A stretch of DNA of 64,000 nucleotides from IMG/VR virus record IMGVR_UViG_3300010370_000025; one strand, 5' to 3'. Below the pieces are notes generated by a model, which ran no database searches, was not told the DNA's origin, and saw only the letters and a program-made list of their open reading frames with translations. Positions 1 through 64,000 of this stretch are shown here, one piece after another (positions within the stretch are counted from its first letter, which is position 1; each line of letters starts with the position of its first letter). This stretch comes from a virus (Duplodnaviria > Heunggongvirae > Uroviricota > Caudoviricetes). The translations under genes were made by a program, and so were the position numbers.

Positions 1-8
1 AATATATA

Positions 9-1121
9 ATGACAAACCCTATTAAAGTAGATACAACAACTACACCAGACTCTATAAAGCAAATGACAGATGCTGAGATGGACTATATTGTTCATCGCAT
101 TTTAACAACATTTGCTTCAAGTGATACAGGTGTAGGTACAGTTCAAGTTAACCCTGCATCTACAACTGGGTTAACTTTAATAGGTACTTTTAATGATACT
201 TATACTGATCCAGTAGGAACTCATCCTACTACTACAGTATATACTGCTGCTTATAATTTCTATCAAGACCTTCAAGTTGCTGCAGAAACGTTTATCAAAC
301 CACTTTTTGTTAATACATCTACTACACCTGATTCTTTAAAAGAACAAGATACAGAATTAAATACAACTATTATTGCTAGAGCATTAGCTAATCTTGTAAA
401 CCAAGGAATAGGCTCATACTATTTTAGTACTACTGCTCCAGCTGGCGGCACATGGACAGCTAAAGCAACAATTTCAGATAATACAGATATAAGCACTACA
501 CAAAATACTATTTACCTATGGAGAAAAACAGCAGCTGCGTCTATTCCTGCTACTGTAAGACCGCTTAAAAATGATACTACTACTACACCAGATTCTCTTA
601 AAGAGATGACAGATGCAGAAATAAATGATTTAGTTGATAGACTTAGAAATCAAATAGTTAGTACGGGTATAGGCACATATGATTTAGTAGCGGGGGCTGC
701 ACCAGTTGCACCTACACCAGGTACATGGATTCAAGTAGGACTTACTTTTTCGGATGATAGACGTAATTTTGCTTCTATAGGTTACACATCAAACTATTCA
801 GGTAACTATACAGGTGGTTACACAGGCACATTTACTGGTAACTATTCAAAAGCATTTTCTGGTACTTATACTGGCACCTATTCAGGTAACTATACAGGGC
901 CTACTTATTATTCAGGGTTTGCAGGTGCACCTACAAAAGCATATACAGGTAACTATTCAGGTAATTATACTGGTGCTTATACAGGCACATTCTCTGGTAA
1001 CTATTCACAAGCATTTTCTGGTACATACACAGGATCATACAGCACCACTTTCTCTGGTAGCACTGTACAAACTGCAACATCAGCTATAAGTTATAGGTCT
1101 TTGTTTTTGCGCATTGCTTAA
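9..1121 (+). CDS. Repeat-rich virion structural/fiber-like protein. It has three ~90-aa TTTPDSLKE..D(A)E repeats and a C-terminal G-N-Y-T/S-G low-complexity array.
   Basis: Long ORF with internal repeats visible in the translation. Thr/Gly/Tyr-rich composition is typical of phage fibers and decoration proteins. Confidence 0.45.
   Translation: MTNPIKVDTTTTPDSIKQMTDAEMDYIVHRILTTFASSDTGVGTVQVNPASTTGLTLIGTFNDTYTDPVGTHPTTTVYTAAYNFYQDLQVAAETFIKPLFVNTSTTPDSLKEQDTELNTTIIARALANLVNQGIGSYYFSTTAPAGGTWTAKATISDNTDISTTQNTIYLWRKTAAASIPATVRPLKNDTTTTPDSLKEMTDAEINDLVDRLRNQIVSTGIGTYDLVAGAAPVAPTPGTWIQVGLTFSDDRRNFASIGYTSNYSGNYTGGYTGTFTGNYSKAFSGTYTGTYSGNYTGPTYYSGFAGAPTKAYTGNYSGNYTGAYTGTFSGNYSQAFSGTYTGSYSTTFSGSTVQTATSAISYRSLFLRIA
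790..1060. repeat. Tandem short-period coding repeat (..aactattcaggtaactatacaggt.. units) that encodes the (Y/F)TG(N/T)YSG array.
   Basis: Direct nucleotide repetition visible in the sequence. Confidence 0.6.
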
Positions 1122-1147
1122 TTTTTTTTTTATATTATGAGGTCATT

Positions 1148-1579
1148 ATGGACGAGCGAAAAATAGAAAACCCCTTATGGGTTGACGATGATAAAAATCA
1201 AGTTATTTGTAATTTAATAAACGAAAAAGGTAAATTTACTTGTATTATTACAAGATCTGAACCAGGTCAGAACCCTGATTGGGATCTTGTTACTAGTAAA
1301 TATACAGAAGAACATATTGATGAAAATACTAGAAAAAATTTCAATATTACTGAGAGAATAAAGCTTCAAAAATTTGAAGAATATAAATTAAATGTTGATA
1401 AGCATTTGAAAGAAAAACTTTTTAATATTAAAGCTGAAGCATTTGAAATCGATTATATTAAAAACTCTACTAATAGAGAGTTAAAAAACAAGTTACGTAG
1501 AGCTAAGAACGTGCTTGAAGCGCAAATCGTAGCTACGATTCTATATCAAGAAGAATTTAATAAAACCAAAGTGAGCTAA
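1148..1579 (+). CDS. Hypothetical protein
   Basis: ORF of 143 aa in a tight same-strand gene array. Confidence 0.4.
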   Translation: MDERKIENPLWVDDDKNQVICNLINEKGKFTCIITRSEPGQNPDWDLVTSKYTEEHIDENTRKNFNITERIKLQKFEEYKLNVDKHLKEKLFNIKAEAFEIDYIKNSTNRELKNKLRRAKNVLEAQIVATILYQEEFNKTKVS

Positions 1580-1580
1580 A

Positions 1581-2348
1581 ATGAATAATGGTTATGTATA
1601 TGTGGCATCACTTAGTAAAGCTTATTATAAAGCGGCAGTAAGATCTGCTATTTCTCTAAAAGATAATTATCCAGAAGCAAAAATTACTTTATTTACTCAT
1701 GAAGAATTTGTAGATGAGTCAGATAGAGTTTTTTTTGATAAAATAATTACAAATATACCTGTTCATATTAGAGCTAAGATGTATGGCATTGCAAGAACGC
1801 CTTATGATAATACTTTATATTTAGACTGTGATACTGAAATTTATAGTTCAGAAATTTCTAACGTATTTGAATTCCTAAATGATGGTAGCGATATTAAATT
1901 TTCACCTATAGTTTCACATGTTAGTAAATCTAGAAAAGTAGATGAAGATAATCAGTTAGAATATCATGGCGGTGTTATTTTATATAATAATAAACCGCTT
2001 ACAATTAGTCTTATTAATGACTGGTACGAATTATATCTAGAACAGATTTCTAGCAAATGGCATTTATCACAGTTTAAAGATTATAGCAATCTCATGCAAC
2101 CATGGGATCAATTTACTATGTGGTATCTTTTACATAAAGTAGACAAATATAAAGATATTAAAAGTGGATTTATTGACAACGGTAATTTAAAATGGAACTA
2201 TATTTACTTGCTCGAGGATACAAGCAATCCTAAAAACGAGCCATATAGAGATATTGAACCAGTCATTTACCATTATACTATACCAAGGAGTCATTCCGAT
2301 GAAAGTTGTATCATTAAACCACCCGGAATTGCGACAGATTTTAGATAA
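1581..2348 (+). CDS. Putative nucleotide-sugar glycosyltransferase (GT-A like, DxD 'LDCDTE')
   Basis: Motif 'YLDCDTEIY' resembles the DxD sugar-nucleotide binding site of GT8-like transferases. It lies in a cluster of similar genes. Confidence 0.3.
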   Translation: MNNGYVYVASLSKAYYKAAVRSAISLKDNYPEAKITLFTHEEFVDESDRVFFDKIITNIPVHIRAKMYGIARTPYDNTLYLDCDTEIYSSEISNVFEFLNDGSDIKFSPIVSHVSKSRKVDEDNQLEYHGGVILYNNKPLTISLINDWYELYLEQISSKWHLSQFKDYSNLMQPWDQFTMWYLLHKVDKYKDIKSGFIDNGNLKWNYIYLLEDTSNPKNEPYRDIEPVIYHYTIPRSHSDESCIIKPPGIATDFR

Positions 2349-2940
2349 TTTTAGCTTATGGTTTTTTAATCAAGATCTTAAAGAGTTAGAAGAGCACTTA
2401 ACACCAGATGCTAGAAAAAGAATAGGTGATAAAGATGGAACTACATCTTTAGATTATTTAAAGAAAGCATTAAACACACCAGAAGAATATGGCTACCCTA
2501 AATCTACTTGTGGTGTAGAGATGATGAATGGTGTAGGTGTTGTACCTACTAAGTTTGTACGCAAAGCTAAAGAAGCTAACGATGCATTAATGGAGTTTTT
2601 CGGTGCTAGAAATAATGCTCTTCAGATGTATTATCCTGCTGGTGGTTATATCGGCTGGCATAACAATTGCAATGCATCTGGTTACAACATAGTTTTATCT
2701 TGTAACCCTGAAGGTGATGGTGAGTTTGAACACTATGATCATATTAACAATAAACTAAATGTTTTTAAAGATGAAAAGAACTGGAATGTTAAGGTAGGGT
2801 ATTTTGGTTCAGCTAAAGAACAAGATAAAATTTATTGGCATTGTGCAAGAACTAGAACGCCTAGAATTACATTTAGTTATGTAGTATACGATAAGAATAT
2901 ATGGAATGATATGGTAGCTGATATAGAATATGCTGGTTAA
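2299..2940 (+). CDS. Hypothetical protein (possible cupin/oxygenase-like fold)
   Basis: ORF with an ATG at 2299 preceded by AAGGAG (2285-2290). The track start at 2254 is TTG. Confidence 0.35.
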   Translation: MKVVSLNHPELRQILDNFSLWFFNQDLKELEEHLTPDARKRIGDKDGTTSLDYLKKALNTPEEYGYPKSTCGVEMMNGVGVVPTKFVRKAKEANDALMEFFGARNNALQMYYPAGGYIGWHNNCNASGYNIVLSCNPEGDGEFEHYDHINNKLNVFKDEKNWNVKVGYFGSAKEQDKIYWHCARTRTPRITFSYVVYDKNIWNDMVADIEYAG

Positions 2941-3649
2941 ATTTATAGTATTTAAATGGGGTACTAAGTATCCTGCTTATTACGTTAACAGACTTTATAA
3001 TAGTATTAAAAAAACGTTTACTGGTAATTTTGAATTTTATTGTATTACAGATGATACAAAAGATATTATAGATGAAGTTAAATGTCTATCATTTGACGAT
3101 ATAAACTATAAGCAATCAAACGTATTTACTTTACAAAAACTACACCTATTTAACCCTTCAAATATTCCATTTGAGGGGCCATTTGTGTTGTTAGACTTAG
3201 ATATATTAGTTCTTAAAGATTTAAATTTATATTTTAATGAATATAAATTTTTAGAACCAAGAATAATAAAAAACTACTGGACACCAGAAGACAATATTAA
3301 CATGTATTATCATGTAGGTACATGTATAATTAATAGTAGTTTTGTTACATGGGACAAAGATCAATTTAAATTTTTATATGATTATTATCAAAAACACAAA
3401 GATATAATAGAATATAAAATTCATAGTTTAGACAAATTTATTTACTATACAAATTATGAAAATTTAAAATTTCATCCTCGTAAAATAGTATATGCTTATA
3501 GTTTTGGTGCTGAATATCCTGATGATTTAGAACCATATAAAAAGAGAGATGAATATAGTATAGCTTTATTCAACACTTCTCATAATAGAGGTGTAGAATT
3601 ACATGATACTAAAGATTGGGCAAATGAATACTGGCGAAATTTTAACTGA
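2930..3649 (+). CDS. Putative glycosyltransferase-like protein (paralog A, 'FEFYCITDD...LLDLDILV')
   Basis: Shares the N-terminal 'FEF(Y/I)(C/L)ITD' motif and a D-x-D acidic motif with the minus-strand ORF 4181-4789. Confidence 0.3.
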   Translation: MLVKFIVFKWGTKYPAYYVNRLYNSIKKTFTGNFEFYCITDDTKDIIDEVKCLSFDDINYKQSNVFTLQKLHLFNPSNIPFEGPFVLLDLDILVLKDLNLYFNEYKFLEPRIIKNYWTPEDNINMYYHVGTCIINSSFVTWDKDQFKFLYDYYQKHKDIIEYKIHSLDKFIYYTNYENLKFHPRKIVYAYSFGAEYPDDLEPYKKRDEYSIALFNTSHNRGVELHDTKDWANEYWRNFN

Positions 3650-4205
3650 AAAAATTTTTAATATTCATAATAAGCTAGGCAATGATAGCCCAGCTTTTAG
3701 TGAATTACGAAATAAAGAAATAGTTAAAAAAGAATTTTTTATTTCAAGATTTATTCTTGACTATTTTGAAAATTTAGATAGTGTAACCATAATAGGAAGT
3801 AGGTTTCCTATTAATTATATTATGTTTTTAAATTCGTTAGGAGTAGATAATATTACAGTTATAGATTATCACCCTATGCTTCAAAAACACGGACAACATC
3901 TTAATAGTAAAGTTATTATTAAGAGACCGCTTTTTGATGATTTAAATGAATATGTAATAGATTCTGATTTAGTAATATTTCCTAATACAGAATATCTAGT
4001 ACCTCTTAAAATGCTTAGCTATTATAAAAATTGCAAAAACGTAGTTGCAGTAAACCATATTAATATGCAACACAATTTCAATAATTATAGAATAAAAAAT
4101 GATTATACTTTTGCAGAAGATTGCAATTTAAATAATGTAGAGAATTTTAAAGTGTCTTTTAATAGTCAATGTTATATGGCTTATGGTACAAACACGGCTT
4201 TGTGA
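3624..4205 (+). CDS. Hypothetical protein
   Basis: ORF with the first in-frame ATG at 3624. The track start at 3603 is non-ATG. Confidence 0.3.
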   Translation: MNTGEILTEKIFNIHNKLGNDSPAFSELRNKEIVKKEFFISRFILDYFENLDSVTIIGSRFPINYIMFLNSLGVDNITVIDYHPMLQKHGQHLNSKVIIKRPLFDDLNEYVIDSDLVIFPNTEYLVPLKMLSYYKNCKNVVAVNHINMQHNFNNYRIKNDYTFAEDCNLNNVENFKVSFNSQCYMAYGTNTAL

Positions 4206-4789
4206 TTGATTGCGATTTTTGTATCTTTATTGGCTGCATACGATAGCGTAATGTTATTTTTAAAGTAACCAACATTACCATACTTATTAATGAAAGTATC
4301 ATCCCCAAAATGCTTAGTGACATGAGTTTCTATATCCTTTTCAAAGAAATGCCAGAGCCAAGTCTTATCACCTTTCCATCCCATAATGCTAGTATTACCC
4401 TTACTTAAGAAAGAATCTGGGTTTTGTATTTTTACTGATTGTTGAAAATATCTCTCATTTTTCCACCAAGCATCAACTACTAAAATATTATCTTCAATTT
4501 GATCAAACATATCATCAAAGTTTTTTCTAATATCAGTATCTAAGTCAAAATATATATTAATATATTCACCAAAAAAATTAGGATGAAATATTAACATTTT
4601 ATTCCACCAAGTATCTAATTGATATTCAGAAAAATTATAACATTTAATATTTGGTAATTCTATATTTCTATCAGTTATTAAAATAAATTCAAAATCTTTA
4701 GTACAATGCTTTCTACATTGATCATAAAGTCTTAAAACGTGACTAACATTATATTTTGGTTTGACTAGAACAGAGAAGATTCTATACAT
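4181..4789 (-). CDS. Putative glycosyltransferase-like protein (paralog B, 'FEFILITDR...FDLDTD')
   Basis: Paralogous motifs to ORF 2930-3649. This is the only minus-strand gene in the first 29 kb. Confidence 0.3.
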   Translation of the reverse strand: MYRIFSVLVKPKYNVSHVLRLYDQCRKHCTKDFEFILITDRNIELPNIKCYNFSEYQLDTWWNKMLIFHPNFFGEYINIYFDLDTDIRKNFDDMFDQIEDNILVVDAWWKNERYFQQSVKIQNPDSFLSKGNTSIMGWKGDKTWLWHFFEKDIETHVTKHFGDDTFINKYGNVGYFKNNITLSYAANKDTKIAINHKAVFVP

Positions 4790-5567
4790 GAATGATTTAA
4801 ATTATGCTATTGAATGTTTAAAATTAAAAAACGAAAAATATACCACTCACGAGTGGTTGAAAATTAATGCTAATTTATTACCTAGTGTATCTAGTACTAA
4901 GATAGCTTTAAAATGCTTTGATCTTGAACATACTCATCTTTTTAAATCAGAGATGCTTATTGAATGGCTTGAAATATGTAAAATGTTCAATATAGATTTT
5001 AGCGATCTTTTTCATGATAACCAGACTAAAAGTAAAAAGTGGTTAACTGATAAACTTAAAAAATATATTCTTAAAACTCATAAAAATAATATTTTTATTT
5101 TTGGAGGCTGGTATGGAATCTTAGCATATATGCTACAGCATGATACTGATATTACCACCAAATATATTTATAATATTGATAAAAATCAAGCTCTTTATGA
5201 GCCTGCAAGAAGATTTAATAATAAAAGTATGTATTATCAACATATAATTGCAGATATGATAGATTATGAATACCCGTTTAGACCTAATATTGTTATTAAT
5301 ACAAGCTGTGAGCATCTTAGCAGAGATGAATTTTTAGCTTGGTATAAAAAGATACCAGATGCTGTTACAGTTGTTTTGCAAACAAATAATTACGATAAAA
5401 TTCAAGAGCACGTAGGTTGCTTTGAGAATTTAAATACTTTCTCTCATTTTATCAGAGAAAGCCTTAAAGTTGGCGGCGATAATATCTATTATACTGGTAA
5501 GCTTGAAATGTCTAATTTCGAGAGATACATGGTTATTTTTAAGAAACCGTCTGATGTGGTTTTATAA
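4788..5567 (+). CDS. Hypothetical protein (possible SAM-methyltransferase-like, 'IFIFGGWYG')
   Basis: ORF with ATG at 4788. Its start codon overlaps the start of the divergent minus-strand gene (shared CATG). Confidence 0.3.
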   Translation: MNDLNYAIECLKLKNEKYTTHEWLKINANLLPSVSSTKIALKCFDLEHTHLFKSEMLIEWLEICKMFNIDFSDLFHDNQTKSKKWLTDKLKKYILKTHKNNIFIFGGWYGILAYMLQHDTDITTKYIYNIDKNQALYEPARRFNNKSMYYQHIIADMIDYEYPFRPNIVINTSCEHLSRDEFLAWYKKIPDAVTVVLQTNNYDKIQEHVGCFENLNTFSHFIRESLKVGGDNIYYTGKLEMSNFERYMVIFKKPSDVVL

Positions 5568-5570
5568 ATA
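5563..5570 (+). promoter_or_regulatory. T4-type late promoter TATAAATA
   Basis: Exact TATAAATA about 20 bp upstream of the 5591 ATG. Confidence 0.55.
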
Positions 5571-5590
5571 ATAATAAACGAGAGAAAACC

Positions 5591-5920
5591 ATGGCAACTA
5601 AATTAAATCTTGTAATCGATCAAGGCGCAACTTATTCAAATACCTCTATTATTGCCTATGATAGCAGCAATAATGTTATGAATCTAACTGATAGTTCTAT
5701 TACTGCAAAGATTCGCAAACATTATACTTCTACAAATGCTACGTCTTTTACTGCTTCAGGTAATAGTTCAGGTGTCATTACTCTCTCTTTAACAGCTAAT
5801 TCTACAGCTAATCTTACTGCTGGACGATATGTATATGATGTGGTAGCTACCAGTAATACTGGCACAGTTACTCGTGTGAAAGAAGGTATTGTTACAGTAA
5901 CTCCACGAGCAACTTATTAA
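5591..5920 (+). CDS. Small Thr/Ser-rich late protein (probable virion protein)
   Basis: Preceded by a late promoter. Its composition resembles beta-rich structural proteins. Confidence 0.4.
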   Translation: MATKLNLVIDQGATYSNTSIIAYDSSNNVMNLTDSSITAKIRKHYTSTNATSFTASGNSSGVITLSLTANSTANLTAGRYVYDVVATSNTGTVTRVKEGIVTVTPRATY

Positions 5921-5929
5921 AGGTGAAAT

Positions 5930-6550
5930 ATGATAACTCAAGAAGAACTTAAAAAACACTATCCAAACGCAAACGATAAAGTATTAAAGGCTTTAGTAGA
6001 AAGCCTTAAGTTACTTGCAGACAAGTATGGTATTAATACTCCACTTCGTCTTTCTCATTTCTTGGCTCAAACAGCGCATGAATCAGGTGGATATAGAGCA
6101 GTAGAAGAAAATCTTAATTACTCAGCTGACGGTCTTAATAAGATCTTTCCTAAGTATTTTAAAAATGCTGGGCGTGATGCTCAAGCATATCATCGTCAGC
6201 CAGAAAAAATTGCTAACATTGTTTATGCTTCACGCATGGGTAACGGAGACACTGCATCTGGAGACGGATACAAGTTCCGTGGCCGCGGAGTAATTCAATT
6301 AACAGGCCGTTCTAATTATACTAACTTTGCAAAAGACATGGGTATTCAGCTTGAAGAAGCAGTTTCTTATCTTGCTACTCCACAGGGAGCAGTAGAGTCT
6401 GGCGCATGGTTCTGGAATAAGAATGGTCTCAATGCACTTGCTGATAAAGACGATGTTACTGCAGTTACAAAAAAGATTAACGGTGGTACTATTGGTCTTG
6501 AAGATCGTAAGAAGCATACTGAAGATTTTAAGAAAATTCTTAAAGCCTAA
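5930..6550 (+). CDS. Glycoside hydrolase family 19 (chitinase-like) lysozyme. It may be a virion-associated or endolysin peptidoglycan hydrolase.
   Basis: Motifs 'FLAQTAHESGGY' and 'GRGVIQLTGRSNY' are characteristic of GH19 phage lysozymes. It sits immediately upstream of a PAAR gene. Confidence 0.7.
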   Translation: MITQEELKKHYPNANDKVLKALVESLKLLADKYGINTPLRLSHFLAQTAHESGGYRAVEENLNYSADGLNKIFPKYFKNAGRDAQAYHRQPEKIANIVYASRMGNGDTASGDGYKFRGRGVIQLTGRSNYTNFAKDMGIQLEEAVSYLATPQGAVESGAWFWNKNGLNALADKDDVTAVTKKINGGTIGLEDRKKHTEDFKKILKA

Positions 6551-6552
6551 AA

Positions 6553-6915
6553 ATGCCTAAAGTTGCCAGACTCGGTGACACCAGTACACATGGTGGCACT
6601 ATAATTACATCTGCTGTTAAATCTTATTCTGCAGGGTCTCTTATAGCTAGAGTAACTGATACTTTAGCATGCCCTATTCACGGCAATGTTCCTATTATAA
6701 ATGGGTCTGGCAACTTTATTACTGAAGGAAAAATTACAGCAGTTCATGGCAGTTTATGTGGGTGTGGTGCTACAATTGTAGTTAATCCAGATACTAAGCA
6801 CCTTGCACCTTTAGAATCTGCAAAAAGTGCTCTTATTCTTAATGATGTTTCTAAGGGTAGAATTGATTATACTGGACCTCCTGTTGTACCTGGTACATCT
6901 AATCCTATAGGGTAA
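6553..6915 (+). CDS. PAAR-repeat spike-tip protein (T4 gp5.4-like)
   Basis: A ~120-aa protein whose 'LGD..HGG' and 'HGS.C.CG' motifs fit the PAAR domain. Confidence 0.6.
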   Translation: MPKVARLGDTSTHGGTIITSAVKSYSAGSLIARVTDTLACPIHGNVPIINGSGNFITEGKITAVHGSLCGCGATIVVNPDTKHLAPLESAKSALILNDVSKGRIDYTGPPVVPGTSNPIG

Positions 6916-6916
6916 A

Positions 6917-9900
6917 ATGACATTAAAAATATTTACTGCAGGTGAAGTACTTACAGCTGAAGATCTAAATGAGCAGTTTCAATTACTTGTTAATAACAGC
7001 CATGTAAATACTCTTAACTCAGTTCCACAGTATACATTTAATGGTAATATTGTAGTGAATAGCGCTATAATAGCTAATAGCGCTATGGGTGCAACCAATC
7101 AAGTATTAGCTTCAGATGGTAACAAACCTTATTGGGTATATGTCTCTGCATTAGGTTCTAGCATTAATACTGCAGCACAATTTAATTGGTCAAACGATCA
7201 CACATTTAGTGATTATGTAACATTTAGTAATTTAGTTACTTTCGGCAACACAACAGTAAATACTACTATTAACTCTTCGTCTATATCTGTGACAGATGTG
7301 ATTGTATCAGGTAATTTAACTGTATCAGGCACTACAACTTCTATTAATACAATAGCATTTAATGTTAGTGATCCTATTGTAACTCTAAATGCAGATCATA
7401 CAGGTGCACCTACGGATAATGTAGGGTTAGAAGTAAATCGCGGAACATCTACTAACGCATATTTTTATTTTGATGAGACTAATGATAAATGGCAAGCGAA
7501 TGATAATTTAAAAGTAGCAGGCACTTTTGAGGCAGGTAACTCATCAGTAACAGGTTTTGTTAACGCTACAGTATCTGTTAACTCTGCTATTTTATCTGTA
7601 GGCACTAATTTAATAGCAAACACTACAGGTCTATATCATACCGGCGCTATCAATTCTACATCAGTAAACGCTGCTTCCCATACAGTAGGTTCTAATTTTA
7701 TTGCAAATACTACTGGTGCTTATCATACCGGTACTATGAATGCAGCTTCATTTACTACTACAGGTGTAACAGCTAACGTAACCGGTGTTTATCCAACATC
7801 AAACACATCAGGACAAAACTTAGGTACTGATACTCAAAGATTCGATGCATTTTTAGATGTAGTTAACCTATCAGGTTCATTAACATCAAACGCTGGTGCT
7901 AATGCTATACTACTTACAAATGCTACTTCAAATTGGATTTATTATAATACTGCAGGAGTCGCCGCTCCTGCTGCAACTACTAGAAGCGCTGGTACAAAAA
8001 TAATATTATATCCTAATATTGGTGCAGCAAGTGTTGATTATGCTATAGGTATAGAAGGTAGCACTTTATGGCAATCGGTATCTACAACATCAAACCAGTT
8101 TAAATGGTATGCTAACGTAACTAACTTTATGTCCGCTAATACTACTGGTTTATACCATACCGGGCTAATAAATGCAACAACTGTTAACGCAACAACACTC
8201 TCTACTACCAGTTTCTCTGCTAATTCAACATTAGTTAACGCTGCAGCACTTAATATAACTAATCAAATTAATACCGCTACATTGTACGCAACTACATCAG
8301 CTAATATTGCATCTGTAGTACAGGCTAATACTAGCGGTCTATTTAATACAGCAAACACAACATTAGGTTCTGATTCTGCTGATAGAATAACGTTTAATGC
8401 ATATGCAGCAAGCAGTTTAATCCCTGCAGCTAACGCAACTTATGATTTAGGTGCACCAACTACAGGTTATTATAAAAATGTTTATTCCAATGCTTTTATC
8501 GGTACAATAGGCACATTCTTAGGTGATGTGACTGTAGGTGGTAACTTAACTATTACTGGTTCTACAGTATCCCTATCAGGTAATACTATTACCTTTACTG
8601 ACAATATGTTATACCTTAACCAGGGTATATTAGCTACCATTACAGGTATATCTAGTAATGGTACTCATGTTATATTTACTGCTAATAACAACTACTCTGC
8701 AGGATGGGACGTTGCTGTTACAGGCGTTACTCCTGCATCATATAACGGTACATATTTAAATATTTTCGCTGCTAACTCTACAACGTTTACTGTTGCTAAC
8801 ACAAACGTAGACGCCTATGTATCTGGAGGTACTGCGAGAGGTAAATCAGATGCTAATCCAGATCTAGGTTTTGCAGCAGGTTATAATGATGGTACATATC
8901 ATCATGCTGGCTTCTTCAGAGATGCTTCTGATGGTAGATGGAAAGTATTTGATAATTATGATCCAGAGCCAGATACATCAATTTATATTGATACTACAAA
9001 CCTCTCATTCCATTTTGCAGACTTTGAAGCAAATAGTATATATGGTGGTAATACATCAGTTGACTGGTTTGTAGCTAACACAACAGGTGTTTACCATACA
9101 GGCACTGTAAACGCTGCTTCACATACTGTAGGAACTTCTTTTACTGCTAACTCTACAGTAGTTAACGCTGTTGCATATAATATTAGCACGACATTTATTG
9201 CTAATACTACTGGTGTTTACCACACAGGTATTATTAATGCAGCTTCATTTACAGTAGGCGCTTCTTTAGTAGCAAATTCAACTGGCGTGTATCACACAGG
9301 AACTGTTAATGCTGCATCATATACTGTTGGCACTGCATTTGTAGCTAATACTACAGGTATATACCATACAGGCACTATCGCGCAATCTTTAATTGCAGGC
9401 ACATTAGTTTTAAATGGTAGCACCGGATCTATAGTATTAGATAGTAGCGGGCATAAGCGTATAAGTTGGAATGATGGTGCTGGCAACTTTAATATAAGAG
9501 CTGGTAATTTTTTTAATGGTACTTCGCTAGTATATGCAGCTGACGGCGCTACATCCGGTGGCGCTGCTACAATTCAATTGTCTTCTGATGCTGCTGACGG
9601 TACTGTGTCTCTATTTACTGCACCTATAGGTGCTAACGGTACTGCAGTAACATACTCAACATCTCTTGTATTAAATACTACATTTACCGCAATAGTTGCT
9701 AATTTATCTGTTACTGGTAATACCACAATAACCGGGTATGTTAATGCAACATCATCAATTAATGCTTCTTCATTTACTGTTGGTACTGCATTTACAGCTA
9801 ACTCTACAGTAGTTAACGCTGTTGCTTATAATATTGGTACTACATATGTTGCTAATACTTTGGGCTTGTATCATACAGGAACAGTTAATGCTGCATCGCA

Positions 9901-10783
9901 TTCAGTTGGTACTGCATTTACCGCAAACAGCACCGTAGTAAATGCAGTTGCTTATAATATTGGTACTACATATGTTGCTAATACATTAGGTTTGTACCAT
10001 TCAGGTACTGTAGGAATAGGAACTGCTCCTACTTCAGTTTTTGGGTTAAATATAAACAAAACTTATACTACAGATGCATCTACTTATGGGTCATATACTG
10101 GAACTTTAATTCAAAACACCACTTTAACAGCGGCTAGATCATACTTTGGGCGTGATGGAATTGTTCAAAATATATCTGAAAATAAAGATTCTTTAGGAAC
10201 ACCTTTAAATAGTTCTGTATTTGGAAGTAGATCAGTAGTTTATAATGGTAATAGTGCCTCAGGTGGTGATGCATTTTTATCAGCTGCTGAAGGTTATAGA
10301 GCTGATGTTAGAAATTATGCTAATGGCGCAACTTCTAATACTATAACAACAGCTAGAGGTGTTTATTCTTTAGTACGCACGTTTAGTACAGGTACAATAG
10401 GTACTGCTTATGGTGTAACATCACTAATACAGCCCGCTGCTGCAAACGCTACACTAACAGGCAACATAACTGCAGCATATGCATTTGATGGCCGCATAGG
10501 TTTAAATTCTGCTAACGCTTCTATAACTAACGGTTATTTGTATTATGGTAATTACCCAACTTCTGCTAACGTAACAAATAAGTGGGGTATAGTAATAACG
10601 GGTGAAGATCATAACACTGTTGATAGCGTTTTTGCAGCAGGCGCCGGCTTCCAACACAAACATACAACAAACAGAAACATAACTATTTACGCCGGCTATG
10701 CTGCTGGTTTTATACATATATTTACAATAGCTTCAGGCAATACAGTAACCGTTGCTTCCAACGCTTACATGAAAATACTTTAA
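6917..10783 (+). CDS. Giant tail-fiber-like protein (1288 aa) built from many tandem ~19-37 aa 'ANTTG(V/L)YHTG(T/A)(V/I)NA(A/T)S(H/F)TVG' repeats
   Basis: Translation shows more than 12 repeat units. Asn/Thr/Ser/Gly-rich composition fits a fiber. It follows the PAAR gene. Confidence 0.6.
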   Translation: MTLKIFTAGEVLTAEDLNEQFQLLVNNSHVNTLNSVPQYTFNGNIVVNSAIIANSAMGATNQVLASDGNKPYWVYVSALGSSINTAAQFNWSNDHTFSDYVTFSNLVTFGNTTVNTTINSSSISVTDVIVSGNLTVSGTTTSINTIAFNVSDPIVTLNADHTGAPTDNVGLEVNRGTSTNAYFYFDETNDKWQANDNLKVAGTFEAGNSSVTGFVNATVSVNSAILSVGTNLIANTTGLYHTGAINSTSVNAASHTVGSNFIANTTGAYHTGTMNAASFTTTGVTANVTGVYPTSNTSGQNLGTDTQRFDAFLDVVNLSGSLTSNAGANAILLTNATSNWIYYNTAGVAAPAATTRSAGTKIILYPNIGAASVDYAIGIEGSTLWQSVSTTSNQFKWYANVTNFMSANTTGLYHTGLINATTVNATTLSTTSFSANSTLVNAAALNITNQINTATLYATTSANIASVVQANTSGLFNTANTTLGSDSADRITFNAYAASSLIPAANATYDLGAPTTGYYKNVYSNAFIGTIGTFLGDVTVGGNLTITGSTVSLSGNTITFTDNMLYLNQGILATITGISSNGTHVIFTANNNYSAGWDVAVTGVTPASYNGTYLNIFAANSTTFTVANTNVDAYVSGGTARGKSDANPDLGFAAGYNDGTYHHAGFFRDASDGRWKVFDNYDPEPDTSIYIDTTNLSFHFADFEANSIYGGNTSVDWFVANTTGVYHTGTVNAASHTVGTSFTANSTVVNAVAYNISTTFIANTTGVYHTGIINAASFTVGASLVANSTGVYHTGTVNAASYTVGTAFVANTTGIYHTGTIAQSLIAGTLVLNGSTGSIVLDSSGHKRISWNDGAGNFNIRAGNFFNGTSLVYAADGATSGGAATIQLSSDAADGTVSLFTAPIGANGTAVTYSTSLVLNTTFTAIVANLSVTGNTTITGYVNATSSINASSFTVGTAFTANSTVVNAVAYNIGTTYVANTLGLYHTGTVNAASHSVGTAFTANSTVVNAVAYNIGTTYVANTLGLYHSGTVGIGTAPTSVFGLNINKTYTTDASTYGSYTGTLIQNTTLTAARSYFGRDGIVQNISENKDSLGTPLNSSVFGSRSVVYNGNSASGGDAFLSAAEGYRADVRNYANGATSNTITTARGVYSLVRTFSTGTIGTAYGVTSLIQPAAANATLTGNITAAYAFDGRIGLNSANASITNGYLYYGNYPTSANVTNKWGIVITGEDHNTVDSVFAAGAGFQHKHTTNRNITIYAGYAAGFIHIFTIASGNTVTVASNAYMKIL
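7600..10000. repeat. Degenerate tandem coding repeats inside the fiber gene
   Basis: Recurrent '..aatactactggtgtttaccacacaggt..' nucleotide units. Confidence 0.55.
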
Positions 10784-10793
10784 GAGGATTAAA

Positions 10794-11513
10794 ATGAGTA
10801 CATTAGTAGTTGACGCAATTACACCATTAACAGTAGGAGGTACCTCATCTTATATAGATCCTTCTTTTTTTGGTACTGGTTATAATAACATAACAATAGT
10901 TACTACTTCTAACGCATCATACGCGTGGCCTACCGGCGCAAAAAGAATTAGAGTTACTATTATAGGTGGAGGTGGAGGTGGAGGTGGTACAGCTACTGCT
11001 ACTGCAGGTTATACTGGAGCAGGTGGAGGTGGTGGTGGTGCAGGTATTCAAGATATAACTTATGCTCCTGGTTTAAATACACTTAATATTACAATAGGTG
11101 CTGCTGGAACAGCAGGTACTACTACTGGTGCTGGTGGTGCAGGAGGTACATCATCAGTAGTTTATAATACTATTACATATTCTGCAACTGGAGGAGCCGG
11201 AGGCGCTGCAGGGGCAGCTGCTGGATCAGCAGGTGGAGCAGGCGGAACAGGATCAGGGTGTAATGTTAACGTTGCAGGTGGACAGGGTCAACCTGGAGGA
11301 GTAGCTGCTGCAACTGCGTCTCGTTTACCTAGAGGAGGTAACACAGCTAGAGGTTTTGGTCAGGGAGGTGAAGTTGGTACAGCTACTGCTGGTGCTGCTG
11401 GTAACGCTGGTGATGGTTACGGAGCAGGTGGATCTGGAGGTATTAACGGAACTGGTACAACAGTGAGAGCTGGTGGCGCGGGACTTGCTGGCGCAGTTGT
11501 TATTGAATATTGA
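10794..11513 (+). CDS. Gly/Ala/Thr-rich low-complexity structural protein (poly-Gly runs; not collagen-periodic)
   Basis: Translation contains GGGGGGGG runs. Its GC is locally elevated relative to its neighbours. Confidence 0.4.
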   Translation: MSTLVVDAITPLTVGGTSSYIDPSFFGTGYNNITIVTTSNASYAWPTGAKRIRVTIIGGGGGGGGTATATAGYTGAGGGGGGAGIQDITYAPGLNTLNITIGAAGTAGTTTGAGGAGGTSSVVYNTITYSATGGAGGAAGAAAGSAGGAGGTGSGCNVNVAGGQGQPGGVAAATASRLPRGGNTARGFGQGGEVGTATAGAAGNAGDGYGAGGSGGINGTGTTVRAGGAGLAGAVVIEY

Positions 11514-11524
11514 GAGGTATAGTT

Positions 11525-11713
11525 ATGATAAACAATTATTTAATATTAGATGCATCTAATAACTACGTAAATATTATTGTTGCAGAAAATCAATTTAAAG
11601 CTTCTGAGGGGTACCCTAACACTTATATTGTTATAGAAGATACAGATTCTAGATATAATGATTATCTACAAGATCTAATAGCAAACGATTACTATAAAAC
11701 TCCACCTGCATAA
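11525..11713 (+). CDS. Small hypothetical protein
   Basis: ATG at 11525 preceded by GAGAGG. The track start at 11510 is TTG. Confidence 0.3.
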   Translation: MINNYLILDASNNYVNIIVAENQFKASEGYPNTYIVIEDTDSRYNDYLQDLIANDYYKTPPA

Positions 11714-11737
11714 ATACTATAAAACAGGATGTAACCA

Positions 11738-12721
11738 ATGGCAGTTCCAAGAACCAGAGCAGAATTTAAAGAATACTGCTTAAGAAAATTAGGTAAACCA
11801 GTAATCGAGATTAATGTTGATGACGATCAAGTAGAAGATCGCATCGATGAAGCATTAAAATATTATATGGATTATCACTTTGATGGTACTTCTAAAGTAT
11901 TTTATAAGCATGTTTTTACTGAAAGTAATTTACCAGGTAGTATTTCAGAAATCAACGTAGTTGATGGTGGCTCTGGGTATGCTAATTCAGATGTAGTAGT
12001 TATAACTAACGGTGCTGGAGATGTAGACGGCGCTGGTGCTACTGCTACAATTACTACTAATGCCAATGGAGTCATCACTTCAGCTACCATAACAAATAAC
12101 GGAACAAAATACAGAAAAGATCCTACTATCTCAATTACTTCTGCAACCGGTGTAGGTGCAGATCTTAGAGGCTATGTAGGAGGCTATGTTCGTTTACCTG
12201 ACAATATTATTGGTGCTATTAATATTTACGATATAGGCGATTATATTAATACAAATAATATCTTTAATATTAGATACCAAATAGCTTTAAACGACTTGTA
12301 TACTTTAGTATATCAATCTATGGTACCATATTACCAAGCATTCCAGCACATTCAATTATTAGAGCAACTTTTAGTTGGTAAGCAGCCTATTAGATACAAT
12401 AGACATACTAATAGATTATATGTTGATGTTAACTGGAATAAAATTGCAGTAGGTAACTATTTAATTGTAGAAGCTTATCAAGTCGTAGATCCATTAGAAT
12501 TTCCGGATGTGTGGTCTGACAGATGGCTTCAAACATATACTGCGCAGCTTATTAAACGACAATGGGGTATGAACCTTTCTAAATTCTCTGGTATTCAAAT
12601 GCCTGGCGGAGTTACGTTCAATGGTGATAAAATTTACGTTGATGCTCAACGTGAGATAGAAAAGTTAGAAGCTGAAATGATTAGGTCTTATAGTCTACCA
12701 GTTATGGATATGATAGGGTAA
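11738..12721 (+). CDS. gp13: Neck protein gp13-like
   Basis: Its position and size match the T4 gp13-gp14-gp15-gp16-gp17 block that follows. Confidence 0.6.
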   Translation: MAVPRTRAEFKEYCLRKLGKPVIEINVDDDQVEDRIDEALKYYMDYHFDGTSKVFYKHVFTESNLPGSISEINVVDGGSGYANSDVVVITNGAGDVDGAGATATITTNANGVITSATITNNGTKYRKDPTISITSATGVGADLRGYVGGYVRLPDNIIGAINIYDIGDYINTNNIFNIRYQIALNDLYTLVYQSMVPYYQAFQHIQLLEQLLVGKQPIRYNRHTNRLYVDVNWNKIAVGNYLIVEAYQVVDPLEFPDVWSDRWLQTYTAQLIKRQWGMNLSKFSGIQMPGGVTFNGDKIYVDAQREIEKLEAEMIRSYSLPVMDMIG

Positions 12722-13449
12722 TGGCAACCTCACAATACTTTAATAATATAGGTGCTAGTAATGAGCAAAATTTAATCGAAGATTTGATTGTAGAAGCAAT
12801 CAAAATCTACGGTATAGACATGTACTATATTCCTAGAACTACTATTAATAAAGATAATGTTTTTAGAGAAGGTGAAACATATTCATTTGGTACTGGTATT
12901 AGTATAGAAATGTATTTAAAGAGTGCTAATGATTTAATGGGTGAGGGTGAATTCTTATCTAAATTTGGTTTGGAAGTAAGAGATCAACTTCAATTTGTTA
13001 TTTCCCAGAGATCATTCGATCAAGAAATAACCTCTCTTACTAATAAAGCAAGACCTTTTGAAGGTGATTTAGTTTGGTTTCCATTAACTCAAGCTCTTTA
13101 TCAGATTAAATTTGTTAATAAGAAACCTGTATTTTATCAATTAGGTGCACTACAAGTTTATGAAATGACTGTAGAATTGTTTGAATATTCAAGTGAAATA
13201 TTTAATACAGGTATACCAACCATTGACAATCTTTATAATGCTTATAGCATGGTTACTAATGATTATATACTATTAGCTGAAAACGGTAATGAGCTTGCTA
13301 CAGAGAATGGTATATTCTTAACATTAGAAGAATTTAAAGCTTCAGAAGTTGATCAAGCAAATGCTGAAAATGAATATTTTGAAAGCGAAGCCGCTAATTT
13401 TGTAGACTTTACAGAAATAGATCCGTTCTCAGAAGGGCGTAGAACATAA
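12721..13449 (+). CDS. gp14: Neck protein gp14-like
   Basis: Synteny. ATGA overlap with gp13. Confidence 0.6.
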   Translation: MATSQYFNNIGASNEQNLIEDLIVEAIKIYGIDMYYIPRTTINKDNVFREGETYSFGTGISIEMYLKSANDLMGEGEFLSKFGLEVRDQLQFVISQRSFDQEITSLTNKARPFEGDLVWFPLTQALYQIKFVNKKPVFYQLGALQVYEMTVELFEYSSEIFNTGIPTIDNLYNAYSMVTNDYILLAENGNELATENGIFLTLEEFKASEVDQANAENEYFESEAANFVDFTEIDPFSEGRRT

Positions 13450-14288
13450 TGCTATCAGCTCCTTTTTATCATCAACTTTTTAGAAAATATATTATTATAT
13501 TTGGTACATTATTTAATAATATTAAAATAGATAGAACTTTACAAAATGGGTCTAAACAAACTATTTTAGTTCCAATAGCTTATGGTCCTAGAGATAAGTT
13601 TCTTGCTCGCGTGGATGATAACCCAACAGCTATCTCACAAGTTAGTACTATTCTACCTCGTATAGGATTTGAAATAGAAAATCTTAGATATGCTCCTGAC
13701 AGAAAATTAAATACAATAGGTAAAAAAGTATCTAAAAACAATTTAAATGGTAATAGTGTTTATAAAAGAGTTTATAATCCAGTACCTTATGATCTTAATT
13801 TTACTATGTCTATTTTAACTAAAACTAATGAAGATGCTACTAAAATTGTAGAGCAAATTCTTCCTTATTTTACTCCTGAATGGACAGTAACAGCAAAATT
13901 ACTAGAAGATTTTGATGATGTAACAGATATACCTTTAGTTTTAAATAGCGTAACTGCGCAAGATACCTATGATGCAGCATTTACTACTAGAAGAGCAATA
14001 ATATACACTCTTAAATTTACTATGAAATGCTATTTCTATGGTCCTGTTAATGAGGCGAAGCTTATTAAAATCTCTAAAGTTAATTTTTATACACCAGAAT
14101 ACAAAAAGCCATATACTGGTGATTATACTAATGAAGTCGCATCAAGAGTAACTATACAGCCAGGGTTAACCGCTAACGGTAATCCTACTACTGATATTAC
14201 TGAAACAGTTTCTTATACTCAAATTGATGAAGAAGATAATTGGGACTTTATAGTTACTATAGAGGACTTCCCTAATGCAAACACCTAA
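13449..14288 (+). CDS. gp15: Tail sheath stabilizer/tail completion gp15-like
   Basis: Synteny, with size similar to T4 gp15. Confidence 0.6.
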   Translation: MLSAPFYHQLFRKYIIIFGTLFNNIKIDRTLQNGSKQTILVPIAYGPRDKFLARVDDNPTAISQVSTILPRIGFEIENLRYAPDRKLNTIGKKVSKNNLNGNSVYKRVYNPVPYDLNFTMSILTKTNEDATKIVEQILPYFTPEWTVTAKLLEDFDDVTDIPLVLNSVTAQDTYDAAFTTRRAIIYTLKFTMKCYFYGPVNEAKLIKISKVNFYTPEYKKPYTGDYTNEVASRVTIQPGLTANGNPTTDITETVSYTQIDEEDNWDFIVTIEDFPNANT

Positions 14289-14688
14289 AAGAGAAGATCC
14301 GATTGCAGAATCTTTAGGATTAGAACCAATGAATAATGTATCTAAAATAGGTGATGTTTTACCTGCAATAAAAGCTGAAAAAAATAACGATTATGAATAT
14401 GCGCGTACTAATCTCTATAGTATAATAGAGAAAGGTCAGAATGCTTTGGATGATATTATTGATATTGCTAAACAATCAGAGTCTGCTAGAGCATTTGAAG
14501 TAGCAACTAATCTTATTAAAACTATGACAGAAGCAAATAAAGATTTATTAAATCTTGCTAAAGTTAAAAAGGAATTAGATAAAGATAACAATGTGCCAGA
14601 AAAACAAGTGACAAATAATAATTTATTTGTAGGTTCTTCAGCTGAACTACTTAAGATGATAAAAAATCCACAAAATGCAACAGAATGA
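14275..14688 (+). CDS. gp16: Terminase small subunit gp16-like
   Basis: A small protein immediately upstream of and overlapping the terminase large subunit. Confidence 0.5.
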   Translation: MQTPKREDPIAESLGLEPMNNVSKIGDVLPAIKAEKNNDYEYARTNLYSIIEKGQNALDDIIDIAKQSESARAFEVATNLIKTMTEANKDLLNLAKVKKELDKDNNVPEKQVTNNNLFVGSSAELLKMIKNPQNATE

Positions 14689-16300
14689 TACTGGTTACTT
14701 AGGTAATAAAAACCTTAAACGTAGAGATGTTACTTTACAATTTAATAAGGAACAAATTGAGGAATATATTAAATGTTCTCAAGATGTAAATTATTTTTGC
14801 TCAAAATATGTTAAAATTGTATCTGTAGATAAAGGACTGGTTCAATTTAGTCCTTATGAATATCAAAAGAATATGTTTAAATCTTTTGATAATAATAGAT
14901 ATACTATATGCAAAATGCCTAGACAGGTAGGTAAGACTACCGGGGTTGTAGGCTATATGTTACACAAAATATTATTTAATGAAAATTTTAATATTGCAGT
15001 ATTAGCTAACAAACAAGTTCAAGCTAGAGAAATTCTAGCTAGAATTCAACTAGCTTATGAATGGCTCCCTAAGTGGTTGCAGCAAGGTATTATTGAATGG
15101 AATAAAGGTAATATAGAGCTAGAAAACGGATCTAAAATCTTAGCTTCAGCTACATCATCTTCTGCAGTCCGTGGTCAATCATATAACCTGATATATCTTG
15201 ATGAGTTTGCGTTCGTTCCTAGAAATATTCAGGATATGTTCTTTGCTTCAGTTTTCCCAACTATTTCATCCGGTCAAACATCAAAGCTTATTATTACTTC
15301 TACACCTAATGGAATGAATCTTTTTTATAAAATTTGGACGGATTCAGTTAATGGAAATAATTCATATGCTAGAGTAGACGTTCATTGGTCTGATGTTCCA
15401 GGTAGAGATGAAGCCTGGAAAGAAGAGACAATAAGAAATACTTCTGTAGATCAATTTAGACAAGAATTTGAATGCGAATTTTTAGGTTCTGCTAATACGC
15501 TTATTCACCCCACATTCTTATCTAAATTAGTTTATAGAGCTCCAGAAGTTATAGAAAATGGAGTTAAAGTTTTTAAAAAACCTGTAAAAGATCATTATTA
15601 TGCTATTACAGTTGACGTTTCAGAAGGATTAGGTGGTGACTATTCTGCATTTACTGTTATAGATACCACTACAATTCCATATGAAGTAGTAGCTACATTT
15701 AAAAATAATGAAATAACAGAGTTATTGTATCCAACTTTATTAGCAAATGTAGGTAGATTCTACAATAATGCTGCTATTCTTATTGAAGTAAATATAGGTT
15801 CACAAGTAGTAAATATTTTACATGAAGATTTAGAGTATGAAAATATAGTTATAACAAAAGCTTCAGCTAAAAAAGGTACCCAGATTGGAGCTGGATTCCA
15901 AAGACAAAATAGAATGGGTATGAAAACTACTAAAATTACTAAAAGAATTGGTTGTTCTAATTTAAAAGCATTAATTGAAAATAATAAATTAGTATTTTTC
16001 GATTATGACATCATAGAAGAGCTATCTACTTTTATAGTAGATGGAACTTCGTATAATGCGGAAGAAGGCCATAATGATGATTTAGTGATGTGTCTTGTCT
16101 TATTTGCTTGGATGGCAAGTCAAAATTATTTTAAAGAATTAACAAGCACAGACGTACGTAGAAAAATATTAGAAGATAATGAACGATATTATGAAGAAGA
16201 ATTAACACCTTTTGCTATTATGTTAGATGATGGAGCTCAGCAAGATGTGGATGATGTTATTTCTGGAATAAGTGATTTTGACCGCTTTCTAAGATCTTAA
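14675..16300 (+). CDS. gp17: Terminase large subunit (gp17)
   Basis: ATPase motifs ('CKMPRQVGKTT', 'YLDEFAF') and a C-terminal nuclease region typical of T4 gp17. Confidence 0.9.
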   Translation: MQQNDTGYLGNKNLKRRDVTLQFNKEQIEEYIKCSQDVNYFCSKYVKIVSVDKGLVQFSPYEYQKNMFKSFDNNRYTICKMPRQVGKTTGVVGYMLHKILFNENFNIAVLANKQVQAREILARIQLAYEWLPKWLQQGIIEWNKGNIELENGSKILASATSSSAVRGQSYNLIYLDEFAFVPRNIQDMFFASVFPTISSGQTSKLIITSTPNGMNLFYKIWTDSVNGNNSYARVDVHWSDVPGRDEAWKEETIRNTSVDQFRQEFECEFLGSANTLIHPTFLSKLVYRAPEVIENGVKVFKKPVKDHYYAITVDVSEGLGGDYSAFTVIDTTTIPYEVVATFKNNEITELLYPTLLANVGRFYNNAAILIEVNIGSQVVNILHEDLEYENIVITKASAKKGTQIGAGFQRQNRMGMKTTKITKRIGCSNLKALIENNKLVFFDYDIIEELSTFIVDGTSYNAEEGHNDDLVMCLVLFAWMASQNYFKELTSTDVRRKILEDNERYYEEELTPFAIMLDDGAQQDVDDVISGISDFDRFLRS

Positions 16301-16311
16301 AACTAAGTTTT

Positions 16312-16319
16312 TATAAATA
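16312..16319 (+). promoter_or_regulatory. T4-type late promoter TATAAATA upstream of the tail sheath gene
   Basis: Exact octamer, followed by AAGGAGA and the ATG. Confidence 0.6.
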
Positions 16320-16361
16320 TACTTGTAAATTGAAGTATATTTATATTAAAGGAGATAAATT

Positions 16362-19247
16362 ATGGGATTTCAAATCAGTCCAGGAGTTAATATTTCAGAA
16401 ATTGATTTGACTACAGTTGTCCCAGCAGTTGCAACTACAGAAGGCGCAATTGCAGGTCTCTTCAACTGGGGTCCAATCAACAGAAGAGTACTTATTGACT
16501 CAGAGCAGTCACTCTACAAACTATTTGGTAAGCCAACTAATTATAATGCAGAAACATACTACACTGCTGCATCATTTTTAGCATACGGCAACCAGCTATA
16601 TGTAGTACGTGCAGGTAACACTGTTACTACAAATACAGCTATTCAAATTACTTCAGCTACTGCAAACACTGCTGCAATATCAGAAGATCCGGATACTTAT
16701 TCAGTAAAGAACGAAGACAATTATGACGAGTTAAGTGCTTCAGCATTTGACGCATCTATCGTTTATATTGCAAGATATCCTGGTACTTTTGGTAACTCGC
16801 TTAAAGTATCAGTTTGCGATTCAGCTAATGCTTATAATCAAAACGTTTTTGCCTTTGCTAATACAACACTAGGCGGAAGCGTAAAAATTGACCAAGCTAA
16901 CGTATCATTCGTTGTAGGATCAAATTCAGCTACACTATCTGCTAACTCAGATGCTGAAGCTAATTCATTCTACAATATGTTTACTATTGGCGACATCATT
17001 ACAGTAGGTAATACAGATCTTGGATTCCAAGAACTTAAGCTATCTACTCTAACTAAAGATCAAGAAACTATTACTAAGACTTTCAACGCTAGCTCAAGTG
17101 TAAACTCTGCTGGTTGGTTTGCAATTGCAAACTCAGGATTTGCTAACGGTCAAGCAGTTACTTACTTAGTAGCTGCAGGCAACACAAATCTTACTGAACT
17201 TTCAAATAATACTACCTACTATGTAAAGAGTGCTAATACTTCTGGTTTCTATCTTTCTACAACACCTCCGGGTGATACACATGCTATTATTACAATAACT
17301 CCAGGTTCATCAGAAACTGGACATTCATTTGATACACAGCAAAATATTGTAAGAGCATTTAACGCAAACACAGGTGTTCAGACAGTTAACTCATCATTCA
17401 ATGCTAGCTCTGCTGTAAACGCTACTGCAGACTTCATTACTATTGCATCTAACCCATTTGCAAATAATGACGTAGTGAGATATCTGGTAGCAGCAAGCAA
17501 TACAGCGCTAACTAACCTTGCTAATGATACAGTATACTATGTTGTAGGTGCTAATACTACAGGTATTCAGCTTTCTACTTCTAGAGGTGGTTCTGCAATT
17601 AACTTATCTGCTGGTTCATCAGAAACTGGTCACACATTTGTACTTGCTGACTTTATCTCAGTATCAAATAATCCATATTCAAACGGTGATTTGATTACTT
17701 ACTCAACAGATACAGGCAACACAGCAGTAACTGGTCTAACTGGTGATACAAACTATTATGTAGTAAAGGCAAACACATCAGGTGTTAAAATCTCATCTAC
17801 CTCAACAGGTTATGGAATCACATTAACTCCAGGTGCATCAGAAACTGGTCACTTTATTACTAAAAACGGTCCAGGGTCAGATGTTATTATGACATTTGAA
17901 AGACCATTCCAGTTAGCAACTAACGTAACAGTAACTAGCTCAAGCTCAGTTGTATCTCATAAGTTCGAAAGAAGCTGGGAATACTACAACCTCGTAGACA
18001 AAGCACCTGGACGTTCTACATTCGTAGACTCAAGAAACGCAAACACTGCAGTAAACGATGAAGTTCATATTATCGTAGCTGACGAAGACGGACTCTTCAC
18101 CGGTGTGCGTGGTCAAGTACTTGAAAAGTGGGAAGGTCTCTCTAGAGCTACTGATGCAGTTAAAGATGATGGTGCAACAAACTACTATAAAACTGTACTC
18201 AATCAGAGTTCAAATTGGATTTGGTGGGCTAACCATAGATCAGGTGCAAGTGCTGCAGCTGCAGTATCTCTAACTGGATCTACAAATACTAAGCCACTAT
18301 CACTTTCAATGGTTAATGGATCACAGGGCTCAATTACTGAAGGCTCTGTAAATATGGAAACCCTTACTACTGCATATGACTTGTTTAAGTCAGCTGAAGA
18401 CGTAGATATTTCTCTCGTACTTCAAGGTAAAGCAATGGGTGGGACTCATAAGACTCAGCTTGCAAACTATATTATTGATAATATCTGTGAATTTAGAAAA
18501 GATTGCGTGGTGTTTATCTCTCCAGATAAGGACGATGTGGTACAGGTTAGTGGATCTTTTGAAGTAGATAACGTATCTACATTCAAAAATGCAATCAACT
18601 CATCTTCTTATGCTGTAGTTGACTCTGGTTATAAGTATGCTTATGACAAGTATAACGATGTATATCGTTGGGTACCACTTAACGGTGATATCGCTGGTCT
18701 CTGTGTACGTACAGATAATCTAAGAGATCCTTGGTTCTCACCTGCAGGCTATAATCGTGGTCAAATTAAGAACGTTGTAAGACTTGCTTATAACCCACGT
18801 AAAGCTGATAGAGACGCTCTATACAAGATTGGTGTTAACCCAGTTATCACACAACCTGGTCAGGGTACAATCCTCTTCGGTGATAAGACTGCACTTAGCA
18901 AGCCTTCTGCATTCGATAGAATTAACGTACGTAGATTGTTCATTGTGCTTGAAAAAGCCATTGCAACTGCTGCTAAGTTTACTCTCTTCGAATTCAACGA
19001 TGAATTTACAAGAGCACAATTTAGAAATCTTGTAGAACCGTTCTTAAGAGACGTTCAGGGTCGCCGTGGTATCTATGACTTTAGAGTAGTCTGTGATGGT
19101 ACAAACAATACACCTGAGATTATCGATAGAAACGAATTCGTAGGTGATATTTACATTAAACCAGCTCGTTCAATTAACTTCATCCAGCTTAACTTCATCG
19201 CAGTTAGAACTGGTGTAGAGTTTAACGAAGTTGTTGGCAAGTTTTAA
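16362..19247 (+). CDS. gp18: Tail sheath protein (gp18) with an internal triple ~85-aa domain repeat
   Basis: N- and C-terminal regions are gp18-like ('GDKTALSKPSAFDRINVRRLF'). It lies between the terminase and tube genes. Confidence 0.85.
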   Translation: MGFQISPGVNISEIDLTTVVPAVATTEGAIAGLFNWGPINRRVLIDSEQSLYKLFGKPTNYNAETYYTAASFLAYGNQLYVVRAGNTVTTNTAIQITSATANTAAISEDPDTYSVKNEDNYDELSASAFDASIVYIARYPGTFGNSLKVSVCDSANAYNQNVFAFANTTLGGSVKIDQANVSFVVGSNSATLSANSDAEANSFYNMFTIGDIITVGNTDLGFQELKLSTLTKDQETITKTFNASSSVNSAGWFAIANSGFANGQAVTYLVAAGNTNLTELSNNTTYYVKSANTSGFYLSTTPPGDTHAIITITPGSSETGHSFDTQQNIVRAFNANTGVQTVNSSFNASSAVNATADFITIASNPFANNDVVRYLVAASNTALTNLANDTVYYVVGANTTGIQLSTSRGGSAINLSAGSSETGHTFVLADFISVSNNPYSNGDLITYSTDTGNTAVTGLTGDTNYYVVKANTSGVKISSTSTGYGITLTPGASETGHFITKNGPGSDVIMTFERPFQLATNVTVTSSSSVVSHKFERSWEYYNLVDKAPGRSTFVDSRNANTAVNDEVHIIVADEDGLFTGVRGQVLEKWEGLSRATDAVKDDGATNYYKTVLNQSSNWIWWANHRSGASAAAAVSLTGSTNTKPLSLSMVNGSQGSITEGSVNMETLTTAYDLFKSAEDVDISLVLQGKAMGGTHKTQLANYIIDNICEFRKDCVVFISPDKDDVVQVSGSFEVDNVSTFKNAINSSSYAVVDSGYKYAYDKYNDVYRWVPLNGDIAGLCVRTDNLRDPWFSPAGYNRGQIKNVVRLAYNPRKADRDALYKIGVNPVITQPGQGTILFGDKTALSKPSAFDRINVRRLFIVLEKAIATAAKFTLFEFNDEFTRAQFRNLVEPFLRDVQGRRGIYDFRVVCDGTNNTPEIIDRNEFVGDIYIKPARSINFIQLNFIAVRTGVEFNEVVGKF

Positions 19248-19266
19248 TTAAAGGGAGAGATAGAAA

Positions 19267-19818
19267 ATGGCTTTCAATATTAACGAAATCCGTGGTCAGC
19301 TCACCCTTGGCGGTGCTAGACCAGCGCTGTTTCAAGTTACAATTACTAACCCGGTTAACCCAGTTGCTGATCTCAAGGTTCCATTTCTTGTAAGAGCAGC
19401 ACAGCTACCAGAATCTACTCTTGGAGTAATCCAGGTACCATATTTTGGTCGTAGAATTAAGGTAGCAGGTGACAGAGTATTTGGTGATTGGGCAGTCACA
19501 GTTATTAACGATGAGGATTTCCTTATCCGCAATGCTATGGAAACTTGGAATAATGCGATAAATTCATATGAAGGTAATATTAATACTCTAGGTTCAGGAG
19601 CACCAGCACTTTATAAATCACAAGCTACCGTAACTCAATACGGTAAAGCAGGTGAAGTGCTCAGAACTTACCAGTTTAATGGTATTTTCCCGTCAAGAGT
19701 GACAGCAATTGATCTAGATTGGGATGCTACTGATCGTATTGAGCAATTTAACGTTGTGTTCCAATACGACAACTTTGAAGTACTCCCAGGTATCACCGGC
19801 AACGCTGGTGGAACGTAA
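19267..19818 (+). CDS. gp19: Tail tube protein (gp19)
   Basis: Matches the T4 gp19 pattern ('..LPE..LGV..VPYFGRRIKVAGDR.F.DW.VTVINDE'). Confidence 0.85.
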   Translation: MAFNINEIRGQLTLGGARPALFQVTITNPVNPVADLKVPFLVRAAQLPESTLGVIQVPYFGRRIKVAGDRVFGDWAVTVINDEDFLIRNAMETWNNAINSYEGNINTLGSGAPALYKSQATVTQYGKAGEVLRTYQFNGIFPSRVTAIDLDWDATDRIEQFNVVFQYDNFEVLPGITGNAGGT

Positions 19819-19833
19819 GTAAGAACAGGATAG

Positions 19834-19860
19834 AGGGCTACTATAAATACTAGTAGCCCT
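19834..19860 (+). terminator. Perfect 10-bp stem (AGGGCTACTA/TAGTAGCCCT) with a 7-nt loop downstream of gp19. A late promoter TATAAATA (19842-19849) straddles the stem and loop.
   Basis: The inverted repeat can be read directly. No strong T-run follows, so it may be an RNA-stability or processing hairpin rather than a strict terminator. Confidence 0.4.
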
Positions 19861-19886
19861 CAATTCTTACTCAAGGATAATTTATT

Positions 19887-21464
19887 ATGCAACTGTTCGG
19901 TTTCGAAATCAAGCGAAAAGAAGAAAAGCCGCTAGAGTCTTTTGCCCCAGAGGTAAAAGATGATGGCGCAGTTATTGTTGCGGCTGGTGGTGCCTATGCA
20001 ACATATGTAGACTTAGAAGGTACAGCTCGCACAGAAGCAGAGCTCGTTGCTAAGTATAGAGAAATTTCTCTACAACCAGAAATTGAAATGGCAGTTGACG
20101 ATATCGTTAACGAAGCTATGGATACTAATGCTGAAGAAACAGTATCAATTAACTTAGATAAAGTTCCTTACAGTGAAAATATTAAAGAAGTTATACGTAA
20201 TGAATTTAATTACGTATTAGAGCTACTAGATTTTAATAATAGTTGTTATGAAATTTTTAAAAGATGGTATGTAGACGGCAGACTCTATTATCATTTAATT
20301 ATAGATGATGTACAGCCAAGAACAGGTATTCAAGAATTACGTTACATCGATCCTAGAAAAATAAGAAAAATTAGAGAAGTAAAAAAGAATCGCAAGGGTC
20401 CTATCATGGTAAATCAGACTAAGTCTGAGTACTATGTATACAGTGATAGGGGTTATTTAAACGCAGGTGCTAATGCTGGTGTGCCGTTAGACTATTCTAC
20501 TACGGCAGGTCTTAGAATTGCGCCAGATTCTATTATTCATGTAACTTCAGGTTTAATGGATAAGAATAATCAGATGGTTTATTCTTATTTACAGAAAGCA
20601 ATTAAGCCTTTAAATCAGCTTCGCACACTAGAAGATGCTACTGTTATCTATCGTATCTCGCGTGCACCAGAGCGTCGTATTTTCTATATCGATGTCGGTA
20701 ACTTACCTAAAGCAAAAGCAGAACAATATCTACGTGATATGATGGTTCGCCATAAAAATAGAGTAGTGTATGACGCTACTACAGGTGAAGTTAGAGATGA
20801 TCGCAAGTATATGACTATGCTTGAAGATTACTGGCTACCTCGTCGTGAAGGTGGTAGAGGTACAGAAATTACAACACTACCAGCTGGCCAAAACCTAGGT
20901 GAAATGGCTGACGTTGAATATTTCCAAAAGAAGCTATTTCAATCATTAAGTGTACCTTTCTCAAGATTACAGCAACAACAGGGATTTAGTCTTGGAAGAT
21001 CTGCTGAAATTTCCAGAGATGAAGTAAAGTTTAGCAAGTTTGTTACTAGACTTCGTAGAAGATTTAGTTATCTTTTCTATAAAGTATTAGAAAAACAATT
21101 AGTTCTTAAAGGAATCGTAGCTGAAAATGACTGGAAAGAACTACAAGGTCAGATTACTTTTGACTTTGTAGCTGATAGCCATTTTACAGAATTTAGAGAT
21201 ACTGAAGTTCTAGCTAATAGAGTCCAAGTAGCTACCAGTCTTCAACAATATGTTGGTAAATACTATTCTGATAACTGGATTAGAAAGAATATTCTTAAAC
21301 AGACAGATGAAGATATTCAAGAGATTGCAGTAGAAATGCAACAAGAAAATGTTGTAGCACTACAAATTCAAACTGCCGCACAACAATTAGCACAACAAAT
21401 GTTTAATCAGCAAATGCAACAAATGCAGATGCAACAGCAGCCTCAGGCTAATAATACACAATAA
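19887..21464 (+). CDS. gp20: Portal vertex protein (gp20)
   Basis: Size and conserved regions of T4 gp20. It follows the tube gene. Confidence 0.9.
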   Translation: MQLFGFEIKRKEEKPLESFAPEVKDDGAVIVAAGGAYATYVDLEGTARTEAELVAKYREISLQPEIEMAVDDIVNEAMDTNAEETVSINLDKVPYSENIKEVIRNEFNYVLELLDFNNSCYEIFKRWYVDGRLYYHLIIDDVQPRTGIQELRYIDPRKIRKIREVKKNRKGPIMVNQTKSEYYVYSDRGYLNAGANAGVPLDYSTTAGLRIAPDSIIHVTSGLMDKNNQMVYSYLQKAIKPLNQLRTLEDATVIYRISRAPERRIFYIDVGNLPKAKAEQYLRDMMVRHKNRVVYDATTGEVRDDRKYMTMLEDYWLPRREGGRGTEITTLPAGQNLGEMADVEYFQKKLFQSLSVPFSRLQQQQGFSLGRSAEISRDEVKFSKFVTRLRRRFSYLFYKVLEKQLVLKGIVAENDWKELQGQITFDFVADSHFTEFRDTEVLANRVQVATSLQQYVGKYYSDNWIRKNILKQTDEDIQEIAVEMQQENVVALQIQTAAQQLAQQMFNQQMQQMQMQQQPQANNTQ

Positions 21465-21476
21465 AAAGGTATCGTT

Positions 21477-21749
21477 ATGGAAAATTTAGGTGATTATGAA
21501 AGATCTTATGTTGATAGATTGTTTATTGAATATCATGAACTATTTAAAACTAAGATTGATTTAACTGCAAAGTTAATAGTTCGAGAAAAACAATACGAGA
21601 TACTTAATAGAGATATTAATGACGTAGCTACAAGGTTTCATCAATTAAAAAATATGTATGATAGTTTATTAGTAGAACATGAGAATTTAAAAAACTCTTT
21701 TAATTTACAAGCTGAAGAAACAGTAAAAGCTAAAAAGGGTGCTAAGTAA
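21477..21749 (+). CDS. Small prohead core protein (gp67-like?)
   Basis: Its position after the portal gene matches T4 gene 67. Coiled-coil-like. Confidence 0.3.
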   Translation: MENLGDYERSYVDRLFIEYHELFKTKIDLTAKLIVREKQYEILNRDINDVATRFHQLKNMYDSLLVEHENLKNSFNLQAEETVKAKKGAK

Positions 21750-21789
21750 TTATTTTTGATAAATAATATATCAAGATTAGGAGATTAAT

Positions 21790-21990
21790 ATGGAAACTGT
21801 AGTAGATATTGTTAACGCAGCTATAAACAAAGATTCTATTGGATTAAAGCATTCATTAGAACTTGATCTTTCATCACGCATTTCTGACACTTTAGAAGGT
21901 ATGAGACAAGATGTAGCTAGCAGTCTTTTCGGTAGTGCTGTTGAAGCTGAAAGTGCTCCAGCACCAGAAGCACAAGAAGGATCTGAGTAA
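21790..21990 (+). CDS. Small acidic head-module protein (gp68-like?)
   Basis: Position only. Confidence 0.25.
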   Translation: METVVDIVNAAINKDSIGLKHSLELDLSSRISDTLEGMRQDVASSLFGSAVEAESAPAPEAQEGSE

Positions 21991-22394
21991 TGCTTACATT
22001 TAGTAGATTTGTCAATGAGGTTGCAGAACCTTTAGCTGGTGATGAAAAGAAATTTAAGGCTAAGCATGTATTTGTAAAGCACAAAGAGCTAGCAGGCGAG
22101 CCTACAAAAGATGATAAAGTCTTTAACGCAACTAATGTAAAAAAGACTAAGCGTATTGCAGATCAAGAAACTAATGAATCTGTAAAAGAGAATACTGAGC
22201 AGGTAGTAGAAGATAATGAAGTAGTAGATCCAAATCCTATGGCTACAGATGCCACAGAATTTAGCGATCCTAAGCCTGAAATAGCAGTAGCAGCTGCTAA
22301 GATGCCTGAAGAAGAACTTAAAAAAGTTCTTAATGTAGAAGAAACCAAACATACAAGCATGTCTTCATCAATCAGAAAAATTTTAGGAAAATAA
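21990..22394 (+). CDS. Acidic hypothetical protein in the head module
   Basis: ORF only. Confidence 0.3.
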   Translation: MLTFSRFVNEVAEPLAGDEKKFKAKHVFVKHKELAGEPTKDDKVFNATNVKKTKRIADQETNESVKENTEQVVEDNEVVDPNPMATDATEFSDPKPEIAVAAAKMPEEELKKVLNVEETKHTSMSSSIRKILGK

Positions 22395-22399
22395 AAAAA

Positions 22400-23629
22400 A
22401 TGAAAAATTTTCAAGATATAAAGAGACAGCTTCAGGAGAAACATCTTACTGCTGCTGAAAAGAAAAAAAGAGAAGAGATTGCACAGGCAATCGAAAAAAA
22501 GAATCCAGATATGCCAATGGAAAAGAAAATGGCTATCGCTACCGCTCAAGCTAAAAAAGTAGCTGAAGATTATGAAAAATTCATGTCAGAAATTAACGAG
22601 CTTGGCATTACAGAAGAAATGATTATCGAAAAAGGTTTACTAGATAATATTTTAGGTTTCGGTTGGAAGTACGGTAGCAAGCTTTTTGGTAAAGGTAAAG
22701 CAGCAGAGACTGGTGCTAAGTCAGCAGAGGATATTTTAAAAGGTACTCCAACTCCTGCTACTCCTAGACCGCCAGCAGCAGATGACCCTATGGGCGTTCT
22801 TGGACCTAAAGTTACTAAACCGTTTAAAGATACAGAAGGCGCTAAAGAATTTACAGCTAGAGAGTTAGAGAGAATTCAAAAAGCTGTTGGTTCTAGTAAA
22901 TCAGTTGATGATTTTAGAGCTCCATCAACAGCACCTAAAGCTGTTGATGATATTCCAGGTCCTCCACCTGCAGCTCCTAAAAAGCCAACTCAGCCAAGAG
23001 ACGCTGGTGGTAGATTTGTAGCAAAGCAGGCTGATGATATTAAGCCACCTCCAGGTGCAGGTAGAACAGCAGTGACTACAGGTGCTAAGGCAGCTGATGA
23101 TATTAAGCCACCTCCAGGTGCAAGTCGCGGGTTTAGTACAACAGATAAGGTAATTGGTGGTGGATTAGCTGCTGGTGCTGCAGCTTTAGCTGCTGATAGT
23201 ATGTTAAGCGGCGATAAATCATCTGCAGAAGCTCCAAAGCCAGTAAAAATGCCTGAACCTAATTTTCCAAAGCCTGATCTACCTCCAGTAAAAATGCCTG
23301 AACCTAATTTTCCAAAGCCTGATCTACCTCCAGTAAAAATGCCTGAACCACCTAAGGCAGCAGAGCCACCAAAAGAAGATAAGCCTAATTATGATAATAT
23401 GACATTTGGTCAAGCTTTTGCAGCAGCAAGAAAAGCAGCTGCAGAAAAAGGCGCTCAGTCAACTGGTAGATTTGAATATAAAGGTAAAGAATACCAGACT
23501 AACGTGAAGGGCGAGAAGTATGTTTCACGCGCTAAACAAACTGCAGTTGGTGAGTCATTTGATAAATTGCCTGCAGGATCAATTGATGAAGCAATTTTAA
23601 TGTCTCTAACTAAGATTGAGAACAAGTAA
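22400..23629 (+). CDS. Pro/Ala/Lys-rich repeat protein (possible internal head or scaffold-associated protein)
   Basis: Contains tandem 'VKMPEPNFPKPDLPP' x2(+) and 'ADDIKPPPGA' x2 repeats. Confidence 0.4.
   Translation: MKNFQDIKRQLQEKHLTAAEKKKREEIAQAIEKKNPDMPMEKKMAIATAQAKKVAEDYEKFMSEINELGITEEMIIEKGLLDNILGFGWKYGSKLFGKGKAAETGAKSAEDILKGTPTPATPRPPAADDPMGVLGPKVTKPFKDTEGAKEFTARELERIQKAVGSSKSVDDFRAPSTAPKAVDDIPGPPPAAPKKPTQPRDAGGRFVAKQADDIKPPPGAGRTAVTTGAKAADDIKPPPGASRGFSTTDKVIGGGLAAGAAALAADSMLSGDKSSAEAPKPVKMPEPNFPKPDLPPVKMPEPNFPKPDLPPVKMPEPPKAAEPPKEDKPNYDNMTFGQAFAAARKAAAEKGAQSTGRFEYKGKEYQTNVKGEKYVSRAKQTAVGESFDKLPAGSIDEAILMSLTKIENK
23240..23350. repeat. 45-nt perfect tandem repeat (2.5 copies) encoding VKMPEPNFPKPDLPP
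   Basis: Direct repeat visible at 23240-23284, 23285-23329 and a partial third copy. Confidence 0.7.
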
Positions 23630-23630
23630 T

Positions 23631-25796
23631 ATGTCAAAAGCTTTTCTAGATAGTTTACAAGAAGTACTTAAAGGCAATCAACATAAGATTGATGCTAATA
23701 AGAATGGTAGAGTAGACGCCCATGATTTTAAGCTTCTCCGTAGTATGGAAGATGATGATGGTTGGTACACTCATAGAGAAATTCATGGCGATAAGGGCGT
23801 ATCTAAAGAAGACTGGAAAAAGGGTATTAGACTCAATTCTAAAGGTGAAAGAGTAAAAATAAAAGAAGATCTAGATGAGCCTGACTACGAAGGTCAAATG
23901 GCAAAGACAGAACTTAAAGCTATTTGCGATAAAGCAAATAAATTAGAAACTATGTTAAGAGATGAAGATCAACTTGAGGCGTGGGTACAATCTAAGATTT
24001 CAAATGCTAAAATGCATATAGATGCTATTCATGATTATATGGTTTATAGAGATAAGCCAAATATGGAAGCTAAAGTTCCTAATATTGCCGCTGGTCCTGG
24101 ATCACTTACTGTATTGGGAAGTAAGAGTGCTTTTGAAGAAGTAGATTTCTTTGCAGAAGCTAAGCGTGGTCGTCCTCGTAAAGACGGCGCAAAGTTTGCT
24201 AGTGAAGATGATACTCAAGAAGCTGATAAGAATATTATGAATCAGCTAAGAAAGAAGCCAGAAGGCGAACATCAGAACCTTACATTCAATAACGGAGAGA
24301 AGAAAAAAGTACATGTTATACATGCTACTAGAGCTCTTTCTATGCTACAAAATTCTAAGCCTTCTGAGAGATTAGATCTTCAAAACAGTCTTGCTCATTC
24401 TCATAGCAGATTTATGGATACAGTTCGTACTGGTAAGGCTGTTAAAGATGAGCCAAGAGCTAAAGTATCATTAGCTAAAAGAGTATCTGAAGAAGCAGAA
24501 TTAATTGATGAAGGTATAACTAAATTATCTAACGCCCGTCTTAAGTTTCATGCTACTAAGAACGTACCTCATGGATCCTATACTCGTCAAGAAATTAAAG
24601 ACGAACATAAACGTCGTATGAAAGTTGATCCTGAATATCACACTGCTAAACCTTCACTTAATGAAGAAGAGGTTAAACAGATTGATGAAAAGGTAAGTGT
24701 AAATAAGAAAGAATATTCATGGGGTAAAATGATAACTGTACTTCATGGTGCATCTCATACATTCCCACTTCACCCAGAACATCAAGAAAAGATTGCTAAA
24801 CTTAAAGATGGTGAATCAGTATCTTTCACTGATGAAACTAAATCAAAAGTAAAAGCACATAGAGAAGGTGACACTGTACATCTTTCTCATGAAGGTTCTA
24901 GTTCTAAAACACCAGTAGCTTATTCTCATTTTTCTGAAGAATATGTTGAAGAAGATGTAGCAGGTAGTTTACATGCAGGTGCTAGAGGCGCTTGGGACTC
25001 TTTAACTTTAGGTGGCGGTAAATATCTCAGAGGGACTGCAGATTATCTTGCTAAAAAAGTTATGGGTAAACCTACTGACTGGAATAAAGAAGTTGAGCAA
25101 GAAAGAGAAAAAGATACTAAAGCACAAACTGAGCATCCGACAGCTTATGCTGTAGGTGAACATGGTGCTACTGTAGCTACATCTCTAACTGGTGCAGGAT
25201 TAGCAGGCAGAATCGCAGCAAAAGCAGGAATTAAAGCAGGAGCTGCTTTAGCAAGAGGTATTGATTCTAGTAAGGTTGTTAGCGCGCTTGATAGGGCTGG
25301 AACACGCGGACTAGTTGCTGGTGCTGCGGGTTATGGTGCTGGGTATTATAAAAATCGTGCGGCAGTAGCTCAAGATTTAGATAAAAGATATGGTGTTAGC
25401 GAATCTATAGATGAAGATGTAGAAACAAAAGCGTCTGATAGACGTGCTAAGAAAGCTGTTACTTACAGAGATCCTAAAACTGGTAAAATGAAAGTAAAGC
25501 TACAATCAAGCCCTAAGAAAGAAATACATATAGAATCTGTAGTTGATGAAGGTAAAATTATTCCTAAGCCAAAATTTAAAACTGGTGAGATTGGTTTTAT
25601 GAAAGGTGGTGGGCCTGAGCAACATGCAGCTATTGCAGAGTCATTTCTTATTGAACTTAGCAACGAACAAATTGAAAAGATTAGTTTAGTGTTTGAAAAA
25701 CTAAACGAAAAGAATCAAGAAGCATTTATTAACAATGCATCTAGTTCAGTTGAAGGTTCAAAAGCTATGTTAGATTTTGCCATAAATATTGAGTAA
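23631..25796 (+). CDS. Large hypothetical protein (721 aa) in the head module
   Basis: ATG at 23631. The track start at 23616 is TTG. No recognizable domain. Confidence 0.4.
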   Translation: MSKAFLDSLQEVLKGNQHKIDANKNGRVDAHDFKLLRSMEDDDGWYTHREIHGDKGVSKEDWKKGIRLNSKGERVKIKEDLDEPDYEGQMAKTELKAICDKANKLETMLRDEDQLEAWVQSKISNAKMHIDAIHDYMVYRDKPNMEAKVPNIAAGPGSLTVLGSKSAFEEVDFFAEAKRGRPRKDGAKFASEDDTQEADKNIMNQLRKKPEGEHQNLTFNNGEKKKVHVIHATRALSMLQNSKPSERLDLQNSLAHSHSRFMDTVRTGKAVKDEPRAKVSLAKRVSEEAELIDEGITKLSNARLKFHATKNVPHGSYTRQEIKDEHKRRMKVDPEYHTAKPSLNEEEVKQIDEKVSVNKKEYSWGKMITVLHGASHTFPLHPEHQEKIAKLKDGESVSFTDETKSKVKAHREGDTVHLSHEGSSSKTPVAYSHFSEEYVEEDVAGSLHAGARGAWDSLTLGGGKYLRGTADYLAKKVMGKPTDWNKEVEQEREKDTKAQTEHPTAYAVGEHGATVATSLTGAGLAGRIAAKAGIKAGAALARGIDSSKVVSALDRAGTRGLVAGAAGYGAGYYKNRAAVAQDLDKRYGVSESIDEDVETKASDRRAKKAVTYRDPKTGKMKVKLQSSPKKEIHIESVVDEGKIIPKPKFKTGEIGFMKGGGPEQHAAIAESFLIELSNEQIEKISLVFEKLNEKNQEAFINNASSSVEGSKAMLDFAINIE

Positions 25797-25807
25797 TGGA
25801 GAATAGT

Positions 25808-26080
25808 ATGGCAAACATTTTAAAAGTTTTAGGTACAGAAAGAGCTTGCAACACCACAGCTAACACTTACGGTAATAATGTGTTAGTTAGACTAACATAC
25901 CCAGCAGCAACTACAGCAAGTTTCTTGGTGACATGTAAATATGCTAACGGCACTGTTAAGTATACAGCTACAATAGGTGGCGGGCAAGAGATGCTTTTAG
26001 TAAAAGACTATTCAGACACTTTAGAATCAGCTGATACTGGTACTGCAGTTAGAGCTGTTCAAGTAGCATACGGAAACTAA
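25808..26080 (+). CDS. Small hypothetical protein (alternative start 25796)
   Basis: GGAGA RBS ahead of the ATG at 25808. Confidence 0.35.
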   Translation: MANILKVLGTERACNTTANTYGNNVLVRLTYPAATTASFLVTCKYANGTVKYTATIGGGQEMLLVKDYSDTLESADTGTAVRAVQVAYGN

Positions 26081-26081
26081 A

Positions 26082-26726
26082 ATGAAACTTATTACTGAAC
26101 TCGTAGAAGACGTTAGAGTTATCCAAGAAGAAAAAGAAGGTAAAAAGAACCTTTACATCGAGGGTATCTTTTTACAAGGTGATATTAAAAACCGTAACGG
26201 TAGAATGTACAGAATGCCTGTACTTGAAAAAGAAGTAAACAGATATGTTAAAGAGTTTGTTGAAAAAAACCGTGCTTATGGTGAATTAGGTCATCCTAGT
26301 GGTCCAGGAATTAACCTAGATAGAGTATCTCATATTATTACAGAACTTAAAAGAGACGGTTCTAATGTTATGGGTAGAGCTCGCATTACAGAAACACCAA
26401 TGGGTAAGATTGTTGAGGGTATTCTAAACTCAGGTGGTCAGCTAGGCGTATCTTCTAGAGGTATGGGTACATTAAAAGAAGTAAACGGTGTAAACGAAGT
26501 ACAAGATGACTTCTATCTTGCTACTGCAGCTGATATTGTAGCAGATCCATCAGCTCCAGATGCTTATGTAAATGGCATTATGGAGGGAAAAGAGTGGGTT
26601 TGGGATAACGGATTAATTAAAGAAAAAGTGATTGAAGATCATAAGCAAGAAATCAAGAAAGCTTCTCGCAAGCAGCTAGAAGAAGCAAAGCTTAAAGTTT
26701 TCAAAAATTTTCTTTCAAATCTTTAA
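26082..26726 (+). CDS. gp21: Prohead core protein protease (gp21)
   Basis: Matches the T4 gp21 N-terminal and catalytic regions ('GELGHPSGP', 'GVSSRGMG'). Confidence 0.85.
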   Translation: MKLITELVEDVRVIQEEKEGKKNLYIEGIFLQGDIKNRNGRMYRMPVLEKEVNRYVKEFVEKNRAYGELGHPSGPGINLDRVSHIITELKRDGSNVMGRARITETPMGKIVEGILNSGGQLGVSSRGMGTLKEVNGVNEVQDDFYLATAADIVADPSAPDAYVNGIMEGKEWVWDNGLIKEKVIEDHKQEIKKASRKQLEEAKLKVFKNFLSNL

Positions 26727-26729
26727 AAT

Positions 26730-26737
26730 TATAAATA
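26730..26737 (+). promoter_or_regulatory. Late promoter TATAAATA upstream of the scaffold gene
   Basis: Exact octamer. Confidence 0.5.
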
Positions 26738-26778
26738 TTACGATTAATTTTACTTAACTAAATATGGAAGGTTGTAAA

Positions 26779-27855
26779 ATGGCAGACAGAGAGAATAATA
26801 ACATTACAGAAGCTGATGACGGTCTTACTCGCGAGCAGAATCCAATGCCAGCGGAAGAAGGTCTTCATGCTAATGAAGTAGTATCTAAGTCTGATCTCCT
26901 TGCCAAGATGGTTGGTTATGCTTCTAGAATGGATAAAGTTACACTTGCTCAGGCAGTTGAACTAATGTCAAAAACTCCAGATGAAGTGTATGACGGCAAC
27001 AAAGCATCTACTCAGGGCGCGGAATCAGAAATGCAAAATAAGGCAAGTATCAACTCTTCAGGTGCGCCTAAGGAAATGATGCATGTTGTTGGAGAAGATC
27101 TTAACGAACTTATCGGTGGCGCAGATCTATCAGAAAATTTCAGAGATAAAGCAAAAGTTATCTTTGAAGCTGCAGTCAACTCAAGAATTAATTTAGAAGT
27201 TGCTAAGCTCGATGAGCAATATGCAACTATGCTTCAGGAAGCTAATGAAGTATTTAATCAGAAGCTGGAAGAAGCAGTAGAAGAAATTCACAGCGAGCTT
27301 GTAGAGCAAGTTGACCAATATCTCAACTATGTTGTTGCAGAATGGGTAACTGATAACAAGCTTGCAATTGAAACTGGTTTAAGAGCTGATGTAACTGAAT
27401 CATTCTTAACAGGACTTAAGTCTCTATTTGAAGAGCACTATGTAGATATTCCTGCAGAAAAGACTGATGTAGTTGAGTCATTAGCGCTTAGAGTAGAAGA
27501 GCTTGAAGCAAAGCTTAACGAAGCTACTGACAAAAACATCACTCTTTCAAAGTCACTTGATGAAGTAAATGTTAAGGTAGTATCAGAAGAGCTTTCAATT
27601 GGTCTTACAGAAACTCAGAAAGATAAGTTTAAGAATCTTCTAGAAGCTATCGATTTTACCAATGCTGACGAGTATAAGAGAAAAGCTTCTATTCTCAAGG
27701 AGACTTATTTCTCTGCTAAGTCAGAAGCTAAGGTGGAAACCGATCAACTCTTAACTGAAGAAGTAGAAGAAGCAACACCTGCTAAGAAGTCTATTTCATC
27801 AGATCCACAAGTAAGCGCTTATGCAGCTGCTCTATCAAAGTTTCAAAGAAAGTAA
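26779..27855 (+). CDS. gp22: Prohead scaffold protein (gp22-like), acidic coiled-coil
   Basis: Sits between gp21 and gp23. Glu/Lys-rich composition. The ATG at 26779 has a GGAAGG RBS (alternative start 26764). Confidence 0.6.
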   Translation: MADRENNNITEADDGLTREQNPMPAEEGLHANEVVSKSDLLAKMVGYASRMDKVTLAQAVELMSKTPDEVYDGNKASTQGAESEMQNKASINSSGAPKEMMHVVGEDLNELIGGADLSENFRDKAKVIFEAAVNSRINLEVAKLDEQYATMLQEANEVFNQKLEEAVEEIHSELVEQVDQYLNYVVAEWVTDNKLAIETGLRADVTESFLTGLKSLFEEHYVDIPAEKTDVVESLALRVEELEAKLNEATDKNITLSKSLDEVNVKVVSEELSIGLTETQKDKFKNLLEAIDFTNADEYKRKASILKETYFSAKSEAKVETDQLLTEEVEEATPAKKSISSDPQVSAYAAALSKFQRK

Positions 27856-27858
27856 TTT

Positions 27859-27866
27859 TATAAATA
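27859..27866 (+). promoter_or_regulatory. Late promoter TATAAATA upstream of the major capsid gene
   Basis: Exact octamer plus an AAAGGAG RBS. Confidence 0.65.
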
Positions 27867-27900
27867 CAATAGATATAAAATATCTACAAAGGAGAAAAAG

Positions 27901-29220
27901 ATGTTAATTAACGAAGATCTTATTAATAAGTGGAAAGAAGTGCTCGATCATGCAGAAATGCCTAAGATCGGTGACGCACATCGCCGCAATACAACAGCTG
28001 TTCTCCTAGAGAACACTGCTAGATTCCTTGACGAGCAGCGTGGTGGACGTCCAGTTCAATTGAACGAAGATGCACCAACTAACGCTACTGGTTCAAATAT
28101 CGACACATACGATCCAATTCTTATTTCACTCGTTCGTCGTTCAATGCCTAACCTTATTGCTTATGATATCTGCGGCGTACAGCCAATGACTGGTCCAACA
28201 GGACTTATCTTCGCAATGCGTTCACATTATGCTAACCAGGCAGGTACAGAAGCTTTCTATTCAGAAGCTAATACTGCTCATTCAGCTCTTGATGCAACTC
28301 CAGGTGCTGGCGACAATACTATTTTTGGTGGTGCTAACCTTAACGTTGGTACAGTTCCAACTGGTAACTCAGAAACTTACAACTTCGCAGCTGCAATGAA
28401 TACTGCTACTGCAGAAGCTCTTGGTAGCAACTCAACTACTCAGTTTAACGAAATGGCCTTCTCAATTGATAAGGTTTCCGTTACTGCTAAGTCACGTGCT
28501 CTCAAGGCTGAATACACAATGGAACTTGCACAGGACCTCAAGGCTATTCATGGTCTTGATGCTGAGACTGAGCTTGCTAACATTCTTCAGTCAGAAATTC
28601 TCGCTGAAATCAACCGTGAAATCGTACGTACTGTTTATCTCTCAGCTAAGGCTGGTGCTAACTCAGGTACTACTACTGCAGGTACTTTCGACCTTGATAC
28701 TGACTCAAACGGTCGTTGGTCAGTTGAAAAGTTCAAGGGTCTTATGTTCCAGGTTGAGCGTGAAGCTAACCAAATTGCAAAAGACACTCGTAGAGGCAAG
28801 GGTAATCTTGTAATCTGCTCTTCAGACGTTGCTTCAGCACTTCAGATGGCAGGTGTACTTGATTACGCTCCAGCTCTTAACTCAAACAATCTTCAGGTAG
28901 ACGATACTGGTAACACTTTCGCTGGTGTTCTCAATGGTCGTTACCGCGTATATGTTGACCCATATGCAACTTCAAACTATATGGTTGTAGGCTATAGAGG
29001 TGCTAACGCATTCGACGCTGGTCTCTTCTACTGCCCATACATTCCTCTCCAAATGGTTCGTGCCGTTGGTCAGGATTCGTTCCAGCCAAAGATTGGATTC
29101 AAGACACGTTATGGCGTTGTTGCAAATCCATTCTCACGTGGTGCTACTGCTTCTGACGGTACACTCGTACAGAACGTTAACGTATACTATCGTAGAGTTA
29201 CAATCAGTAACCTTATGTAA
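27901..29220 (+). CDS. gp23: Major capsid protein (gp23)
   Basis: T4 gp23-like sequence throughout, and synteny. Confidence 0.9.
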   Translation: MLINEDLINKWKEVLDHAEMPKIGDAHRRNTTAVLLENTARFLDEQRGGRPVQLNEDAPTNATGSNIDTYDPILISLVRRSMPNLIAYDICGVQPMTGPTGLIFAMRSHYANQAGTEAFYSEANTAHSALDATPGAGDNTIFGGANLNVGTVPTGNSETYNFAAAMNTATAEALGSNSTTQFNEMAFSIDKVSVTAKSRALKAEYTMELAQDLKAIHGLDAETELANILQSEILAEINREIVRTVYLSAKAGANSGTTTAGTFDLDTDSNGRWSVEKFKGLMFQVEREANQIAKDTRRGKGNLVICSSDVASALQMAGVLDYAPALNSNNLQVDDTGNTFAGVLNGRYRVYVDPYATSNYMVVGYRGANAFDAGLFYCPYIPLQMVRAVGQDSFQPKIGFKTRYGVVANPFSRGATASDGTLVQNVNVYYRRVTISNLM

Positions 29221-29252
29221 GAATAAGAGCCAGATAACTGGTCAAACTATTA

Positions 29253-29279
29253 GAGGGGCAGCAATGCCCCTCTTTTTTT
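29253..29279 (+). terminator. Rho-independent terminator (GAGGGGCA-GCAA-TGCCCCTC + T7) after gp23
   Basis: GC-rich 8-bp stem followed by TTTTTTT. Confidence 0.7.
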
Positions 29280-29508
29280 ATCCCCAATTCTTGAACATAC
29301 CAGCTTTCTCGTTATCTTCCCAGCCAGCTCGATATGCTTCTATTTCTTCTTCAGTCATATCTTCATAACCTACACGTTCACTAGAATAAGTTCCATCCTT
29401 ATAATAGTGAGGATTAAAAGTACGACCATAGTATGAATCAGCACCGCCTCTATCAAAAGGGCCACCATGCCTAGTATCATACTTCTTCTCATTAAGCGTA
29501 TCGGACAT
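29278..29508 (-). CDS. Hypothetical protein
   Basis: Real ATG on the minus strand. Part of a three-gene minus-strand block. Confidence 0.4.
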   Translation of the reverse strand: MSDTLNEKKYDTRHGGPFDRGGADSYYGRTFNPHYYKDGTYSSERVGYEDMTEEEIEAYRAGWEDNEKAGMFKNWG

Positions 29509-29656
29509 AATTTTTCTTTCCTACATATTCCATTACGAAAGTTGAAGAGCCATCAGGCCACTTTCTTTCTTTAACAATTACCCAGCCGCGACGTTGAAGG
29601 TCGCGAAGCTTACGATTTGCATAAGCAGGTTGTCCAGAAAAAACCATATTATTCAT
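29492..29656 (-). CDS. Small basic hypothetical protein (possible DNA-binding; 'RKLRDLQRRGWVIVKER')
   Basis: First ATG on the minus strand at 29656. The track ORF extends upstream with TTG. Confidence 0.3.
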   Translation of the reverse strand: MNNMVFSGQPAYANRKLRDLQRRGWVIVKERKWPDGSSTFVMEYVGKKNYVRYA

Positions 29657-29657
29657 A

Positions 29658-29939
29658 TTACATGCTCCAGTAGGTTTGAGAAGAAGGATCACAGCAGAGA
29701 GGAGTATTAGCAAGAATCTCAATATCCTTACCAGACATAAGATTCTTGACTACTTTTGTACGAGTCTCTTCTTTATGCTGAGCTTTAGCTTTCTTAAGAT
29801 GCAGCTTAGCATTAGGAAGCTTAAGACCTTTAACGTGGCAGAGCTCTGAGAGAATCATCTCATCAGCTTCTCCATTACGCAGCATATTCATTACAAAAGC
29901 GCGAACCGTACCCTTAGCGTTCTTCATTTCTATCTCCAT
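29658..29939 (-). CDS. Hypothetical protein
   Basis: Real ATG at 29939. It is divergent from the repeat-containing promoter region. Confidence 0.4.
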   Translation of the reverse strand: MEIEMKNAKGTVRAFVMNMLRNGEADEMILSELCHVKGLKLPNAKLHLKKAKAQHKEETRTKVVKNLMSGKDIEILANTPLCCDPSSQTYWSM

Positions 29940-30010
29940 TCCTTATATTATTATAATCGTCTATTTTCGAATTAATTGCAACTGTTTTTTTCCTAAAAAC
30001 GCACTTTTTT

Positions 30011-30081
30011 AACCTATTGAAATCATTGAGTTTTTAACCTATTGATATCATTGGAGAAAATAACTCATTGAAATCATTGAG
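30011..30081. promoter_or_regulatory. Three direct ~20-bp repeats 'AACCTATTGA(A/T)ATCATTG(A/G)AG' in a divergent intergenic region (putative early promoter or operator array)
   Basis: Copies at 30011-30030, 30036-30056 and 30063-30081. A related motif occurs again at 47812-47860. Confidence 0.5.
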
Positions 30082-30139
30082 TTTTTTATCTGTAGATTTA
30101 ATTAAAAAACGAGCATATTATATAAAAAATGAGGGAAAT

Positions 30140-30496
30140 ATGCGAGTTAAAGTAAAAAATCCTTTCTATGGTCCTATATGGCCTTTTCAACCCGAATTCT
30201 ATTACCATGAAGGAGAAGTGGTTGCTACTCCTAAATGGATAGACTATCCTGCAATATCTCTTACGACAGGCCAAAAGCAGTTTCCTGTACGTATAGTACC
30301 TAAAGCATGGATTGTTGAGATAGATGGTGAAGAGAATATACATGTAGAAAAAAATCCTGTAGAACGCACCTTTACAGTTGCCGGCTCTAAAGGAAATAGC
30401 TATACTGTCACTGTGGGCCCGAAAGTAAAGACATGTACATGTCAAGGGTTTCAATTCCGTCATACATGTAAACATATAGCACAGATTGCTGCATGA
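30140..30496 (+). CDS. Small SWIM-type zinc-finger protein
   Basis: The C-terminal 'CTCQGFQFRHTCKH' fits CxCxnCxH. The ATG at 30140 has a GAGGGAAA RBS. Confidence 0.45.
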   Translation: MRVKVKNPFYGPIWPFQPEFYYHEGEVVATPKWIDYPAISLTTGQKQFPVRIVPKAWIVEIDGEENIHVEKNPVERTFTVAGSKGNSYTVTVGPKVKTCTCQGFQFRHTCKHIAQIAA

Positions 30497-30849
30497 GTAT
30501 AGATTCTTTTATGGAATCAACAACTACTGAGACTTTAGAGTCTTGGGGTAATGTTTTTGAACAGGAGAGACGTAATAGAATACGTCTCTCTATAGCTGCA
30601 TATGCGTATGAGTTCTGCAATGAATCTATTATGAGTGACAGCGATTATGATTCACTTAGCTTGAAAATTAATCCTATCCAGCCTACTGTTGACCCCTCTA
30701 TATGGTGTCAAGAGCAAATTAGTAGGTATAAGAAGCTTGATGAGTTCTTTAGTAAACAATTCTCACCAGACACAGGTCAATGGATTCATAAACATCCAGA
30801 ATTGGATATTGTAGCTTGGTGTTATAACAAATATTATAAAAAGAGGTAA
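30493..30849 (+). CDS. Hypothetical protein
   Basis: ORF with ATGA overlap. Confidence 0.4.
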   Translation: MSIDSFMESTTTETLESWGNVFEQERRNRIRLSIAAYAYEFCNESIMSDSDYDSLSLKINPIQPTVDPSIWCQEQISRYKKLDEFFSKQFSPDTGQWIHKHPELDIVAWCYNKYYKKR

Positions 30850-30853
30850 TGAG

Positions 30854-31537
30854 ATGGCTCTTACGAGACTCGTAGGTGATATTCATGGAAATTTTAATGA
30901 ATACAAATATTATGAACTGGGTGTAGGACGTCCTCGTCATGTAATTGAGGAGGCACCCCCAAGTCGTTCAATTCAAATAGGAGATTTTGGTATCGGTTTT
31001 GGTCAAAGTGATTATTGGGTTGAACAAGTAAATATATTGCATAGCACAGGCGAGCATCGTTTCATTCGTGGTAATCATGATAATCCTTCTATGTGTAAGA
31101 AGGATATGACCGGCTACATTAAAGACGGTACAGTAGAAAATAATGTTATGTTTATCGGTGGCGCATGGTCAATTGATAATCCTAATGCTCCTCCTGGTTG
31201 GTATAGACGTACAGTAGGAGTTGATTGGTGGGAGGATGAACAGTGTTCTCTTGAAGAGTTTGAAAGGTTCATTGATATCTATTCTACCATTAAACCTCGT
31301 GTTATGATTACACATGATTGTCCTCATAATATTGCAGGTGAGATGTTCTGGAACAGTGGCTTTATTAAAGGCCCGCGCTATAATAGTATTACAGCTGATG
31401 CGTTTCAGACCATGTTTGAAATTCATCAACCTGATGAATGGTACTTTGGACATTGGCACAAAACAATGTCTTACAAGTCTGGGCGTACTATGTTCCAGTG
31501 TATTGGTGAACTTGAACACATCGACGTAGAACTTTAA
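30854..31537 (+). CDS. Calcineurin-like metallophosphoesterase
   Basis: Motifs GDIHG, GDFG and GNHD. Confidence 0.7.
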   Translation: MALTRLVGDIHGNFNEYKYYELGVGRPRHVIEEAPPSRSIQIGDFGIGFGQSDYWVEQVNILHSTGEHRFIRGNHDNPSMCKKDMTGYIKDGTVENNVMFIGGAWSIDNPNAPPGWYRRTVGVDWWEDEQCSLEEFERFIDIYSTIKPRVMITHDCPHNIAGEMFWNSGFIKGPRYNSITADAFQTMFEIHQPDEWYFGHWHKTMSYKSGRTMFQCIGELEHIDVEL

Positions 31538-31549
31538 TTGGAGAAATAA

Positions 31550-32455
31550 ATGTCATATTCTGAATATGAGAAGCGTGAAGCAGCTGCTATGGCTGCTAAG
31601 GTAAAGACAGTTAAGCGCGCAGTTATGGGTGGTGTAGCGGGGCTTTTCGGTCTTGGTATTCTCCTTGGATCATGGTATACAGTAGATCAAGGTGAGCGAG
31701 GAGTTATCCTCCGTAACGGTGCTGTAGTAGGTACTGCGGAACCAGGTCTTGGGTTTAAAGTACCTTTTATTGACCGTGTTGTCGATATTAACGTGCAAAC
31801 TCAAGCTCAGTTGTATGAGAATATTTTAGCGTATTCTCGAGATCAACAAACTGCTGGTCTTAATATTTCTGTTAACTACCGTCTTCCTGCTGATAAAGTA
31901 GAAGATATTTATTCTAACTTTGGAGGACAGGCTGGGCTAGTTACTCGTTTGCTTGATCGACAGGTACTAGAAGAAGTAAAGAATGTCTTCGGTCAATTTA
32001 ATGCAGTTACTTCTATTCAAGAACGCTCTCGCTTGACAGCAGAAGTTCAAATGGCAGTACAAAAGGCAGTTATCGGACCTGTTGTTATTGAGTCAGTTCA
32101 AATTGAAAATATTGACTTCTCTGATACTTATGAGAATTCAATTGAACAGCGAATGGTTGCAGAAGTAGAAGTGCAGAAAGTCCGTCAAAATGCTGAACGT
32201 GAAAAAGTTCAAGCAGAAATTAAGGTAATTCAAGCACAAGCAGCTGCTGATTCTCAGATTGCAGCGGCTAAGGCAGAAGCAGAGGCTATTAGTCTTCGCG
32301 GTAATGCTGAAGCAGAGGCAATTCGAGTAAAGGGTGCTGCACTTCGTGATAACCCTTCATTGATTGGGCTTGTACAGGCTGAGCGTTGGAATGGTGCTCT
32401 TCCTACTACTATGCTTCCTAACTCAACTGTACCTTTTATGGAAATGAAGAAGTAA
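31550..32455 (+). CDS. SPFH/band-7 (prohibitin/HflK/C-like) membrane protein
   Basis: N-terminal TM segment followed by an SPFH core ('YTVDQGERGVI..'), then an Ala/Glu/Gln-rich coiled-coil C-terminus. Confidence 0.8.
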   Translation: MSYSEYEKREAAAMAAKVKTVKRAVMGGVAGLFGLGILLGSWYTVDQGERGVILRNGAVVGTAEPGLGFKVPFIDRVVDINVQTQAQLYENILAYSRDQQTAGLNISVNYRLPADKVEDIYSNFGGQAGLVTRLLDRQVLEEVKNVFGQFNAVTSIQERSRLTAEVQMAVQKAVIGPVVIESVQIENIDFSDTYENSIEQRMVAEVEVQKVRQNAEREKVQAEIKVIQAQAAADSQIAAAKAEAEAISLRGNAEAEAIRVKGAALRDNPSLIGLVQAERWNGALPTTMLPNSTVPFMEMKK

Positions 32456-32456
32456 A

Positions 32457-33002
32457 ATGGCAAGAAATATCTGGGTCATCTCAGATACTCATTTTAATCA
32501 CACTAATATCTTAAACTTTAAATTAGATGATGGTGTGACACCAGTTCGTCCAGGCTTTAATAGTCTGGACGAAATGAATGAGCATATGATAGAAAAATGG
32601 AATGAGCTAGTTAAACCTGGTGATATTGTTTATCATTTGGGTGATGTTGTGTTTGGTCTTAATAAAGAGGCATGGCTCGATAAGCATATGAAAAGGCTTA
32701 TGGGTAAAAAGCGTCTTATTTTTGGTAACCATGATGATCCTAAAAATTTCGTAGATAAAGGACATTTTGGTAAGACTATGTTGTGGAGAATGTTTCCAGA
32801 ATTTAATATACTTCTTACACATGTACCAGTGCATCCTAGTACGCTGGGTGAACATAGGTTTGATGGTAAACGTATGTTGAATGTTCACGGTCATATTCAT
32901 CATAATAAATCACCTGAAGGTCCTTATAAATGTGTTTGTGTTGAACATACAGATTATAAGCCAGTTAATATAGAAGATCTTGCTAAAATAGCTAGAGGCT
33001 AA
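32457..33002 (+). CDS. Calcineurin-like metallophosphoesterase (second copy)
   Basis: Motifs SDTHFNH, GDVVFG, GNHDD and HGHIHH. Confidence 0.75.
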   Translation: MARNIWVISDTHFNHTNILNFKLDDGVTPVRPGFNSLDEMNEHMIEKWNELVKPGDIVYHLGDVVFGLNKEAWLDKHMKRLMGKKRLIFGNHDDPKNFVDKGHFGKTMLWRMFPEFNILLTHVPVHPSTLGEHRFDGKRMLNVHGHIHHNKSPEGPYKCVCVEHTDYKPVNIEDLAKIARG

Positions 33003-33006
33003 TAAA

Positions 33007-33165
33007 ATGGTTAAGAATATTCGCGACTATCTATTGTGTCTTATATTAGGTGCAATTCTTAGTTTAGGTGTATTTTATGCATTTGTACCAGAAGCGCTTG
33101 GTAAGTGGCTTCAGAGGGTAGATAATGCTAGATTTTATAATCAAACATCTCTGGAGTTAGAATGA
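33007..33165 (+). CDS. Small predicted membrane protein (52 aa), missed by the ORF track
   Basis: ATG at 33007, a hydrophobic core 'LLCLILGAILSLGVFYAFV', and an ATGA overlap with the next gene. Confidence 0.35.
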   Translation: MVKNIRDYLLCLILGAILSLGVFYAFVPEALGKWLQRVDNARFYNQTSLELE

Positions 33166-33551
33166 GAGTATTAGTATTAACAATATGTGTTATGTTGGCA
33201 GGATGCGCATCTACAAAGTATAATCAAGTAGATGCGCATCCTGATCCAGCACTTATAGAAATTTATAATCATGCACAAAATGAGTCAATGTGCAATGATG
33301 TAAAAGTAATTGCTGATAGTTCAGTTATTATGTTAGATAATGCTGCGTTTATTGCATCTAATGATGAATATAGTCAGCTTAAAGATGAAACTCATAATCT
33401 AGGTAATACTATTAGTAATCTTCTTTATGATGCAAGATATGGTAGAATTAATGAAAAGATTTGCAAAGGCTATCTTGATTTAATTTCTAATATAATCGAA
33501 GATCTTATTATAAAGAGAGAGCTAGTATTCGATGAACATCTTTTATCTTGA
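33162..33551 (+). CDS. Putative lipoprotein
   Basis: Signal peptide with a lipobox 'VMLAGCAST'. Confidence 0.55.
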   Translation: MRVLVLTICVMLAGCASTKYNQVDAHPDPALIEIYNHAQNESMCNDVKVIADSSVIMLDNAAFIASNDEYSQLKDETHNLGNTISNLLYDARYGRINEKICKGYLDLISNIIEDLIIKRELVFDEHLLS

Positions 33552-34098
33552 TAAAGATCCTGTAACTGCAGCTCAAATGCAGTGCGATAAACATGTTGTA
33601 AAAATGGTAGTAGAGTCAGCTCAAATGCTCTCTACTACTCATCGCATGATTGATGGTGTACAAGAACGCCGCAAATCTATTTCAGGTAAGACTATGTCAA
33701 AGTATTTTATGCTTCCTGATGAACGAGAAAATGTTTTGTATAGAGCAGTACATATGAAGCATCCTTGTACTATATGGACTGGGCAGTCTAATAATAATTA
33801 TAATTGGCATTATGTGCATTGGAAAGCTCTATGCAGCGAGTATTCATACCGCTATGGTAAAAAACATAACTCGGAAGAACTGCTAGATAAATATCTATAT
33901 AACCCTCCTAAAAATATTGAAGTTGGTTATAAAACTTCTCTTCCACTCGCGATGGGTAATTCACCTGAGTGTATTGATTATAATGACCCTGTTGGTTCTT
34001 ATAGAAAGTTTTATATGAAGAAGCAGAATAATTTTAACATGGTATGGACAAAACGTGAAATGCCTTCATGGTTTGTAAAGGTAAATAATGCAAATTGA
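33532..34098 (+). CDS. Conserved hypothetical protein
   Basis: ORF only. Confidence 0.4.
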
Positions 34099-35224
34099 TA
34101 ATGATGTTAAACTTGACTTTAAAGATGTTTTACTTAGACCTAAACGATCTACACTAGGAAGTAGAAAAGAAGTAGATCTACTTCGTAAGTTTACTTTTAA
34201 AAATTATACTCCTGATTTTCCTGACAATATAGAAGAATATCACTATCATGGCTTACCTATTATGGCAGCCAATATGGATGGTGTTGGAACTTTTACTATG
34301 GCAGAAAAATTAGCTAAGTTTGAGATGTTTACTTGCTTAGCAAAAAATTATTCACTAGAAGATCTTCAAGAGTGGATTTTTACTATTGGATACAGTATTA
34401 ATAACTACTGGGCTTATAGTATGGGTATAAGTGAATCTGATCTTGATAAATTTAATTTAGTTTATAAAATAACAAGTGATCCTGATGGTCATAATAATTC
34501 TATCAAGCATGTCTGCATTGACGTTGCTAATGGATACTCAGAACGTTTTGTTGACTTTGTAAAAAATTTTCGTATTCAATACCCACATCTTGTTATTATT
34601 GCAGGTAATGTTGTTACTCGTGAAATGACTGAGGAGTTGATTCTCAATGGAGCTGATATCGTTAAAGTTGGTATTGGTCCTGGTTCTGTTTGTACTACTC
34701 GGATTAAAACTGGTGTTGGATATCCGCAGCTCTCCGCGATTATCGAATGCGCCGACGCTGCCCATGGTCTTGGTGGACATATTATCGCTGACGGTGGTTG
34801 TACTAGTCCTGGTGATGTAGCAAAAGCATTTGCAGCTGGTGCTGACTTTGTAATGCTTGGTGGTATGCTTGCCGGGCATGATGAGGGCGGCGGTGAAAAA
34901 CATCATATATGGAAAAAGAATGGTTATTGCACCGATGAAGGTGATGATATTTTAATTACAGAGACTGTAGTTAAATTCTACGGGATGAGCTCTAAAGCAG
35001 CTAATGATAAGCACTTTGGTGGACTTAAAGACTATAGAGCATCTGAAGGTAGAGAGGTACTGATTCCCTATAAAGGAGCAGTTAGTGAGACAGTACAAGA
35101 TATTTTAGGCGGTCTAAGATCTTCTTGTACGTATGTTGGAGCTTCTAAGTTGAAGTATTTAAGCAAATGTACTACATTTGTCAAAGTTAACCAACAATAT
35201 AATAATATATTTGAAAGGAACTAA
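34088..35224 (+). CDS. guaC: GMP reductase (GuaC) with a ~35-aa insertion
   Basis: Near-colinear match to bacterial GuaC ('[11 protein letters not shown]', '[43 protein letters not shown]'). Confidence 0.85.
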
Positions 35225-35225
35225 T

Positions 35226-35804
35226 ATGATTGATTTTAATCAGGTTGACAAGAGTCTTGCTATTAAGCTTATGCTCTTCCACGTCTTTATTATTGGTATT
35301 TCCAATTTTCTTGTACAGTTTCCAACTACATTTTTTGGACTAACTGTTACATACGCAATGTTTACTTTCCCGCTAGTACTCATTGCTACTGATCTTACAG
35401 TACGTTTAACTAATAAGCATAATGCAAGGTATGTTGTAGGTCTTGCATATATTCCTGCTATCGTTATTAGCGGGTTGATTGCTGACTGGCGTATTGGTCT
35501 TGCAAGCGCTACTGCTTACCTTGTTGGACAGCTTTTTGACGTTTCAGTCTTCCAACGTATTCGAGAGAAGTTTAGTTTCTGGTGGGCAGCTCCTCTTGCA
35601 AGCTCAGTATTTGCCAACGCAGTTGATACCTATGTATTCTTTGGTACTGCTTTCTACAATTCAGCAGATCCATTTATGGCAGAAAATTGGCTTACTATTG
35701 CTAATAATGATGTTGTGTTTAAGATTCTTATCTCTACACTCATCATCTTACCTATTTACGGTACTATTCTTAACTTCTTGCTTAAGAAGTTTAAGGAAGT
35801 ATAA
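35226..35804 (+). CDS. yhhQ: YhhQ/DUF165 family 7-deazaguanine precursor (preQ0/preQ1) transporter
   Basis: Multi-TM protein with YhhQ-like motifs ('VTYAMFTFPL..TDLT', 'YLVGQLFDV..FQ'). ATG at 35226. Confidence 0.7.
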   Translation: MIDFNQVDKSLAIKLMLFHVFIIGISNFLVQFPTTFFGLTVTYAMFTFPLVLIATDLTVRLTNKHNARYVVGLAYIPAIVISGLIADWRIGLASATAYLVGQLFDVSVFQRIREKFSFWWAAPLASSVFANAVDTYVFFGTAFYNSADPFMAENWLTIANNDVVFKILISTLIILPIYGTILNFLLKKFKEV

Positions 35805-35824
35805 TAATATACACTGTAAATTAA

Positions 35825-35860
35825 AAGAGGGGCTCACTGCCCCTCTTCCTTTGTTTTTTG
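35825..35860. terminator. Bidirectional terminator hairpin (AAGAGGGGC-TCACT-GCCCCTCTT + T-run) between convergent genes
   Basis: Stem and T-tract can be read directly. Confidence 0.65.
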
Positions 35861-36634
35861 TTCTGTAAAATACGGCTCATTATCTATCAAGCCCCAATTA
35901 TTATAATTTTCTCTTCCTAATAGATGATCCAACGTAACAGGAAGATCTTCATTATTACTTACATCTGAATAACTATATCTATCAAATAAATCATTGTTTG
36001 TTGCACCCACAGGCATTGAATTAAATGATAATATCTTTCTATAAGAATTAGTTCTGCTTAAGTTATTATGAGCTGTATGATGAGGTAACCATGCAGGGAA
36101 TATAACTAACGTGCCTTCTTCAAACGGCACTGTATACTCTATCATACTTGCATGAGGTCTTCTATCTTTTAACTTTGGCACAATAATATTGTGTTGAACG
36201 TTAGTGTTAAAAAATGTAGTACCTGCGCATTGTTCATTACCATCAAAATAAAATACCCCAGCTAGAAATGAATTATAATGTGTATGTCTGTGGTGATATC
36301 CGTTATTAGGATGCACCGTACCCCACATACCCGTTAAAGCAATATCAGGTTCAAATCCAATTGATTCCATTACTTCTTTAAGTGAATTAATAAAAAATTC
36401 TGAGTATGGTTTAAAAACTTCTTCTTTATGTAAATTTGAAGATGTAAAAAGTAAACTAGGTCTAGAAGTATATTTTCTAAAGTTTTCTTTATCTTTTAAA
36501 TACACTAATGCTTGTTCTTTAAAAGCATCATGTAGATCAAATTTTTTCCTAAAAATAGGAACACCAAAAATTTGACGCATTTGTAAAGGCTGATTTGATG
36601 GTTCACTCATTTTAACCTCATAATTAAACACCAT
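35834..36634 (-). CDS. 2OG-Fe(II) oxygenase superfamily protein
   Basis: His-rich motif 'HHRHTHYNSFLAGVFY' and 'LPHH' are typical of the cyanophage 2OG-Fe(II) oxygenase family. A paralog lies at 44276-44896. Confidence 0.65.
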   Translation of the reverse strand: MVFNYEVKMSEPSNQPLQMRQIFGVPIFRKKFDLHDAFKEQALVYLKDKENFRKYTSRPSLLFTSSNLHKEEVFKPYSEFFINSLKEVMESIGFEPDIALTGMWGTVHPNNGYHHRHTHYNSFLAGVFYFDGNEQCAGTTFFNTNVQHNIIVPKLKDRRPHASMIEYTVPFEEGTLVIFPAWLPHHTAHNNLSRTNSYRKILSFNSMPVGATNNDLFDRYSYSDVSNNEDLPVTLDHLLGRENYNNWGLIDNEPYFTEQKTKEEGQ

Positions 36635-36665
36635 ATATGATTATTTATCTTGTATTATTAAGCAA

Positions 36666-36673
36666 TATAAATA
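36666..36673 (+). promoter_or_regulatory. Late promoter TATAAATA
   Basis: Exact octamer upstream of 36696. Confidence 0.5.
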
Positions 36674-36695
36674 TAATAATATAGAGGAATATAAA

Positions 36696-37235
36696 ATGCC
36701 AGCATTAGAGAATCAATTAACAGATATAAATTTTCTTTCACCGTTAGGGTTTAAGTTTAGTCTTAAACGCTCTCCTGCGTTGAACTTCTTTGTAATTAAA
36801 GCTAGCGTTCCAAGTATTTCAATAGGCACAGCAAAACTACCTACTCCGTTTAAAGGTATACCTCTTATCGGTGATAGTATCGAATATGCAGATCTAGATA
36901 TAGTATTCAAGGTAGATGAAAATTTAGAAAATTATTTAGAAATTTATAATTGGATTACTAAAATTGTACGCCCTGAAAATTTTCAAGGCTACAAACAGTT
37001 AAGAGACGTATCAGGTGAGAACTATAAGCCAAATCTAGAAGGCACAGGTTTGTATTCAGATGGTACACTTACAATACTTAATAGCTCTATGATGGGCATA
37101 AAAAGCTTTCAATTTAGAAATATGTATCCTATAATGCTATCAGGTATGGAATTTAGTTCAGTTGACTCTGATGTTAATTATGTAAACGCTTCTGTAAAGT
37201 TTAGATATCAGCAGTTTGTAGTTGTTGATCCTTAA
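36696..37235 (+). CDS. gp19-family baseplate tail-tube protein (gp48/gp54-like)
   Basis: Matches the gp19-like pattern ('LPTPFKG..GDSIEY.DLD..FKVDE'). It sits adjacent to uvsY, as T4 baseplate genes do. Confidence 0.45.
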   Translation: MPALENQLTDINFLSPLGFKFSLKRSPALNFFVIKASVPSISIGTAKLPTPFKGIPLIGDSIEYADLDIVFKVDENLENYLEIYNWITKIVRPENFQGYKQLRDVSGENYKPNLEGTGLYSDGTLTILNSSMMGIKSFQFRNMYPIMLSGMEFSSVDSDVNYVNASVKFRYQQFVVVDP

Positions 37236-37251
37236 TTAAAAAGGCTTTGTT

Positions 37252-37686
37252 ATGAAACTTGATGAAATTTTAGAATGGTGGTCAGCAGATTGTAATGTTG
37301 ACCGCACTGAGCTTGGTGATGAATCGTTAAAGATTCCTAAGTTACATGCGAAATATCTAAGAGTATTTACTGAAGAGCGTCTCCTTCTCCGTAAAATGGA
37401 AGAAGAGCGAAAAGAGCTCTTTAAACTTAAGCATGATTATTATAGAGGCATTCTTCCAGAAGAAGATTTAAAAGCTAACGGATGGGATCCATTTCGTCTA
37501 TCTATTATTAAATCTGACGTTCCAATGTATTTGGAGGCAGATCAAGATGTAATTAAATTTAACCTTAGAATTGCTGTACAACAAGAGAAAGTCGATACGC
37601 TTGAGTCGATTATAAAATCGATAAGTAATAGGGGATACCTTATTAAAGCGGCGATCGATTATGAAAAGTTCAAGGTGGGTGCGTGA
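37252..37686 (+). CDS. uvsY: Recombination mediator UvsY
   Basis: Pattern shared with T4 UvsY ('YYRG', 'DV.KFNLRI', 'RGYLIKAAIDYEKF'). Confidence 0.65.
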   Translation: MKLDEILEWWSADCNVDRTELGDESLKIPKLHAKYLRVFTEERLLLRKMEEERKELFKLKHDYYRGILPEEDLKANGWDPFRLSIIKSDVPMYLEADQDVIKFNLRIAVQQEKVDTLESIIKSISNRGYLIKAAIDYEKFKVGA

Positions 37687-39124
37687 TACAGTGTACCTGC
37701 AAAAAGTAAATGAAGTATATCTTAAAGTTGTATCTGAGGCTTCAGTAGTTCAAGAGCTTTCTGAACATTTAACTTTTACAGTACCAGGGGCTAAATTTAT
37801 GCCTGCTGTACGTAATAAGTTTTGGGACGGTAAAGTAAGATTACTTAATTCTATGAATGGGTTAACTTATACAGGTTTAGTAAAAGAAATATCTGAGTTT
37901 TGTCAATCACGAAATTATGATATTAAAATTGATGAAAATTTAATTCCTAAAAAATATCATAAAAGTGGTAGTCCTTATGATCTTGGAATTAAAATTAAAC
38001 CAAGAGAATATCAGCATAAAGCATTTATGAGTGCTATTAATAGAGAAAGAGGTATATTTCTTTCTCCTACTGCATCTGGTAAATCACTTATCATATATGC
38101 ACTTGCAGAGTATTATAATTGTGAGAACCATAAAGTATTAGTTATTGTTCCTACAGTATCGCTTGTTCTTCAAATGAAAAAAGATTTTGAAAGTTATACT
38201 GATAAGAAACTAGACATACATTGTATTACAGCTGGTGTAGATAAACAAACAGATAGTCCAATAGTTATTAGCACTTGGCAGTCTATCTATAAAATGCCTA
38301 AGCAATGGTTTAAGCAATTTGGTTGCGTATTAGGTGATGAAGTTCATCAGTTTAAAGCTACATCGCTTAAATCAATTATGGAAAAGCTAGAAGACTGTAG
38401 ATATAGATTTGGATTTACTGGAACGCTTGATGGGTCGCAAACAAATAGAGTTACTCTTGAAGGACTATTCGGTCCAGTAAAGCAAGTAACTACAACAACC
38501 GATCTTATGGAAGAAGGTCATGTTGCTAATTTAAATATTAAAGCTCTTATACTACAATATTCAGATGATATAAAGCAACAAGCACGTAAGTATACATACC
38601 AGGATGAAATGGATTTTATTGTACGCTATGAGAAGCGTAATAAGTTTATACGTAATTTGAGTCTATCATTAAAAGGTAATACTCTTGTATTGTTTCAATA
38701 TGTAGAAAAGCATGGTAAGATTCTACATGATATGATGACTTCAAAAGAGTCAGATCGTAAAATATTTTTTGTGCATGGTGGTATAGAGGGTGAAGACAGA
38801 GAAAGAATTAGAGGTATTGTTGAAAAAGAATCAAACGCAATCATTGTTGCCAGTTATGGTACGTTTTCAACTGGTATTAACATACGTAATCTACATAACG
38901 TTATTCTTGCTAGTCCTTCTAAGTCTCGCGTTAGAATTTTACAATCCATTGGTCGTGGATTAAGAATAGGTGATGAAAAAGACACAATGACACTTTATGA
39001 TATTGCTGATGACCTAAGAATTAAATCTCATACCAATTTTACATTACAGCATTTTATGGAAAGAATAAATATTTACAATAGTGAAGGTTTTGAATATAAA
39101 ATCTTCAATACGGAGCTTAAATGA
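37661..39124 (+). CDS. uvsW: UvsW SF2 helicase
   Basis: Helicase motifs ('SPTASGKS', 'DEVHQF', 'FTGT') and an N-terminal 'FWDGKVRLL' as in T4 UvsW. Confidence 0.8.
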   Translation: MKSSRWVRDTVYLQKVNEVYLKVVSEASVVQELSEHLTFTVPGAKFMPAVRNKFWDGKVRLLNSMNGLTYTGLVKEISEFCQSRNYDIKIDENLIPKKYHKSGSPYDLGIKIKPREYQHKAFMSAINRERGIFLSPTASGKSLIIYALAEYYNCENHKVLVIVPTVSLVLQMKKDFESYTDKKLDIHCITAGVDKQTDSPIVISTWQSIYKMPKQWFKQFGCVLGDEVHQFKATSLKSIMEKLEDCRYRFGFTGTLDGSQTNRVTLEGLFGPVKQVTTTTDLMEEGHVANLNIKALILQYSDDIKQQARKYTYQDEMDFIVRYEKRNKFIRNLSLSLKGNTLVLFQYVEKHGKILHDMMTSKESDRKIFFVHGGIEGEDRERIRGIVEKESNAIIVASYGTFSTGINIRNLHNVILASPSKSRVRILQSIGRGLRIGDEKDTMTLYDIADDLRIKSHTNFTLQHFMERINIYNSEGFEYKIFNTELK

Positions 39125-39549
39125 TTAGTATATTTTCTTTACCTAATGGGCAACTACTTATTGGTAATATAGTTGAACAAGATGATGTAACAATTAAAGT
39201 TGAATATCCTCTTATAATGGTTCTATCAAACCCTATCGCACAAGCTACATCTATATACACAGCTCGATATATGCCAATGGCTTCTGAAGGGTTAGTTTCT
39301 TTTAATAAAAATAATATTGTTGGTGTTGCGTCAATTGATCCGCCACTACAATCTTATTATGATAAGATGGTTGATTTTTATAAATCAAGAAAATCATTGT
39401 ATAGAAGTGTTGATGACGCAGAACAAGCTCAGAAAGAGCTAGATGCAATTGCTCAAAATGATCAAGAAAACGAAGTACCTAATATTGATAATGTTTCTGA
39501 AGAAGAACTAGCAGCCTACTTCGAATCAAAAGATAAAACTAAGCATTAA
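39121..39549 (+). CDS. Hypothetical protein (UvsW.1 position)
   Basis: ORF only. Confidence 0.35.
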   Translation: MISIFSLPNGQLLIGNIVEQDDVTIKVEYPLIMVLSNPIAQATSIYTARYMPMASEGLVSFNKNNIVGVASIDPPLQSYYDKMVDFYKSRKSLYRSVDDAEQAQKELDAIAQNDQENEVPNIDNVSEEELAAYFESKDKTKH

Positions 39550-39616
39550 ATAGTTGATTTAATTATACAATTGCGTATAATAAATTTATTTACTACGCGA
39601 TAGTAGAGGAATACTT

Positions 39617-40183
39617 ATGAGTACTAAACAACAAAAACCACATTATGTAGATAATAAAAAGTTTTATACAGCATTACTACATCATAAAAAAGAAATAGAA
39701 AATGCAAAATTAAATAATAAGCCAGAACCACCTATACCAAATTATGTAGGTGAATGTTTGTATAAGATCGCTACTAGATTGTCGCTAAGACCAAACTTTA
39801 TTAATTACACTTATAGAGATGAAATGATTTCTGATGGACTAGAAAATTGTATTAACTATCTATATAATTTTGACCCAGAAAAAGGCTCTAACCCGTTTGC
39901 ATATTTTACACAAATAATTCATTTTGCATTTTTAAGACGAATTGAAAAAGAAAAAAAGCATTTATATATTAAACAAAAAACATTAGAGAATTTTTATTTT
40001 GAAGGTTTATTAGCAGACCAATCTGTGGTAGATGATCAAGATAAACCAGTTAATGTTGATTTAAATAACGTCTATATGAATAACTTAGTGGAAGCTTTTG
40101 ATGAAAAACAACTTAAAAAACAACAAAAAGCTAAAGCTAAAAAAGCTAATGTAGGCGTGGAGAAATTTTATGAAGACGAATAA
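39617..40183 (+). CDS. gp55: Late sigma factor gp55
   Basis: Matches T4 gp55 ('YVDNKKF', 'MISDGLENCINYLYNFD'). Confidence 0.8.
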   Translation: MSTKQQKPHYVDNKKFYTALLHHKKEIENAKLNNKPEPPIPNYVGECLYKIATRLSLRPNFINYTYRDEMISDGLENCINYLYNFDPEKGSNPFAYFTQIIHFAFLRRIEKEKKHLYIKQKTLENFYFEGLLADQSVVDDQDKPVNVDLNNVYMNNLVEAFDEKQLKKQQKAKAKKANVGVEKFYEDE

Positions 40184-40376
40184 TATACATCTTGTACCTC
40201 AAGTAGTTATTGATTGTGCAGAAAATATTTTTAAAGGAAATAGAATAAACGAAATATATGCTGCACGAGTAGAAGCTATTCGCGATTTTTGTAATAGTGA
40301 ATTGCAAAAGTATGAAGCTAAAAAAGTACAAGAACTTAGAAATAATACTATTTTTAATACAAAGAAGAGAAAATGA
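40170..40376 (+). CDS. Small hypothetical protein
   Basis: ORF between gp55 and gp47. Confidence 0.3.
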   Translation: MKTNNIHLVPQVVIDCAENIFKGNRINEIYAARVEAIRDFCNSELQKYEAKKVQELRNNTIFNTKKRK

Positions 40377-41476
40377 AGATAGCTTTGATTACCGATACTC
40401 ATTGGGGGGTTAGAAATGACTCCCCAATTCAACATGATGCTATGAAGAAATTTCTTAATGAAGTGTTTTTTCCTAAATTAAAAGAGCAAAACATCACAAC
40501 TGTTATTCATGCAGGGGATCTTGTTGACCGTCGCAAGTATATCAATTTTGTTACTGCAAAACGTTTAAGAGAAGATTTTCTAGATAAGCTAAAACAATTA
40601 GATATTGAGCTTCATATTATTGCTGGCAATCATGATACGTTTTATAAAAATACTAATGATGTTAATGCACTAGAAGAATTAATTGGTTCTCCAAAAGCAG
40701 AATATGTAGTAGATACAAAACGTTATAATAAAGTTTATATCTATTATAAACAACCTTGCACCTTGCACTGGAATACAACTGATCCTGGTGTATTTTTAAT
40801 TCCGTGGATTACAGATAGTAACAGAGATGTTACTATGAAAATGATTAAAGAAACAAAAGCACCAATTGCAATTGGCCATCTTGAGTTAAATGGTTTTGAA
40901 ATGTATAAAGGGAATATTAACACACATGGCGATGATCCTAAGCTCTTTGATAAATTCGATCTTGTACTTAGCGGTCATTATCATACTCGCTCCTCTAGTG
41001 GCAATATTCATTATCTTGGCACTCCCGTTCAATATACTTGGTCTGATTATAATGATCCTAAAGGCTTCCATATCTTGGACACAGAGACTCGTGAGTTAAC
41101 ATTTATAGAAAATCCAGATAATCTTTTTCATCGATTTATGTATGATGATCTTAATAAAGAGATGGATGAAGTGGTAGTTTTTGATGCAGACAAATATAAA
41201 AATTGTTATGTAAAGGTTATTATCAAAAATAAAATTAACCCATATTGGTTTGATTTAGTTATCGATAAGCTTGAAAAATCAGGTGTAGTTGATCTACAAG
41301 TAGTAGAAGATCATCACCACTTAGATCTAGAACAAGACGATGATATTATTAGTGAAGCAGAAGATACTGTGACTATTCTTAGAAAATATATTCAGGGTAT
41401 GAATGTACAGACTGATAAAGTTAGAATTGAATCGCTGCTACAAAACTTATATAATGAAGCTTTATCAATAGAGTGA
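40373..41476 (+). CDS. gp47: Recombination nuclease subunit gp47 (Mre11/SbcD-like)
   Basis: Phosphoesterase motifs 'ITDTHWG', 'AGDLVD' and 'GNHD'. Confidence 0.85.
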   Translation: MKIALITDTHWGVRNDSPIQHDAMKKFLNEVFFPKLKEQNITTVIHAGDLVDRRKYINFVTAKRLREDFLDKLKQLDIELHIIAGNHDTFYKNTNDVNALEELIGSPKAEYVVDTKRYNKVYIYYKQPCTLHWNTTDPGVFLIPWITDSNRDVTMKMIKETKAPIAIGHLELNGFEMYKGNINTHGDDPKLFDKFDLVLSGHYHTRSSSGNIHYLGTPVQYTWSDYNDPKGFHILDTETRELTFIENPDNLFHRFMYDDLNKEMDEVVVFDADKYKNCYVKVIIKNKINPYWFDLVIDKLEKSGVVDLQVVEDHHHLDLEQDDDIISEAEDTVTILRKYIQGMNVQTDKVRIESLLQNLYNEALSIE

Positions 41477-41479
41477 ACA

Positions 41480-42238
41480 ATGCAGACGATACTTATTACT
41501 GGGCATAAAGGCTTTATAGGAAGTCATTTATTTAAATATCTTTCTGAAAACTATAATTGTATAGGTCTAGATATAAAAGATGGTCAAGATATTAGATCAT
41601 GTGATTTACCTAACTGTAATATTATTATTCACTTAGCAGGGTTAGCAGGGGTAAGACATAGTTTTAATAAACCGGATTTATATTGGGATGTAAACGTTAA
41701 TGGATCAAAAAGAATATTTGAACACGCTAATAAAATAAATGCTAAAGTTTTATATGCTTCTAGCTCTACTGCTAAGAATCCAGAAACAAGTCCATATGCT
41801 CAAACTAAAAGAGCATTAGAATTAATATCTCCTAAAAATTCTATAGGCATGAGATTTCATACAGTATACGGAATTGATTCTAGACCGGATATGATGTATA
41901 GAAAGTTACTCGAAAATACAGCAGAATATATTACAACACATACTAGAGACTTTACAAGTATAAAAGATCTAATAGTAGCAGTTGAAATTTTATTATTAAG
42001 TGATTATACTGGTATTGTAGACATCGGTACTGGTGAGCAAGTTCAAGTATCGCAGCTTGCAGCTGCAATAGGTAGAAATTTACCATATAAAAGTGTTACA
42101 GGTGAACAGGTTTCAAGTAAAGCAGACACTAGAGTACTTAAATCTCTTGGCTGGTCACCTAAGTATGTCGTATTGGATGAAATAAAGAATGATCTTCTTC
42201 AAAAAAATAAGATGGAAAAATCTGTTAAGTACAGGTAA
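41480..42238 (+). CDS. Short NAD(P)-dependent epimerase/dehydratase (extended SDR) inserted between gp47 and gp46
   Basis: Rossmann motif 'ITGHKGFIGSHL' and a catalytic 'YAQTK' YxxxK. Confidence 0.6.
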   Translation: MQTILITGHKGFIGSHLFKYLSENYNCIGLDIKDGQDIRSCDLPNCNIIIHLAGLAGVRHSFNKPDLYWDVNVNGSKRIFEHANKINAKVLYASSSTAKNPETSPYAQTKRALELISPKNSIGMRFHTVYGIDSRPDMMYRKLLENTAEYITTHTRDFTSIKDLIVAVEILLLSDYTGIVDIGTGEQVQVSQLAAAIGRNLPYKSVTGEQVSSKADTRVLKSLGWSPKYVVLDEIKNDLLQKNKMEKSVKYR

Positions 42239-43904
42239 TTCTTTTACCGAAATTGACTTAACAAAAACTAATACTACTCTCATTGTTGGTGAAAACGGAT
42301 CGGGTAAGTCTACTTTACTCGATGCTGTATCTTTTGCATTATACAATAAACCGTTTAGAAAAGTAAATAAACCTCAACTTCTTAATTCTATTAATAAAAA
42401 AGATCTTATTGTTGAGATTGAATTTAATATTGGTAAAAATATGTATAAGATCATTCGCGGTCTTAAGCCTTCTGTGTTTGAAGTATATCAGAATGGTAAC
42501 ATGATTAGCCAAAATGCTGATAATAAAGACTACCAAGAAGTATTAGAGAAGCAAATTCTTAAACTTAATCATAAATCTTTTTGTCAAGTAGTAGTTTTAG
42601 GTTCTGCTTCGTTTACTCCGTTCATGCAGTTGTCTGCAATGAACCGCAGAGAAGTTATTGAAGACCTTCTCGATATTCAAATTTTTTCTATTATGAATAG
42701 TTTACTTAAAGATAAGGTTAATGTTAATTCTAATAATTTACTTGAAGTAGAATATAATTATGATCTTACTTCAGAAAAAATTAAAATGCAACATGAGCAT
42801 GCAGTCGCTATGCAAAAAAATAGTGAAGAGCAGGTAGAAAAACTTAAGAAAGATCTTAAGCATTATACTAATCTTATTGAGGAAGATAAAAATGATATTG
42901 AACGCATCGATGCAGAAATTTTATCGCTCAGAGATTCAATTGAAGACCAAGACCAAGTCAATAAAAAACAAAAAACATTACAAAGATTGGAGGTACAGCT
43001 GGGAGATAAAATTGCCAAACTCCAAGCTGACATCGAATTCTTCACTTCACATGATAACTGCCCTACTTGCAAGCAGAGCATTGGAACCGAGTTTAAGTGT
43101 GAGACTCTTGATACAAAACAAATACAGATTAAAGAAACAAATGACGGGGTTGAAAAACTCAGAAACGAAATTAAAACAATACAAGACCGAATTCAATCCA
43201 TTGCTGATGTTTCAAGCCAAATTTCAAGTCTAAACATTGATAAAATTACAAAAACAAACACCATTAGTGGGCTATTAAGTCAGTGCAAGAAGATTGCTAA
43301 AGATATTTCAGAGTTGCAACAAAAAGCAGATGATTATATCATTAATGATGATAAGATGAAAGATCTTGAACAGTCACTTGAAACTTATGCAGGTCAAAAA
43401 AGTGAGCTCTTAAAAGATAAAGATGCATTAGCAATTGCAGGTATTATTCTTAAGGATAATGGTATTAAAGCGCGTATTATTAAACAGTATGTACCAGTCA
43501 TTAATAAATTGATTAATAAGTATCTTGCTGCAATGGACTTCTTTGTTCAATTTGAATTAGATGAGAACTTTAATGAAACAATTAAATCAAGATTTAGAGA
43601 TGAGTTTTCTTACGCGTCTTTCTCTGAAGGTGAAAAAATGCGCATCAACCTTGCTATTCTATTTACATGGCGAGCTATTGCTAAGTTACGTAATAGCGCT
43701 AGTACTAATCTTCTCATACTTGACGAAGTACTGGATGGGTCATTAGACTCAAATGGTACAGATGAGTTCTTAAAGATTATTAATAACCTTACACAAGATA
43801 CAAATACATTTATTATTAGTCATAAAGTAGATCAAATGTATGACAAGTTTACTAACGTATTGAAATTTGAAAAACATAAAAACTTTAGTAGAGTAGCAGC
43901 ATGA
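42189..43904 (+). CDS. gp46: Recombination ATPase gp46 (Rad50/SbcC-like)
   Basis: Walker A 'GENGSGKST', a zinc hook 'CPTCKQ', and a C-terminal signature and D-loop 'LILDEV'. Confidence 0.85.
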   Translation: MIFFKKIRWKNLLSTGNSFTEIDLTKTNTTLIVGENGSGKSTLLDAVSFALYNKPFRKVNKPQLLNSINKKDLIVEIEFNIGKNMYKIIRGLKPSVFEVYQNGNMISQNADNKDYQEVLEKQILKLNHKSFCQVVVLGSASFTPFMQLSAMNRREVIEDLLDIQIFSIMNSLLKDKVNVNSNNLLEVEYNYDLTSEKIKMQHEHAVAMQKNSEEQVEKLKKDLKHYTNLIEEDKNDIERIDAEILSLRDSIEDQDQVNKKQKTLQRLEVQLGDKIAKLQADIEFFTSHDNCPTCKQSIGTEFKCETLDTKQIQIKETNDGVEKLRNEIKTIQDRIQSIADVSSQISSLNIDKITKTNTISGLLSQCKKIAKDISELQQKADDYIINDDKMKDLEQSLETYAGQKSELLKDKDALAIAGIILKDNGIKARIIKQYVPVINKLINKYLAAMDFFVQFELDENFNETIKSRFRDEFSYASFSEGEKMRINLAILFTWRAIAKLRNSASTNLLILDEVLDGSLDSNGTDEFLKIINNLTQDTNTFIISHKVDQMYDKFTNVLKFEKHKNFSRVAA

Positions 43905-44113
43905 CAGAAGAGAAATGGACTGATACCTATGATGATCTATATGAGTTTGTTCTCGAAAGAAAATTAAGAGAGCAAATATATATTGAAGGGTTTAAAGCAG
44001 GGTGGGCTAATGCACACACTTTGTTTATGAGTCCTTGTGAAAGAGGGCCTGCACCAGATAATATTCCAGATAAAGTGTTGTTTGGTAAATTGAAAGATTT
44101 TGGTAATGAGTGA
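43901..44113 (+). CDS. Small hypothetical protein
   Basis: ORF only. Confidence 0.3.
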   Translation: MTEEKWTDTYDDLYEFVLERKLREQIYIEGFKAGWANAHTLFMSPCERGPAPDNIPDKVLFGKLKDFGNE

Positions 44114-44279
44114 TTTTGAATCTAGATATCGTAAATGGCATACTTATATGTCTTATGTTAAGAGTGGTATTCGTATTGTTGCATTTGGCGGATTGGCATT
44201 AGGATTGATTGGAGCTGCATTTACAGCAACTCTATTACTTATTGCTGAATTAGTTGGTGTAGCAGAGGAGTGGGTATGA
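44106..44279 (+). CDS. Small predicted membrane protein (57 aa), missed by the ORF track
   Basis: ATG at 44106, a hydrophobic stretch 'IRIVAFGGLALGLIGAAFTATLLLIAELVGV', and a stop that overlaps the next ATG. Confidence 0.3.
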   Translation: MSDFESRYRKWHTYMSYVKSGIRIVAFGGLALGLIGAAFTATLLLIAELVGVAEEWV

Positions 44280-44896
44280 GCGATTATCGTTATGAAGTAG
44301 TAGGTATTTTTCCTTTACCAATTTTAGTAGCTTCTTTGCCTAGAGATTTTCTTCAGCTTGAAATAGACTATTTTCAAGATCTAGAAAGCAAAACAGTTGA
44401 TAATGTAGGTAATAAAGTATCTAAAAATAAAAATGTTTTAGGTGAGCCTGTATTAGGTCGTCTAAATGCAGATTGTCATAATTTACTTAAATGCTTTGTA
44501 GATAAAATTTATAACCCAGAAAATGAGTTAGAACCATATATTACTCAATCTTGGGTTAATTATACTACTGAAGGTCAAGATCACCACAGACACACTCATC
44601 CTAATAGTTGGTTATCAGGGGTAGTTTATATTAATGCAGATAAAGAACATGATAAGATTTATTTTCATAATGAGCCTTATAAACTAATTAATCCGGTTAC
44701 TAAAGAACATAATCCATTTAACTGTACGTCTTGGTCAATACCTGTAAAGACAGGAGATATTGTAATATTTCCGTCAGATATTTCACACAGCGTAGGAACA
44801 AAGACTGGCAATAATACTAGAGTTAGTCTAGCATTTAATAGCTTTGTAAAAGGTATTGTAGGAAGCTATGATGGCTCTACTGAATTAATTTTGTGA
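44276..44896 (+). CDS. 2OG-Fe(II) oxygenase superfamily protein (second paralog)
   Basis: 'HHRHTHPNSWLSGVVY' and 'IFPSDISHS' are paralogous to 35834-36634. Confidence 0.65.
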   Translation: MSDYRYEVVGIFPLPILVASLPRDFLQLEIDYFQDLESKTVDNVGNKVSKNKNVLGEPVLGRLNADCHNLLKCFVDKIYNPENELEPYITQSWVNYTTEGQDHHRHTHPNSWLSGVVYINADKEHDKIYFHNEPYKLINPVTKEHNPFNCTSWSIPVKTGDIVIFPSDISHSVGTKTGNNTRVSLAFNSFVKGIVGSYDGSTELIL

Positions 44897-44902
44897 GATA
44901 TT

Positions 44903-45400
44903 ATGAATATAATTAAATTTCCTGATCCAGTATTAACTACTGAGACTCAATATTTTGATTTTGAAAATCCACCTATGGATCCTAACGAACTATCTTTAAC
45001 GTTAATCCGTAAAGTGAATGAGCATAACGGGCTTGGATTATCCGCTAACCAGCTAGGTATTCCATATAAAGTGTTTGTTATTAAAGGCAATCCTAATATT
45101 GTATGTTTTAATCCTAAAATAGTATCCCATAGTGATGATGAAACTATTATGGTTGAAGGTTGCTTATCTTACCCCAATTTACTAATTAAGATTAGACGTC
45201 CAGTAGAGATTAGAACTCGTTTTCAAGTACCATCTGGAGTTACTACAACTAAACCATTTGTAGGTCTTACAGCAAGAGTATTTCAGCACGAACTAGATCA
45301 CCTTAACGGTATAGCATTTTTTAATAGAGCTAACCTTTATCATAAAGAACAAGCATTTAGGAAACTTAAAAATGACAACAGAAGAGCAGCCCAGCGCTAA
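44903..45400 (+). CDS. def: Peptide deformylase
   Basis: Three PDF motifs: 'GLSANQLG', 'EGCLSYP' and 'HELDHLNG'. Confidence 0.85.
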   Translation: MNIIKFPDPVLTTETQYFDFENPPMDPNELSLTLIRKVNEHNGLGLSANQLGIPYKVFVIKGNPNIVCFNPKIVSHSDDETIMVEGCLSYPNLLIKIRRPVEIRTRFQVPSGVTTTKPFVGLTARVFQHELDHLNGIAFFNRANLYHKEQAFRKLKNDNRRAAQR

Positions 45401-45641
45401 CGAACCTATAGGGTTCAAAATTAATGACCAGTATTTTATTGAAATCCCTCCAGGAGATTTTGTTCATGAAACAGAAGATGGTGGGATGTGGGTTGATGTT
45501 ATTGTATATGAAAATACAAAAGATGGCATTAAGAGACTTAAAGCGGAAGATTTATCCGAAGAAACTACTGTCTTGATTAATAAAGCTATCAATAATATTT
45601 TATCTAAAGCAATCAACGAAGCGTTAAATGATGATAAATAA
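45372..45641 (+). CDS. Acidic hypothetical protein
   Basis: ORF only. Confidence 0.3.
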   Translation: MTTEEQPSANEPIGFKINDQYFIEIPPGDFVHETEDGGMWVDVIVYENTKDGIKRLKAEDLSEETTVLINKAINNILSKAINEALNDDK

Positions 45642-45685
45642 TTTATCAGTGCCCTTCCACTGATTAAACAAAACTAGGAGTAATA

Positions 45686-46522
45686 ATGTCAAAGATTAAA
45701 ATAGCAGAACTGTTCTATTCACTTCAAGGTGAGGGGCAGTATCTTGGAACTCCAAGCCTCTTTCTTAGAGTGTTTGGATGTAATTTTATGTGCCAGGGGT
45801 TCTCAATGCCTCGTGGTGAGCTCTCTGAAGAGCGTTTATCGATAGATCCAGCAAAATATGAAAAGTATGATAATTTACCTCTAGTACATACTGGATGTGA
45901 TTCATACGCGTCTTGGGATGCTCGTTTTAAGCATCTATCACCAATGCTTACAGTTGAAGCTATTGTTGATAGAATGCAGCAAATACTCCCAGGCGGTAAG
46001 TTTGGACATACTCATCTTATTCTTACTGGTGGTGAGCCTTTGCTTGGATGGCAAAGATCATATCCTGCTTTGTTGCAAGAAATTATTAACCGAGACATGG
46101 ATCTCGGATACATTACTTTTGAAACTAATGGTACGCAAGAGTTAACAGATCAATTGCAAGGTGTTCTTAAACACTTTAATGTTACTTATAGTGTATCATC
46201 TAAATTACCTTCTTCTGGAGAAAAATGGGAAGAAGCAATTAAGCCTGAAATTGTTAACAAATATGTTCGTAATGGTGATCTAACTTACTTTAAATGGGTC
46301 GTGTCAAACGAAGACGATTATAATGATGTCATCAAAGCTATTGATGAGTATAGTAAAGTTATCGATATGACACAAGTGCCTATTTACCTTATGCCTGCAG
46401 GTGGAACTACAAAACATTATGATAATAATGAAAAGTGGGTTGCAGATTTAGCTATGAAACATGGGTGGAGATATAGTCCACGTCTACAAGTTCAACTCTG
46501 GAAAAATGCATGGGGCACATAA
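45686..46522 (+). CDS. queE: 7-carboxy-7-deazaguanine synthase QueE (radical SAM)
   Basis: 'LFYSLQGEG', 'GCNFMCQGF' and 'LTGGEPLL'. Confidence 0.8.
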   Translation: MSKIKIAELFYSLQGEGQYLGTPSLFLRVFGCNFMCQGFSMPRGELSEERLSIDPAKYEKYDNLPLVHTGCDSYASWDARFKHLSPMLTVEAIVDRMQQILPGGKFGHTHLILTGGEPLLGWQRSYPALLQEIINRDMDLGYITFETNGTQELTDQLQGVLKHFNVTYSVSSKLPSSGEKWEEAIKPEIVNKYVRNGDLTYFKWVVSNEDDYNDVIKAIDEYSKVIDMTQVPIYLMPAGGTTKHYDNNEKWVADLAMKHGWRYSPRLQVQLWKNAWGT

Positions 46523-47052
46523 TGAGTAATAATACAGCAGATATAGTTATGCCAAAAGGCAGATTTTACAAATACGTTAGCACTAAAGAATATCATAACG
46601 CATTTCCATGTGCATACAGACAGTGGCGTGCAGACAGTCATTGTAATTTAATTCACGGCTATGCTTTTTCAATGAAATTTTATTTTGGAACAGATCATCT
46701 TGATGCTCGTAATTGGTGTGCAGATTATGGTGGTCTTAAGGAACTTAAGAAAGTACTAGAAGATCAATTTGATCACACTTTACTCGTTGCGCAAGATGAT
46801 CCAGAATTTGAAACATATAAATTGCTTGAAAGTAAAAACTTAGCTAAACTAACAGTACTACCTAAGCTAGGCTGTGAAGGTTTAGCTGATATGCTTTATA
46901 AGTATGTAAACGGGGTTTATATACCTGATATGTGGGGTCCAGGTGAAGCAGAACGTCTATGGTGTTTTAGAGTAGAAGTTCGCGAAACAGTTTCTAATAT
47001 GGCCTACCGTGAAGGCCACCGTGAATGGCATGAGGATCTATTTAATGACTGA
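46522..47052 (+). CDS. queD: 6-carboxy-5,6,7,8-tetrahydropterin synthase QueD
   Basis: PTPS-fold motifs 'CNLIHGYAF' and 'FDHTLL'. TAATG overlap with queE (alternative start 46510). Confidence 0.75.
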   Translation: MSNNTADIVMPKGRFYKYVSTKEYHNAFPCAYRQWRADSHCNLIHGYAFSMKFYFGTDHLDARNWCADYGGLKELKKVLEDQFDHTLLVAQDDPEFETYKLLESKNLAKLTVLPKLGCEGLADMLYKYVNGVYIPDMWGPGEAERLWCFRVEVRETVSNMAYREGHREWHEDLFND

Positions 47053-47812
47053 TAATGATTTTGATGTGATATATGATGAGTCTGGCTTTGTAGTAGGTCA
47101 GGTAAGTAAACCAATCTCTGCATCTAATAAAATTAAGCAAAGGTTACAAGATGCCAATCATCGCTATTATGCCAATGATAACATTAGCAAATTTTTGGAC
47201 GATAATACTCGTCAGCAGCTTATTGACGAAGTAGCAACTAAATTCGATGGTGTGCTTCGTTCACTGTTAATTGACGTTGATAATGATCCAAACTCTAAAG
47301 GTACAGCTAAGCGTCTCGCTAAGATGTATATTAATGAGATTATGAGAGGTAGATATCATGACGAACCAGACGTTACCTCATTTCCAAATGATGGCTCTCA
47401 TGGGACAGACCCTTATAAAGGTATGTTGGTTGTTAGGGCTGAACTTAAGTCTATGTGTAGTCATCACCATCAACCTGTTACTGGTACAGCATATATTGGT
47501 GTCATACCTAATACCCATGTTATTGGTCTCAGTAAGTACATTCGTATTGCGCAGCATTGTGCGCGACGTGGAACGCTACAGGAAGAACTTTGCGGAGACA
47601 TAGCAAAGGCAATTAGCTCTGCTACACAGTCAAAAGATGTAGGTGTGTATATTGAAGCAACTCATGGGTGCTGTGAGAACAGAGGTATTAGCGCGTCTAA
47701 CTCACTTACGCAAACAGCTGTGCTTATGGGTGACTTCCTTACTGATCCTTCAGTAAAGAACGAGTTCTATAGTAATATTAAGTTACAAACAAGTCGCTAT
47801 TCTTGTAACTAA
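47045..47812 (+). CDS. folE: GTP cyclohydrolase I (FolE)
   Basis: 'CSHHHQPV' and 'HVIGLSKYIRIAQHCARRGTLQEEL'. ATG at 47045 (track 47009). Confidence 0.8.
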   Translation: MTDNDFDVIYDESGFVVGQVSKPISASNKIKQRLQDANHRYYANDNISKFLDDNTRQQLIDEVATKFDGVLRSLLIDVDNDPNSKGTAKRLAKMYINEIMRGRYHDEPDVTSFPNDGSHGTDPYKGMLVVRAELKSMCSHHHQPVTGTAYIGVIPNTHVIGLSKYIRIAQHCARRGTLQEELCGDIAKAISSATQSKDVGVYIEATHGCCENRGISASNSLTQTAVLMGDFLTDPSVKNEFYSNIKLQTSRYSCN

Positions 47813-47870
47813 TTGAAATCATTGATAAAAAATAACAGTTGATTTCTTAACCTGTTGATATTATTATAAT
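47812..47870 (+). promoter_or_regulatory. Intergenic region carrying two copies of the ATTGAAATCATTGA/AACCTGTTGATA motif and TATAAT-like elements (putative sigma70-like early promoter)
   Basis: Motif shared with the 30011-30081 array. Confidence 0.4.
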
Positions 47871-47902
47871 AATTATAGGCTAATAAATGGAGATTTACAC
47901 CT

Positions 47903-48115
47903 ATGATTAATCTTGACAAATATGTACAACAGGTATGGAAAGCAGAAACTACAGAAAAGAAGCGAGAAGCTTTTAAAGAGCTTCTCGCAATTTCCCATGC
48001 TAAGACAGAAACTAAAGTAAAGGCGCTTAGAGATATTCAAACTCTTTCAGGTAAAAAGCTTGACACCTTTGCTACAAATTTTGCTTTTTCTGGTTACGGA
48101 CTTAAGGTAAAGTAA
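47903..48115 (+). CDS. Small hypothetical protein
   Basis: ORF only. Confidence 0.3.
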   Translation: MINLDKYVQQVWKAETTEKKREAFKELLAISHAKTETKVKALRDIQTLSGKKLDTFATNFAFSGYGLKVK

Positions 48116-48116
48116 T

Positions 48117-48551
48117 ATGACGTGGTATAAGAATGCTGAAGGTAGACATGGTGCTGCAGGAGCTAAAGGTGATGCAGGTGAAGAACTTGTCAAACATTAT
48201 CTAGAAGAAAGTAATATCAATTACGAGCATAAGACTGATATTGACAGTCAAGTTAATAAAAAGATTGACTTCATTGTAGAAGGTACTACAATGGATGTTA
48301 AGACTAATGCATACAAAGATTTTCTTGCAGTAGAAATTGCTACATCAAAAGGTAAACCAGGGTGGCTTTATACTTCTACTGCAGAAGAGATTTACGGTGT
48401 AGATTTAGAAAAAGAAGAGATATACAGATATCTACGTGAAGAGATGATTCAGTATGCAGCAGATAATGCGCATCGATTTAAAGTAACAAAAAATAATTCA
48501 GTACTACTTTGGGTACATAAAGATAATAAAATGATTGAGAGATTGCAATGA
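48117..48551 (+). CDS. Hypothetical protein (possible PD-(D/E)xK nuclease fold: 'IDFIVEG...MDVKT')
   Basis: Weak motif resemblance only. Confidence 0.3.
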   Translation: MTWYKNAEGRHGAAGAKGDAGEELVKHYLEESNINYEHKTDIDSQVNKKIDFIVEGTTMDVKTNAYKDFLAVEIATSKGKPGWLYTSTAEEIYGVDLEKEEIYRYLREEMIQYAADNAHRFKVTKNNSVLLWVHKDNKMIERLQ

Positions 48552-49339
48552 AGATAGCACATGAAGCACCAATAAGCATTTTTCCTCAAGTACAGCGCAT
48601 GACTGATTATGATTATGCGCTTGTTCACTTATTTGAATCTAATATGTTTTACTATCGCATGTTTAAAGATGCAGTTATTAACGGGCGTGAAGTTATTTTA
48701 GATAATTCTATTTTTGAATTGGGATATGCATTTGACGGTGATTCATATCATAATTGGATTTTAACTTTAAGCCCTACTTGGTATATTGTGCCTGATGTAT
48801 TAGAAGATACAAATGGTACTCTTAATAGTCTTAATAAGTGGTTTTCAAAGTTTGATATTCCAAAGCCTATTAAGTCTATTGGAGCTATTCAAGGTACTAC
48901 CTACGATGAAATTGTAGAGTGTTATCAGGGGGTTGAACCTTTTGTAGATAAGGTTGCTATATCATTTGATTTTTCTTATTATATTAAGTCAACAGAATAT
49001 TTAAAGCCTGATAATAAGTATTATGCTTGGATGCTTGGCCGTCAAAAGCTATTGAAAGATTTGCTTAATGATGGTATTATCAATACTAATAAACCCCATC
49101 ACCTTCTTGGGTGCGCATTACCTCAAGAGTTTTTAGCTTATAAAGATTATAAGTGGATTGACTCTGTAGATACTTCTAATCCTATTGTACATGGATTAAA
49201 TGGTATAGCGTATAAACCTAATGGTTTAGATGAAAAGATTTCTACTAAACTTATTGATTATATGACTGAGAGTGTTACTGATACTCAACTAGAATTTATT
49301 AAAGGTAATATTGAACAGTTTAGAAAGTTTTGTAAGTGA
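48548..49339 (+). CDS. tRNA-guanine-transglycosylase-fold protein (DpdA-like 7-deazaguanine DNA transglycosylase candidate)
   Basis: TGT-like motifs 'ILDNSIFELG' (cf. DSGGFQ), 'HLLGCALP' (cf. LMGVGTP) and 'IDSVDTSNP' (cf. GVDMFDCV). It is embedded among que genes. Confidence 0.5.
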   Translation: MKIAHEAPISIFPQVQRMTDYDYALVHLFESNMFYYRMFKDAVINGREVILDNSIFELGYAFDGDSYHNWILTLSPTWYIVPDVLEDTNGTLNSLNKWFSKFDIPKPIKSIGAIQGTTYDEIVECYQGVEPFVDKVAISFDFSYYIKSTEYLKPDNKYYAWMLGRQKLLKDLLNDGIINTNKPHHLLGCALPQEFLAYKDYKWIDSVDTSNPIVHGLNGIAYKPNGLDEKISTKLIDYMTESVTDTQLEFIKGNIEQFRKFCK

Positions 49340-49884
49340 AACCTTGGATTGCGCTCTTTAGTAATACTGGTAGCGAGCTCAAAAGGATCTGCGATCATTT
49401 TGATATATGGCCTACATCTGTAATTACTAATAATTTTAACTCGGATGATTGGCGTCATAATATTCCAGAAGATATTGTGACAATGATGTCACCTAGCGCT
49501 ATTCACGCCGGGTTTAAGCATATGTATAAAAGGCAGTTTGTTACTCTACATGGGTATATGAGAATATTGCCTCCAGAAGCATGTGAAATGCATGATGTAT
49601 ATAACGGGCATCCAGGCGCTATCAATCTTTATCCTGAACTTAAAGGTAAAGATCCTCAAGAGCGAGTGTGGAATGATCTAGGTAAATATGAGTTTATTGG
49701 TTCAGTTGTGCATAAAGTTACTGAAGAGCTTGATGGTGGTGAGATTGTAAGTAAAGTCTTTTGCGAAAACACTTGCACTTCTAAAGAAGAGCTCTATAAT
49801 ACAATTAGAGAAACTTCATTTAGATCATGGAAAAACTTTCTTTCAACTCATTTTGAGAGAGAGCTAGGAGTAAATAATGTCTGA
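49336..49884 (+). CDS. PurN/Fmt-family formyltransferase domain protein (DpdN-like candidate)
   Basis: 'NGHPGAINLYPELKG' and 'SVVHKVTEELDGGEIVSKVF' match the PurN catalytic-loop pattern (H..D). Confidence 0.7.
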   Translation: MKPWIALFSNTGSELKRICDHFDIWPTSVITNNFNSDDWRHNIPEDIVTMMSPSAIHAGFKHMYKRQFVTLHGYMRILPPEACEMHDVYNGHPGAINLYPELKGKDPQERVWNDLGKYEFIGSVVHKVTEELDGGEIVSKVFCENTCTSKEELYNTIRETSFRSWKNFLSTHFERELGVNNV

Positions 49885-50122
49885 CGCAATTAAACCTGAT
49901 CATTATAAAGCAGGTAATGCATTGTATAGCTGTATCGATGTTATTGAAGATCTTTGTAAAGGTACAAAGAACGATACGTTTACAGATTATAATAGATTTC
50001 AAGCTTTTAAGTATATCTGGAGAGCAGGTAATAAAGATCCTGTACTTCAAGATCTTAAGAAAGCAGTTAGATTTTTAGAATTTGCTATTGCATACGAGGA
50101 AAAGAAGAATGGTAAAAATTGA
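49877..50122 (+). CDS. DUF3310-like small protein (paralog 1)
   Basis: Shared motifs with 51059-51472: 'PDHY', 'FKYIWRAGNKDP' and 'DLKKA..FLE'. Confidence 0.45.
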   Translation: MSDAIKPDHYKAGNALYSCIDVIEDLCKGTKNDTFTDYNRFQAFKYIWRAGNKDPVLQDLKKAVRFLEFAIAYEEKKNGKN

Positions 50123-51059
50123 GGATATTGCATCAAAGCATTTAGGTAAAGCTGGCGACGGTTCGGTAGTTAAGCCTTATGTTACACCAGATAATATTGA
50201 CCCTAGTCTTTTAGTAGGCGTTCCTCGTTATCTTAATCGCATTCAGTATGCAATTGATGAAAACAACCTTCCTTTTGAAGGTTTTGATACTTGGAATTGC
50301 TATGAGTTTTCTGCATTAACTGATAATGGATTTCCTGTATGCGGGGTAATTCGTTGTGTATATTCTAGCAGCTCTAAGAATATTGTAGAGTCAAAGTCTC
50401 TCAAGCTTTATATGAACTCTTATAATATGGCAAGGCTTGGTAAAAGTGTTAAAGAGGTGACTGAAAACGCAGTTGCAACTATCCGTAAAGATCTTGTAGA
50501 GGTTCTTGGATTAGCTGATGAAAATGATTTGAATGTTTCATTTTGTGATGATCAAAGCCCTTCATATGAACCTATCAATGAGCCATATAAGTCAGCATTT
50601 GTTAAGCTTGAATATGTTAATGACATTGAAAATATGACGTTTGATCATTATAATGAAGATCCTAAGATTCTTCAAGTTATACCAACTAATAATTCATCGG
50701 TAGAATTTAAATGGAAGTCATCTGTACTTCGCTCTAATTGTAGAGTAACCAATCAACCCGACTGGGGTGATGTTTTTATTTCTATTAAAGGCGATAATAC
50801 AATTACTTCAGAATCTTTACTCCAATACTTAGTATCTATGCGTAAAGAAAATCACTTTCACGAAGAAATTTGTGAATGCATTTATAAGAGATTATATGAT
50901 CTACTTAATCCAGAAGAGTTGTTTGTAGCTTGTCTTTATACACGTAGAGGCGGTATAGATATTAATCCAGCTCGCGCTACTAATAAAGAGGTAGTTATGA
51001 AACATGCTTCTATGCTTTATAATTCATCAATTAATAATATTAAAACTTTGAGGCAATAA
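50109..51059 (+). CDS. queF: NADPH-dependent 7-cyano-7-deazaguanine reductase QueF (two-domain type)
   Basis: QueF signature 'ESKSLKLYMNSY'. ATG at 50109 (track 50082). Confidence 0.7.
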   Translation: MVKIEDIASKHLGKAGDGSVVKPYVTPDNIDPSLLVGVPRYLNRIQYAIDENNLPFEGFDTWNCYEFSALTDNGFPVCGVIRCVYSSSSKNIVESKSLKLYMNSYNMARLGKSVKEVTENAVATIRKDLVEVLGLADENDLNVSFCDDQSPSYEPINEPYKSAFVKLEYVNDIENMTFDHYNEDPKILQVIPTNNSSVEFKWKSSVLRSNCRVTNQPDWGDVFISIKGDNTITSESLLQYLVSMRKENHFHEEICECIYKRLYDLLNPEELFVACLYTRRGGIDINPARATNKEVVMKHASMLYNSSINNIKTLRQ

Positions 51060-51472
51060 TGACAAAAGCTAGTAAGAGTAATATGTTTGAAAAGAGTGCA
51101 GCAGAAGAGCCGTTTTTAGCTACTATGGGTTCAACAGAACCGTTCGGTGCAGTAGGATCTTCTATTAGTGTAGATAATGTTAGCTTTACAATGCAAGAAC
51201 CTGCTTATATATCTACTCAGTACGACGTCAATCAAGAAACAGTAGATCATCCAGATCATTATGGTGGTGCTGATAATCCTTATGAAGCAATTAAGGTTAT
51301 TCGCGCTTGGGACCTTGGATTTAGTCTAGGTAATACAGTAAAATATATTTCACGTGCAGGTAAGAAAGATCCTAATAAGCGTCTTGAAGACTTGCAAAAA
51401 GCACTTTGGTATTTAGAAGAAGAGATTCAGTATGAATTTGCAAAAAGCCTTGGACCACGTTCCGGATACTAA
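51059..51472 (+). CDS. DUF3310-like small protein (paralog 2, with an N-terminal extension)
   Basis: 'PDHYGG', 'VKYISRAGKKDP' and 'DLQKALWYLEEE'. Confidence 0.45.
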   Translation: MTKASKSNMFEKSAAEEPFLATMGSTEPFGAVGSSISVDNVSFTMQEPAYISTQYDVNQETVDHPDHYGGADNPYEAIKVIRAWDLGFSLGNTVKYISRAGKKDPNKRLEDLQKALWYLEEEIQYEFAKSLGPRSGY

Positions 51473-52205
51473 ACATAATGTTGTATCAGTTCTCTCCGGA
51501 GGGCTCGACTCTACTATTATGACTTATATTCTTGTACGTAAGTATGGTGCAAATAGAGTCTTTGCACTTTCATATAACTACGGACAGAAGCAAAAAGTAG
51601 AACTTGAAATGGCAGCTAAGACATGTGAGTATCTTGGCGTAGCACATAAGGTTCTTGATCTAAGCATCCTAGGTGATATTGTTAAGAACGTCTCTGCTAA
51701 CATTGGTGGTAGTGATGTTAATATGCCTACTATTAAGGATGTGCTTGGAGATCCTCAACCTAAGACATACGTACCCTTCCGTAATATGATTCTTAATTCG
51801 TTAGCATTCTCGTTTGCAGAAGCTAATAAAGCAAGTCATGTATTTACTGGATTACAAGTACATGATGAATATGGTTATTGGGATACTACTCAGAAGTTTG
51901 TAGATAGTATGAATGCAGTAGCAGATCAAAATCGTACTCATAAAGTTAAACTAGAAGCGCCTTTTAGTCTTCTTTCTAAGTATGATGAACTTATGATAGC
52001 TAAAGAACTTGGTAATGTTCGTTTAGAATATACTCTTACCTGCTATGATCCAGATGAACAAGGTCGTTCATGCGGTATTTGCCCATCATGCTCTGAACGT
52101 CTTCAAAATTTTATTAAAGCAAATATGAGAGACCCTATTCAATACCAACCAGGTAGAACTGTTGATTGGGATAGGTTTCTTATTAACGGTGGTGTAAGCT
52201 ATTAA
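51432..52205 (+). CDS. queC: 7-cyano-7-deazaguanine synthase QueC
   Basis: PP-loop 'SGGLDS' and a C-terminal zinc motif 'CGICPSCSERL'. Confidence 0.8.
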   Translation: MNLQKALDHVPDTKHNVVSVLSGGLDSTIMTYILVRKYGANRVFALSYNYGQKQKVELEMAAKTCEYLGVAHKVLDLSILGDIVKNVSANIGGSDVNMPTIKDVLGDPQPKTYVPFRNMILNSLAFSFAEANKASHVFTGLQVHDEYGYWDTTQKFVDSMNAVADQNRTHKVKLEAPFSLLSKYDELMIAKELGNVRLEYTLTCYDPDEQGRSCGICPSCSERLQNFIKANMRDPIQYQPGRTVDWDRFLINGGVSY

Positions 52206-52849
52206 TGTGCAGTATATTTGGCAGTTTTAGTACTGAAAAGTTAAAAGAGTTAGCTGAGCTTAATTTATATAGAGGTCAGCACTCTTATTCTTTTTCATAC
52301 TATGATATCCTTAAAAGACAAATCACCTTTATGCAGAAAGATTTAGGTGAATTGCCTATTAATGACATTAATATACCTGAAGGGCATTATGCAATAGCAC
52401 ATATGCAAGCTCCCACTACAGGTAATAAAAGAGCTAACACTATACACCCGGCTACTATAGGCGTGCATAGTCTTTGGCATAATGGTATTATTAAAGATCA
52501 TTGTGTAAAAAATATGTCACGTAATACCGTTTTTATTGAAAATGGTGATTTAGATTATCTTTCTTGGGATACTTATTTAATTCTCCATCAGTATGTTTAT
52601 CAAGGCAATATAAATAATATAGATGGTACATTTTCATGCGTATACTATAGTGAGCGTGATGGATTGAGATTGTTTCGTAATGAGATATCACCGCTTTTTA
52701 TTGATAAAGAGCACAACATATCCTCAACTAAATTTAACGATTCAGAATCGCTAATGCCTAATATTATCTGGCAATTTTTGCCAGGTGAAGGTATAATGTC
52801 AATTGATACCTTTAAAACAGTAGAAAACCCTTATTATTTTGGAATATAA
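52205..52849 (+). CDS. Class-II (Ntn) glutamine amidotransferase-like domain protein, free-standing downstream of queC
   Basis: Begins 'MCSIFG', i.e. a nucleophile Cys right after Met as in AsnB/GATase-II. TAATG overlap with queC. Confidence 0.5.
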   Translation: MCSIFGSFSTEKLKELAELNLYRGQHSYSFSYYDILKRQITFMQKDLGELPINDINIPEGHYAIAHMQAPTTGNKRANTIHPATIGVHSLWHNGIIKDHCVKNMSRNTVFIENGDLDYLSWDTYLILHQYVYQGNINNIDGTFSCVYYSERDGLRLFRNEISPLFIDKEHNISSTKFNDSESLMPNIIWQFLPGEGIMSIDTFKTVENPYYFGI

Positions 52850-52852
52850 TTC

Positions 52853-53362
52853 ATGATGATTCATATTGCATCTAAAGAGACTGGATCTTCTCTTACTAAT
52901 TTAGTTGAAGCAGATATTCAACCTAATGCTGTAGATCTTAGAGTGAGTAAAATTTTCTCTATTAATCAAAATACTTTTGTTATCGGTGAAGATGATGATG
53001 GCAAAGAGACAAAAATTCATCGAGGTTCTACTGAAGTATATCCAGATGAGTACGGCTATTATACTCTTGACCCTGGCTCATATGAAGTAATTATGGAAAA
53101 TATTATTTCAGTGGGAGCTGATGAAGCGGGGTGGGTTATTACTCGTTCTACTCTTAATCGTAATGGTGTATATATTACTAGCGGGTTATATGATTCAGGT
53201 TATAATGGTGTCATGGCTGGCGCACTTCATGTAACTAGAGGTACTGCCCGTATTAAGAAGGGTACTCGAGTAGGGCAATTCCTATTATTTAAGTCTCAAT
53301 CTCTTAAGAAATATGATGGAGATTACGGTATCGGTAAGGCGCATGATCAAAAATATAATTGA
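52853..53362 (+). CDS. dUTPase/dCTP-deaminase-fold protein
   Basis: 'SGLYDSGYNGVMAGALHV' resembles the dUTPase/dCD motif III region. Predicted beta-rich. Confidence 0.45.
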   Translation: MMIHIASKETGSSLTNLVEADIQPNAVDLRVSKIFSINQNTFVIGEDDDGKETKIHRGSTEVYPDEYGYYTLDPGSYEVIMENIISVGADEAGWVITRSTLNRNGVYITSGLYDSGYNGVMAGALHVTRGTARIKKGTRVGQFLLFKSQSLKKYDGDYGIGKAHDQKYN

Positions 53363-53545
53363 TTATCTTAAGTGGTCAAACCTATTAATAACATTTACTC
53401 TAAATCCATATAGATGGAAAATTCACTTTAATTATTTTCCTCCTAATGATTTAGGACCAAAGATGCATCATTTAATTATTAGAATATTAATGTTAAGAAT
53501 AGAACTCATCATTGATGATGGTTCGTGGTAATAAGGAAATAAAAA

Positions 53546-54403
53546 ATGGAAATTAAAATTGAACTTGAAGAGCTAAGAAAGAAAAAGCTCTTTATTGCTA
53601 CCCCGATGTATGGTGGTGCTTGTACAGGTATGTACACTCGCTCTATGTGTGATTTGACATCGATGCTAGTAAAGTATGGTATTGAAATGCGATCATACTT
53701 CCTATTTAACGAATCACTTATTACTCGTGCACGTAACTATTGCGTGGATGAATTCTTGCGTTCTGACTTTACACATCTTATGTTTATTGACTCAGATATT
53801 GGATTTAATCCTCAAGACGTAATTGCACTTCTTGCATTACAGGACGATGATTCACCGTATGATGTTATCGGTGGACCTTATCCTAAAAAGTGTATTACAT
53901 GGGAAAAGGTAAAGCAAGCTGTCGATAAGGGTGTTGCTGATAAAGATCCTAACGTGCTTGAAGATTTTGTAGGCGACTTCGTATTCAATCCAGTTATTGA
54001 GAATGGTGCTAAGTCTAAGGAAATTCGTCTTGATGAACCTGCAGAGGTTCTTGAGATTGGTACTGGATTTATGATGATTCGTAAGAAGACGTTTGATCAG
54101 TATGCGGCAGCTTATCCAGAAATTATGTATAAGCCTGATCATGTTCGTACTGCTGCGTTTGATGGGTCGCGTGAGATTGGAATGTATTTCCAAGCAGAGA
54201 TTGATCCTGCATCTAAGCGCTATCTATCAGAAGATTATCTCTTCTGTCAAAACGTACGTAAGATGGGCGGTAAGGTATGGATTTGTCCGTGGATGCATAT
54301 GGCGCATTCAGGCTTCTATACATTCAATGGTAAGCTTCCCGCTCTTGCTTCTATTGGTGCATCAGCTACTGCTGATCCAGCGCTATTAAAGAATAAGAAG
54401 TAA
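53546..54403 (+). CDS. GT-A fold glycosyltransferase-like protein ('FIDSDIGF' DxD)
   Basis: DxD plus an upstream 'ESLITRARN' motif. Confidence 0.45.
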   Translation: MEIKIELEELRKKKLFIATPMYGGACTGMYTRSMCDLTSMLVKYGIEMRSYFLFNESLITRARNYCVDEFLRSDFTHLMFIDSDIGFNPQDVIALLALQDDDSPYDVIGGPYPKKCITWEKVKQAVDKGVADKDPNVLEDFVGDFVFNPVIENGAKSKEIRLDEPAEVLEIGTGFMMIRKKTFDQYAAAYPEIMYKPDHVRTAAFDGSREIGMYFQAEIDPASKRYLSEDYLFCQNVRKMGGKVWICPWMHMAHSGFYTFNGKLPALASIGASATADPALLKNKK

Positions 54404-54419
54404 TTAAAGGATATTTGTT

Positions 54420-55097
54420 ATGAAACTTAGTGAACAGACTATTAATATTTTAAAGAACTTTTCAGTTATTAATAATAACTTGCTTGTTAACCCAGGTAAT
54501 ATTCTTACTACTGTTGCCCCGCAATCACGTTCCGTGTACGCTAAAGCAAACGTAGAAGAAACTTTTCCAAAGCAATTTGCTATCTATGAATTGAATAAGT
54601 TTCTTGGTGTAGTATCTCTCTTCAAGGAACCAGAGCTTGAGTTTGGTGATATGTCAGTTAAGATTGTCTCAGGTAGACAATCAGTAAGCTATACATATGC
54701 AGACCCATCTATGGTTATTGCACCAGATCCTAATAAGGATATTAATTTTCCGACAGCAGATATTGAGTTCTCCATTTCTCAAGAAGAACTTCAGCGCGTC
54801 GTAAGGGCTGCAGGTGTTCTTCAGTTGCCGGAAATTGCAGTGACTGGTGATGGTGCGAACATTACCGTCACTGCTACTAATTCAAAGAATCCAACTACTG
54901 ATGTATTCAGTATTGAGGTAGGTGAGACTAATCATACTTTTAATATGTTAATTAAAGCAGAAAATATTATTAAGTTAATTTCTGCTAACTATGAAGTAAA
55001 GATTACATCGCGCGGACTAGCACAATTTAAGTCTAATAATGTAATCTATTATATTGCAACAGAAGCTAATAGCACATTTAATAAGGATGAAAATTAA
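54420..55097 (+). CDS. gp45: Sliding clamp gp45
   Basis: Colinear with T4 gp45 ('MKLS..T..LKNF..IN'). Confidence 0.85.
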   Translation: MKLSEQTINILKNFSVINNNLLVNPGNILTTVAPQSRSVYAKANVEETFPKQFAIYELNKFLGVVSLFKEPELEFGDMSVKIVSGRQSVSYTYADPSMVIAPDPNKDINFPTADIEFSISQEELQRVVRAAGVLQLPEIAVTGDGANITVTATNSKNPTTDVFSIEVGETNHTFNMLIKAENIIKLISANYEVKITSRGLAQFKSNNVIYYIATEANSTFNKDEN

Positions 55098-55690
55098 TGA
55101 ACGTATATATTCTACTTGACAGATCAGGTTCTATGTCAAGTCTTTGGAATGAAGCAATTGGCGCTATTAATGCATACGTAAAAAAGCTTGACAAAAAGAC
55201 CAAGATCTTTTTATCAACTTTTGATAATGAAAGCTATGATGTTCTTCGTAACTCTAGTGTAAAAGAGTGGAAGGATATTGGTGAGAAAGAATCGCATCCT
55301 AGAGGTATGACTCCTCTTTATGATTCTTGTGCACGTATTATGAATCGTGCAATTGAAGATAATAGCGATAAAACTATTCTTGTCGTAATGACAGATGGTT
55401 TTGAGAATTGCTCAAGAGAGCATACTCGTGAACAGATTAAAGCTAAGATTAAAGACTTTGAAAAGAAAAACTGGGAAGTTGTTTTTCTCGGAGCAAACTT
55501 TGATAAGGTAGATTCAGTTGCATCTGATCTCGGGCTAGCGTATAATAAGTTTACAAATATTACTACAAATAACCTTAGATCGTATATGATGGGTAGTCTA
55601 GCTGACGCTACTGTAGCATATACTACTGCAGGTACTGCAGTAAATATTACTGACAAAGATAAGATGTCTGCTACTAAAGCATCAGTCTAA
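55097..55690 (+). CDS. von Willebrand factor A domain protein (MIDAS 'DRSGSM') inserted between gp45 and gp44
   Basis: vWA motifs 'LLDRSGSM', 'T....' and 'VVMTDGFEN'. Confidence 0.7.
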   Translation: MNVYILLDRSGSMSSLWNEAIGAINAYVKKLDKKTKIFLSTFDNESYDVLRNSSVKEWKDIGEKESHPRGMTPLYDSCARIMNRAIEDNSDKTILVVMTDGFENCSREHTREQIKAKIKDFEKKNWEVVFLGANFDKVDSVASDLGLAYNKFTNITTNNLRSYMMGSLADATVAYTTAGTAVNITDKDKMSATKASV

Positions 55691-55723
55691 TCTTTTATTT
55701 TATATTATGAAAATGGTGAAAAA

Positions 55724-56665
55724 ATGGTACGTGATGAATTCTTGTGGGTCGAAAAGTATCGTCCCAAGACTATAGATGATTGTGTGTTGCCGGACAGCTT
55801 AAAGCAAACTTTTAAGCAGTTTATTGCTGGCGGTGAAATTCCTAATCTACTTCTTACAGGCGGGCCCGGCGTTGGTAAAACGACCGTGGCTCGCGCTATG
55901 TTGGAACAGATTGGGTGTGATTATATTGTTATTAACGGGAGTATGAATGGCAACATCGACACGCTTAGAAATGAAATTCAGCAGTTTGCCTCAAGTATCT
56001 CTTTTAGTGGGGGACGAAAATACGTCATCCTTGACGAAGCAGATTACCTTAATGCAAATTCAACCCAACCCGCACTTAGAAATTTCATGGAAGAATATTC
56101 CAAAAATTGCGGATTCATCCTTACATGCAACTTTAAAAATCGAATTATTGAACCGCTACATTCTAGGTGCTCTGTCGTAGAGTTTAAGATTGCTAAAACA
56201 GATTTACCTAAACTTGCTATGCAGTTTTTCAAGCGCGTAGTAGGTATTCTTGATAAAGAAAATATAAGTTATGATAAATCAGTAGTTGCTGAACTAATTA
56301 ATAAACATGTACCTGATTGGCGTCGAGTTCTTAATGAGCTTCAACGTTATTCTGCTACAGGTAGCATTGATTCTGGTATCTTTATTAATCTTAGTGAAGA
56401 GAATTTTAAAAGTCTTATATCAATGCTTAAAGCTAAAAACTTTGCAGAGATGCGTAAATGGGTAGGTGAGAATAGTGATTCAGATTCTACATCTGTATTT
56501 CGCAAGTTTTATGATCAAGCCTATCAGTATATTAAACCTAGTTCTATTCCTGAACTAGTTGTACTTATTAGTAAGTATCAATATCAAGCTGCATTTGTAG
56601 CTGATCATGAAATTAACTTAACTGCATTCTTAACTGAGTGTATGATTACTGTTGAGTTTATCTAA
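55724..56665 (+). CDS. gp44: Clamp loader large subunit gp44 (AAA+)
   Basis: Walker A 'GGPGVGKTT', 'ILDEAD' and SRC-like 'SRC'. Confidence 0.85.
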   Translation: MVRDEFLWVEKYRPKTIDDCVLPDSLKQTFKQFIAGGEIPNLLLTGGPGVGKTTVARAMLEQIGCDYIVINGSMNGNIDTLRNEIQQFASSISFSGGRKYVILDEADYLNANSTQPALRNFMEEYSKNCGFILTCNFKNRIIEPLHSRCSVVEFKIAKTDLPKLAMQFFKRVVGILDKENISYDKSVVAELINKHVPDWRRVLNELQRYSATGSIDSGIFINLSEENFKSLISMLKAKNFAEMRKWVGENSDSDSTSVFRKFYDQAYQYIKPSSIPELVVLISKYQYQAAFVADHEINLTAFLTECMITVEFI

Positions 56666-57078
56666 TGAATCCGTTTGATTTTGTTAACGCTATTAATGGC
56701 AAAAAGCAAGACATCATTAGAGCATCTGACAACCCTGATCTTGCTGAGAAGCAATATATACCTTTTATTATTAATAAAGCATTCTCATATCATATCGATA
56801 CAGTGCTTTACTCAAATGAGATGAATAAAGCAGCTCATATTGATTCTAAACTCCAAAACGACTATTACCTAAATAGTATACGCACTGGAAAGCGTTTCTC
56901 TAAGTGGCATAAGCGCCAGGAAAACTTAGATATAGACGTTATTCAGGAATATTTTAAAGTAAACTATTTAAGAGCTACTGAGATAGCAAAATTGCTATCA
57001 AGGGAACAGCTCGACCTTATAAGAATAAGAATAACAAAAGGTGGTAATAATGAGCTTCGATCTAAGTCAGCTAGTTGA
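56665..57078 (+). CDS. gp62: Clamp loader small subunit gp62
   Basis: Position and a pattern similar to T4 gp62. Confidence 0.55.
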   Translation: MNPFDFVNAINGKKQDIIRASDNPDLAEKQYIPFIINKAFSYHIDTVLYSNEMNKAAHIDSKLQNDYYLNSIRTGKRFSKWHKRQENLDIDVIQEYFKVNYLRATEIAKLLSREQLDLIRIRITKGGNNELRSKSAS

Positions 57079-57445
57079 AGTGAGATTAAAGAATGCTGAA
57101 GATTTTCTCAAAGTTCGCGAAACTTTATCTCGAATCGGCTTAGCGTCAAAAAAAGACAACACTCTTTATCAGTCATGCCATATTCTACATAAACAAGGCA
57201 AATATTATATTGTGCATTTTAAAGAGTTGTTTATGCTTGACGGTAAAGAAGCAACCTTCTCAGAAGGTGATATTGCTAGACGTAACAGAATTGTTACGCT
57301 TCTAGACGAATGGGAATTAATAGAAGTTGTTGATAACAGTAAAATATTAAATCCTATTGCACCCCTTAATCAGATTAAAATTATTCCTTTCAAAGAAAAG
57401 AATAGCTGGAATCTTATTACTAAATATACTATAGGTGGAAGATAA
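57041..57445 (+). CDS. regA: Translational repressor RegA
   Basis: Strong colinear similarity to T4 RegA ('KNAEDFLKVRETLSRIGLASKKD.TLYQSCHILHKQG.YYIVHFKE'). Confidence 0.85.
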   Translation: MVIMSFDLSQLVEVRLKNAEDFLKVRETLSRIGLASKKDNTLYQSCHILHKQGKYYIVHFKELFMLDGKEATFSEGDIARRNRIVTLLDEWELIEVVDNSKILNPIAPLNQIKIIPFKEKNSWNLITKYTIGGR

Positions 57446-57463
57446 CTATATAAAGTTTTTGTT

Positions 57464-58534
57464 ATGTATAATTATGATGATGTTAGAGTAGTTCATTTAG
57501 AAATTACTCAAAAGTGTCAAGCTTCCTGTCCGATGTGTGACAGAAATCAAAATGGGGGCTTAATCAACCCCCATCTTTCTTTAGCTGAACTCTCCTTAGA
57601 AAATTGTAAGCAAATATTTGAGCCTGCTTTTATTAAGCAGCTTAACTACATGTATATGTGTGGTAATTTAGGTGATCCTATTATTGCTAATGATACTCTA
57701 GAAGTATTTGATTACTTTCGCACACATAACCCTAACATGAAACTAAGCATGAATACCAATGCAGGTGCTAGAAATCAGCAATGGTGGCGAGATCTTGCTA
57801 AAGTATTAGGCCCGAAGGGGATGGTAAGATTCTCTATAGATGGATTAGAAGATACTAATCATATCTACAGAAGAGGTGTTCAATGGGATAATGTAATGAG
57901 CTCTCTTACCAGTTTTATTGATGCTGGAGGTAACGCTATATGGGATTATTTAATATTTGATCATAATGCACATCAAGTAGAAGAAGCAAAAAAATTATCA
58001 GTTAATCTAGGTGTAAAAACTTTTGTAGAAAAGAAAACATCTAGATTCTATAGTACAGCAAAAACATCTCTTAAAGATACTCATACTGTAAAAGATCGTA
58101 AAGGTAACGATCAATATGATCTAAAACCAGTAGATACACCTCTTAATAATAAAATTAATAATACTATAGATAAGCATGGTAGTCTATCTAACTATTATGA
58201 TACAACAGAAATAGTTTGTAAAGTAAAAGAACAAAAAAGTATTTTTATTACTGCTGAAGGTCTAGCAATGCCTTGTTGCTGGACTGCTTCCCGTATGTAT
58301 AAGTGGTGGCATAAAGATCCTAAAGTAGAACAGGTGTGGCAATTTATTAAAGATACAGATAGAATAAACGTTCTTAAACACGGTATTAAAGATGTGCTTA
58401 ATAATGGTGTATTTCAAGATATAGAAGTAAGCTGGGGGCTTCGATCAGTAGCAGAAGGTAAACTGAAAGTATGCTCTGAGAAATGTGGTAAAGAGTTTGA
58501 TCCGTTTAAGGAACAATTTGTTAATGCAAAATAA
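57464..58534 (+). CDS. Radical SAM enzyme with a C-terminal SPASM/twitch-like Cys cluster (rSAM-A)
   Basis: 'ITQKCQASCPMC' (CxxxCxxC), 'CGNLGDP', and a C-terminal 'C-x12-G-x4-CC ... CSEKCGKEF'. Confidence 0.65.
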   Translation: MYNYDDVRVVHLEITQKCQASCPMCDRNQNGGLINPHLSLAELSLENCKQIFEPAFIKQLNYMYMCGNLGDPIIANDTLEVFDYFRTHNPNMKLSMNTNAGARNQQWWRDLAKVLGPKGMVRFSIDGLEDTNHIYRRGVQWDNVMSSLTSFIDAGGNAIWDYLIFDHNAHQVEEAKKLSVNLGVKTFVEKKTSRFYSTAKTSLKDTHTVKDRKGNDQYDLKPVDTPLNNKINNTIDKHGSLSNYYDTTEIVCKVKEQKSIFITAEGLAMPCCWTASRMYKWWHKDPKVEQVWQFIKDTDRINVLKHGIKDVLNNGVFQDIEVSWGLRSVAEGKLKVCSEKCGKEFDPFKEQFVNAK

Positions 58535-59927
58535 AATATCATCTACATTCTGCGCTTTACCTTGGGTACATTTAAGCACAAGACCAGACGGTTCAATGCG
58601 TGTGTGTTGCACAGCTAATGCATCAGGAGTACAAGATCCTGATAGTAGTAAGCGTGTTAATGGTGGTAATGCAGGTATAGTTAAGAATCAAAATAATATG
58701 CCAGCAAATCTCAACCACACATCACTTAATGATGCGTGGAATAATGAGTACATGTGCAACGTGCGTAAAACAATGCTTAAAGGTGAAAAGCCAACTTCTT
58801 GTCTCAAATGTTATAAAGAAGAAGAAGCAGGTGTTATCAGTAAACGTCAATGGGAAACTGATTACTGGGGTAAGATATTTGATCTTAATGAGATAGTATC
58901 GGAGACTAAAGAAGATGGTTCTATTCCAGCAAAAATTAGATATTTAGATCTTAGACTAGGTTCTAAATGTCAGCTTGCATGTGTTATGTGTTCACCGCAT
59001 GATAGTTCAGGTTGGGTAAAAGAATGGAATGAAATTTATCCTAAGATTGAAAATGAAAATTTAAAACGTAATAGTAATTGGCATATGAAGGGCCAAGTAG
59101 GTGGTGCTAGCTATAACTGGCATCTTAATAATCCTACATTCTGGGAAGAGCTTTATGAGCAGATTCCTCATATGTATCAACTATACTTTGCTGGTGGTGA
59201 AAGCACTATCATTAAAGAACATTATCTTCTTCTGGAAGAGTGTATCAAAAGAGGATATGCAAGCCAAATTGAACTTAGATATAACTCTAACGGGCTTGAA
59301 TTGCCTGAAAAGCTTTTCGAGCTTTGGTCGCATTTTAGGTTAGTTAAATTTCATTTTTCTATAGATGCATTAGGCAAGCAGAACGAATATATTCGTTATC
59401 CTACTGATTGGAAGACTATAGAAAATAACTTACACATTCTTGATAATACCCCTGATAATGTAGAAGTAACAATAGCTTGTACCTTGATGGCATTAAACAT
59501 ATACTATTTTCCAGATTTTATAAAGTGGAAACTTACTCAAGGCTTTAAAAAGATCAATAAATATCCATACGGTGCTGGAACTATTAATACCCATTTTGCG
59601 TATTACCCTCCTCAGCTTAACGTTAAAGTCCTGCCTAAAGAGTTTAAACAAAAAGTCGTTGACAAATACGAAAACGATTTCTTTCCTTGGTTAGAAGAAA
59701 ACTGGAAACTTGCAACAGGCATACCTGACACTGTAAGTAAAGAAAAGTGGTTTAGTGAGAATTATAGTATTAAAAGATATAAAAGTATTCTAAACTTTAT
59801 GAATAAAGAAGACTGGAGTCAAAGATTACCAGAGACTGCAGAATGGATTAAACGTATAGATGATACCCGTGGTTTGAACTTCTATGAAATATTTCCTGAT
59901 TTTGATTGGTTAAAAAATTATGAGTAA
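58524..59927 (+). CDS. Radical SAM enzyme with an N-terminal SPASM-like Cys-rich domain (rSAM-B)
   Basis: N-terminal 'FCALPW..DGSMRVCC' and 'SCLKCYKEEEAG', followed by a core 'LGSKCQLACVMC' and 'FAGGEST'. ATG at 58524. Confidence 0.55.
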   Translation: MQNKISSTFCALPWVHLSTRPDGSMRVCCTANASGVQDPDSSKRVNGGNAGIVKNQNNMPANLNHTSLNDAWNNEYMCNVRKTMLKGEKPTSCLKCYKEEEAGVISKRQWETDYWGKIFDLNEIVSETKEDGSIPAKIRYLDLRLGSKCQLACVMCSPHDSSGWVKEWNEIYPKIENENLKRNSNWHMKGQVGGASYNWHLNNPTFWEELYEQIPHMYQLYFAGGESTIIKEHYLLLEECIKRGYASQIELRYNSNGLELPEKLFELWSHFRLVKFHFSIDALGKQNEYIRYPTDWKTIENNLHILDNTPDNVEVTIACTLMALNIYYFPDFIKWKLTQGFKKINKYPYGAGTINTHFAYYPPQLNVKVLPKEFKQKVVDKYENDFFPWLEENWKLATGIPDTVSKEKWFSENYSIKRYKSILNFMNKEDWSQRLPETAEWIKRIDDTRGLNFYEIFPDFDWLKNYE

Positions 59928-61263
59928 GACGTTTTGTCCTATGCCTTGGAATTCAGTTAACCTGCGCAATAATGGTGATATGCGCATTTGCTGTAACGCC
60001 AATTCATATACTAAAAATAGAGGTATTCTTAGAAAAGAGGACGGTACTGCATTTAATATCGGTAGAGATGATATTAATGAAGCTAGAAACTCTTCTACAC
60101 TAAAAGAAGTAAGAGCTACTATGCTTAAGGGTGAATGGCATTCTGAGTGTGAGCGCTGCCGACAAGAAGAAGTAAATGGTATTAGAAGTAGAAGAGAGTA
60201 TGAATCAGAACTCTGGAATACTGTAGAGGAAAATATTAAAGATAAAACGTTAGAAGACGGTACTATTAATGCAGAAGAGATTCCTATAGATTATTTTGAT
60301 ATTAGATACGGTAATTTTTGTAATTTAAAATGTCGTATGTGTGCTCCTACTGAATCACATACATGGTTTAGTGATTATGTAGAATTATACAAAACTAACA
60401 AGTATAAAGATACTCATGATACAATAGTACTTACTAAAAATAAAAAAGGTAGATGGGTAACAGATCAATACGATTGGTTTAAAAACTCTAATCATTACTG
60501 GCATCAATTTGAAAAATATACAAAAAATGCTAAAAAGTTTTATATAGTAGGAGGTGAACCTCTTATTATTGAAGAACATATTGATTCTTTAGAGCGTTTA
60601 ATTTATAATGGTAATTCTAAAGAGGTAGTTATAGAGTATAATACTAATTTAACAAACGTTACACCACGTATTCTTGAATTATGGAAAAACTTTAAGCAGA
60701 TTAGAATTGGTGCATCAATTGACGGGTTTGGTGATGTGTTTGAATATCAGAGAACCCCAGCAAATTGGGATAGTGTCTATGAAAATTTGCTTAAGTTGGA
60801 TACTAATACGGATATTAATTTAGTAGGCTGGTTTGCATTTACTGTAACACCTATTAATATATTTCATTTACCAGAATTTATGAAATGGAAATTAACAGAT
60901 AGTAAGCTTAATAGATTTAATACTATAAGAGGTGTACGTAAAGTAATATCTCACCATATGTGTCACGCACCTAGACATTATAATGTTAAGTGTCTTCCAG
61001 ACGAGATAAAACAACAAGTAGATGTACATTTTGCAGAGTATAAAGAATGGGCTAAGTGTCAACCAGAAGATGTATATAAAGATTTCTGTAAACTATTGAA
61101 TGGTGTTTCTCGTTTTATGAACTCTGAAAGATACTACGATCCTCATTTTACTGATTTTATTGATATAACCGCTAAACTGGATAAAATTAGAAACCAAGAT
61201 GTGAGAAAAATTGTCCCTCAATTTACAAAATACTTTGATGCATATTACGAACGAAAATCCTGA
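59920..61263 (+). CDS. Radical SAM enzyme, paralog of rSAM-B (rSAM-C)
   Basis: 'FCPMPW..NGDMRICC', 'ECERCRQEEVNG', 'YGNFCNLKCRMC' and 'VGGEPL'. Confidence 0.55.
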   Translation: MSKTFCPMPWNSVNLRNNGDMRICCNANSYTKNRGILRKEDGTAFNIGRDDINEARNSSTLKEVRATMLKGEWHSECERCRQEEVNGIRSRREYESELWNTVEENIKDKTLEDGTINAEEIPIDYFDIRYGNFCNLKCRMCAPTESHTWFSDYVELYKTNKYKDTHDTIVLTKNKKGRWVTDQYDWFKNSNHYWHQFEKYTKNAKKFYIVGGEPLIIEEHIDSLERLIYNGNSKEVVIEYNTNLTNVTPRILELWKNFKQIRIGASIDGFGDVFEYQRTPANWDSVYENLLKLDTNTDINLVGWFAFTVTPINIFHLPEFMKWKLTDSKLNRFNTIRGVRKVISHHMCHAPRHYNVKCLPDEIKQQVDVHFAEYKEWAKCQPEDVYKDFCKLLNGVSRFMNSERYYDPHFTDFIDITAKLDKIRNQDVRKIVPQFTKYFDAYYERKS

Positions 61264-62131
61264 TTGTTGTATAGTTACTTTATTTTTACATAACGTTTGT
61301 AATTATAAATGTTCTTACTGCAACGATTATCACAGAGATGGGTCATATAGGTGGCCAGATGACTGGGAAGCATATACCAAACTTATTAGTAAAGTGAAAG
61401 AAAATAATAAAAACGTATATGTTGAAGTATTAGGAGGTGAACCTACTCTGTGGCCCAGATTTCAAGAGTTTGTAGATTATATTAGCAGTGATGATGTATT
61501 TGTAGAGTATGCTACTAATGCATCGCGCACTCTTAATTATTGGAGCAAATTTAAAACACAAAATGCTTTTGTATTTCTATCTTGGCATCATGAGTTTGCT
61601 GATGATGATCATTTTGTAAAAGTTGCAGAGATAATGCAACACAAAGCTTCAGTATCAGTTCCTTTAATGGTAGTGCCTGATAATTTTGAACGTGCTAAAG
61701 CGCTGTATGAGAGACTCAAACCGTTAAACATAGAAGTAACTCCTAAATTTACTCGTACATCTATTAACGGACATTCATACTTTAATTATACAGACGAACA
61801 AAAAGAATGGATTCAAAATAATAGTTTTAATAAAATGAAACCATTTGGTATTAACTGGAAAATACCTCAAACATTACATTTTAATGGTGAACCTATTAGG
61901 TTTATGTCTGTACTAGATAGACAGATGCATAAATTTAAAGGTTATACATGTACTGCAGGCATAAAAAGACTTATGGTAGATCCTAACGGTGATATTAAAA
62001 GATGTACTAAAAAGGTAGGTGGTATTATAGGCAACATATTTAAAGAATATAAACTGCCAGATACACCAATAGTGTGTACTTATGAAGCTTGCCCTTGTAA
62101 ACTAGATGCGGTTGTTGAAAAATGGAGTTAA
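61238..62131 (+). CDS. Compact radical SAM-SPASM enzyme (rSAM-D)
   Basis: 'HNVCNYKCSYC', 'LGGEPTL', and a C-terminal 'C-x12-G-x4-C' plus 'CTYEACPC'. ATG at 61238. Confidence 0.6.
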   Translation: MHITNENPDCCIVTLFLHNVCNYKCSYCNDYHRDGSYRWPDDWEAYTKLISKVKENNKNVYVEVLGGEPTLWPRFQEFVDYISSDDVFVEYATNASRTLNYWSKFKTQNAFVFLSWHHEFADDDHFVKVAEIMQHKASVSVPLMVVPDNFERAKALYERLKPLNIEVTPKFTRTSINGHSYFNYTDEQKEWIQNNSFNKMKPFGINWKIPQTLHFNGEPIRFMSVLDRQMHKFKGYTCTAGIKRLMVDPNGDIKRCTKKVGGIIGNIFKEYKLPDTPIVCTYEACPCKLDAVVEKWS

Positions 62132-63372
62132 ATCTTCTTGACACTTACAATTTAAAAGATCCTGTTTGTATGTACAAATTAGGATGGAGTACTGTAAGAC
62201 TGTACAACAGTGTTAGTCAGAGTTGTCATAGAGTTGTATCAAACGATATTATAACACCAGAGACTTTTGATAGTTTTCATAATACTCCTTCAAAAATTAA
62301 AGCTAGGGAGTCTATGTTCAATGGTCAGTGGCCAGAAGAAACTGAGCATGTAGGATGCAATTATTGTAAAAAAATAGAAGATGCAGGAGGCCTTAGCGAT
62401 AGACATATTATTAATAGATCTTATAATTCTCAATATGTCACAGAAGAAACAAAAAGCAATCCTCGTTCTAGCATAACCACCCCCACAATGTTAGAGGTTT
62501 ATTTTACAAATTTATGTAATATGAGTTGCATATATTGTAATAGTCTATTTAGTAGTAAATGGGAAGCAGAAGATTTAAAACATAATTTTGATAAAAATAA
62601 ATTTAGACTAGAAAAATTAAGAGAAGGAAGAAAGACTTATTCAGCAATGAAAGTTGCTTTCTGGAAATGGTTTGAAAAAAATGTTTCTAAACTAAAATCG
62701 TATAATATATTAGGAGGAGAACCTTTTTATCAGCAAGAGTTAGTAGAAAATATAGAATTCTTTAACAATAACGAATGTCCAGATTTAGAAATAAATATAT
62801 TTTCTAATTTAAAAGTGGAACCAGAAAAATTTAAAGATATTTTAAATAGTTTTTCTAATCTTATTAAATTAAAAAAGATAAAATCTCTTACACTTTTTTG
62901 TAGTTTTGATTGTTGGGGGCCTCAAATTGAATACATTAGATATGGGTTAAATTTAAATAAGTGGGAAGAAAACTTTAATATTTTAATAAATGATTATCCA
63001 GAAATTAAAATAGTCTTGCACAGCACTCTTACGTCTCTTACGTTTGATACGTTTCCTCAACTATGTGAAAAAGTAAAAAAATGGCAGACTATCCGACAAT
63101 TACGTCATAGTATTTCTATTGCAGGCGGCAATCATTGGCATCCTGGTATTTTCTCGAAAGATTTTTTTACAGAAAAAATTAATGAAGCTATATCGTTTAG
63201 TAATGACAAAGATTTTATTGTTAAATTAGACGGGTTTAATAAATCATTTAATGCTCATAATGAAAATAAACATGAAATTAGAATACTTAAACAAGAGTTA
63301 GATAGATTGGATAAAATTAGAAATACTAACTGGAAATTATTATGGCCTTGGTTAGACAAATATGAAGTATGA
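62122..63372 (+). CDS. Radical SAM enzyme with an N-terminal Cys-rich extension (rSAM-E); very AT-rich
   Basis: 'FTNLCNMSCIYC' and 'LGGEPF'. Its N-terminal 'GCNYCKKIEDAGGLSDR' aligns with the rSAM-B and rSAM-C N-domains. Confidence 0.5.
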   Translation: MELNLLDTYNLKDPVCMYKLGWSTVRLYNSVSQSCHRVVSNDIITPETFDSFHNTPSKIKARESMFNGQWPEETEHVGCNYCKKIEDAGGLSDRHIINRSYNSQYVTEETKSNPRSSITTPTMLEVYFTNLCNMSCIYCNSLFSSKWEAEDLKHNFDKNKFRLEKLREGRKTYSAMKVAFWKWFEKNVSKLKSYNILGGEPFYQQELVENIEFFNNNECPDLEINIFSNLKVEPEKFKDILNSFSNLIKLKKIKSLTLFCSFDCWGPQIEYIRYGLNLNKWEENFNILINDYPEIKIVLHSTLTSLTFDTFPQLCEKVKKWQTIRQLRHSISIAGGNHWHPGIFSKDFFTEKINEAISFSNDKDFIVKLDGFNKSFNAHNENKHEIRILKQELDRLDKIRNTNWKLLWPWLDKYEV

Positions 63373-64000
63373 TGACCTTACATTTGATATATTAGGTACA
63401 AAACGTCAAAGACCTATGTATCTTTCTTGTTTTACCAGAGCAAGATGTAATATGGATATGAAAAATTATCCTAAAGATCCTCATGAATATACAAAATACT
63501 TTATATCATATGTAGATAAATGGATAAAAGAACATAAACAAGTTAAGTATAATAATTTAGATTCTTTTAATCGAAAAGATGTTATACTAGGAACTACACA
63601 TCAATTAGACGAATTACATCTATTATATGGTAAAAGAATTGCAGTTTTTAAAGGTGAATACAAATATCACCGCAGGCTTACCAACTCAAACGTAAAGCAA
63701 ATTACATCTTATAAAGAACTTTTAGAAGGGGATGTATTAGTTGTATCATACCCTTCTTGTATTACAACTAATATTATAAAAGATTTTGATGAAACTTTAG
63801 ATTATTGTTTAAAAAATAATATACAAGTACATATAGACGGCGCATGGTTCGGTCAATGTAGAAATTTTAATTTTGATGTAAGTCACCCTGCAATATTATC
63901 TGTAAGTGTATCACTTTCTAAAGCATATGGAATGGGAAGTCAGCGTATCGGTATTAGATATTCAAGAAATATTACTACAGGTCCTATATCTATTATGAAC
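63362..64000 (+). CDS. Class I/II PLP-dependent aminotransferase-like protein (partial, runs off the window)
   Basis: 'VHIDGAWFG' (cf. the vDEAY region) and a PLP-lysine motif 'SLSKAYGMGSQRIGI'. Stop/start overlap with rSAM-E. Confidence 0.45.
   Translation, partial: MKYDDLTFDILGTKRQRPMYLSCFTRARCNMDMKNYPKDPHEYTKYFISYVDKWIKEHKQVKYNNLDSFNRKDVILGTTHQLDELHLLYGKRIAVFKGEYKYHRRLTNSNVKQITSYKELLEGDVLVVSYPSCITTNIIKDFDETLDYCLKNNIQVHIDGAWFGQCRNFNFDVSHPAILSVSVSLSKAYGMGSQRIGIRYSRNITTGPISIMN

Follow-up and report, generated by a model that had tools for sequence, protein, structure and literature searches.

The window, i.e., the whole 64,000-nucleotide stretch of the viral record IMGVR_UViG_3300010370_000025, carries on its plus strand, between positions 45686 and 52849, genes for QueE, QueD, FolE, a protein with the tRNA-guanine transglycosylase (TGT) fold, a PurN-like formyltransferase, QueF, and QueC, together with two DUF3310 genes and a stand-alone class-II glutaminase. 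These genes overlap or are closely packed, and the phage is an uncultivated myovirus with a T4-like backbone marked by gp23, gp45, gp44, gp46, UvsW, and UvsY, in which genes 46 and 45 border the island. Chance assembly is excluded, since the family E-values and a synteny kept in dozens of related contigs argue against it. The island is not rare, its relatives numbering at least 557 among IMG/VR stretches and about 3600 among metagenomic proteins, and this kind of system was already described in 2023.

Family searches placed the preQ1 genes and the formyltransferase where the first-pass annotation had recognized them. The QueE-like radical-SAM 7-carboxy-7-deazaguanine synthase (45686..46522) was identified via phrog_2076 (E 1.4e-54); its Pfam radical-SAM match was weak, and its Pfam and NCBIfam QueE matches were all under cut-off. 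QueD, a 6-carboxy-tetrahydropterin synthase of the PTPS fold (46510..47052; PF01242, E 1.3e-14; CPH4 synthase of PDB 7v0f, E 6e-4), features the motif HCxxxHGY, not CxxxHGH, as do the immuto phage and every relative aligned. It is followed by the GTP cyclohydrolase I FolE (47009..47812; PF01227, E 8.5e-40). The nitrile reductase QueF, converting preQ0 to preQ1, is bimodular (50082..51059, likely ATG at 50109; QueF_N, E 2.8e-28; QueF, E 4.7e-23) and contains the NADPH motif ESKSLKLY and the cysteine motif SNCRVTNQPDWG; against TIGR03138 it reached 226 bits, under the cut-off of 293. Phage QueFs have complemented an E. coli queF mutant. The preQ0 synthase QueC, a PP-loop ATPase (51432..52205; PF06508, E 3.7e-54; TIGR00364, 172 bits with a cut-off of 150), shows the Cys cluster C-x9-CGICPSC. 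Two accessory genes lie 10 kb upstream, also on the plus strand: guaC for GMP reductase (34088..35224; NF003470, 520 bits with a cut-off of 397, E 2e-156; PF00478, E 4e-66), whose homologues lie inside the island in two related loci, and a gene for a YhhQ-family preQ0/preQ1 transporter (35226..35804), which adjoins QueC in five related loci. The transporter had been assigned to position 35226, and there is indeed an ATG at this position; the product matched PF02592 (E 1.2e-20) and TIGR00697 (119 bits, cut-off 51), and NF008406 with an E-value of 4.5e-59, yet under cut-off. That the NCBIfam equivalog scores of QueE, QueF, and one YhhQ model stay under the curated cut-offs is a point against the explanation favored below.

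The TGT-fold protein (48548..49339) gave no match in Pfam or NCBIfam. When its AlphaFold2 model (pLDDT 92.6) was compared with the PDB using Foldseek, the top 50 structures were all tRNA-guanine transglycosylases (E about 1e-7, TMq 0.59-0.70), in agreement with its earlier description as DpdA-like. Specifically, it belongs to the DpdA3 subfamily, being 54.5% identical to DpdA of the immuto phage and about 42% identical to the homologues of the CP220 group; its LDNS and DTSNP motifs are invariant, and it is short and without the zinc subdomain. In the E. coli assays published for it, DpdA3 showed no activity, its action on DNA is a deduction of the literature, and the activity of DpdN is putative; these points, too, weigh against the favored explanation. 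The PurN-like formyltransferase (49336..49884; PF00551, E 2.1e-9) is of the DpdN type. It is truncated to 182 residues and reached 30.6 bits, against the 150 bits of the PurN cut-off; across 72 homologues, the counterparts of PurN Asn106, His108, and Asp144 are kept, as is the phosphate-loop motif. Identity to the immuto homologue is just 38% (E 3e-26), which likewise counts against the favored explanation. A DpdN homologue is found in 76 of 80 IMG/VR DpdA3 loci, in each case directly downstream of DpdA3.

Two further plus-strand genes separate FolE from DpdA3. The first (47903..48115) encodes a conserved 70-residue protein for which family searches gave no match and which has a homologue at the equivalent position in 17 related loci. 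The second (48117..48551) encodes a protein of the PD-(D/E)xK nuclease fold according to AlphaFold2 (pLDDT 94.3) and Foldseek, with similarity to the homing endonuclease I-Ssp6803I (E 4e-3, prob 1.0), Hjc/RecU resolvases, and the SPARDA nuclease, and with E22, D51, and D60-x-K62 invariant. It is present in just 14 of the 92 loci scanned (DpdA3 in 86), and because of this sporadic occurrence it is possibly a homing endonuclease.

The glutaminase gene (52205..52849, plus strand) is translationally coupled to QueC. A direct Pfam search with its product gave no match; some homologues match PF13522, and the family profile aligned with the GlmS glutaminase domain from Cys1 onwards (E 1e-4), C2, R23, N93, G94, and D122 being invariant. 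The split QueC/glutaminase pair had been regarded as novel, but adjacent genes for the two proteins occur in at least 52 cultured-phage records, including KVP40-like Vibrio phages (VH7D, phi-Grn1, and phi-ST2) and Pseudomonas phage pf16. These phages share with the island the block QueF, QueC, stand-alone glutaminase (34-42% identity for the glutaminase), the T4-like backbone, and preQ1-type products, but they possess DpdA2 (about 450 residues) instead of DpdA3, no kinase in the cluster, and, where tailoring is present, the methyltransferase DpdM, with about 0.1-0.3% of G modified. In Enterobacteria phage 9g, which also has FolE, QueD, QueE, and a QueC-associated class-II glutaminase, the order is Gat then QueC in one fused protein, whereas here separate genes are arranged as QueC then Gat; 9g furthermore has DpdA1, neither QueF nor DpdN, and about 25% of its G converted to dG+.

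Between DpdN and QueF lies a DUF3310 gene (49877..50122, plus strand; PF11753, E 3e-10; PHROG 'nucleotide kinase' families), whose product matches the T7 nucleotide kinase gp1.7 along the latter's residues 122-184, DUF3310 being the conserved core of that protein. Of 76 T4-type and immuto-type loci, 56 have a P-loop AAA_28 kinase gene in this slot and the other 20 a DUF3310 gene, and none leaves it empty. A neighbor-joining tree placed the exchange of the former for the latter in two separate clades; here DUF3310 takes the place of the P-loop nucleotide kinase seen in most relatives. In the literature searched, we found no mention of a constant kinase or DUF3310 gene between DpdN and QueF. Comparable genes also flank DpdA3 elsewhere, namely gp057 of Campylobacter phage CP220 (32% identity to the immuto kinase, E 9e-20) and a P-loop/DRF protein directly upstream of DpdA3 in Bacillus phage BSTP12, whereas 20 of 21 control DpdA1/DpdA2 loci had no such kinase. 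The second DUF3310 gene (51059..51472, plus strand; PF11753, E 2.8e-13), encoding 137 residues with an N-terminal extension, is confined to the clade of the window and one further locus. Just outside the island follows, on the same strand, a gene for a trimeric NTP pyrophosphatase of the dUTPase/DCD fold (52853..53362; PF22769, E 8e-14; PDB 9w59 'probable dUTPase', E 2.5e-8). A role as deaminase was rejected for its product, which has the motif GLYDSGYNG and, at the position of the catalytic Glu of dCTP deaminase, Ala. The gene accompanies the island in three non-T4 contexts as well. Among 30 DpdA3 clusters at 90% identity, with loci that extend 6 kb or more to either side, 17 have a MazG-like and 11 a dUTPase-fold gene nearby; an HD fusion is found in CP220 and a dUTPase/MazG-like gene in phiST. 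The split glutaminase, the two DUF3310 genes, and the dUTPase-fold gene listed in the first-pass annotation are all present, but their combination, called novel there, recurs in many metagenomic contigs.

The closest known system is that of the immuto phage, with which the island shares DpdA3, DpdN, FolE, QueD, QueE, QueC, bimodular QueF, and an identical core order of DpdA3, DpdN, kinase-slot gene, and QueF, an order that 76 related loci repeat. The immuto phage differs by its PolA-phage backbone, by an AAA_28 kinase in place of DUF3310, and by a MazG-like gene and a PRTase, where the island has the dUTPase-fold gene and no PRTase; the QueC-coupled glutaminase, the second DUF3310 gene, the PD-(D/E)xK gene, and the upstream YhhQ and GuaC genes are extra here. 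CP220 (Firehammervirus) has in common DpdA3 and an AAA_28 kinase beside it, orthologous to that of immuto-type loci and most T4-type relatives, but it lacks QueF and DpdN, its final base is an amide, its Que genes are not adjacent, and in place of the dUTPase-fold gene it has an upstream HD/P-loop fusion. Immuto virion DNA contains 345,000 fdPreQ1 per 10^6 nucleotides and no dG (Cui et al. 2023, PMC10516641), and the DNAs of CP220 (100% dADG) and phiST, both with DpdA3, are likewise fully substituted.

Gene identities, the TGT fold, the retained catalytic motifs, synteny, and distribution are observed; from here on we infer chemistry, extent of replacement, order of steps, and form of the substrate (base, nucleotide, or DNA). 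The region is probably a DpdA3/DpdN-type 7-deazaguanine DNA hypermodification island, as the first-pass annotation had proposed in predicting a preQ1-derived, possibly N-formylated base. FolE, QueD, and QueE would convert GTP to 7-carboxy-7-deazaguanine, from which QueC would form preQ0, the ammonia probably being supplied by the coupled glutaminase in the manner of a split asparagine-synthetase-type enzyme. QueF would reduce preQ0 to preQ1, DpdA3 would exchange guanine for the deazaguanine base, and DpdN would formylate the aminomethyl group with 10-formyl-tetrahydrofolate as donor, yielding 2'-deoxy-7-(formylamino)methyl-7-deazaguanosine (fdPreQ1). YhhQ may import precursor and GuaC may balance guanine nucleotides. 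Because the DpdA3 and DpdN homologues and the gene order match those of the immuto phage, fdPreQ1 is the most likely product, and by analogy with the three chemically analyzed DpdA3 phages it would probably replace all or nearly all G and thereby shield the DNA from restriction.

That the Que genes merely raise queuosine precursor for tRNA or host metabolism, the DNA being unmodified and the formyltransferase an ordinary PurN, is highly improbable. Que genes without DpdA do occur in some phages, and the genes for YhhQ and GuaC belong to general metabolism, but DpdA3 is a signature of DNA modification, the window has no tRNA gene, no QueA, QueG, or TGT-type tRNA enzymes were found among the open reading frames examined in and around the island, and the formyltransferase is far under the PurN cut-off and tied to DpdA3 in position. 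The glutaminase could instead serve with QueC to make the amidine G+ (the archaeosine base), as with the fused Gat-QueC of 9g, which together with DpdA leads to dG+; the DNA would then contain dG+, either by itself or alongside preQ1 derivatives. We regard this as unlikely: the full class-II catalytic set and the coupling to QueC fit it, but the alignment with the N-terminal domain of 9g Gat-QueC is marginal (hhalign, E 2.7e-4, probability 42%), QueF and DpdN are present too, with homologues that come straight after DpdA3 in almost every relative, and immuto-type loci make fdPreQ1 without a glutaminase. [quoted passage not shown]

A route at the nucleotide level, before replication, would leave genes and end product unchanged, and to this we assign a modest minority chance. 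T4 gp56, gp42, and gp1 act in this way for hmC, as do DatZ, MazZ, and PurZ for 2-aminoadenine, combining an NTP hydrolase, a base-modifying enzyme, and a dNMP kinase with full replacement of one base. Here, an NTP pyrophosphatase (dUTPase-fold, or MazG-like/HD in other lineages) would turn dGTP into dGMP, DpdA3 would act on the free deoxynucleotide by exchanging its base, DpdN would formylate the nucleotide, and the DUF3310 or P-loop kinase would rephosphorylate it for incorporation by the phage polymerase, which would explain 100% replacement. Consistent with this are the small nucleotide-kinase-like gene beside DpdA3 in every lineage examined, the constantly filled slot with its exchange of kinase for DUF3310, the non-homologous NTP hydrolases accompanying DpdA3, and the rarity of such kinases in the partially substituting DpdA1/DpdA2 systems. 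The substrate-phosphate-binding loop of PurN kept in DpdN, the short DpdA3 without zinc subdomain, whose DNA substrate is itself a deduction of the literature, and the ADG nucleoside reported from the cytoplasm of CP220-infected cells point the same way. Against it, characterized TGT-family enzymes all work on polynucleotides, and to our knowledge the fold is known only from such substrates; in the literature, the modification is seen as post-replicative. Phage nucleotide metabolism ordinarily includes kinase and dUTPase genes, the dUTPase-fold protein may be a plain dUTPase, and the few lineages sampled leave room for co-inheritance to inflate the pattern. The kinase role is putative for the 81-residue DUF3310 protein, which lacks a counterpart of the first 120 residues of gp1.7, and kinase and PRTase could instead recycle released guanine to GTP for FolE.

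Twelve plus-strand ORFs follow one another at positions 45686-52849 of the window, abutting or overlapping by a few bases. HMM searches found QueE, QueD, FolE, QueF, QueC and a formyltransferase all present in this interval, as the first-pass annotation had proposed. QueE (45686-46522, +) matched phrog_2076 (E = 1.4e-54), its Pfam and NCBIfam radical-SAM/QueE matches being weak; QueD (46510-47052, +) matched PF01242 (E = 1.3e-14), and FolE (+) matched PF01227 (E = 8.5e-40). A 144-residue PD-(D/E)xK nuclease-fold protein (48117-48551, +) is encoded directly upstream of the 263-residue TGT-like protein DpdA3 (48548-49339, +), which has no Pfam or NCBIfam match and whose stop codon is overlapped by the gene for a DpdN-type formyltransferase of 182 residues (+; PF00551, E = 2.1e-9). 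The remaining plus-strand products are two DUF3310 proteins of 81 and 137 residues (PF11753, E = 3e-10 and 3e-13), a bimodular QueF (QueF_N PF14819, E = 2.8e-28; QueF PF14489, E = 4.7e-23), QueC (TIGR00364, 172 bits, above the cut-off of 150.3; PF06508, E = 3.7e-54) and a class-II glutaminase (52205-52849), whose ORF has no direct Pfam or NCBIfam match. A dUTPase/DCD-fold gene (52853-53362, +) directly follows the glutaminase. On inspection of its sequence, QueF was found to bear the NADPH motif ESKSLKLY, defined in the literature as E(S/L)K(S/A)hK(L/Y)(Y/F/W), together with the cysteine motif SNCRVTNQPDWG; it scored 226 bits against TIGR03138, under the cut-off of 293. The radical-SAM cysteines of QueE are arranged as CNFMC, a 34-residue insert and a further cysteine (CX3CX34C), a spacing that is neither CX3CX2C nor CX14CX2C.

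Related loci were collected in a scan queried with the window proteins and those of phage immuto (92 loci, 80 from IMG/VR). In one of these loci (L001) and in about 55 others, immuto included, QueD has the motif HCxxxHGY, not the canonical CxxxHGH zinc motif. A defect of QueD, or a DpdL-like change (CxxxHGY for CxxxHGH), was considered and rejected, because the variant is common to immuto and all relatives and the catalytic cysteine is retained. The PD-(D/E)xK protein, the closest fold to which is the homing endonuclease I-Ssp6803I, is restricted to 14 of the 92 loci, 86 of which have DpdA3; such a sporadic distribution is how homing endonucleases behave and therefore suggests a mobile endonuclease.

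The island is set in a T4-like backbone that includes the gp23 capsid gene (27901-29220), the gp45 clamp gene (54420-55097), UvsY, UvsW, gp47- and gp46-like genes and the gp44 clamp loader. The YhhQ transporter placed at 35226 from the sequence alone is borne out, with an ATG at that position (+) opening the gene of a YhhQ-family transporter directly downstream of a full-length GMP reductase gene (GuaC, 34088-35224, +; above the cut-off of NF003470). A possible role of GuaC is to shunt guanine nucleotides, or guanine that has been set free, towards the adenine pool; in two relatives (L054 and L025) its gene falls inside the deazaguanine island. Neither tRNA genes nor Rfam families, preQ1 riboswitches included, were found in the 64-kb window. 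Megablast returned no cultured phage with near-identical DNA, and the exact proteins of the window also occur on unannotated metagenomic contigs of up to 195,579 bp, without an NCBI protein name. A gene for a 285-residue protein at 53546-54403, a candidate for an island DNA glycosyltransferase, was rejected and assigned to the backbone because it has homologues in T4-like phages without a match to the window DpdA3 (Stenotrophomonas phage DLP6, 74%; also Sinorhizobium, Synechococcus and Pelagibacter phages). Scattered among the T4-like replication genes are auxiliary genes (41480-42238, 44270-45400, 35834-36634 and 55097-55690): one between gp47 and gp46 encodes an NAD-dependent epimerase, others encode two 2OG-Fe(II) oxygenases and a peptide deformylase, and a VWA-domain protein gene sits between gp45 and gp44. 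Directly 3' of the clamp-loader genes, five consecutive radical-SAM ORFs (57464-63372, +), two of them with an N-terminal SPASM domain, form a cluster that is unusual for a T4-like phage.

An AlphaFold2 model of DpdA3 (263 residues), built with 30 homologues, reached a pLDDT of 92.6 and a pTM of 0.90. In a Foldseek comparison of this model with the PDB, the best 50 matches were all TGT (E = 7.6e-8 to 8.6e-7, probability 1.00, TMq 0.59-0.70), and by the model the window protein has the TGT TIM-barrel fold. The DpdA/TGT reading of this ORF thus stands at the level of fold but not at that of sequence profiles: the DpdA3 profile found no TGT among PDB sequences, and hhalign against the DpdA of phage 9g gave a weak match (E = 0.22), in which LDNS was aligned with LDSG. 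Fold comparison accordingly made the link to TGT, whereas sequence profiles reached neither TGT nor DpdA1. Full-length tblastn alignments connect the protein with immuto DpdA (YP_010114477; 54.5% identity, E = 6e-84) and with gp056 of Campylobacter phage CP220 (42% identity, E = 8e-45), the homologue in the CP220 group being annotated as a hypothetical protein; the DpdA3 subfamily was founded on the immuto and CP220-group proteins (Cui et al. 2023, PMC10516641). In an alignment of 30 sequences, D52 (ILDNSIFE) and D208 (VDTSNP) are invariant and resemble DSGG and DxxxP, the two catalytic-aspartate motifs of TGT, to which they may correspond. The C-terminal zinc subdomain of canonical TGT and DpdA1 (CxCxxC...H) is absent from DpdA3, which has only three cysteines, none of them invariant in the same alignment. 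DpdA3 is acidic, as are the DNA-acting DpdA1 and DpdA2, so that the isoelectric point does not set them apart, and in the window it is co-encoded with the 7-deazaguanine synthesis genes. A search of the literature, Cui et al. 2023 included, found no activity data for DpdA3, and nothing on its biochemistry beyond that study.

The formyltransferase of the window shares 38% identity (E = 3e-26) with immuto gp204 (YP_010114479), the protein named DpdN in the literature. In alignment with E. coli PurN, its NGHPG motif corresponds to N106/H108 and its ELDGG motif to D144, and the equivalents of Asn106, His108 and Asp144 are conserved in 72 DpdN homologues. Conserved in the same homologues is an LFSxTGSxL loop that matches the PurN loop holding the substrate phosphate; the PurN sequence used for this comparison agrees with the fragment in the E. 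coli PurN alignment. Formylation of the 7-aminomethyl group by DpdN is a prediction in the literature also (PMC10516641). In the published route, preQ1 would be made from GTP, DpdA3 would exchange guanine, and DpdN would formylate the base; this route probably applies to the new host genome. Immuto virion DNA has 345,000 fdPreQ1 per 10^6 nucleotides and is devoid of dG (PMC10516641), and the core order DpdA3-DpdN-kinase-QueF is common to the window and immuto; by this analogy, fdPreQ1 is the best prediction for the DNA of the window phage. Replacement of G is likely to be complete, since substitution is full in each of the three DpdA3 phages whose DNA has been analysed chemically (PMC10516641). 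Palindrome avoidance across the 64-kb window, taken as a proxy for G protection, gave observed/expected ratios of 0.96-1.00 for AT-only and G/C-containing palindromes alike, values that are uninformative about protection. In two loci (L050 and L077), the kinase gene directly follows DpdA3 and DpdN is missing, and unformylated dPreQ1 would be expected in these phages.

The product of 52205-52849 can be assigned by sequence to the class-II (Ntn) glutamine amidotransferases. A single-sequence PDB search returned nothing meaningful and a family profile was needed: built from 29 homologues, some of which carry PF13522, it matched the glutaminase domain of GlmS from the N-terminal cysteine (E = 1e-4), and C2, R23, N93, G94 and D122 are invariant in the 29 sequences. 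Since QueC, a PP-loop enzyme, has a match to the asparagine-synthase family as well, we favour the reading that QueC and the glutaminase form a split, asparagine-synthetase-like, glutamine-dependent preQ0 synthase. In the Gat-QueC of phage 9g the glutaminase is fused N-terminally, whereas the window has two separate ORFs, QueC and then the glutaminase; QueC is 26% identical to the C-terminal domain of Gat-QueC and the glutaminase matches its N-terminal domain marginally, so that the two arrangements appear weakly linked. The dUTPase-fold protein carries the dUTPase motif GLYDSGYNG, and in alignment with M. tuberculosis Dcd (2qxx) an alanine occupies the position of the dCTP-deaminase catalytic glutamate (GxxTLE); it is better described, judging from these motifs, as a dUTPase-type pyrophosphatase than as a dCTP deaminase. 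Its gene accompanies the island in non-T4 contexts as well (L020, L035 and L037).

The first-pass annotation had read the region as a 7-deazaguanine DNA-modification island, which is largely right, and as novel in its details, which is not supported as stated. On a 128-kb contig with a 79% identical DpdA3, the island is matched gene for gene between gp46 and gp45, and it is likewise matched on a contig available from JGI and NCBI, at 59% identity for DpdA3. The split QueC/GATase, one of the supposed novelties, recurs as a QueC-then-glutaminase pair in at least 52 records of cultured phages, for the most part KVP40-like Vibrio phages and Pseudomonas phage pf16, where it follows QueF as it does in the window. 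A DpdA3 query of a metagenomic protein collection retrieved 3602 proteins at E <= 1e-3, and at least 557 IMG/VR stretches are relatives. Immediately after DpdA3, 76 of the 80 IMG/VR loci encode a DpdN homologue; among the other four, two are cut by the contig end and two (L050 and L077) lack DpdN. Two backbones dominate the scanned loci, an immuto-like one, in which a MazG-like gene occurs together with a P-loop kinase and a PRTase, and a T4-like one with QueC-glutaminase, the dUTPase-fold gene and gp45. The island is thus typical of a family that is abundant in the environment.

The position between DpdN and QueF was occupied in each of the 76 loci that have both genes, by an AAA_28 P-loop kinase in 56 and by DUF3310 in 20 (41 and 13 clusters, respectively, after collapsing at 90% DpdA3 identity). 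When 81 DpdA3 sequences were joined in a neighbour-joining tree with CP220 as root, the P-loop kinase came out as ancestral, and the DUF3310 protein, which is not homologous to it, fell in two distinct clades; at least three changes are required. Residues 122-184 of T7 gp1.7 match PF11753 (E = 4.5e-23), a match by which DUF3310 is the conserved core of this nucleotide kinase. The window proteins (81 and 137 residues) lack the N-terminal 120 residues of gp1.7, including its Cys-rich part, and are candidate nucleotide kinases by their core only, not by the full-length gp1.7 architecture. In CP220, DpdA3 (gp056) has an HD/P-loop fusion on its upstream side and gp057 on its downstream side, the latter an AAA_28 kinase with 32% identity to that of immuto (E = 9e-20). 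In Bacillus phage BSTP12 (L092), a 187-residue protein with Walker A and DRF motifs precedes a distant DpdA3-like gene (4336-5684), mis-annotated as 'NadR', which lies between this P-loop kinase-like gene and DNA polymerase I and adjoins QueC, QueD, QueE and FolE; Bacillus phages of this type probably also carry deazaguanine in their DNA. In a narrow control set of 17 DpdA1 and 4 DpdA2 loci, such a kinase was absent from all but one. This exception, the sole kinase-like neighbour seen away from DpdA3 in the 21-locus control, was in L109 (IMGVR_UViG_3300014325_000037), where a divergent DpdA1, 40% identical to that of 9g, is preceded by a PRTase gene and a DUF3310 gene. NTP hydrolases of unrelated folds are also encoded beside DpdA3: among 30 DpdA3 clusters with full coverage, 17 have a MazG-like and 11 a dUTPase-fold gene, and in phage phiST a dUTPase/MazG-like gene accompanies DpdA3. 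The word "kinase" is absent from the main text of Cui et al. 2023, and in the literature searched no paper linking a kinase to DpdA3 was found, nor anything beyond that study.

These neighbours can be read in two ways. If guanine is exchanged after replication, the kinase and the PRTase could turn the guanine set free back into GTP for FolE, and housekeeping could account for the NTPases. In a pre-replicative scheme, DpdA3 systems, this island included, would swap guanine by way of the nucleotide pool: a phage NTP pyrophosphatase would hydrolyse dGTP and supply dGMP, base exchange by DpdA3 would take place on the free deoxynucleotide, DpdN would formylate it, and the AAA_28 kinase, or DUF3310 here, would re-phosphorylate the product to the dNTP for incorporation by the polymerase. 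Such a scheme resembles the base replacement of T4, with its dCTPase, hydroxymethylase and dNMP kinase, and that of the aminoadenine phages, which follow the same logic.

In favour of the pre-replicative scheme, G is fully replaced in every DpdA3 phage analysed and the ADG nucleoside is reported in infected cells (PMC10516641), while the action of DpdA3 on DNA is itself only inferred, in the literature too. The phosphate-binding loop retained in DpdN, the kinase slot that is never empty and the NTP hydrolases that are usual beside DpdA3 point the same way. To our knowledge, however, no TGT-family enzyme uses mononucleotides, and the sampled lineages are few; for these two reasons we consider exchange in the nucleotide pool unlikely.

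The island belongs to the kind of system described in 2023, and the conserved, twice-substituted kinase slot beside DpdA3 is absent from that description. As the island shows, the route by DpdA3 and DpdN to fully substituted fdPreQ1 DNA is more than a curiosity of one Flavobacterium phage: environmental phages commonly carry the module, with relatives in at least 557 IMG/VR stretches and among about 3600 metagenomic proteins, and it has moved into T4-like genomes. The resistance of such DNA to restriction enzymes has consequences for metagenomics and for cloning. For DUF3310, a domain that is very common in phages, the setting beside DpdA3 offers a putative functional context, and the pattern of kinases and NTP hydrolases provides testable ground for asking whether complete replacement of G is achieved through the nucleotide pool. 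If it were, DpdA3 would be the first enzyme of the TGT family to act on a mononucleotide.

Follow-up and report, generated by a model that had tools for sequence, protein, structure and literature searches.

The gene at positions 49336-49884 on the plus strand of the window, the 64,000-nucleotide stretch of viral DNA that was analysed, encodes a member of the DpdN family and is very probably a true DpdN orthologue, for which formylation of preQ1 is predicted from sequence and gene context. The founding member of this family is the formyltransferase of the Flavobacterium phage immuto (Cui et al., NAR 2023; PMC10516641). When the DNA of immuto_2-6A was analysed by LC-MS/MS it was found to contain fdPreQ1, a species 28 Da heavier than dPreQ1, with dG and dPreQ1 both undetectable (PMC10516641). 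This base, 7-(formylamino)methyl-7-deazaguanine, replaces all dG in the archetype phage, and DpdN was termed a 'proposed preQ1 or dPreQ1 formylase' by Cui et al. (PMC10516641). The sequence-only reading of the window had arrived at N-formylation of the preQ1 aminomethyl group, giving a formamidomethyl-deazaguanine, and this proposal is supported by orthology and context (membership of the DpdN family, a DpdA3 with 55% identity to that of immuto, and QueF); it is the same as the published DpdN prediction (PMC10516641). The idea is correct, yet it has been in print since 2023, and because both DpdN and fdPreQ1 were described then, the window gene alone brings no new principle. It adds a member to a family whose function is so far a prediction, and no later mention of DpdN or fdPreQ1 was found in the papers searched.

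As had been claimed, the reading frame encodes 182 amino acids; it begins with a GTG codon. This start overlaps the stop codon of the preceding DpdA gene by 4 nt, and the DpdN homologues start at the equivalent position. The PurN/Fmt catalytic-loop pattern reported for the protein was located at H92-P93-G94 and at S123...V138 (SVVHKVTEELDGGEIV). The Pfam model PF00551 (Formyl_trans_N) matches the protein with 37.8 bits against a gathering cut-off of 26.1 (E 2e-9), and chance is ruled out by a wide margin. An AlphaFold2 model, built from an alignment from which the immuto row was left out, has a pLDDT of 93 and a pTM of 0.88, and Foldseek matches it along the whole chain to PurN crystal structures (E 5e-11, TM 0.70-0.76). 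From PF00551 and the model, the window DpdN consists of one PurN-like domain in its short form, unlike the 'longer forms' found in group 3 of Cui et al. The earlier view that 182 amino acids is short for such a protein does not hold, as the family ranges from 170 to 190 amino acids and the PurN fold is complete; for comparison, the outgroup cyanophage PurNs have 174-191 amino acids and E. coli PurN has 212.

A megablast search of GenBank phages with a 20-kb part of the window returned no match, and hence the window does not come from a sequenced isolate. The phage is uncultured and T4-like, and the window corresponds to the IMG/VR record UViG_3300021963_008114 at 99%. Among GenBank phages the protein finds its sole relatives in the formyltransferases of the immuto phages (38% identity, 92% coverage, E 3e-26), and a pairwise comparison with the archetype, YP_010114479.1, also gives 38% identity (E 2e-35). 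An identity of this level is moderate and weighs against the assignment. The window protein and the archetype have 27 invariant columns in common, and all the family signature motifs are kept, namely FS(Q/N)TGSE, TLHGY(L/M)RI, YNGHPG..YPELKGKDPQE and GSVVHKVT..D.GEI. Like the window protein, immuto DpdN is a PF00551 single domain of about 175-182 amino acids with the N/H/D triad.

The catalytic residues N90, H92 and D133, which are equivalent to N106, H108 and D144 of PurN, are present in all 119 family sequences. Across these members the mapped folate-site residues L71, I77 and D133 (L85, I91 and D144 in PurN) are invariant or nearly so, whilst G73 and R76 are conserved and match G87 and R90 of PurN. 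The family positions aligned to PurN 140, 141 and 143, which make up half of the six folate-site positions given by PMC5562383, are variable (the roles of the PurN catalytic and folate-site residues are described in PMC3261824 and PMC5562383). The conserved folate-site positions and the triad, both shared with PurN, point to 10-formyl-tetrahydrofolate as the most likely formyl donor, a donor that DpdN would have in common with PurN; the three variable positions count against this. In the N-terminal loop and the central motifs, residues conserved in PurN are exchanged for others that are invariant in the family, namely N10 for T11, N13 for E14, A86 for H72, I105 for Y89 and I107 for G91, and the YPELKGKDPQE loop is specific to the DpdN family. 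A conserved counterpart of PurN Glu173 was sought in the family alignment and none was found, nor is there a conserved acidic residue at that place. The N-terminal loop residues N10 and N13, together with I107 and E173, are positions that we take to bind GAR, the acceptor, in PurN. Two alignments place the C-terminal helix in registers that differ by one residue relative to PurN, and residue claims for the acceptor site are soft in that region. Targets for mutagenesis are therefore at hand in the retained L71, I77, D133 and triad and in E14, T11, H72, Y89, G91, S161 and W165, which are invariant at replaced PurN sites.

The formyltransferase had also been described as embedded in a deazaguanine cluster, and QueE, QueD, FolE, DpdA, QueF and QueC do all lie within 45686-52205 of the window. 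The genes of the region are as follows.

45686..46522, plus strand: QueE, CDG synthase of the radical SAM type (weak Radical_SAM/Fer4_12 matches; homologous to immuto QueE, E 1e-9)
46510..47052, plus strand: QueD, PTPS family (Pfam PF01242, E 1e-14)
47009..47812, plus strand: FolE, GTP cyclohydrolase I (Pfam PF01227, E 9e-40)
48117..48551, plus strand: conserved protein of 144 aa, encoded immediately before DpdA3 and carrying a PD-(D/E)xK-like signature (E22, D51, D60-x-K62)
48548..49339, plus strand: DNA guanine transglycosylase of the DpdA3 subfamily, 263 aa (55% identity to immuto DpdA, E 2e-99)
49336..49884, plus strand: DpdN-family formyltransferase, 182 aa, GTG start, catalytic N90/H92/D133
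49877..50122, plus strand: DUF3310 protein, 81 aa, in the slot between DpdN and QueF (Pfam PF11753, E 3e-10)
50082..51059, plus strand: QueF, bimodular preQ0 reductase (Pfam QueF_N, E 3e-28, and QueF, E 5e-23; NCBIfam TIGR03138, 226.5 bits)
51059..51472, plus strand: second DUF3310 protein, 137 aa (Pfam PF11753, E 3e-13), 39% identical to the first copy
51432..52205, plus strand: QueC, preQ0 synthase (Pfam PF06508, E 4e-54)
52205..52849, plus strand: glutamine-amidotransferase-like protein of the Ntn type (Cys2), with weak matches to the N-terminal regions of purF/GlmS (phrog_12378)

The window DpdA3 falls into phrog_19058 and has no Pfam match. Beyond immuto, its only matches among GenBank phages are to the CP220-group Campylobacter phages (42%), and the DpdAs of both immuto and the CP220 group were assigned to DpdA3 by Cui et al. 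2023. Immuto and the window share a neighbourhood of DpdA3, DpdN, kinase-related gene and QueF, with orthologous DpdA3 proteins. They differ in that the gene after DpdN encodes an AAA_28 'thymidylate kinase' in immuto and a DUF3310 protein in the window, that the genes are carried by an Immutovirus in one case and an uncultured T4-like virus in the other, and that the window has an amidotransferase-like gene after QueC. This gene always follows QueC, in an order that is conserved in related loci, and its product is probably the ammonia donor for QueC. Its homologues adjoin QueC in the vibriophages KVP40, phi-Grn1 and VH7D. Archaeosine (dG+) was considered as an end product from the likeness of this arrangement to Gat-QueC, and is unlikely because the DNA of phi-Grn1, where the homologue also adjoins QueC, contains dPreQ1 and mdPreQ1 with dG+ absent (PMC10516641). 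The 144-aa protein upstream of DpdA3 gave no Pfam, NCBIfam or PDB sequence match, its profile found nothing in the PDB, and it resembles neither the MazG-like protein of immuto nor the HD protein of CP220; its place in the deazaguanine module is uncertain.

The association is maintained well beyond the window. In 80 of 80 related IMG/VR loci DpdN is found in the same DpdA/QueF cluster, with DpdA upstream wherever the contig reached that far, except in one locus (L062), and with QueF no more than 1.2 kb downstream in 67 of 68. The linkage between DpdN and DpdA3 survives rearrangements of gene order, and a search of 185,579 species genomes gave six DpdN matches, all of them on MAG contigs on which DpdA adjoins DpdN. 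The family comprises more than 300 clusters at 90% identity and at least 550 IMG/VR contigs, mostly from uncultured T4-like phages. DpdN is thus a large and tightly conserved clade, not four proteins, which provides many candidates for biochemical validation, and phages in which formyl-preQ1 replaces G completely may therefore be common in environmental settings. Public pipelines label members of the family PurN, Fmt or PurU, and as a consequence they are being miscounted as purine-synthesis auxiliary genes when viral metagenomes are interpreted metabolically.

The first of these labels corresponds to an ordinary GAR transformylase, a purine auxiliary gene like that of the cyanophages which has come to lie near queuosine genes by accident. 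Of the characterised families, PurN comes closest in both sequence and fold, the E. coli enzyme (b2500; PDB 1CDE/1GAR) sharing the fold along the whole chain at a TM of about 0.7; the best PHROG match is to a 'cyanobacterial phosphoribosylglycinamide formyltransferase', and T4-like cyanophages do carry purN. The identification is nonetheless already largely refuted and retains next to no probability. With the NCBIfam PurN equivalog TIGR00639 the window protein scores 30.6 bits, far below the cut-off of 150.1 and the 281 bits of E. coli PurN, and its identity to PurNs is 21-23%. A neighbour-joining tree separates the window protein, immuto DpdN and their metagenomic relatives from the PurNs of E. 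coli and cyanophages in all 200 bootstraps. Moreover, N10, N13, A86, I107 and E173, which are conserved in the E. coli and cyanophage enzymes, are all replaced, with T11, E14, H72, Y89 and G91 standing in for PurN residues, and the purine-pathway context is absent from the window, where there are no other pur genes nearby. The failure with the equivalog model, along with the constancy of the DpdA/QueF cluster, also disfavours the alternative that the sequence-only reading had held open, a folate-dependent step unrelated to DNA. A formyl-THF hydrolase resembling PurU, or a formyltransferase acting on Met-tRNA or an amino sugar and not on a DNA base, is likewise very improbable. A PurU is the best PDB sequence match (E 1.7e-5) and sugar N-formyltransferases and ArnA are found among the fold-search matches, but the 182-aa single domain lacks both the ACT domain found in PurU and the tRNA-binding domain found at the C-terminus of Fmt. 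The PurU model TIGR00655 gives 18.5 bits against a cut-off of 285.95 and the predicted structure has no N-terminal extension, whilst the window protein has no match to the fmt model and immuto DpdN reaches 20.6 bits against 201.5 (TIGR00460). A peptide deformylase gene 4 kb upstream of DpdN could be seen as favouring such a role; as a functional partner of the formyltransferase it is unsupported, because it is located elsewhere in some relatives. The persistence of the DpdA3 linkage through rearrangement argues against other acceptors, as does the archetype, where the fdPreQ1 needs a formyltransferase and the authors' candidate lies beside the cluster (PMC10516641).

The pathway that we infer, including the formyl donor, acceptor and product of the window DpdN, would begin with the conversion of GTP into preQ1 by FolE, QueD, QueE, QueC with its amidotransferase-like partner, and QueF. 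The preQ1 (7-aminomethyl-7-deazaguanine) released by QueF is the proposed acceptor, to whose exocyclic amine DpdN, as a single-domain PurN-fold transformylase, would transfer the formyl group of 10-formyl-tetrahydrofolate. DpdA3, encoded immediately upstream and translationally coupled, would swap guanine in the phage DNA for the deazaguanine, so that the virion DNA would have G replaced, probably completely, by fdPreQ1, a change that would block restriction enzymes.

The stage at which the formyl group is added may be considered separately. Formylation of the free preQ1 base, prior to insertion, has by a rough estimate a little under an even chance. The same chemistry could take place on dPreQ1 that is already in DNA, as the sequence-only reading had worded it, and would there serve as a lock, driving the DpdA3 exchange to completion; this is a possibility of some substance, if a more tentative one. 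It has a precedent in bacterial DpdC, which converts preQ0-DNA into ADG-DNA (PMC10164549), and DpdM has been proposed to methylate preQ1 in DNA (PMC10516641); in addition, DpdN invariably neighbours DpdA and the two genes overlap, an arrangement that would suit a complex working on DNA. On the other hand, the window DpdN consists of its PurN-fold domain alone and lacks any additional module for DNA binding, and the invariant Glu14 and the aromatic residues at the remodelled sites would fit an unpaired 2-aminopyrimidinone edge, such as that of a free or flipped-out base. The absence of any residual dPreQ1 from immuto DNA is also easier to explain by formylation ahead of insertion. The isoelectric point was considered as a proxy for DNA binding (median 6.3 for the DpdN family and 5.2 for DpdA) and is uninformative, because DpdA, which must bind DNA, is itself acidic.

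PurN, the ancestor of DpdN, acts on a ribose-5'-phosphate substrate. Formylation of a nucleotide is, again as a rough estimate, unlikely, and it is distinctly unlikely that whole DpdA3 modules work at this level, with base exchange on dGMP, DpdN acting on dPreQ1 5'-monophosphate and the kinase-related gene product phosphorylating the modified dNMP for the polymerase. Several observations fit such a scheme and do not prove it. A kinase-related gene is found with DpdA3, and the clusters of CP220 and immuto include phosphohydrolases and a phosphoribosyltransferase; complete replacement of G is seen in DpdA3 phages alone, DpdA3 was inactive in an E. coli test, and CP220-infected cells have been found to contain the ADG nucleoside.

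Formylation of preQ1 by DpdN has parallels in other systems. DpdM, from Cellulophaga phage phiSM and Vibrio phage VH7D, also tailors the 7-aminomethyl nitrogen of preQ1 or dPreQ1 and is encoded in phage DNA modification clusters, and VH7D-type vibriophages resemble the window in their QueC-adjacent amidotransferase-like gene. In contrast to DpdN, however, DpdM has an unrelated fold, catalyses methylation and has been experimentally validated, and it is associated with partial modification and a different DpdA subfamily, whereas DpdN is associated with DpdA3 and complete replacement. In the bacterial Dpd system a TGT-like transglycosylase likewise inserts a 7-deazaguanine into DNA (PMC10164549). 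Its set of DpdA, the ATPase partner DpdB and the tailoring enzyme DpdC resembles that of DpdA3, the P-loop or DUF3310 gene and DpdN, although the partners are not homologous, since DpdB does not belong to AAA_28 nor DpdC to the formyltransferases. The bacterial modification affects less than 0.1% of G and the bases are preQ0 and ADG (PMC10164549).

A separate and new observation is that a kinase-related gene, either AAA_28 or DUF3310, always stands alongside DpdA3. It accompanies DpdA3 in the aquatic T4-like contigs, in immuto and in CP220. A comparison of the AAA_28 slot protein with PDB sequences gave nothing significant. In the more conventional reading the P-loop protein would assist transglycosylation on DNA as an ATPase partner, in the manner of DpdB. 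The phosphohydrolases encoded in the clusters of CP220 and immuto, where a phosphoribosyltransferase is also present, are of the HD or MazG-like type. DUF3310 is carried by the T7 nucleotide kinase gp1.7, and in related phages the slot between DpdN and QueF holds one or the other of the two protein types, with DUF3310 fused to DpdN itself in P0022, P0024 and P0028.

Sequence comparison places the gene at 49336-49884 (+), from an uncultured T4-like phage, as a new member in DpdN, the family of proposed phage preQ1/dPreQ1 formyltransferases. The open reading frame begins with GTG and encodes a protein of 182 aa that contains both HPG and SVVHKVTEELDGGEIV, the motifs for which the sequence-only reading had called it PurN-like. 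That observation is confirmed by a match to Pfam Formyl_trans_N (37.8 bits, cut-off 26.1, E 2e-9) and by a PurN-type fold. An AlphaFold2 model, built with 34 family sequences as input (pLDDT 93, pTM 0.88), aligns over its whole length with PurN (GAR transformylase) chains as the top hits of a Foldseek search against solved structures (E 5e-11, TM 0.70-0.76), followed by PurU, ArnA, sugar N-formyltransferases and Fmt. The length had been considered unusually short, but the DpdN family spans 170-190 aa and the fetched cyanophage PurNs 174-191 aa. The protein is not truncated; its start residue is also that of its homologues, and the GTG overlaps the upstream DpdA stop codon by 4 nt.

When the protein was compared by tblastn with 50,697 GenBank phage records, only the Flavobacterium phages vB_FspM_immuto matched (38% identity over 92% of the query, E 3e-26). 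The matching protein, immuto26A_67 (QQO91746.1), is separated from the immuto DpdA by one small ORF and is the founding member of DpdN, a PF00551 protein adjoining the immuto cluster that was named as a ‘proposed preQ1 or dPreQ1 formylase’ (Cui et al., Nucleic Acids Res 2023, PMC10516641). The formylation of preQ1 suggested from the sequence is therefore a prediction that was already published. In that paper the DpdN group comprised only four proteins, with a predicted function, and in the literature library searched no later paper mentions DpdN or fdPreQ1, the formylated deazaguanine. Every signature motif of the immuto archetype is found in the window protein (W-x-A-x-FSQTGSE, TLHGYLRI, YNGHPG-x-I-x-x-YPELKGKDPQE and GSVVHK-x-T-x-x-x-D-x-GE), and 27 columns do not vary across 35 aligned sequences, that of immuto included. 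Identity is 42-76% to metagenomic relatives, 36-38% to immuto and 21-23% to PurNs.

The phage encodes homologues of gp55, gp47, gp46, gp45, gp44, gp62 and RegA. Megablast against GenBank phages gave no match to the window, which shares 99% identity with IMG/VR contig UViG_3300021963_008114. A complete 7-deazaguanine cluster surrounds the formyltransferase gene.

Genes of the 7-deazaguanine cluster
45686-46522, QueE
46510-47052, QueD
47009-47812, FolE
48117-48551 (+), conserved 144-aa gene
48548-49339, DpdA
49336-49884 (+), formyltransferase (Formyl_trans_N)
49877-50122, first DUF3310 gene
50082-51059, QueF
51059-51472, second DUF3310 gene
51432-52205, QueC
52205-52849 (+), Ntn-amidotransferase-like gene
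52853-53362, DCD/dUTPase-family gene

The DpdA is 55% identical to that of immuto (E 2e-99), its only other GenBank phage relatives being those of the CP220-group Campylobacter phages (42%); the immuto and CP220-group enzymes both belong to subfamily DpdA3, which is associated with complete replacement of G (PMC10516641). Directly 5' of DpdA3, the 144-aa gene is kept in 36 of 59 related loci. Its product has no match in Pfam, NCBIfam or PDB sequences, and its invariant residues (E22, D51 and D60-x-K62) resemble the PD-(D/E)xK nuclease motif; one speculation is a nuclease that attacks unmodified DNA. The amidotransferase-like gene, which shares its first base with the end of the QueC stop codon, encodes an Ntn-type (Cys2), glutamine-amidotransferase-like protein. 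It follows QueC in most related loci, and homologues adjoin QueC in the KVP40/phi-Grn1/VH7D vibriophages. As phi-Grn1 DNA contains dPreQ1/mdPreQ1 and no dG+ (PMC10516641), the protein is probably an ammonia source for QueC, not an archaeosine-forming enzyme.

DpdN is a far bigger family than had been described. A search of 5.8 billion proteins returned 311 clusters, nearly all of 170-190 aa, and by motif scan at least 550 IMG/VR contigs encode a relative. DpdA was found 5' of DpdN wherever the contig reached in 80 fetched loci, with one exception (L062), and directly 5' by a strict distance criterion in 61 of the 68 with more than 900 nt upstream. Of the 68 loci whose sequence runs on for at least 1.8 kb past DpdN, 67 have QueF within 1.2 kb 3' of it. 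Eight independently retrieved long contigs carry the same module in T4-like genomes. Only six loci turned up among 185,579 species-representative genomes, all on MAG contigs and all with DpdA adjoining DpdN, and hence the family appears to be phage-borne. Public pipelines label its proteins (P0001-P0135) as PurN, methionyl-tRNA formyltransferase or formyltetrahydrofolate hydrolase, and one as anthranilate synthase; since the DpdN name has not propagated, counts of viral ‘purine AMGs’ may be inflated.

A role as a genuine PurN auxiliary gene can be all but dismissed. The window protein scores 30.6 bits against the NCBIfam PurN equivalog, far from the cut-off of 150.1 (immuto DpdN 55.4, E. coli PurN 281), and all 200 of 200 bootstraps of a neighbour-joining tree part it, together with immuto DpdN and 11 metagenomic relatives, from four PurNs (one of E. 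coli, three of cyanophages). All 80 fetched loci place DpdN in the same DpdA/QueF cluster, and residues conserved in PurN are replaced. It is also unlikely to be a PurU-like hydrolase, Fmt or sugar formyltransferase, as it has no accessory domains, fails the PurU and Fmt models with scores far under the cut-offs, and belongs to a family whose linkage to DpdA3 outlasts rearrangements of gene order.

The residues were compared in an alignment of 117 family proteins, the window protein, immuto DpdN and the same four PurNs. N90, H92 and D133 are invariant in 119/119 DpdN-family sequences and correspond to PurN Asn106, which we take to be catalytic, His108 and Asp144. When GAR is bound to PurN, its phosphate is contacted by loop 10-13 and its ribose by Glu173. 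Residues conserved in all four PurNs are replaced by other family-invariant residues (Asn10 by T11, Ala86 by H72, Ile105 by Y89), and in 119/119 sequences Asn13 is E14 and Ile107 is G91. The C-terminal helix of the family alignment has no conserved counterpart of Glu173; S161 and W165 are invariant there, at positions that are approximate because the register shifts by one residue between two alignments. PurN His108 and Asp144 are catalytic (PMC3261824), and of the PurN folate-site positions (taken from PMC5562383) Leu85, Ile91 and Asp144 are kept as L71, I77 and D133. G73 and R76 match G87 and R90, and the positions aligned to 140, 141 and 143 vary. A PurN descendant that kept 10-formyl-THF and changed its amine acceptor would be expected to show this pattern, with triad and donor-site core retained and the presumptive acceptor site remodelled.

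Fold, residues, DpdN membership and DpdA3/QueF context support preQ1 formylation. With 10-formyl-THF as donor, DpdN would formylate the 7-aminomethyl nitrogen by a PurN-type Asn/His/Asp mechanism, and DpdA3 would exchange guanine in phage DNA for the deazaguanine to give fdPreQ1 DNA; we infer donor, acceptor and product from orthology to a phage of known DNA chemistry. Formylation may act on the free base before insertion, in keeping with a small single domain without a DNA-binding module, the lack of residual dPreQ1 in immuto DNA (PMC10516641), and the invariant carboxylate E14 and aromatic residues at the remodelled sites, which might read the unpaired 2-aminopyrimidinone edge as such residues do in other preQ0/preQ1-binding proteins. 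Alternatively, it may follow insertion, as DpdC tailors its base within DNA (PMC10164549), DpdM is proposed to do likewise (PMC10516641), and the dpdA and dpdN genes overlap. The pI does not separate the two, because DpdA itself has a pI of 5.2. The family function is so far a prediction, for which specific residues and a conserved third partner now provide test targets.

That partner, between DpdN and QueF, is kinase-related in every counted locus: in 47 of 68 the gene directly 3' of DpdN encodes an AAA_28 P-loop homologue of the immuto ‘thymidylate kinase’, in 21 a DUF3310 protein, and no locus lacks both (survey: window 49877-50122 and 51059-51472; loci L013-L092, L096-L101 and L103). T7 gp1.7, annotated in its GenBank record as a nucleotide kinase, has DUF3310 at residues 122-184 (E 4.5e-23), and P0022, P0024 and P0028 are DpdN::DUF3310 fusions. 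Where gene order is rearranged, the partner remains linked to DpdA and DpdN (AAA_28-DpdA-DpdN in L101, DUF3310-DpdA-DpdN in L100). The word ‘kinase’ is absent from the 2023 DpdN paper (PMC10516641), where this linkage is unmentioned. Campylobacter phage CP220 has DpdA3 but not DpdN, and 100% dADG in its DNA; its DpdA3 is followed by an AAA_28 homologue of the partner (31% identity, E 4e-26) and preceded by gp055 (3868-4899 of locus L103), with HD phosphohydrolase and AAA_33 kinase-like domains. The immuto cluster holds a phosphoribosyltransferase and a MazG/PRA-PH-like NTP pyrophosphohydrolase (5887-6282 and 7326-7850 of locus L001). Such enzymes in the DpdA3 clusters of cultured phages are reminiscent of nucleotide-level base-replacement pathways. 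Synthesis of the modified base at that level is the least likely of three explanations. The P-loop protein could instead be an ATPase partner for transglycosylation, by analogy with DpdB (PMC10164549), or possibly a GMP or dGMP kinase returning guanine released by DpdA3 to GTP for FolE.

Outside the cluster, a 2OG-Fe(II) oxygenase (44270-44896, +) and a peptide deformylase (44903-45400, +) lie just 5' of QueE, the latter in the same position in many related loci and elsewhere in others (L010/L011). The gp47-like (Mre11) and gp46-like (Rad50) genes are separated by an NAD-dependent epimerase/dehydratase gene (41480-42238, +) that overlaps the 5' end of the gp46-like gene. Homologues of the gp45 clamp and the gp44 clamp loader flank a VWA-domain protein (55097-55690, +), and a radical SAM/SPASM protein (57464-58534, +) comes 3' of the RegA-like gene.

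Follow-up and report, generated by a model that had tools for sequence, protein, structure and literature searches.

A standalone class-II glutamine amidotransferase-like protein paired with a divergent phage QueC: a proposed two-gene, glutamine-dependent preQ0 synthase

Among the closest described counterparts of the gene pair analysed here is Gat-QueC of Crenarchaeota, phage 9g and relatives of that phage, in which a Met-Cys Ntn (class-II) glutaminase-type domain precedes the QueC PP-loop ATPase in one polypeptide. Its gene lies beside folE, queD, queE and dpdA, and the phages that carry it make dG+ and have no QueF. AsnB couples a class-II glutamine amidotransferase (GATase), as the source of ammonia, to a PP-loop ATP pyrophosphatase, which adenylates and amidates a carboxylate with the chemistry of the first half-reaction of QueC; this enzyme is a single polypeptide and ends at the amide, whereas QueC proceeds to the nitrile. 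The glutaminase domains of GlmS and PurF are fused to a synthase domain, and to our knowledge class-II glutaminases are almost always fused to the synthase that they serve. Proteins of the EgtC/YafJ type consist of one domain of about 210-230 aa whose nucleophile is an N-terminal Cys; rather than feeding a synthase, EgtC frees glutamate from a gamma-glutamyl conjugate. Canonical QueC (E. coli, B. subtilis 3BL5) is ammonia-dependent, one ammonia being consumed per preQ0 (PMC13082051).

We analysed a window of 64,000 nucleotides from a tailed phage (Caudoviricetes; IMG/VR record IMGVR_UViG_3300010370_000025), in which the modules of Gat-QueC are found in the same pathway setting, but as two ORFs with queC first (table 1). 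The queC stop codon TAA and the Ntn ORF start codon ATG share one A, which ends the former and begins the latter (gctatTAATGtgc). The first-pass annotation had described a separate class-II Ntn GATase-like ORF with a Met-Cys start, placed 3' of queC with a TAATG overlap and accompanied by QueF. This description is accurate: both ORFs lie on the plus strand as tabulated, and queF is recognized as bimodular by Pfam and TIGR03138. The order of the modules, reversed with respect to Gat-QueC, can be explained. A class-II GATase requires a free N-terminal Cys, so that fusion is possible only in front of the synthase, and a separate Ntn ORF can stand behind queC.

Table 1. The queC-Ntn gene pair and neighbouring genes in the window
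Feature	Coordinates	Strand	Description and support
queE-like radical SAM (CDG synthase)	45686..46522	+	weak radical-SAM Pfam matches; kept with the cluster in related loci
queD (6-carboxy-tetrahydropterin synthase, PTPS family)	46510..47052	+	PF01242 1.3e-14
folE, GTP cyclohydrolase I	47009..47812	+	PF01227 8.5e-40
DpdA3-type DNA guanine transglycosylase	48548..49339	+	no Pfam match; tblastn grouping
DpdN-like formyltransferase (predicted preQ1/dPreQ1 formylase)	49336..49884	+	PF00551 2.1e-9
queF, bimodular NADPH-dependent preQ0 reductase	50082..51059	+	QueF_N 2.8e-28, QueF 4.7e-23, TIGR03138 4.6e-67
DUF3310 (SaV-like) protein	51059..51472	+	PF11753 2.8e-13; between queF and queC, overlaps the queC start
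queC	51432..52205	+	257 aa; 7-cyano-7-deazaguanine (preQ0) synthase, divergent phage-specific clade
TAATG stop/start overlap of queC and Ntn ORF	52203..52207	+	direct sequence reading; translational coupling proposed
Ntn ORF	52205..52849	+	214 aa, MCSIFG...; standalone class-II (Ntn) glutamine-amidotransferase-like protein, proposed QueC glutaminase subunit
dCTP-deaminase/dUTPase-like gene	52853..53362	+	PF22769 8.2e-14; directly after the Ntn ORF

The Ntn ORF is a genuine gene, a chance ORF being excluded by 702 homologues in a large protein database, the most distant at about 45% identity, and by 46 invariant columns. Clustered at 50% identity, with E at most 1e-30, the family falls into 296 clusters, and it corresponds to phrog_12378 of PHROGs, labelled 'unknown function'. 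The window protein has no match in Pfam and only weak ones in NCBIfam (purF, 1.5e-3 and 18 bits against a cut-off of 350; GlmS, 8e-3), and thus reaches none of the curated family thresholds (Pfam GATase_2/4/6/7, NCBIfam); some homologues have a precomputed match to PF13522, or one to PF13537 that falls below threshold. The family profile matches the GlmS glutaminase domain in the PDB at 2.7e-4. An AF2 model of the protein (pLDDT 91.4, pTM 0.89) retrieves 1xff/1jxa first in Foldseek (E 3e-8, TM 0.66, probability 1.0), with PurF and GFAT1 next; EgtC is also matched (E 6e-7, 7-8% identity), and the BFVD structure matches are phage Gn_AT_II proteins. From these profile and structure matches, the fold predicted for the Ntn ORF is the four-layer alpha-beta-beta-alpha fold of class-II GATases, with the GlmS and PurF glutaminase domains as its best relatives in both sequence and structure, albeit at an identity of only about 18-20%.

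The equivalents of GlmS/PurF Cys1, Arg26-Gly27, Asn98-Gly99 and Asp123 are kept: C2, R23-G24, N93-G94 and D122 are conserved in all 40 aligned members, and each of 88 related ORFs starts with ATG-TGY, placing the Cys nucleophile right after the initiator Met. The oxyanion pair, whose presence the first-pass annotation had singled out as a check, is invariant and lies within WHNGI, aligning with HNGII (N98-G99) of GlmS. W121-D122-T123 is likewise invariant and aligns with the GlmS DTE, whose D123 binds the glutamine alpha-amino group. The exception is Arg73, the alpha-carboxylate binder of GlmS and PurF, whose position is taken by an invariant Gln68 (motif HxQAPTT) in the Ntn family, while phage Gat-QueC retains the Arg (RAEPTT). 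Glutamine binding may be weaker, or the amide donor may differ. The C-terminal NPY tail is also invariant, and modelled with low confidence.

The partner is clearly a QueC (PF06508, 3.7e-54 and 183.9 bits against a cut-off of 22; TIGR00364, 172 bits against 150.3), with a weak Asn_synthase match in Pfam (6e-7). In common with canonical QueC, it retains the SGGxDS and VPxRN motifs (as SGGLDS and VPFRN), the zinc cysteines (CYx8CxxCxxC) and the essential Tyr/Arg positions, equivalents of the E. coli residues Y35, R99, Y131 and Y189 all being found. The zinc site reads C204-x9-C214-xx-C217-xx-C220, its first spacer one residue longer than in the C(x)8CxxCxxC definition (PMC13082051). In the substrate pocket, Y50, Q52, E57, R117, Y149 and D151 are kept, but the His of YxQxHxxE is replaced by Gln54 (YGQRH to YGQKQ) and YPDC has become YWDT. 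Identity is 29% to E. coli QueC and 26% to the QueC domain of 9g. The enzyme belongs to a clade whose members in isolated phages are 51-66% identical, every other phage QueC being at most 34% identical. This clade differs from canonical QueC in N- and C-terminal extensions, the latter with DPIxY..W, in an extra invariant loop (MPTIKDVLGDPQP) and in always being paired with the Ntn gene. Its invariant elements surround the active site (loop 83-113, 142-148, YWDT and the C-terminal extension), and in the monomer model pLDDT falls below 50 at 83-110 and 142-148. These low-confidence loops, together with the NPY tail of the Ntn protein, are consistent with segments that would become ordered upon partner binding.

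Synteny ties the two genes together. In 75 of the 76 Ntn loci with at least 800 bp upstream, queC is found upstream, one locus being exceptional. It is directly upstream in 57, where the stop and start overlap in some way in 45, and the 1-nt overlap seen in the window occurs in 34 loci. A single ORF, HAD-like, GIY-YIG-like or YhhQ-like, is inserted between the genes in 18 of the 76; we considered a third conserved subunit at this position and rejected it, since the inserted ORFs vary among loci. Reciprocally, all 73 QueC-clade loci with at least 1400 bp downstream contain the Ntn gene. Thus, the association with QueC that the first-pass annotation assumed is amply borne out. Two loci speak against it: in L114 the genes are 5 kb apart on one contig, and in L080 the available 732 bp of upstream sequence contain no queC. 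In isolated phages, a clade QueC is found in 51 records and an Ntn gene in 52, and none of the other approximately 280 QueC-encoding records (all at most 34% identical) is among the Ntn matches. The pair is conserved in KVP40, nt-1, VH7D, phi-Grn1/ST2, pf16 and hundreds of environmental phages; megablast of this region of the window against isolated phages gave no match. The Ntn family is phage-restricted and has practically no cellular homologues, with only five matches among 185,579 species genomes, all on MAG contigs. Finally, which tailoring step follows makes no difference to the pair: 44 of its loci encode QueF and 13 do not, and in nt-1 it accompanies ArcS2.

Natural fusions, which would prove a functional unit, do not occur among the best 120 QueC matches or the best 150 Ntn representatives, all homologues listed being standalone, with about 250 aa (QueC) and about 200-230 aa (Ntn). 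In the three Ntn proteins that are longer, the additional sequence is a low-complexity tail or a DUF3310 domain rather than QueC, P0384 combining Ntn with DUF3310.

The fold and catalytic residues, the near-obligate synteny and co-occurrence and the independence from QueF are established for the pair. We put forward, with a probability of roughly 0.6, that the Ntn protein is a trans-acting glutaminase subunit which supplies QueC with ammonia for the conversion of CDG via ADG to preQ0, an AsnB-like arrangement divided between two genes. In this scheme Met1 would be removed and Cys2, as the N-terminal nucleophile, would hydrolyse the amide of the substrate glutamine, with Asn93-Gly94 as the oxyanion hole and Asp122 holding the alpha-amino group. 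The ammonia released would pass, presumably channelled within a physical complex, to the partner QueC, which would adenylate 7-carboxy-7-deazaguanine (CDG), amidate it to ADG and dehydrate ADG to the nitrile preQ0 as product. QueF, whose substrate must be a nitrile, would then reduce preQ0 to preQ1; in the window phage, formylation of preQ1 by the DpdN-like enzyme and insertion through DpdA3 would probably follow. Glutamine-dependent amination of some other substrate had been offered by the first-pass annotation as one of two options; amination is indeed the better of them, but the likeliest substrate is QueC's own, CDG. Besides the invariant Gln68, the missed family thresholds, the absence of fusions and the loci L114 and L080, two considerations count against a glutaminase. 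Free ammonia suffices for bacterial QueC, so the activity is not chemically required, and class-II-like proteins that stand alone, EgtC among them, act as hydrolases and donate no ammonia.

The latter point leads to a competing interpretation, in which the Ntn protein is an EgtC-like amidohydrolase that cleaves an amide or gamma-glutamyl bond elsewhere, for example in a deazaguanine intermediate or conjugate, donates no ammonia and is linked to QueC through the pathway only. The protein is standalone, as are EgtC and YafJ, EgtC is among its fold matches, and the replacement of Arg73 by Gln suggests a ligand bound unlike free glutamine. The relation to EgtC-type proteins is, however, one of fold only, GlmS and PurF glutaminase domains scoring better, and the neighbours are 7-deazaguanine rather than ergothioneine genes. 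Moreover, the alpha-amino binder Asp122 is invariant, we know of no gamma-glutamyl group on any 7-deazaguanine intermediate, and strict 1:1 pairing with a single clade of QueC, like the stop/start overlap, is what subunits of one enzyme would be expected to show. We therefore hold this interpretation to be unlikely. A little less probable still is that the invariant Gln68 marks something other than a plain glutaminase, perhaps one using another amide donor, or that, combined with the remodelled QueC pocket (YGQKQ, YWDT), it reflects a new nitrogen or acyl-type transfer leading to an undescribed 7-deazaguanine derivative; if true, this would matter most for the QueF-less phages. Least probable of all is an Ntn protein without a catalytic role in nitrogen supply, which would assist QueC structurally or as a regulator, or whose gene would be unrelated and simply travel with queC. 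The window protein does fail the curated family thresholds, and its glutaminase role is deduced from sequence and model. Nevertheless, no member down to about 33% identity departs from Cys2, the Asn-Gly oxyanion pair or Asp122, a pattern hard to account for without catalysis, and synteny persists despite insertions of unrelated ORFs.

The relationship to Gat-QueC requires separate consideration, since the first-pass annotation had taken the pair for an apparent split Gat-QueC and had suggested a branching of the pathway towards archaeosine-type bases. An origin by recent fission of Gat-QueC was rejected. BLASTP of the Ntn protein against Gat-QueC of 9g yields a match confined to the first 16 residues. 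The family HMM scores at most 12 bits, and mostly about 2, against 23 phage Gat-QueC proteins, compared with 26 bits for E. coli GlmS-N, 15.6 for PurF-N and 11 for AsnB-N, the weakest of these three comparators. Profile-profile comparison by hhalign scores the Gat(-QueC) profile at 38.6 and single GlmS at 37.2, about the same. Thus, the Ntn family shows no preference for the Gat domain over GlmS or PurF and is not a recent split of Gat-QueC; nor does the window QueC have any specific affinity to that of 9g.

The pair could still be functionally equivalent to Gat-QueC, turning preQ0 (free or in DNA) into the amidine G+ or leaving ADG, with dG+ or dADG appearing beside preQ1-type bases. In phage 9g, Gat-QueC in place of QueC yields dG+ (PMC6884629), nt-1 has the pair and some dADG and dG+, and in QueF-less loci, L022 for one, the neighbourhood of the cluster contains no other tailoring enzyme. 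Yet unlike Gat-QueC, the pair usually occurs with QueF, and its relatives make dPreQ1 or mdPreQ1: phi-Grn1 and phi-ST2 (H24 and H26) encode the same pair together with QueF, and in their DNA dPreQ1 and mdPreQ1 alone are present, the values for dG+, dADG and dPreQ0 being zero (PMC10516641, Table 1). Branching is thus unsupported, and in these relatives contradicted. In addition, the dG+ of the nt-1 system is reproduced by DpdA2 plus ArcS2 without the Ntn gene, and the nitrile-requiring QueF is present in 44 of 57 loci. Where QueF is missing, QueC and the Ntn protein remain about 82% and 60% identical, respectively, to those of the QueF-containing window, which makes a different product unlikely. 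Together with the absence of specific similarity to either part of Gat-QueC, this renders an amidine-forming pair very unlikely, though not quite as improbable as a non-catalytic Ntn protein.

The Ntn partner is absent from the published phage 7-deazaguanine pathway maps and gene catalogues examined. No description of a QueC partner was found in the 2019, 2023 and 2026 papers of the de Crécy-Lagard/Hutinet groups, in the pf16 paper or by a full-text search on phage QueC and glutaminase. Supplementary Data 1 of Hutinet 2019 lists DpdA2, FolE, QueD, QueE, QueC and QueF or ArcS for model phages, and searches of it did not turn up the Ntn ORF. If the clade QueC needs its partner, reconstitution with phage queC alone may fail or mislead. 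It would be unusual for a PP-loop enzyme that forms a nitrile to be served by a trans-acting glutaminase subunit, and a glutamine-dependent carboxylate-to-nitrile enzyme would be of interest for biocatalysis. The pair is also a hint that heavy hypermodification of DNA can be limited by the supply of nitrogen.

The surrounding genes give further indications on the base made by the window phage. By tblastn its transglycosylase groups with the immuto/CP220 enzymes, which we assign to the DpdA3 type, and this placement led us to reject DpdA2 as its identity. Supplementary Data 1 (Hutinet 2019) indicates that the ORF immediately preceding queC in nt-1 encodes DpdA2; the window enzyme shows no similarity to another nt-1 ORF (L004:1125-1958). 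The sole phage-database matches of the DpdN-like protein are the PurN-like genes of immuto phages (38% identity, 3e-26), named DpdN in PMC10516641. This DpdA3/DpdN set predicts near-complete replacement of G by fdPreQ1. The queF translation shows the ESKSLKLY motif and CRVTNQPDW with the catalytic Cys, and its true start is probably the ATG at 50109. From queF to the gene that follows the Ntn ORF, no terminator-like site was detected on the plus strand; a promoter scan did not exceed shuffled expectation and is uninformative. The flanks of the pair recur elsewhere: in many related loci the DUF3310 gene immediately precedes queC, and in most the dCTP-deaminase/dUTPase-like gene follows the Ntn gene.

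The gene at the centre of the window's queC region is, by its family matches, unambiguously a queC (see table), and its TAA stop shares one base with the ATG of the following ORF (…gctatTAATGtgc…). Reading of the sequence confirmed the first-pass annotation in that queC is followed, at the coordinates tabulated here, by a separate ORF starting MCSIFG, whose product we call the Ntn protein.

Features of the queC region in the window
Feature	Coordinates	Strand	Basis
queE-like	45686-46522	+	sequence and family searches
queD	46510-47052	+	family searches
folE	47009-47812	+	family searches
144-aa ORF	48117-48551		no family assignment
transglycosylase	48548-49339	+	database comparison
PurN-like formyltransferase	49336-49884	+	family and phage-database searches
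DUF3310 (SaV-like) small ORF	49877-50122		
bimodular queF	50082-51059	+	family searches
DUF3310 (SaV-like) small ORF	51059-51472	+	family search
queC, 257 aa	51432-52205	+	Pfam QueC 3.7e-54; TIGR00364, 172 bits (cut-off 150)
Ntn ORF, 214 aa	52205-52849	+	sequence read
dCTP-deaminase/dUTPase-like	52853-53362	+	family search (PF22769 8e-14)
285-aa ORF	53546-54403		weak Anp1 (glycosyltransferase-like) match only
gp45-like sliding clamp	54420-55097		
vWA-domain ORF	55097-55690		
radical SAM/SPASM-like ORF	57464-58534		CQASCPMC; PF04055 9e-7

The Ntn protein has no match in Pfam and only weak ones in NCBIfam (purF 1.5e-3, GlmS 8e-3). Despite these weak curated matches the family is well populated, with 702 homologs in a database of 5.8 billion proteins; among the matches listed these are standalone proteins of 176-225 aa (nearly all 203-225), a few of them with PF13522. 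In a library of 50%-identity representatives 296 clusters match at E<=1e-30, nearly all of about 200-230 aa and nearly all aligning from residue 1, and no QueC fusion occurs among the best 150 of these. In one representative of the family (P0384, 349 aa) the Ntn protein is fused to DUF3310, and in PHROGs the family is phrog_12378, labelled "unknown function". Invariant in an alignment of 40 members are C2, R23-G24, H66-x-Q68-A-P-T-T, H81-P-A, W91-H-N93-G94-I, K97, W121-D122-T123, G141-x-F, F157-R-N, P163, S173-S-T and a C-terminal N208-P-Y. When the family profile was searched against the PDB and aligned to the glutaminase domain of E. coli GlmS, C2 fell on the nucleophile Cys1, R23-G24 on the conserved pair R26-G27, N93-G94 on the oxyanion hole N98-G99 and D122 on D123, which binds the alpha-amino group, while Gln68 took the place of Arg73, which binds the alpha-carboxylate. 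By alignment, the family retains the nucleophile, the oxyanion hole and the alpha-amino binder, and a single ligand-binding residue is systematically altered; the Asn/Gly oxyanion residues to which the first-pass annotation had drawn attention are the invariant N93-G94. With the AlphaFold2 model (pLDDT 91.4, pTM 0.89), Foldseek retrieves the glutaminase domains of GlmS (1xff, 1jxa; E 3e-8, TM 0.66), PurF and human GFAT1, and the matches among viral models are assorted phage Gn_AT_II proteins, the Gat-QueC of Pantoea phage Vid5 coming only 13th. Alignment, profile and fold together place the protein among class-II Ntn amidotransferase-type enzymes.

The distribution of the family follows that of one QueC group. 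Using the Ntn protein as query, tblastn returned 52 isolated-phage records (49 Vibrio, including KVP40, nt-1, VH7D, phi-pp2, ValKK3, phi-Grn1 and phi-ST2, two of Pseudomonas phage pf16 and one unclassified Caudoviricetes), with queC annotated beside the match in most of those listed. The window QueC finds the same kinds of phage (51 records at E<=1e-30, 51-66% identity), the remaining phage QueC proteins (~280 records) being at most 34% identical to it. The locus set comprised 80 IMG/VR loci fetched by the Ntn protein, four isolate loci and five MAG contigs; among the 76 Ntn loci with at least 800 bp upstream, queC lies directly upstream in 57, with overlapping stop and start codons in 45 of these (the one-base overlap of the window in 34), a single extra ORF intervenes in 18, and queC is elsewhere on the contig in one. 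The ORFs found there are of different kinds (HAD-like, GIY-YIG-like, YhhQ-type membrane protein), suggesting that they were inserted secondarily. Coordinates of such inserts in related loci are L055:9411-10001, L075:9519-10031, L029:9384-10001 and L003:6476-7105; the GIY-YIG-like insert is a putative homing endonuclease, and the YhhQ/COG1738 type, a preQ0/preQ1 transporter family, is also annotated beside queC in Vibrio phage 2.275.O. Conversely, of 80 loci fetched by the QueC clade, 73 had 1400 bp or more of downstream sequence, and every one of these encoded the Ntn protein downstream of queC. In cellular genomes the family is practically absent, with five matches, all on MAG contigs, in 185,579 species representatives. 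QueC (mean identity to the window protein 72%) is better conserved than its partner (51%), and the two identities are correlated (r = 0.75). No description of the partner was found in the 2019 and 2023 phage 7-deazaguanine papers, the 2026 QueC-family survey or the pf16 genome paper, nor in a full-text literature search, of incomplete coverage, for QueC with a phage glutaminase partner; a prior description is possible. The gene catalogue of Hutinet 2019 gives DpdA2, FolE, QueD, QueE, QueC, QueF or ArcS for KVP40, VH7D, nt-1 and pf16, and the Ntn ORF, looked for by accession, was not found there.

The partner-clade QueC is 29% identical to E. coli QueC, shares with it SGGxDS, VPxRN and the zinc cysteines, and retains equivalents of Y35, R99, Y131 and Y189, shown to be essential in the E. 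coli enzyme (PMC13082051). It differs in having YGQKQ for YGQRH and YWDT for YPDC, an additional, invariant loop (…SANIxGxxVxMPTIKDVLGDPQPKTYVPFRN), an N-terminal extension and a C-terminal DPIxY…W extension; throughout the clade the canonical YxQxHxxE reads YGQKQxxE and YPDC reads YWDT (window QueC residues 50-57 and 147-152). An AF2 monomer of the window QueC has pLDDT 80, with values below 50 in the invariant loop 83-110 and at residues 142-148; the Ntn model is likewise poorly defined in its invariant C-terminal tail. Since high conservation combined with low monomer confidence is often typical of interface or lid elements, these segments might be such elements, a reading that is suggestive only.

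The pair had been read as a split Gat-QueC, that is, a class-II amidotransferase fused N-terminally to QueC as in phage 9g, in reversed order. BLASTP aligns the Ntn protein to 9g Gat-QueC over the first 16 residues only, and the family HMM gives 23 distinct phage Gat-QueC proteins at most 12 bits (mostly ~2), against 26 for E. coli GlmS-N, 15.6 for PurF-N and 11 for AsnB-N. In profile-profile comparison the Gat(-QueC) profile scores 38.6, much the same as the single sequences of GlmS (37.2), PurF (34.2) and AsnB (29.3). These three comparisons rule out a recent split. In addition, Gat-QueC has Arg at the position of Gln68, and the QueC domain of the 9g protein shares 26% identity with the window QueC; taken together, the comparisons favour the pair as a probable functional analogue of the Gat plus QueC combination. 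An Ntn enzyme needs its nucleophile at the very N terminus, so the domain can be fused only ahead of the synthase, but a separate ORF can be placed anywhere, hence the "reversed" order.

QueC converts CDG through ADG to preQ0 with ammonia as nitrogen donor (PMC13082051). The most economical mechanism, to which we assign a probability of about 0.6, is that the Ntn protein would be a glutaminase subunit supplying ammonia to QueC, an AsnB-like (asparagine synthetase B) design divided over two translationally coupled genes; the support for it comes from fold and residues, from synteny and phyletic pairing, and from the published base compositions of relatives. Its main caveat, judging from the alignment, is Gln68, as every characterised class-II amidotransferase known to us has an Arg binding the glutamine carboxylate. 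This replacement makes it conceivable that the nitrogen donor might be other than glutamine, or that the protein is an EgtC-like hydrolase, which we consider unlikely; in the Foldseek search EgtC, a standalone Ntn hydrolase, came below GlmS, PurF and GFAT1.

As for the product, the pair occurs with QueF in 44 loci and without it in 13. The DNA of phi-Grn1 and phi-ST2, which carry the pair and QueF, contained by mass spectrometry dPreQ1 and mdPreQ1 only, with dG+, dADG and dPreQ0 at zero (PMC10516641 Table 1), and since the QueF of VH7D complements a queF mutant of E. coli (PMC10516641), it is a genuine preQ0 reductase. In nt-1, where ArcS2 is present and QueF absent, the modified bases in the DNA rank dPreQ0 > dADG > dG+ (PMC6884629), and the dG+ of this system was reproduced in E. 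coli by DpdA2 and ArcS2 alone (PMC10516641). These base compositions and the independence from QueF are consistent with the pair delivering preQ0, and count against the branch to archaeosine- or amido-type bases proposed in the first-pass annotation; a G+/ADG-forming role is very improbable, and conceivable mainly for the QueF-less members.

The relatives matched by the window transglycosylase are presumably of DpdA3 type, and in the phage database the formyltransferase matches PurN-like genes of immuto phages only (38% identity, 3e-26). Published work calls the immuto-phage gene DpdN and connects it with fdPreQ1, for which 345,000 per 10^6 nucleotides were measured, the dG peak being absent (PMC10516641). 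Transglycosylase, DpdN-like gene and QueF together lead us to predict that much, possibly all, of the G in the window phage is replaced by fdPreQ1, 7-(formylamino)methyl-7-deazaguanine. If so, a high flux through QueC would be implied, a plausible reason for tapping glutamine. Immuto phages make fdPreQ1 with a distant QueC (27% identity to that of the window) and no Ntn partner, so this chemistry does not depend on such a partner.

Several neighbouring genes recur in related loci. Two DUF3310 ORFs flank queF, and the second, which shares 41 nt with the start of queC, lies directly 5' of queC in many of them; related PHROGs families are labelled "nucleotide kinase". Next after the Ntn ORF, in the window as in most related loci, comes the dCTP-deaminase/dUTPase-like gene, as a rule no more than ~10 bp away; it may be part of the same conserved block. 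The 144-aa ORF, directly 5' of the transglycosylase gene and overlapping it, is conserved there in several of the related loci (38-100% identity). Further downstream, the radical SAM/SPASM-like ORF lies 3' of T4-like clamp/clamp-loader genes, and the vWA-domain ORF adjoins the sliding clamp gene; a vWA gene is also found near the queC cluster of Vibrio phage 2.275.O.
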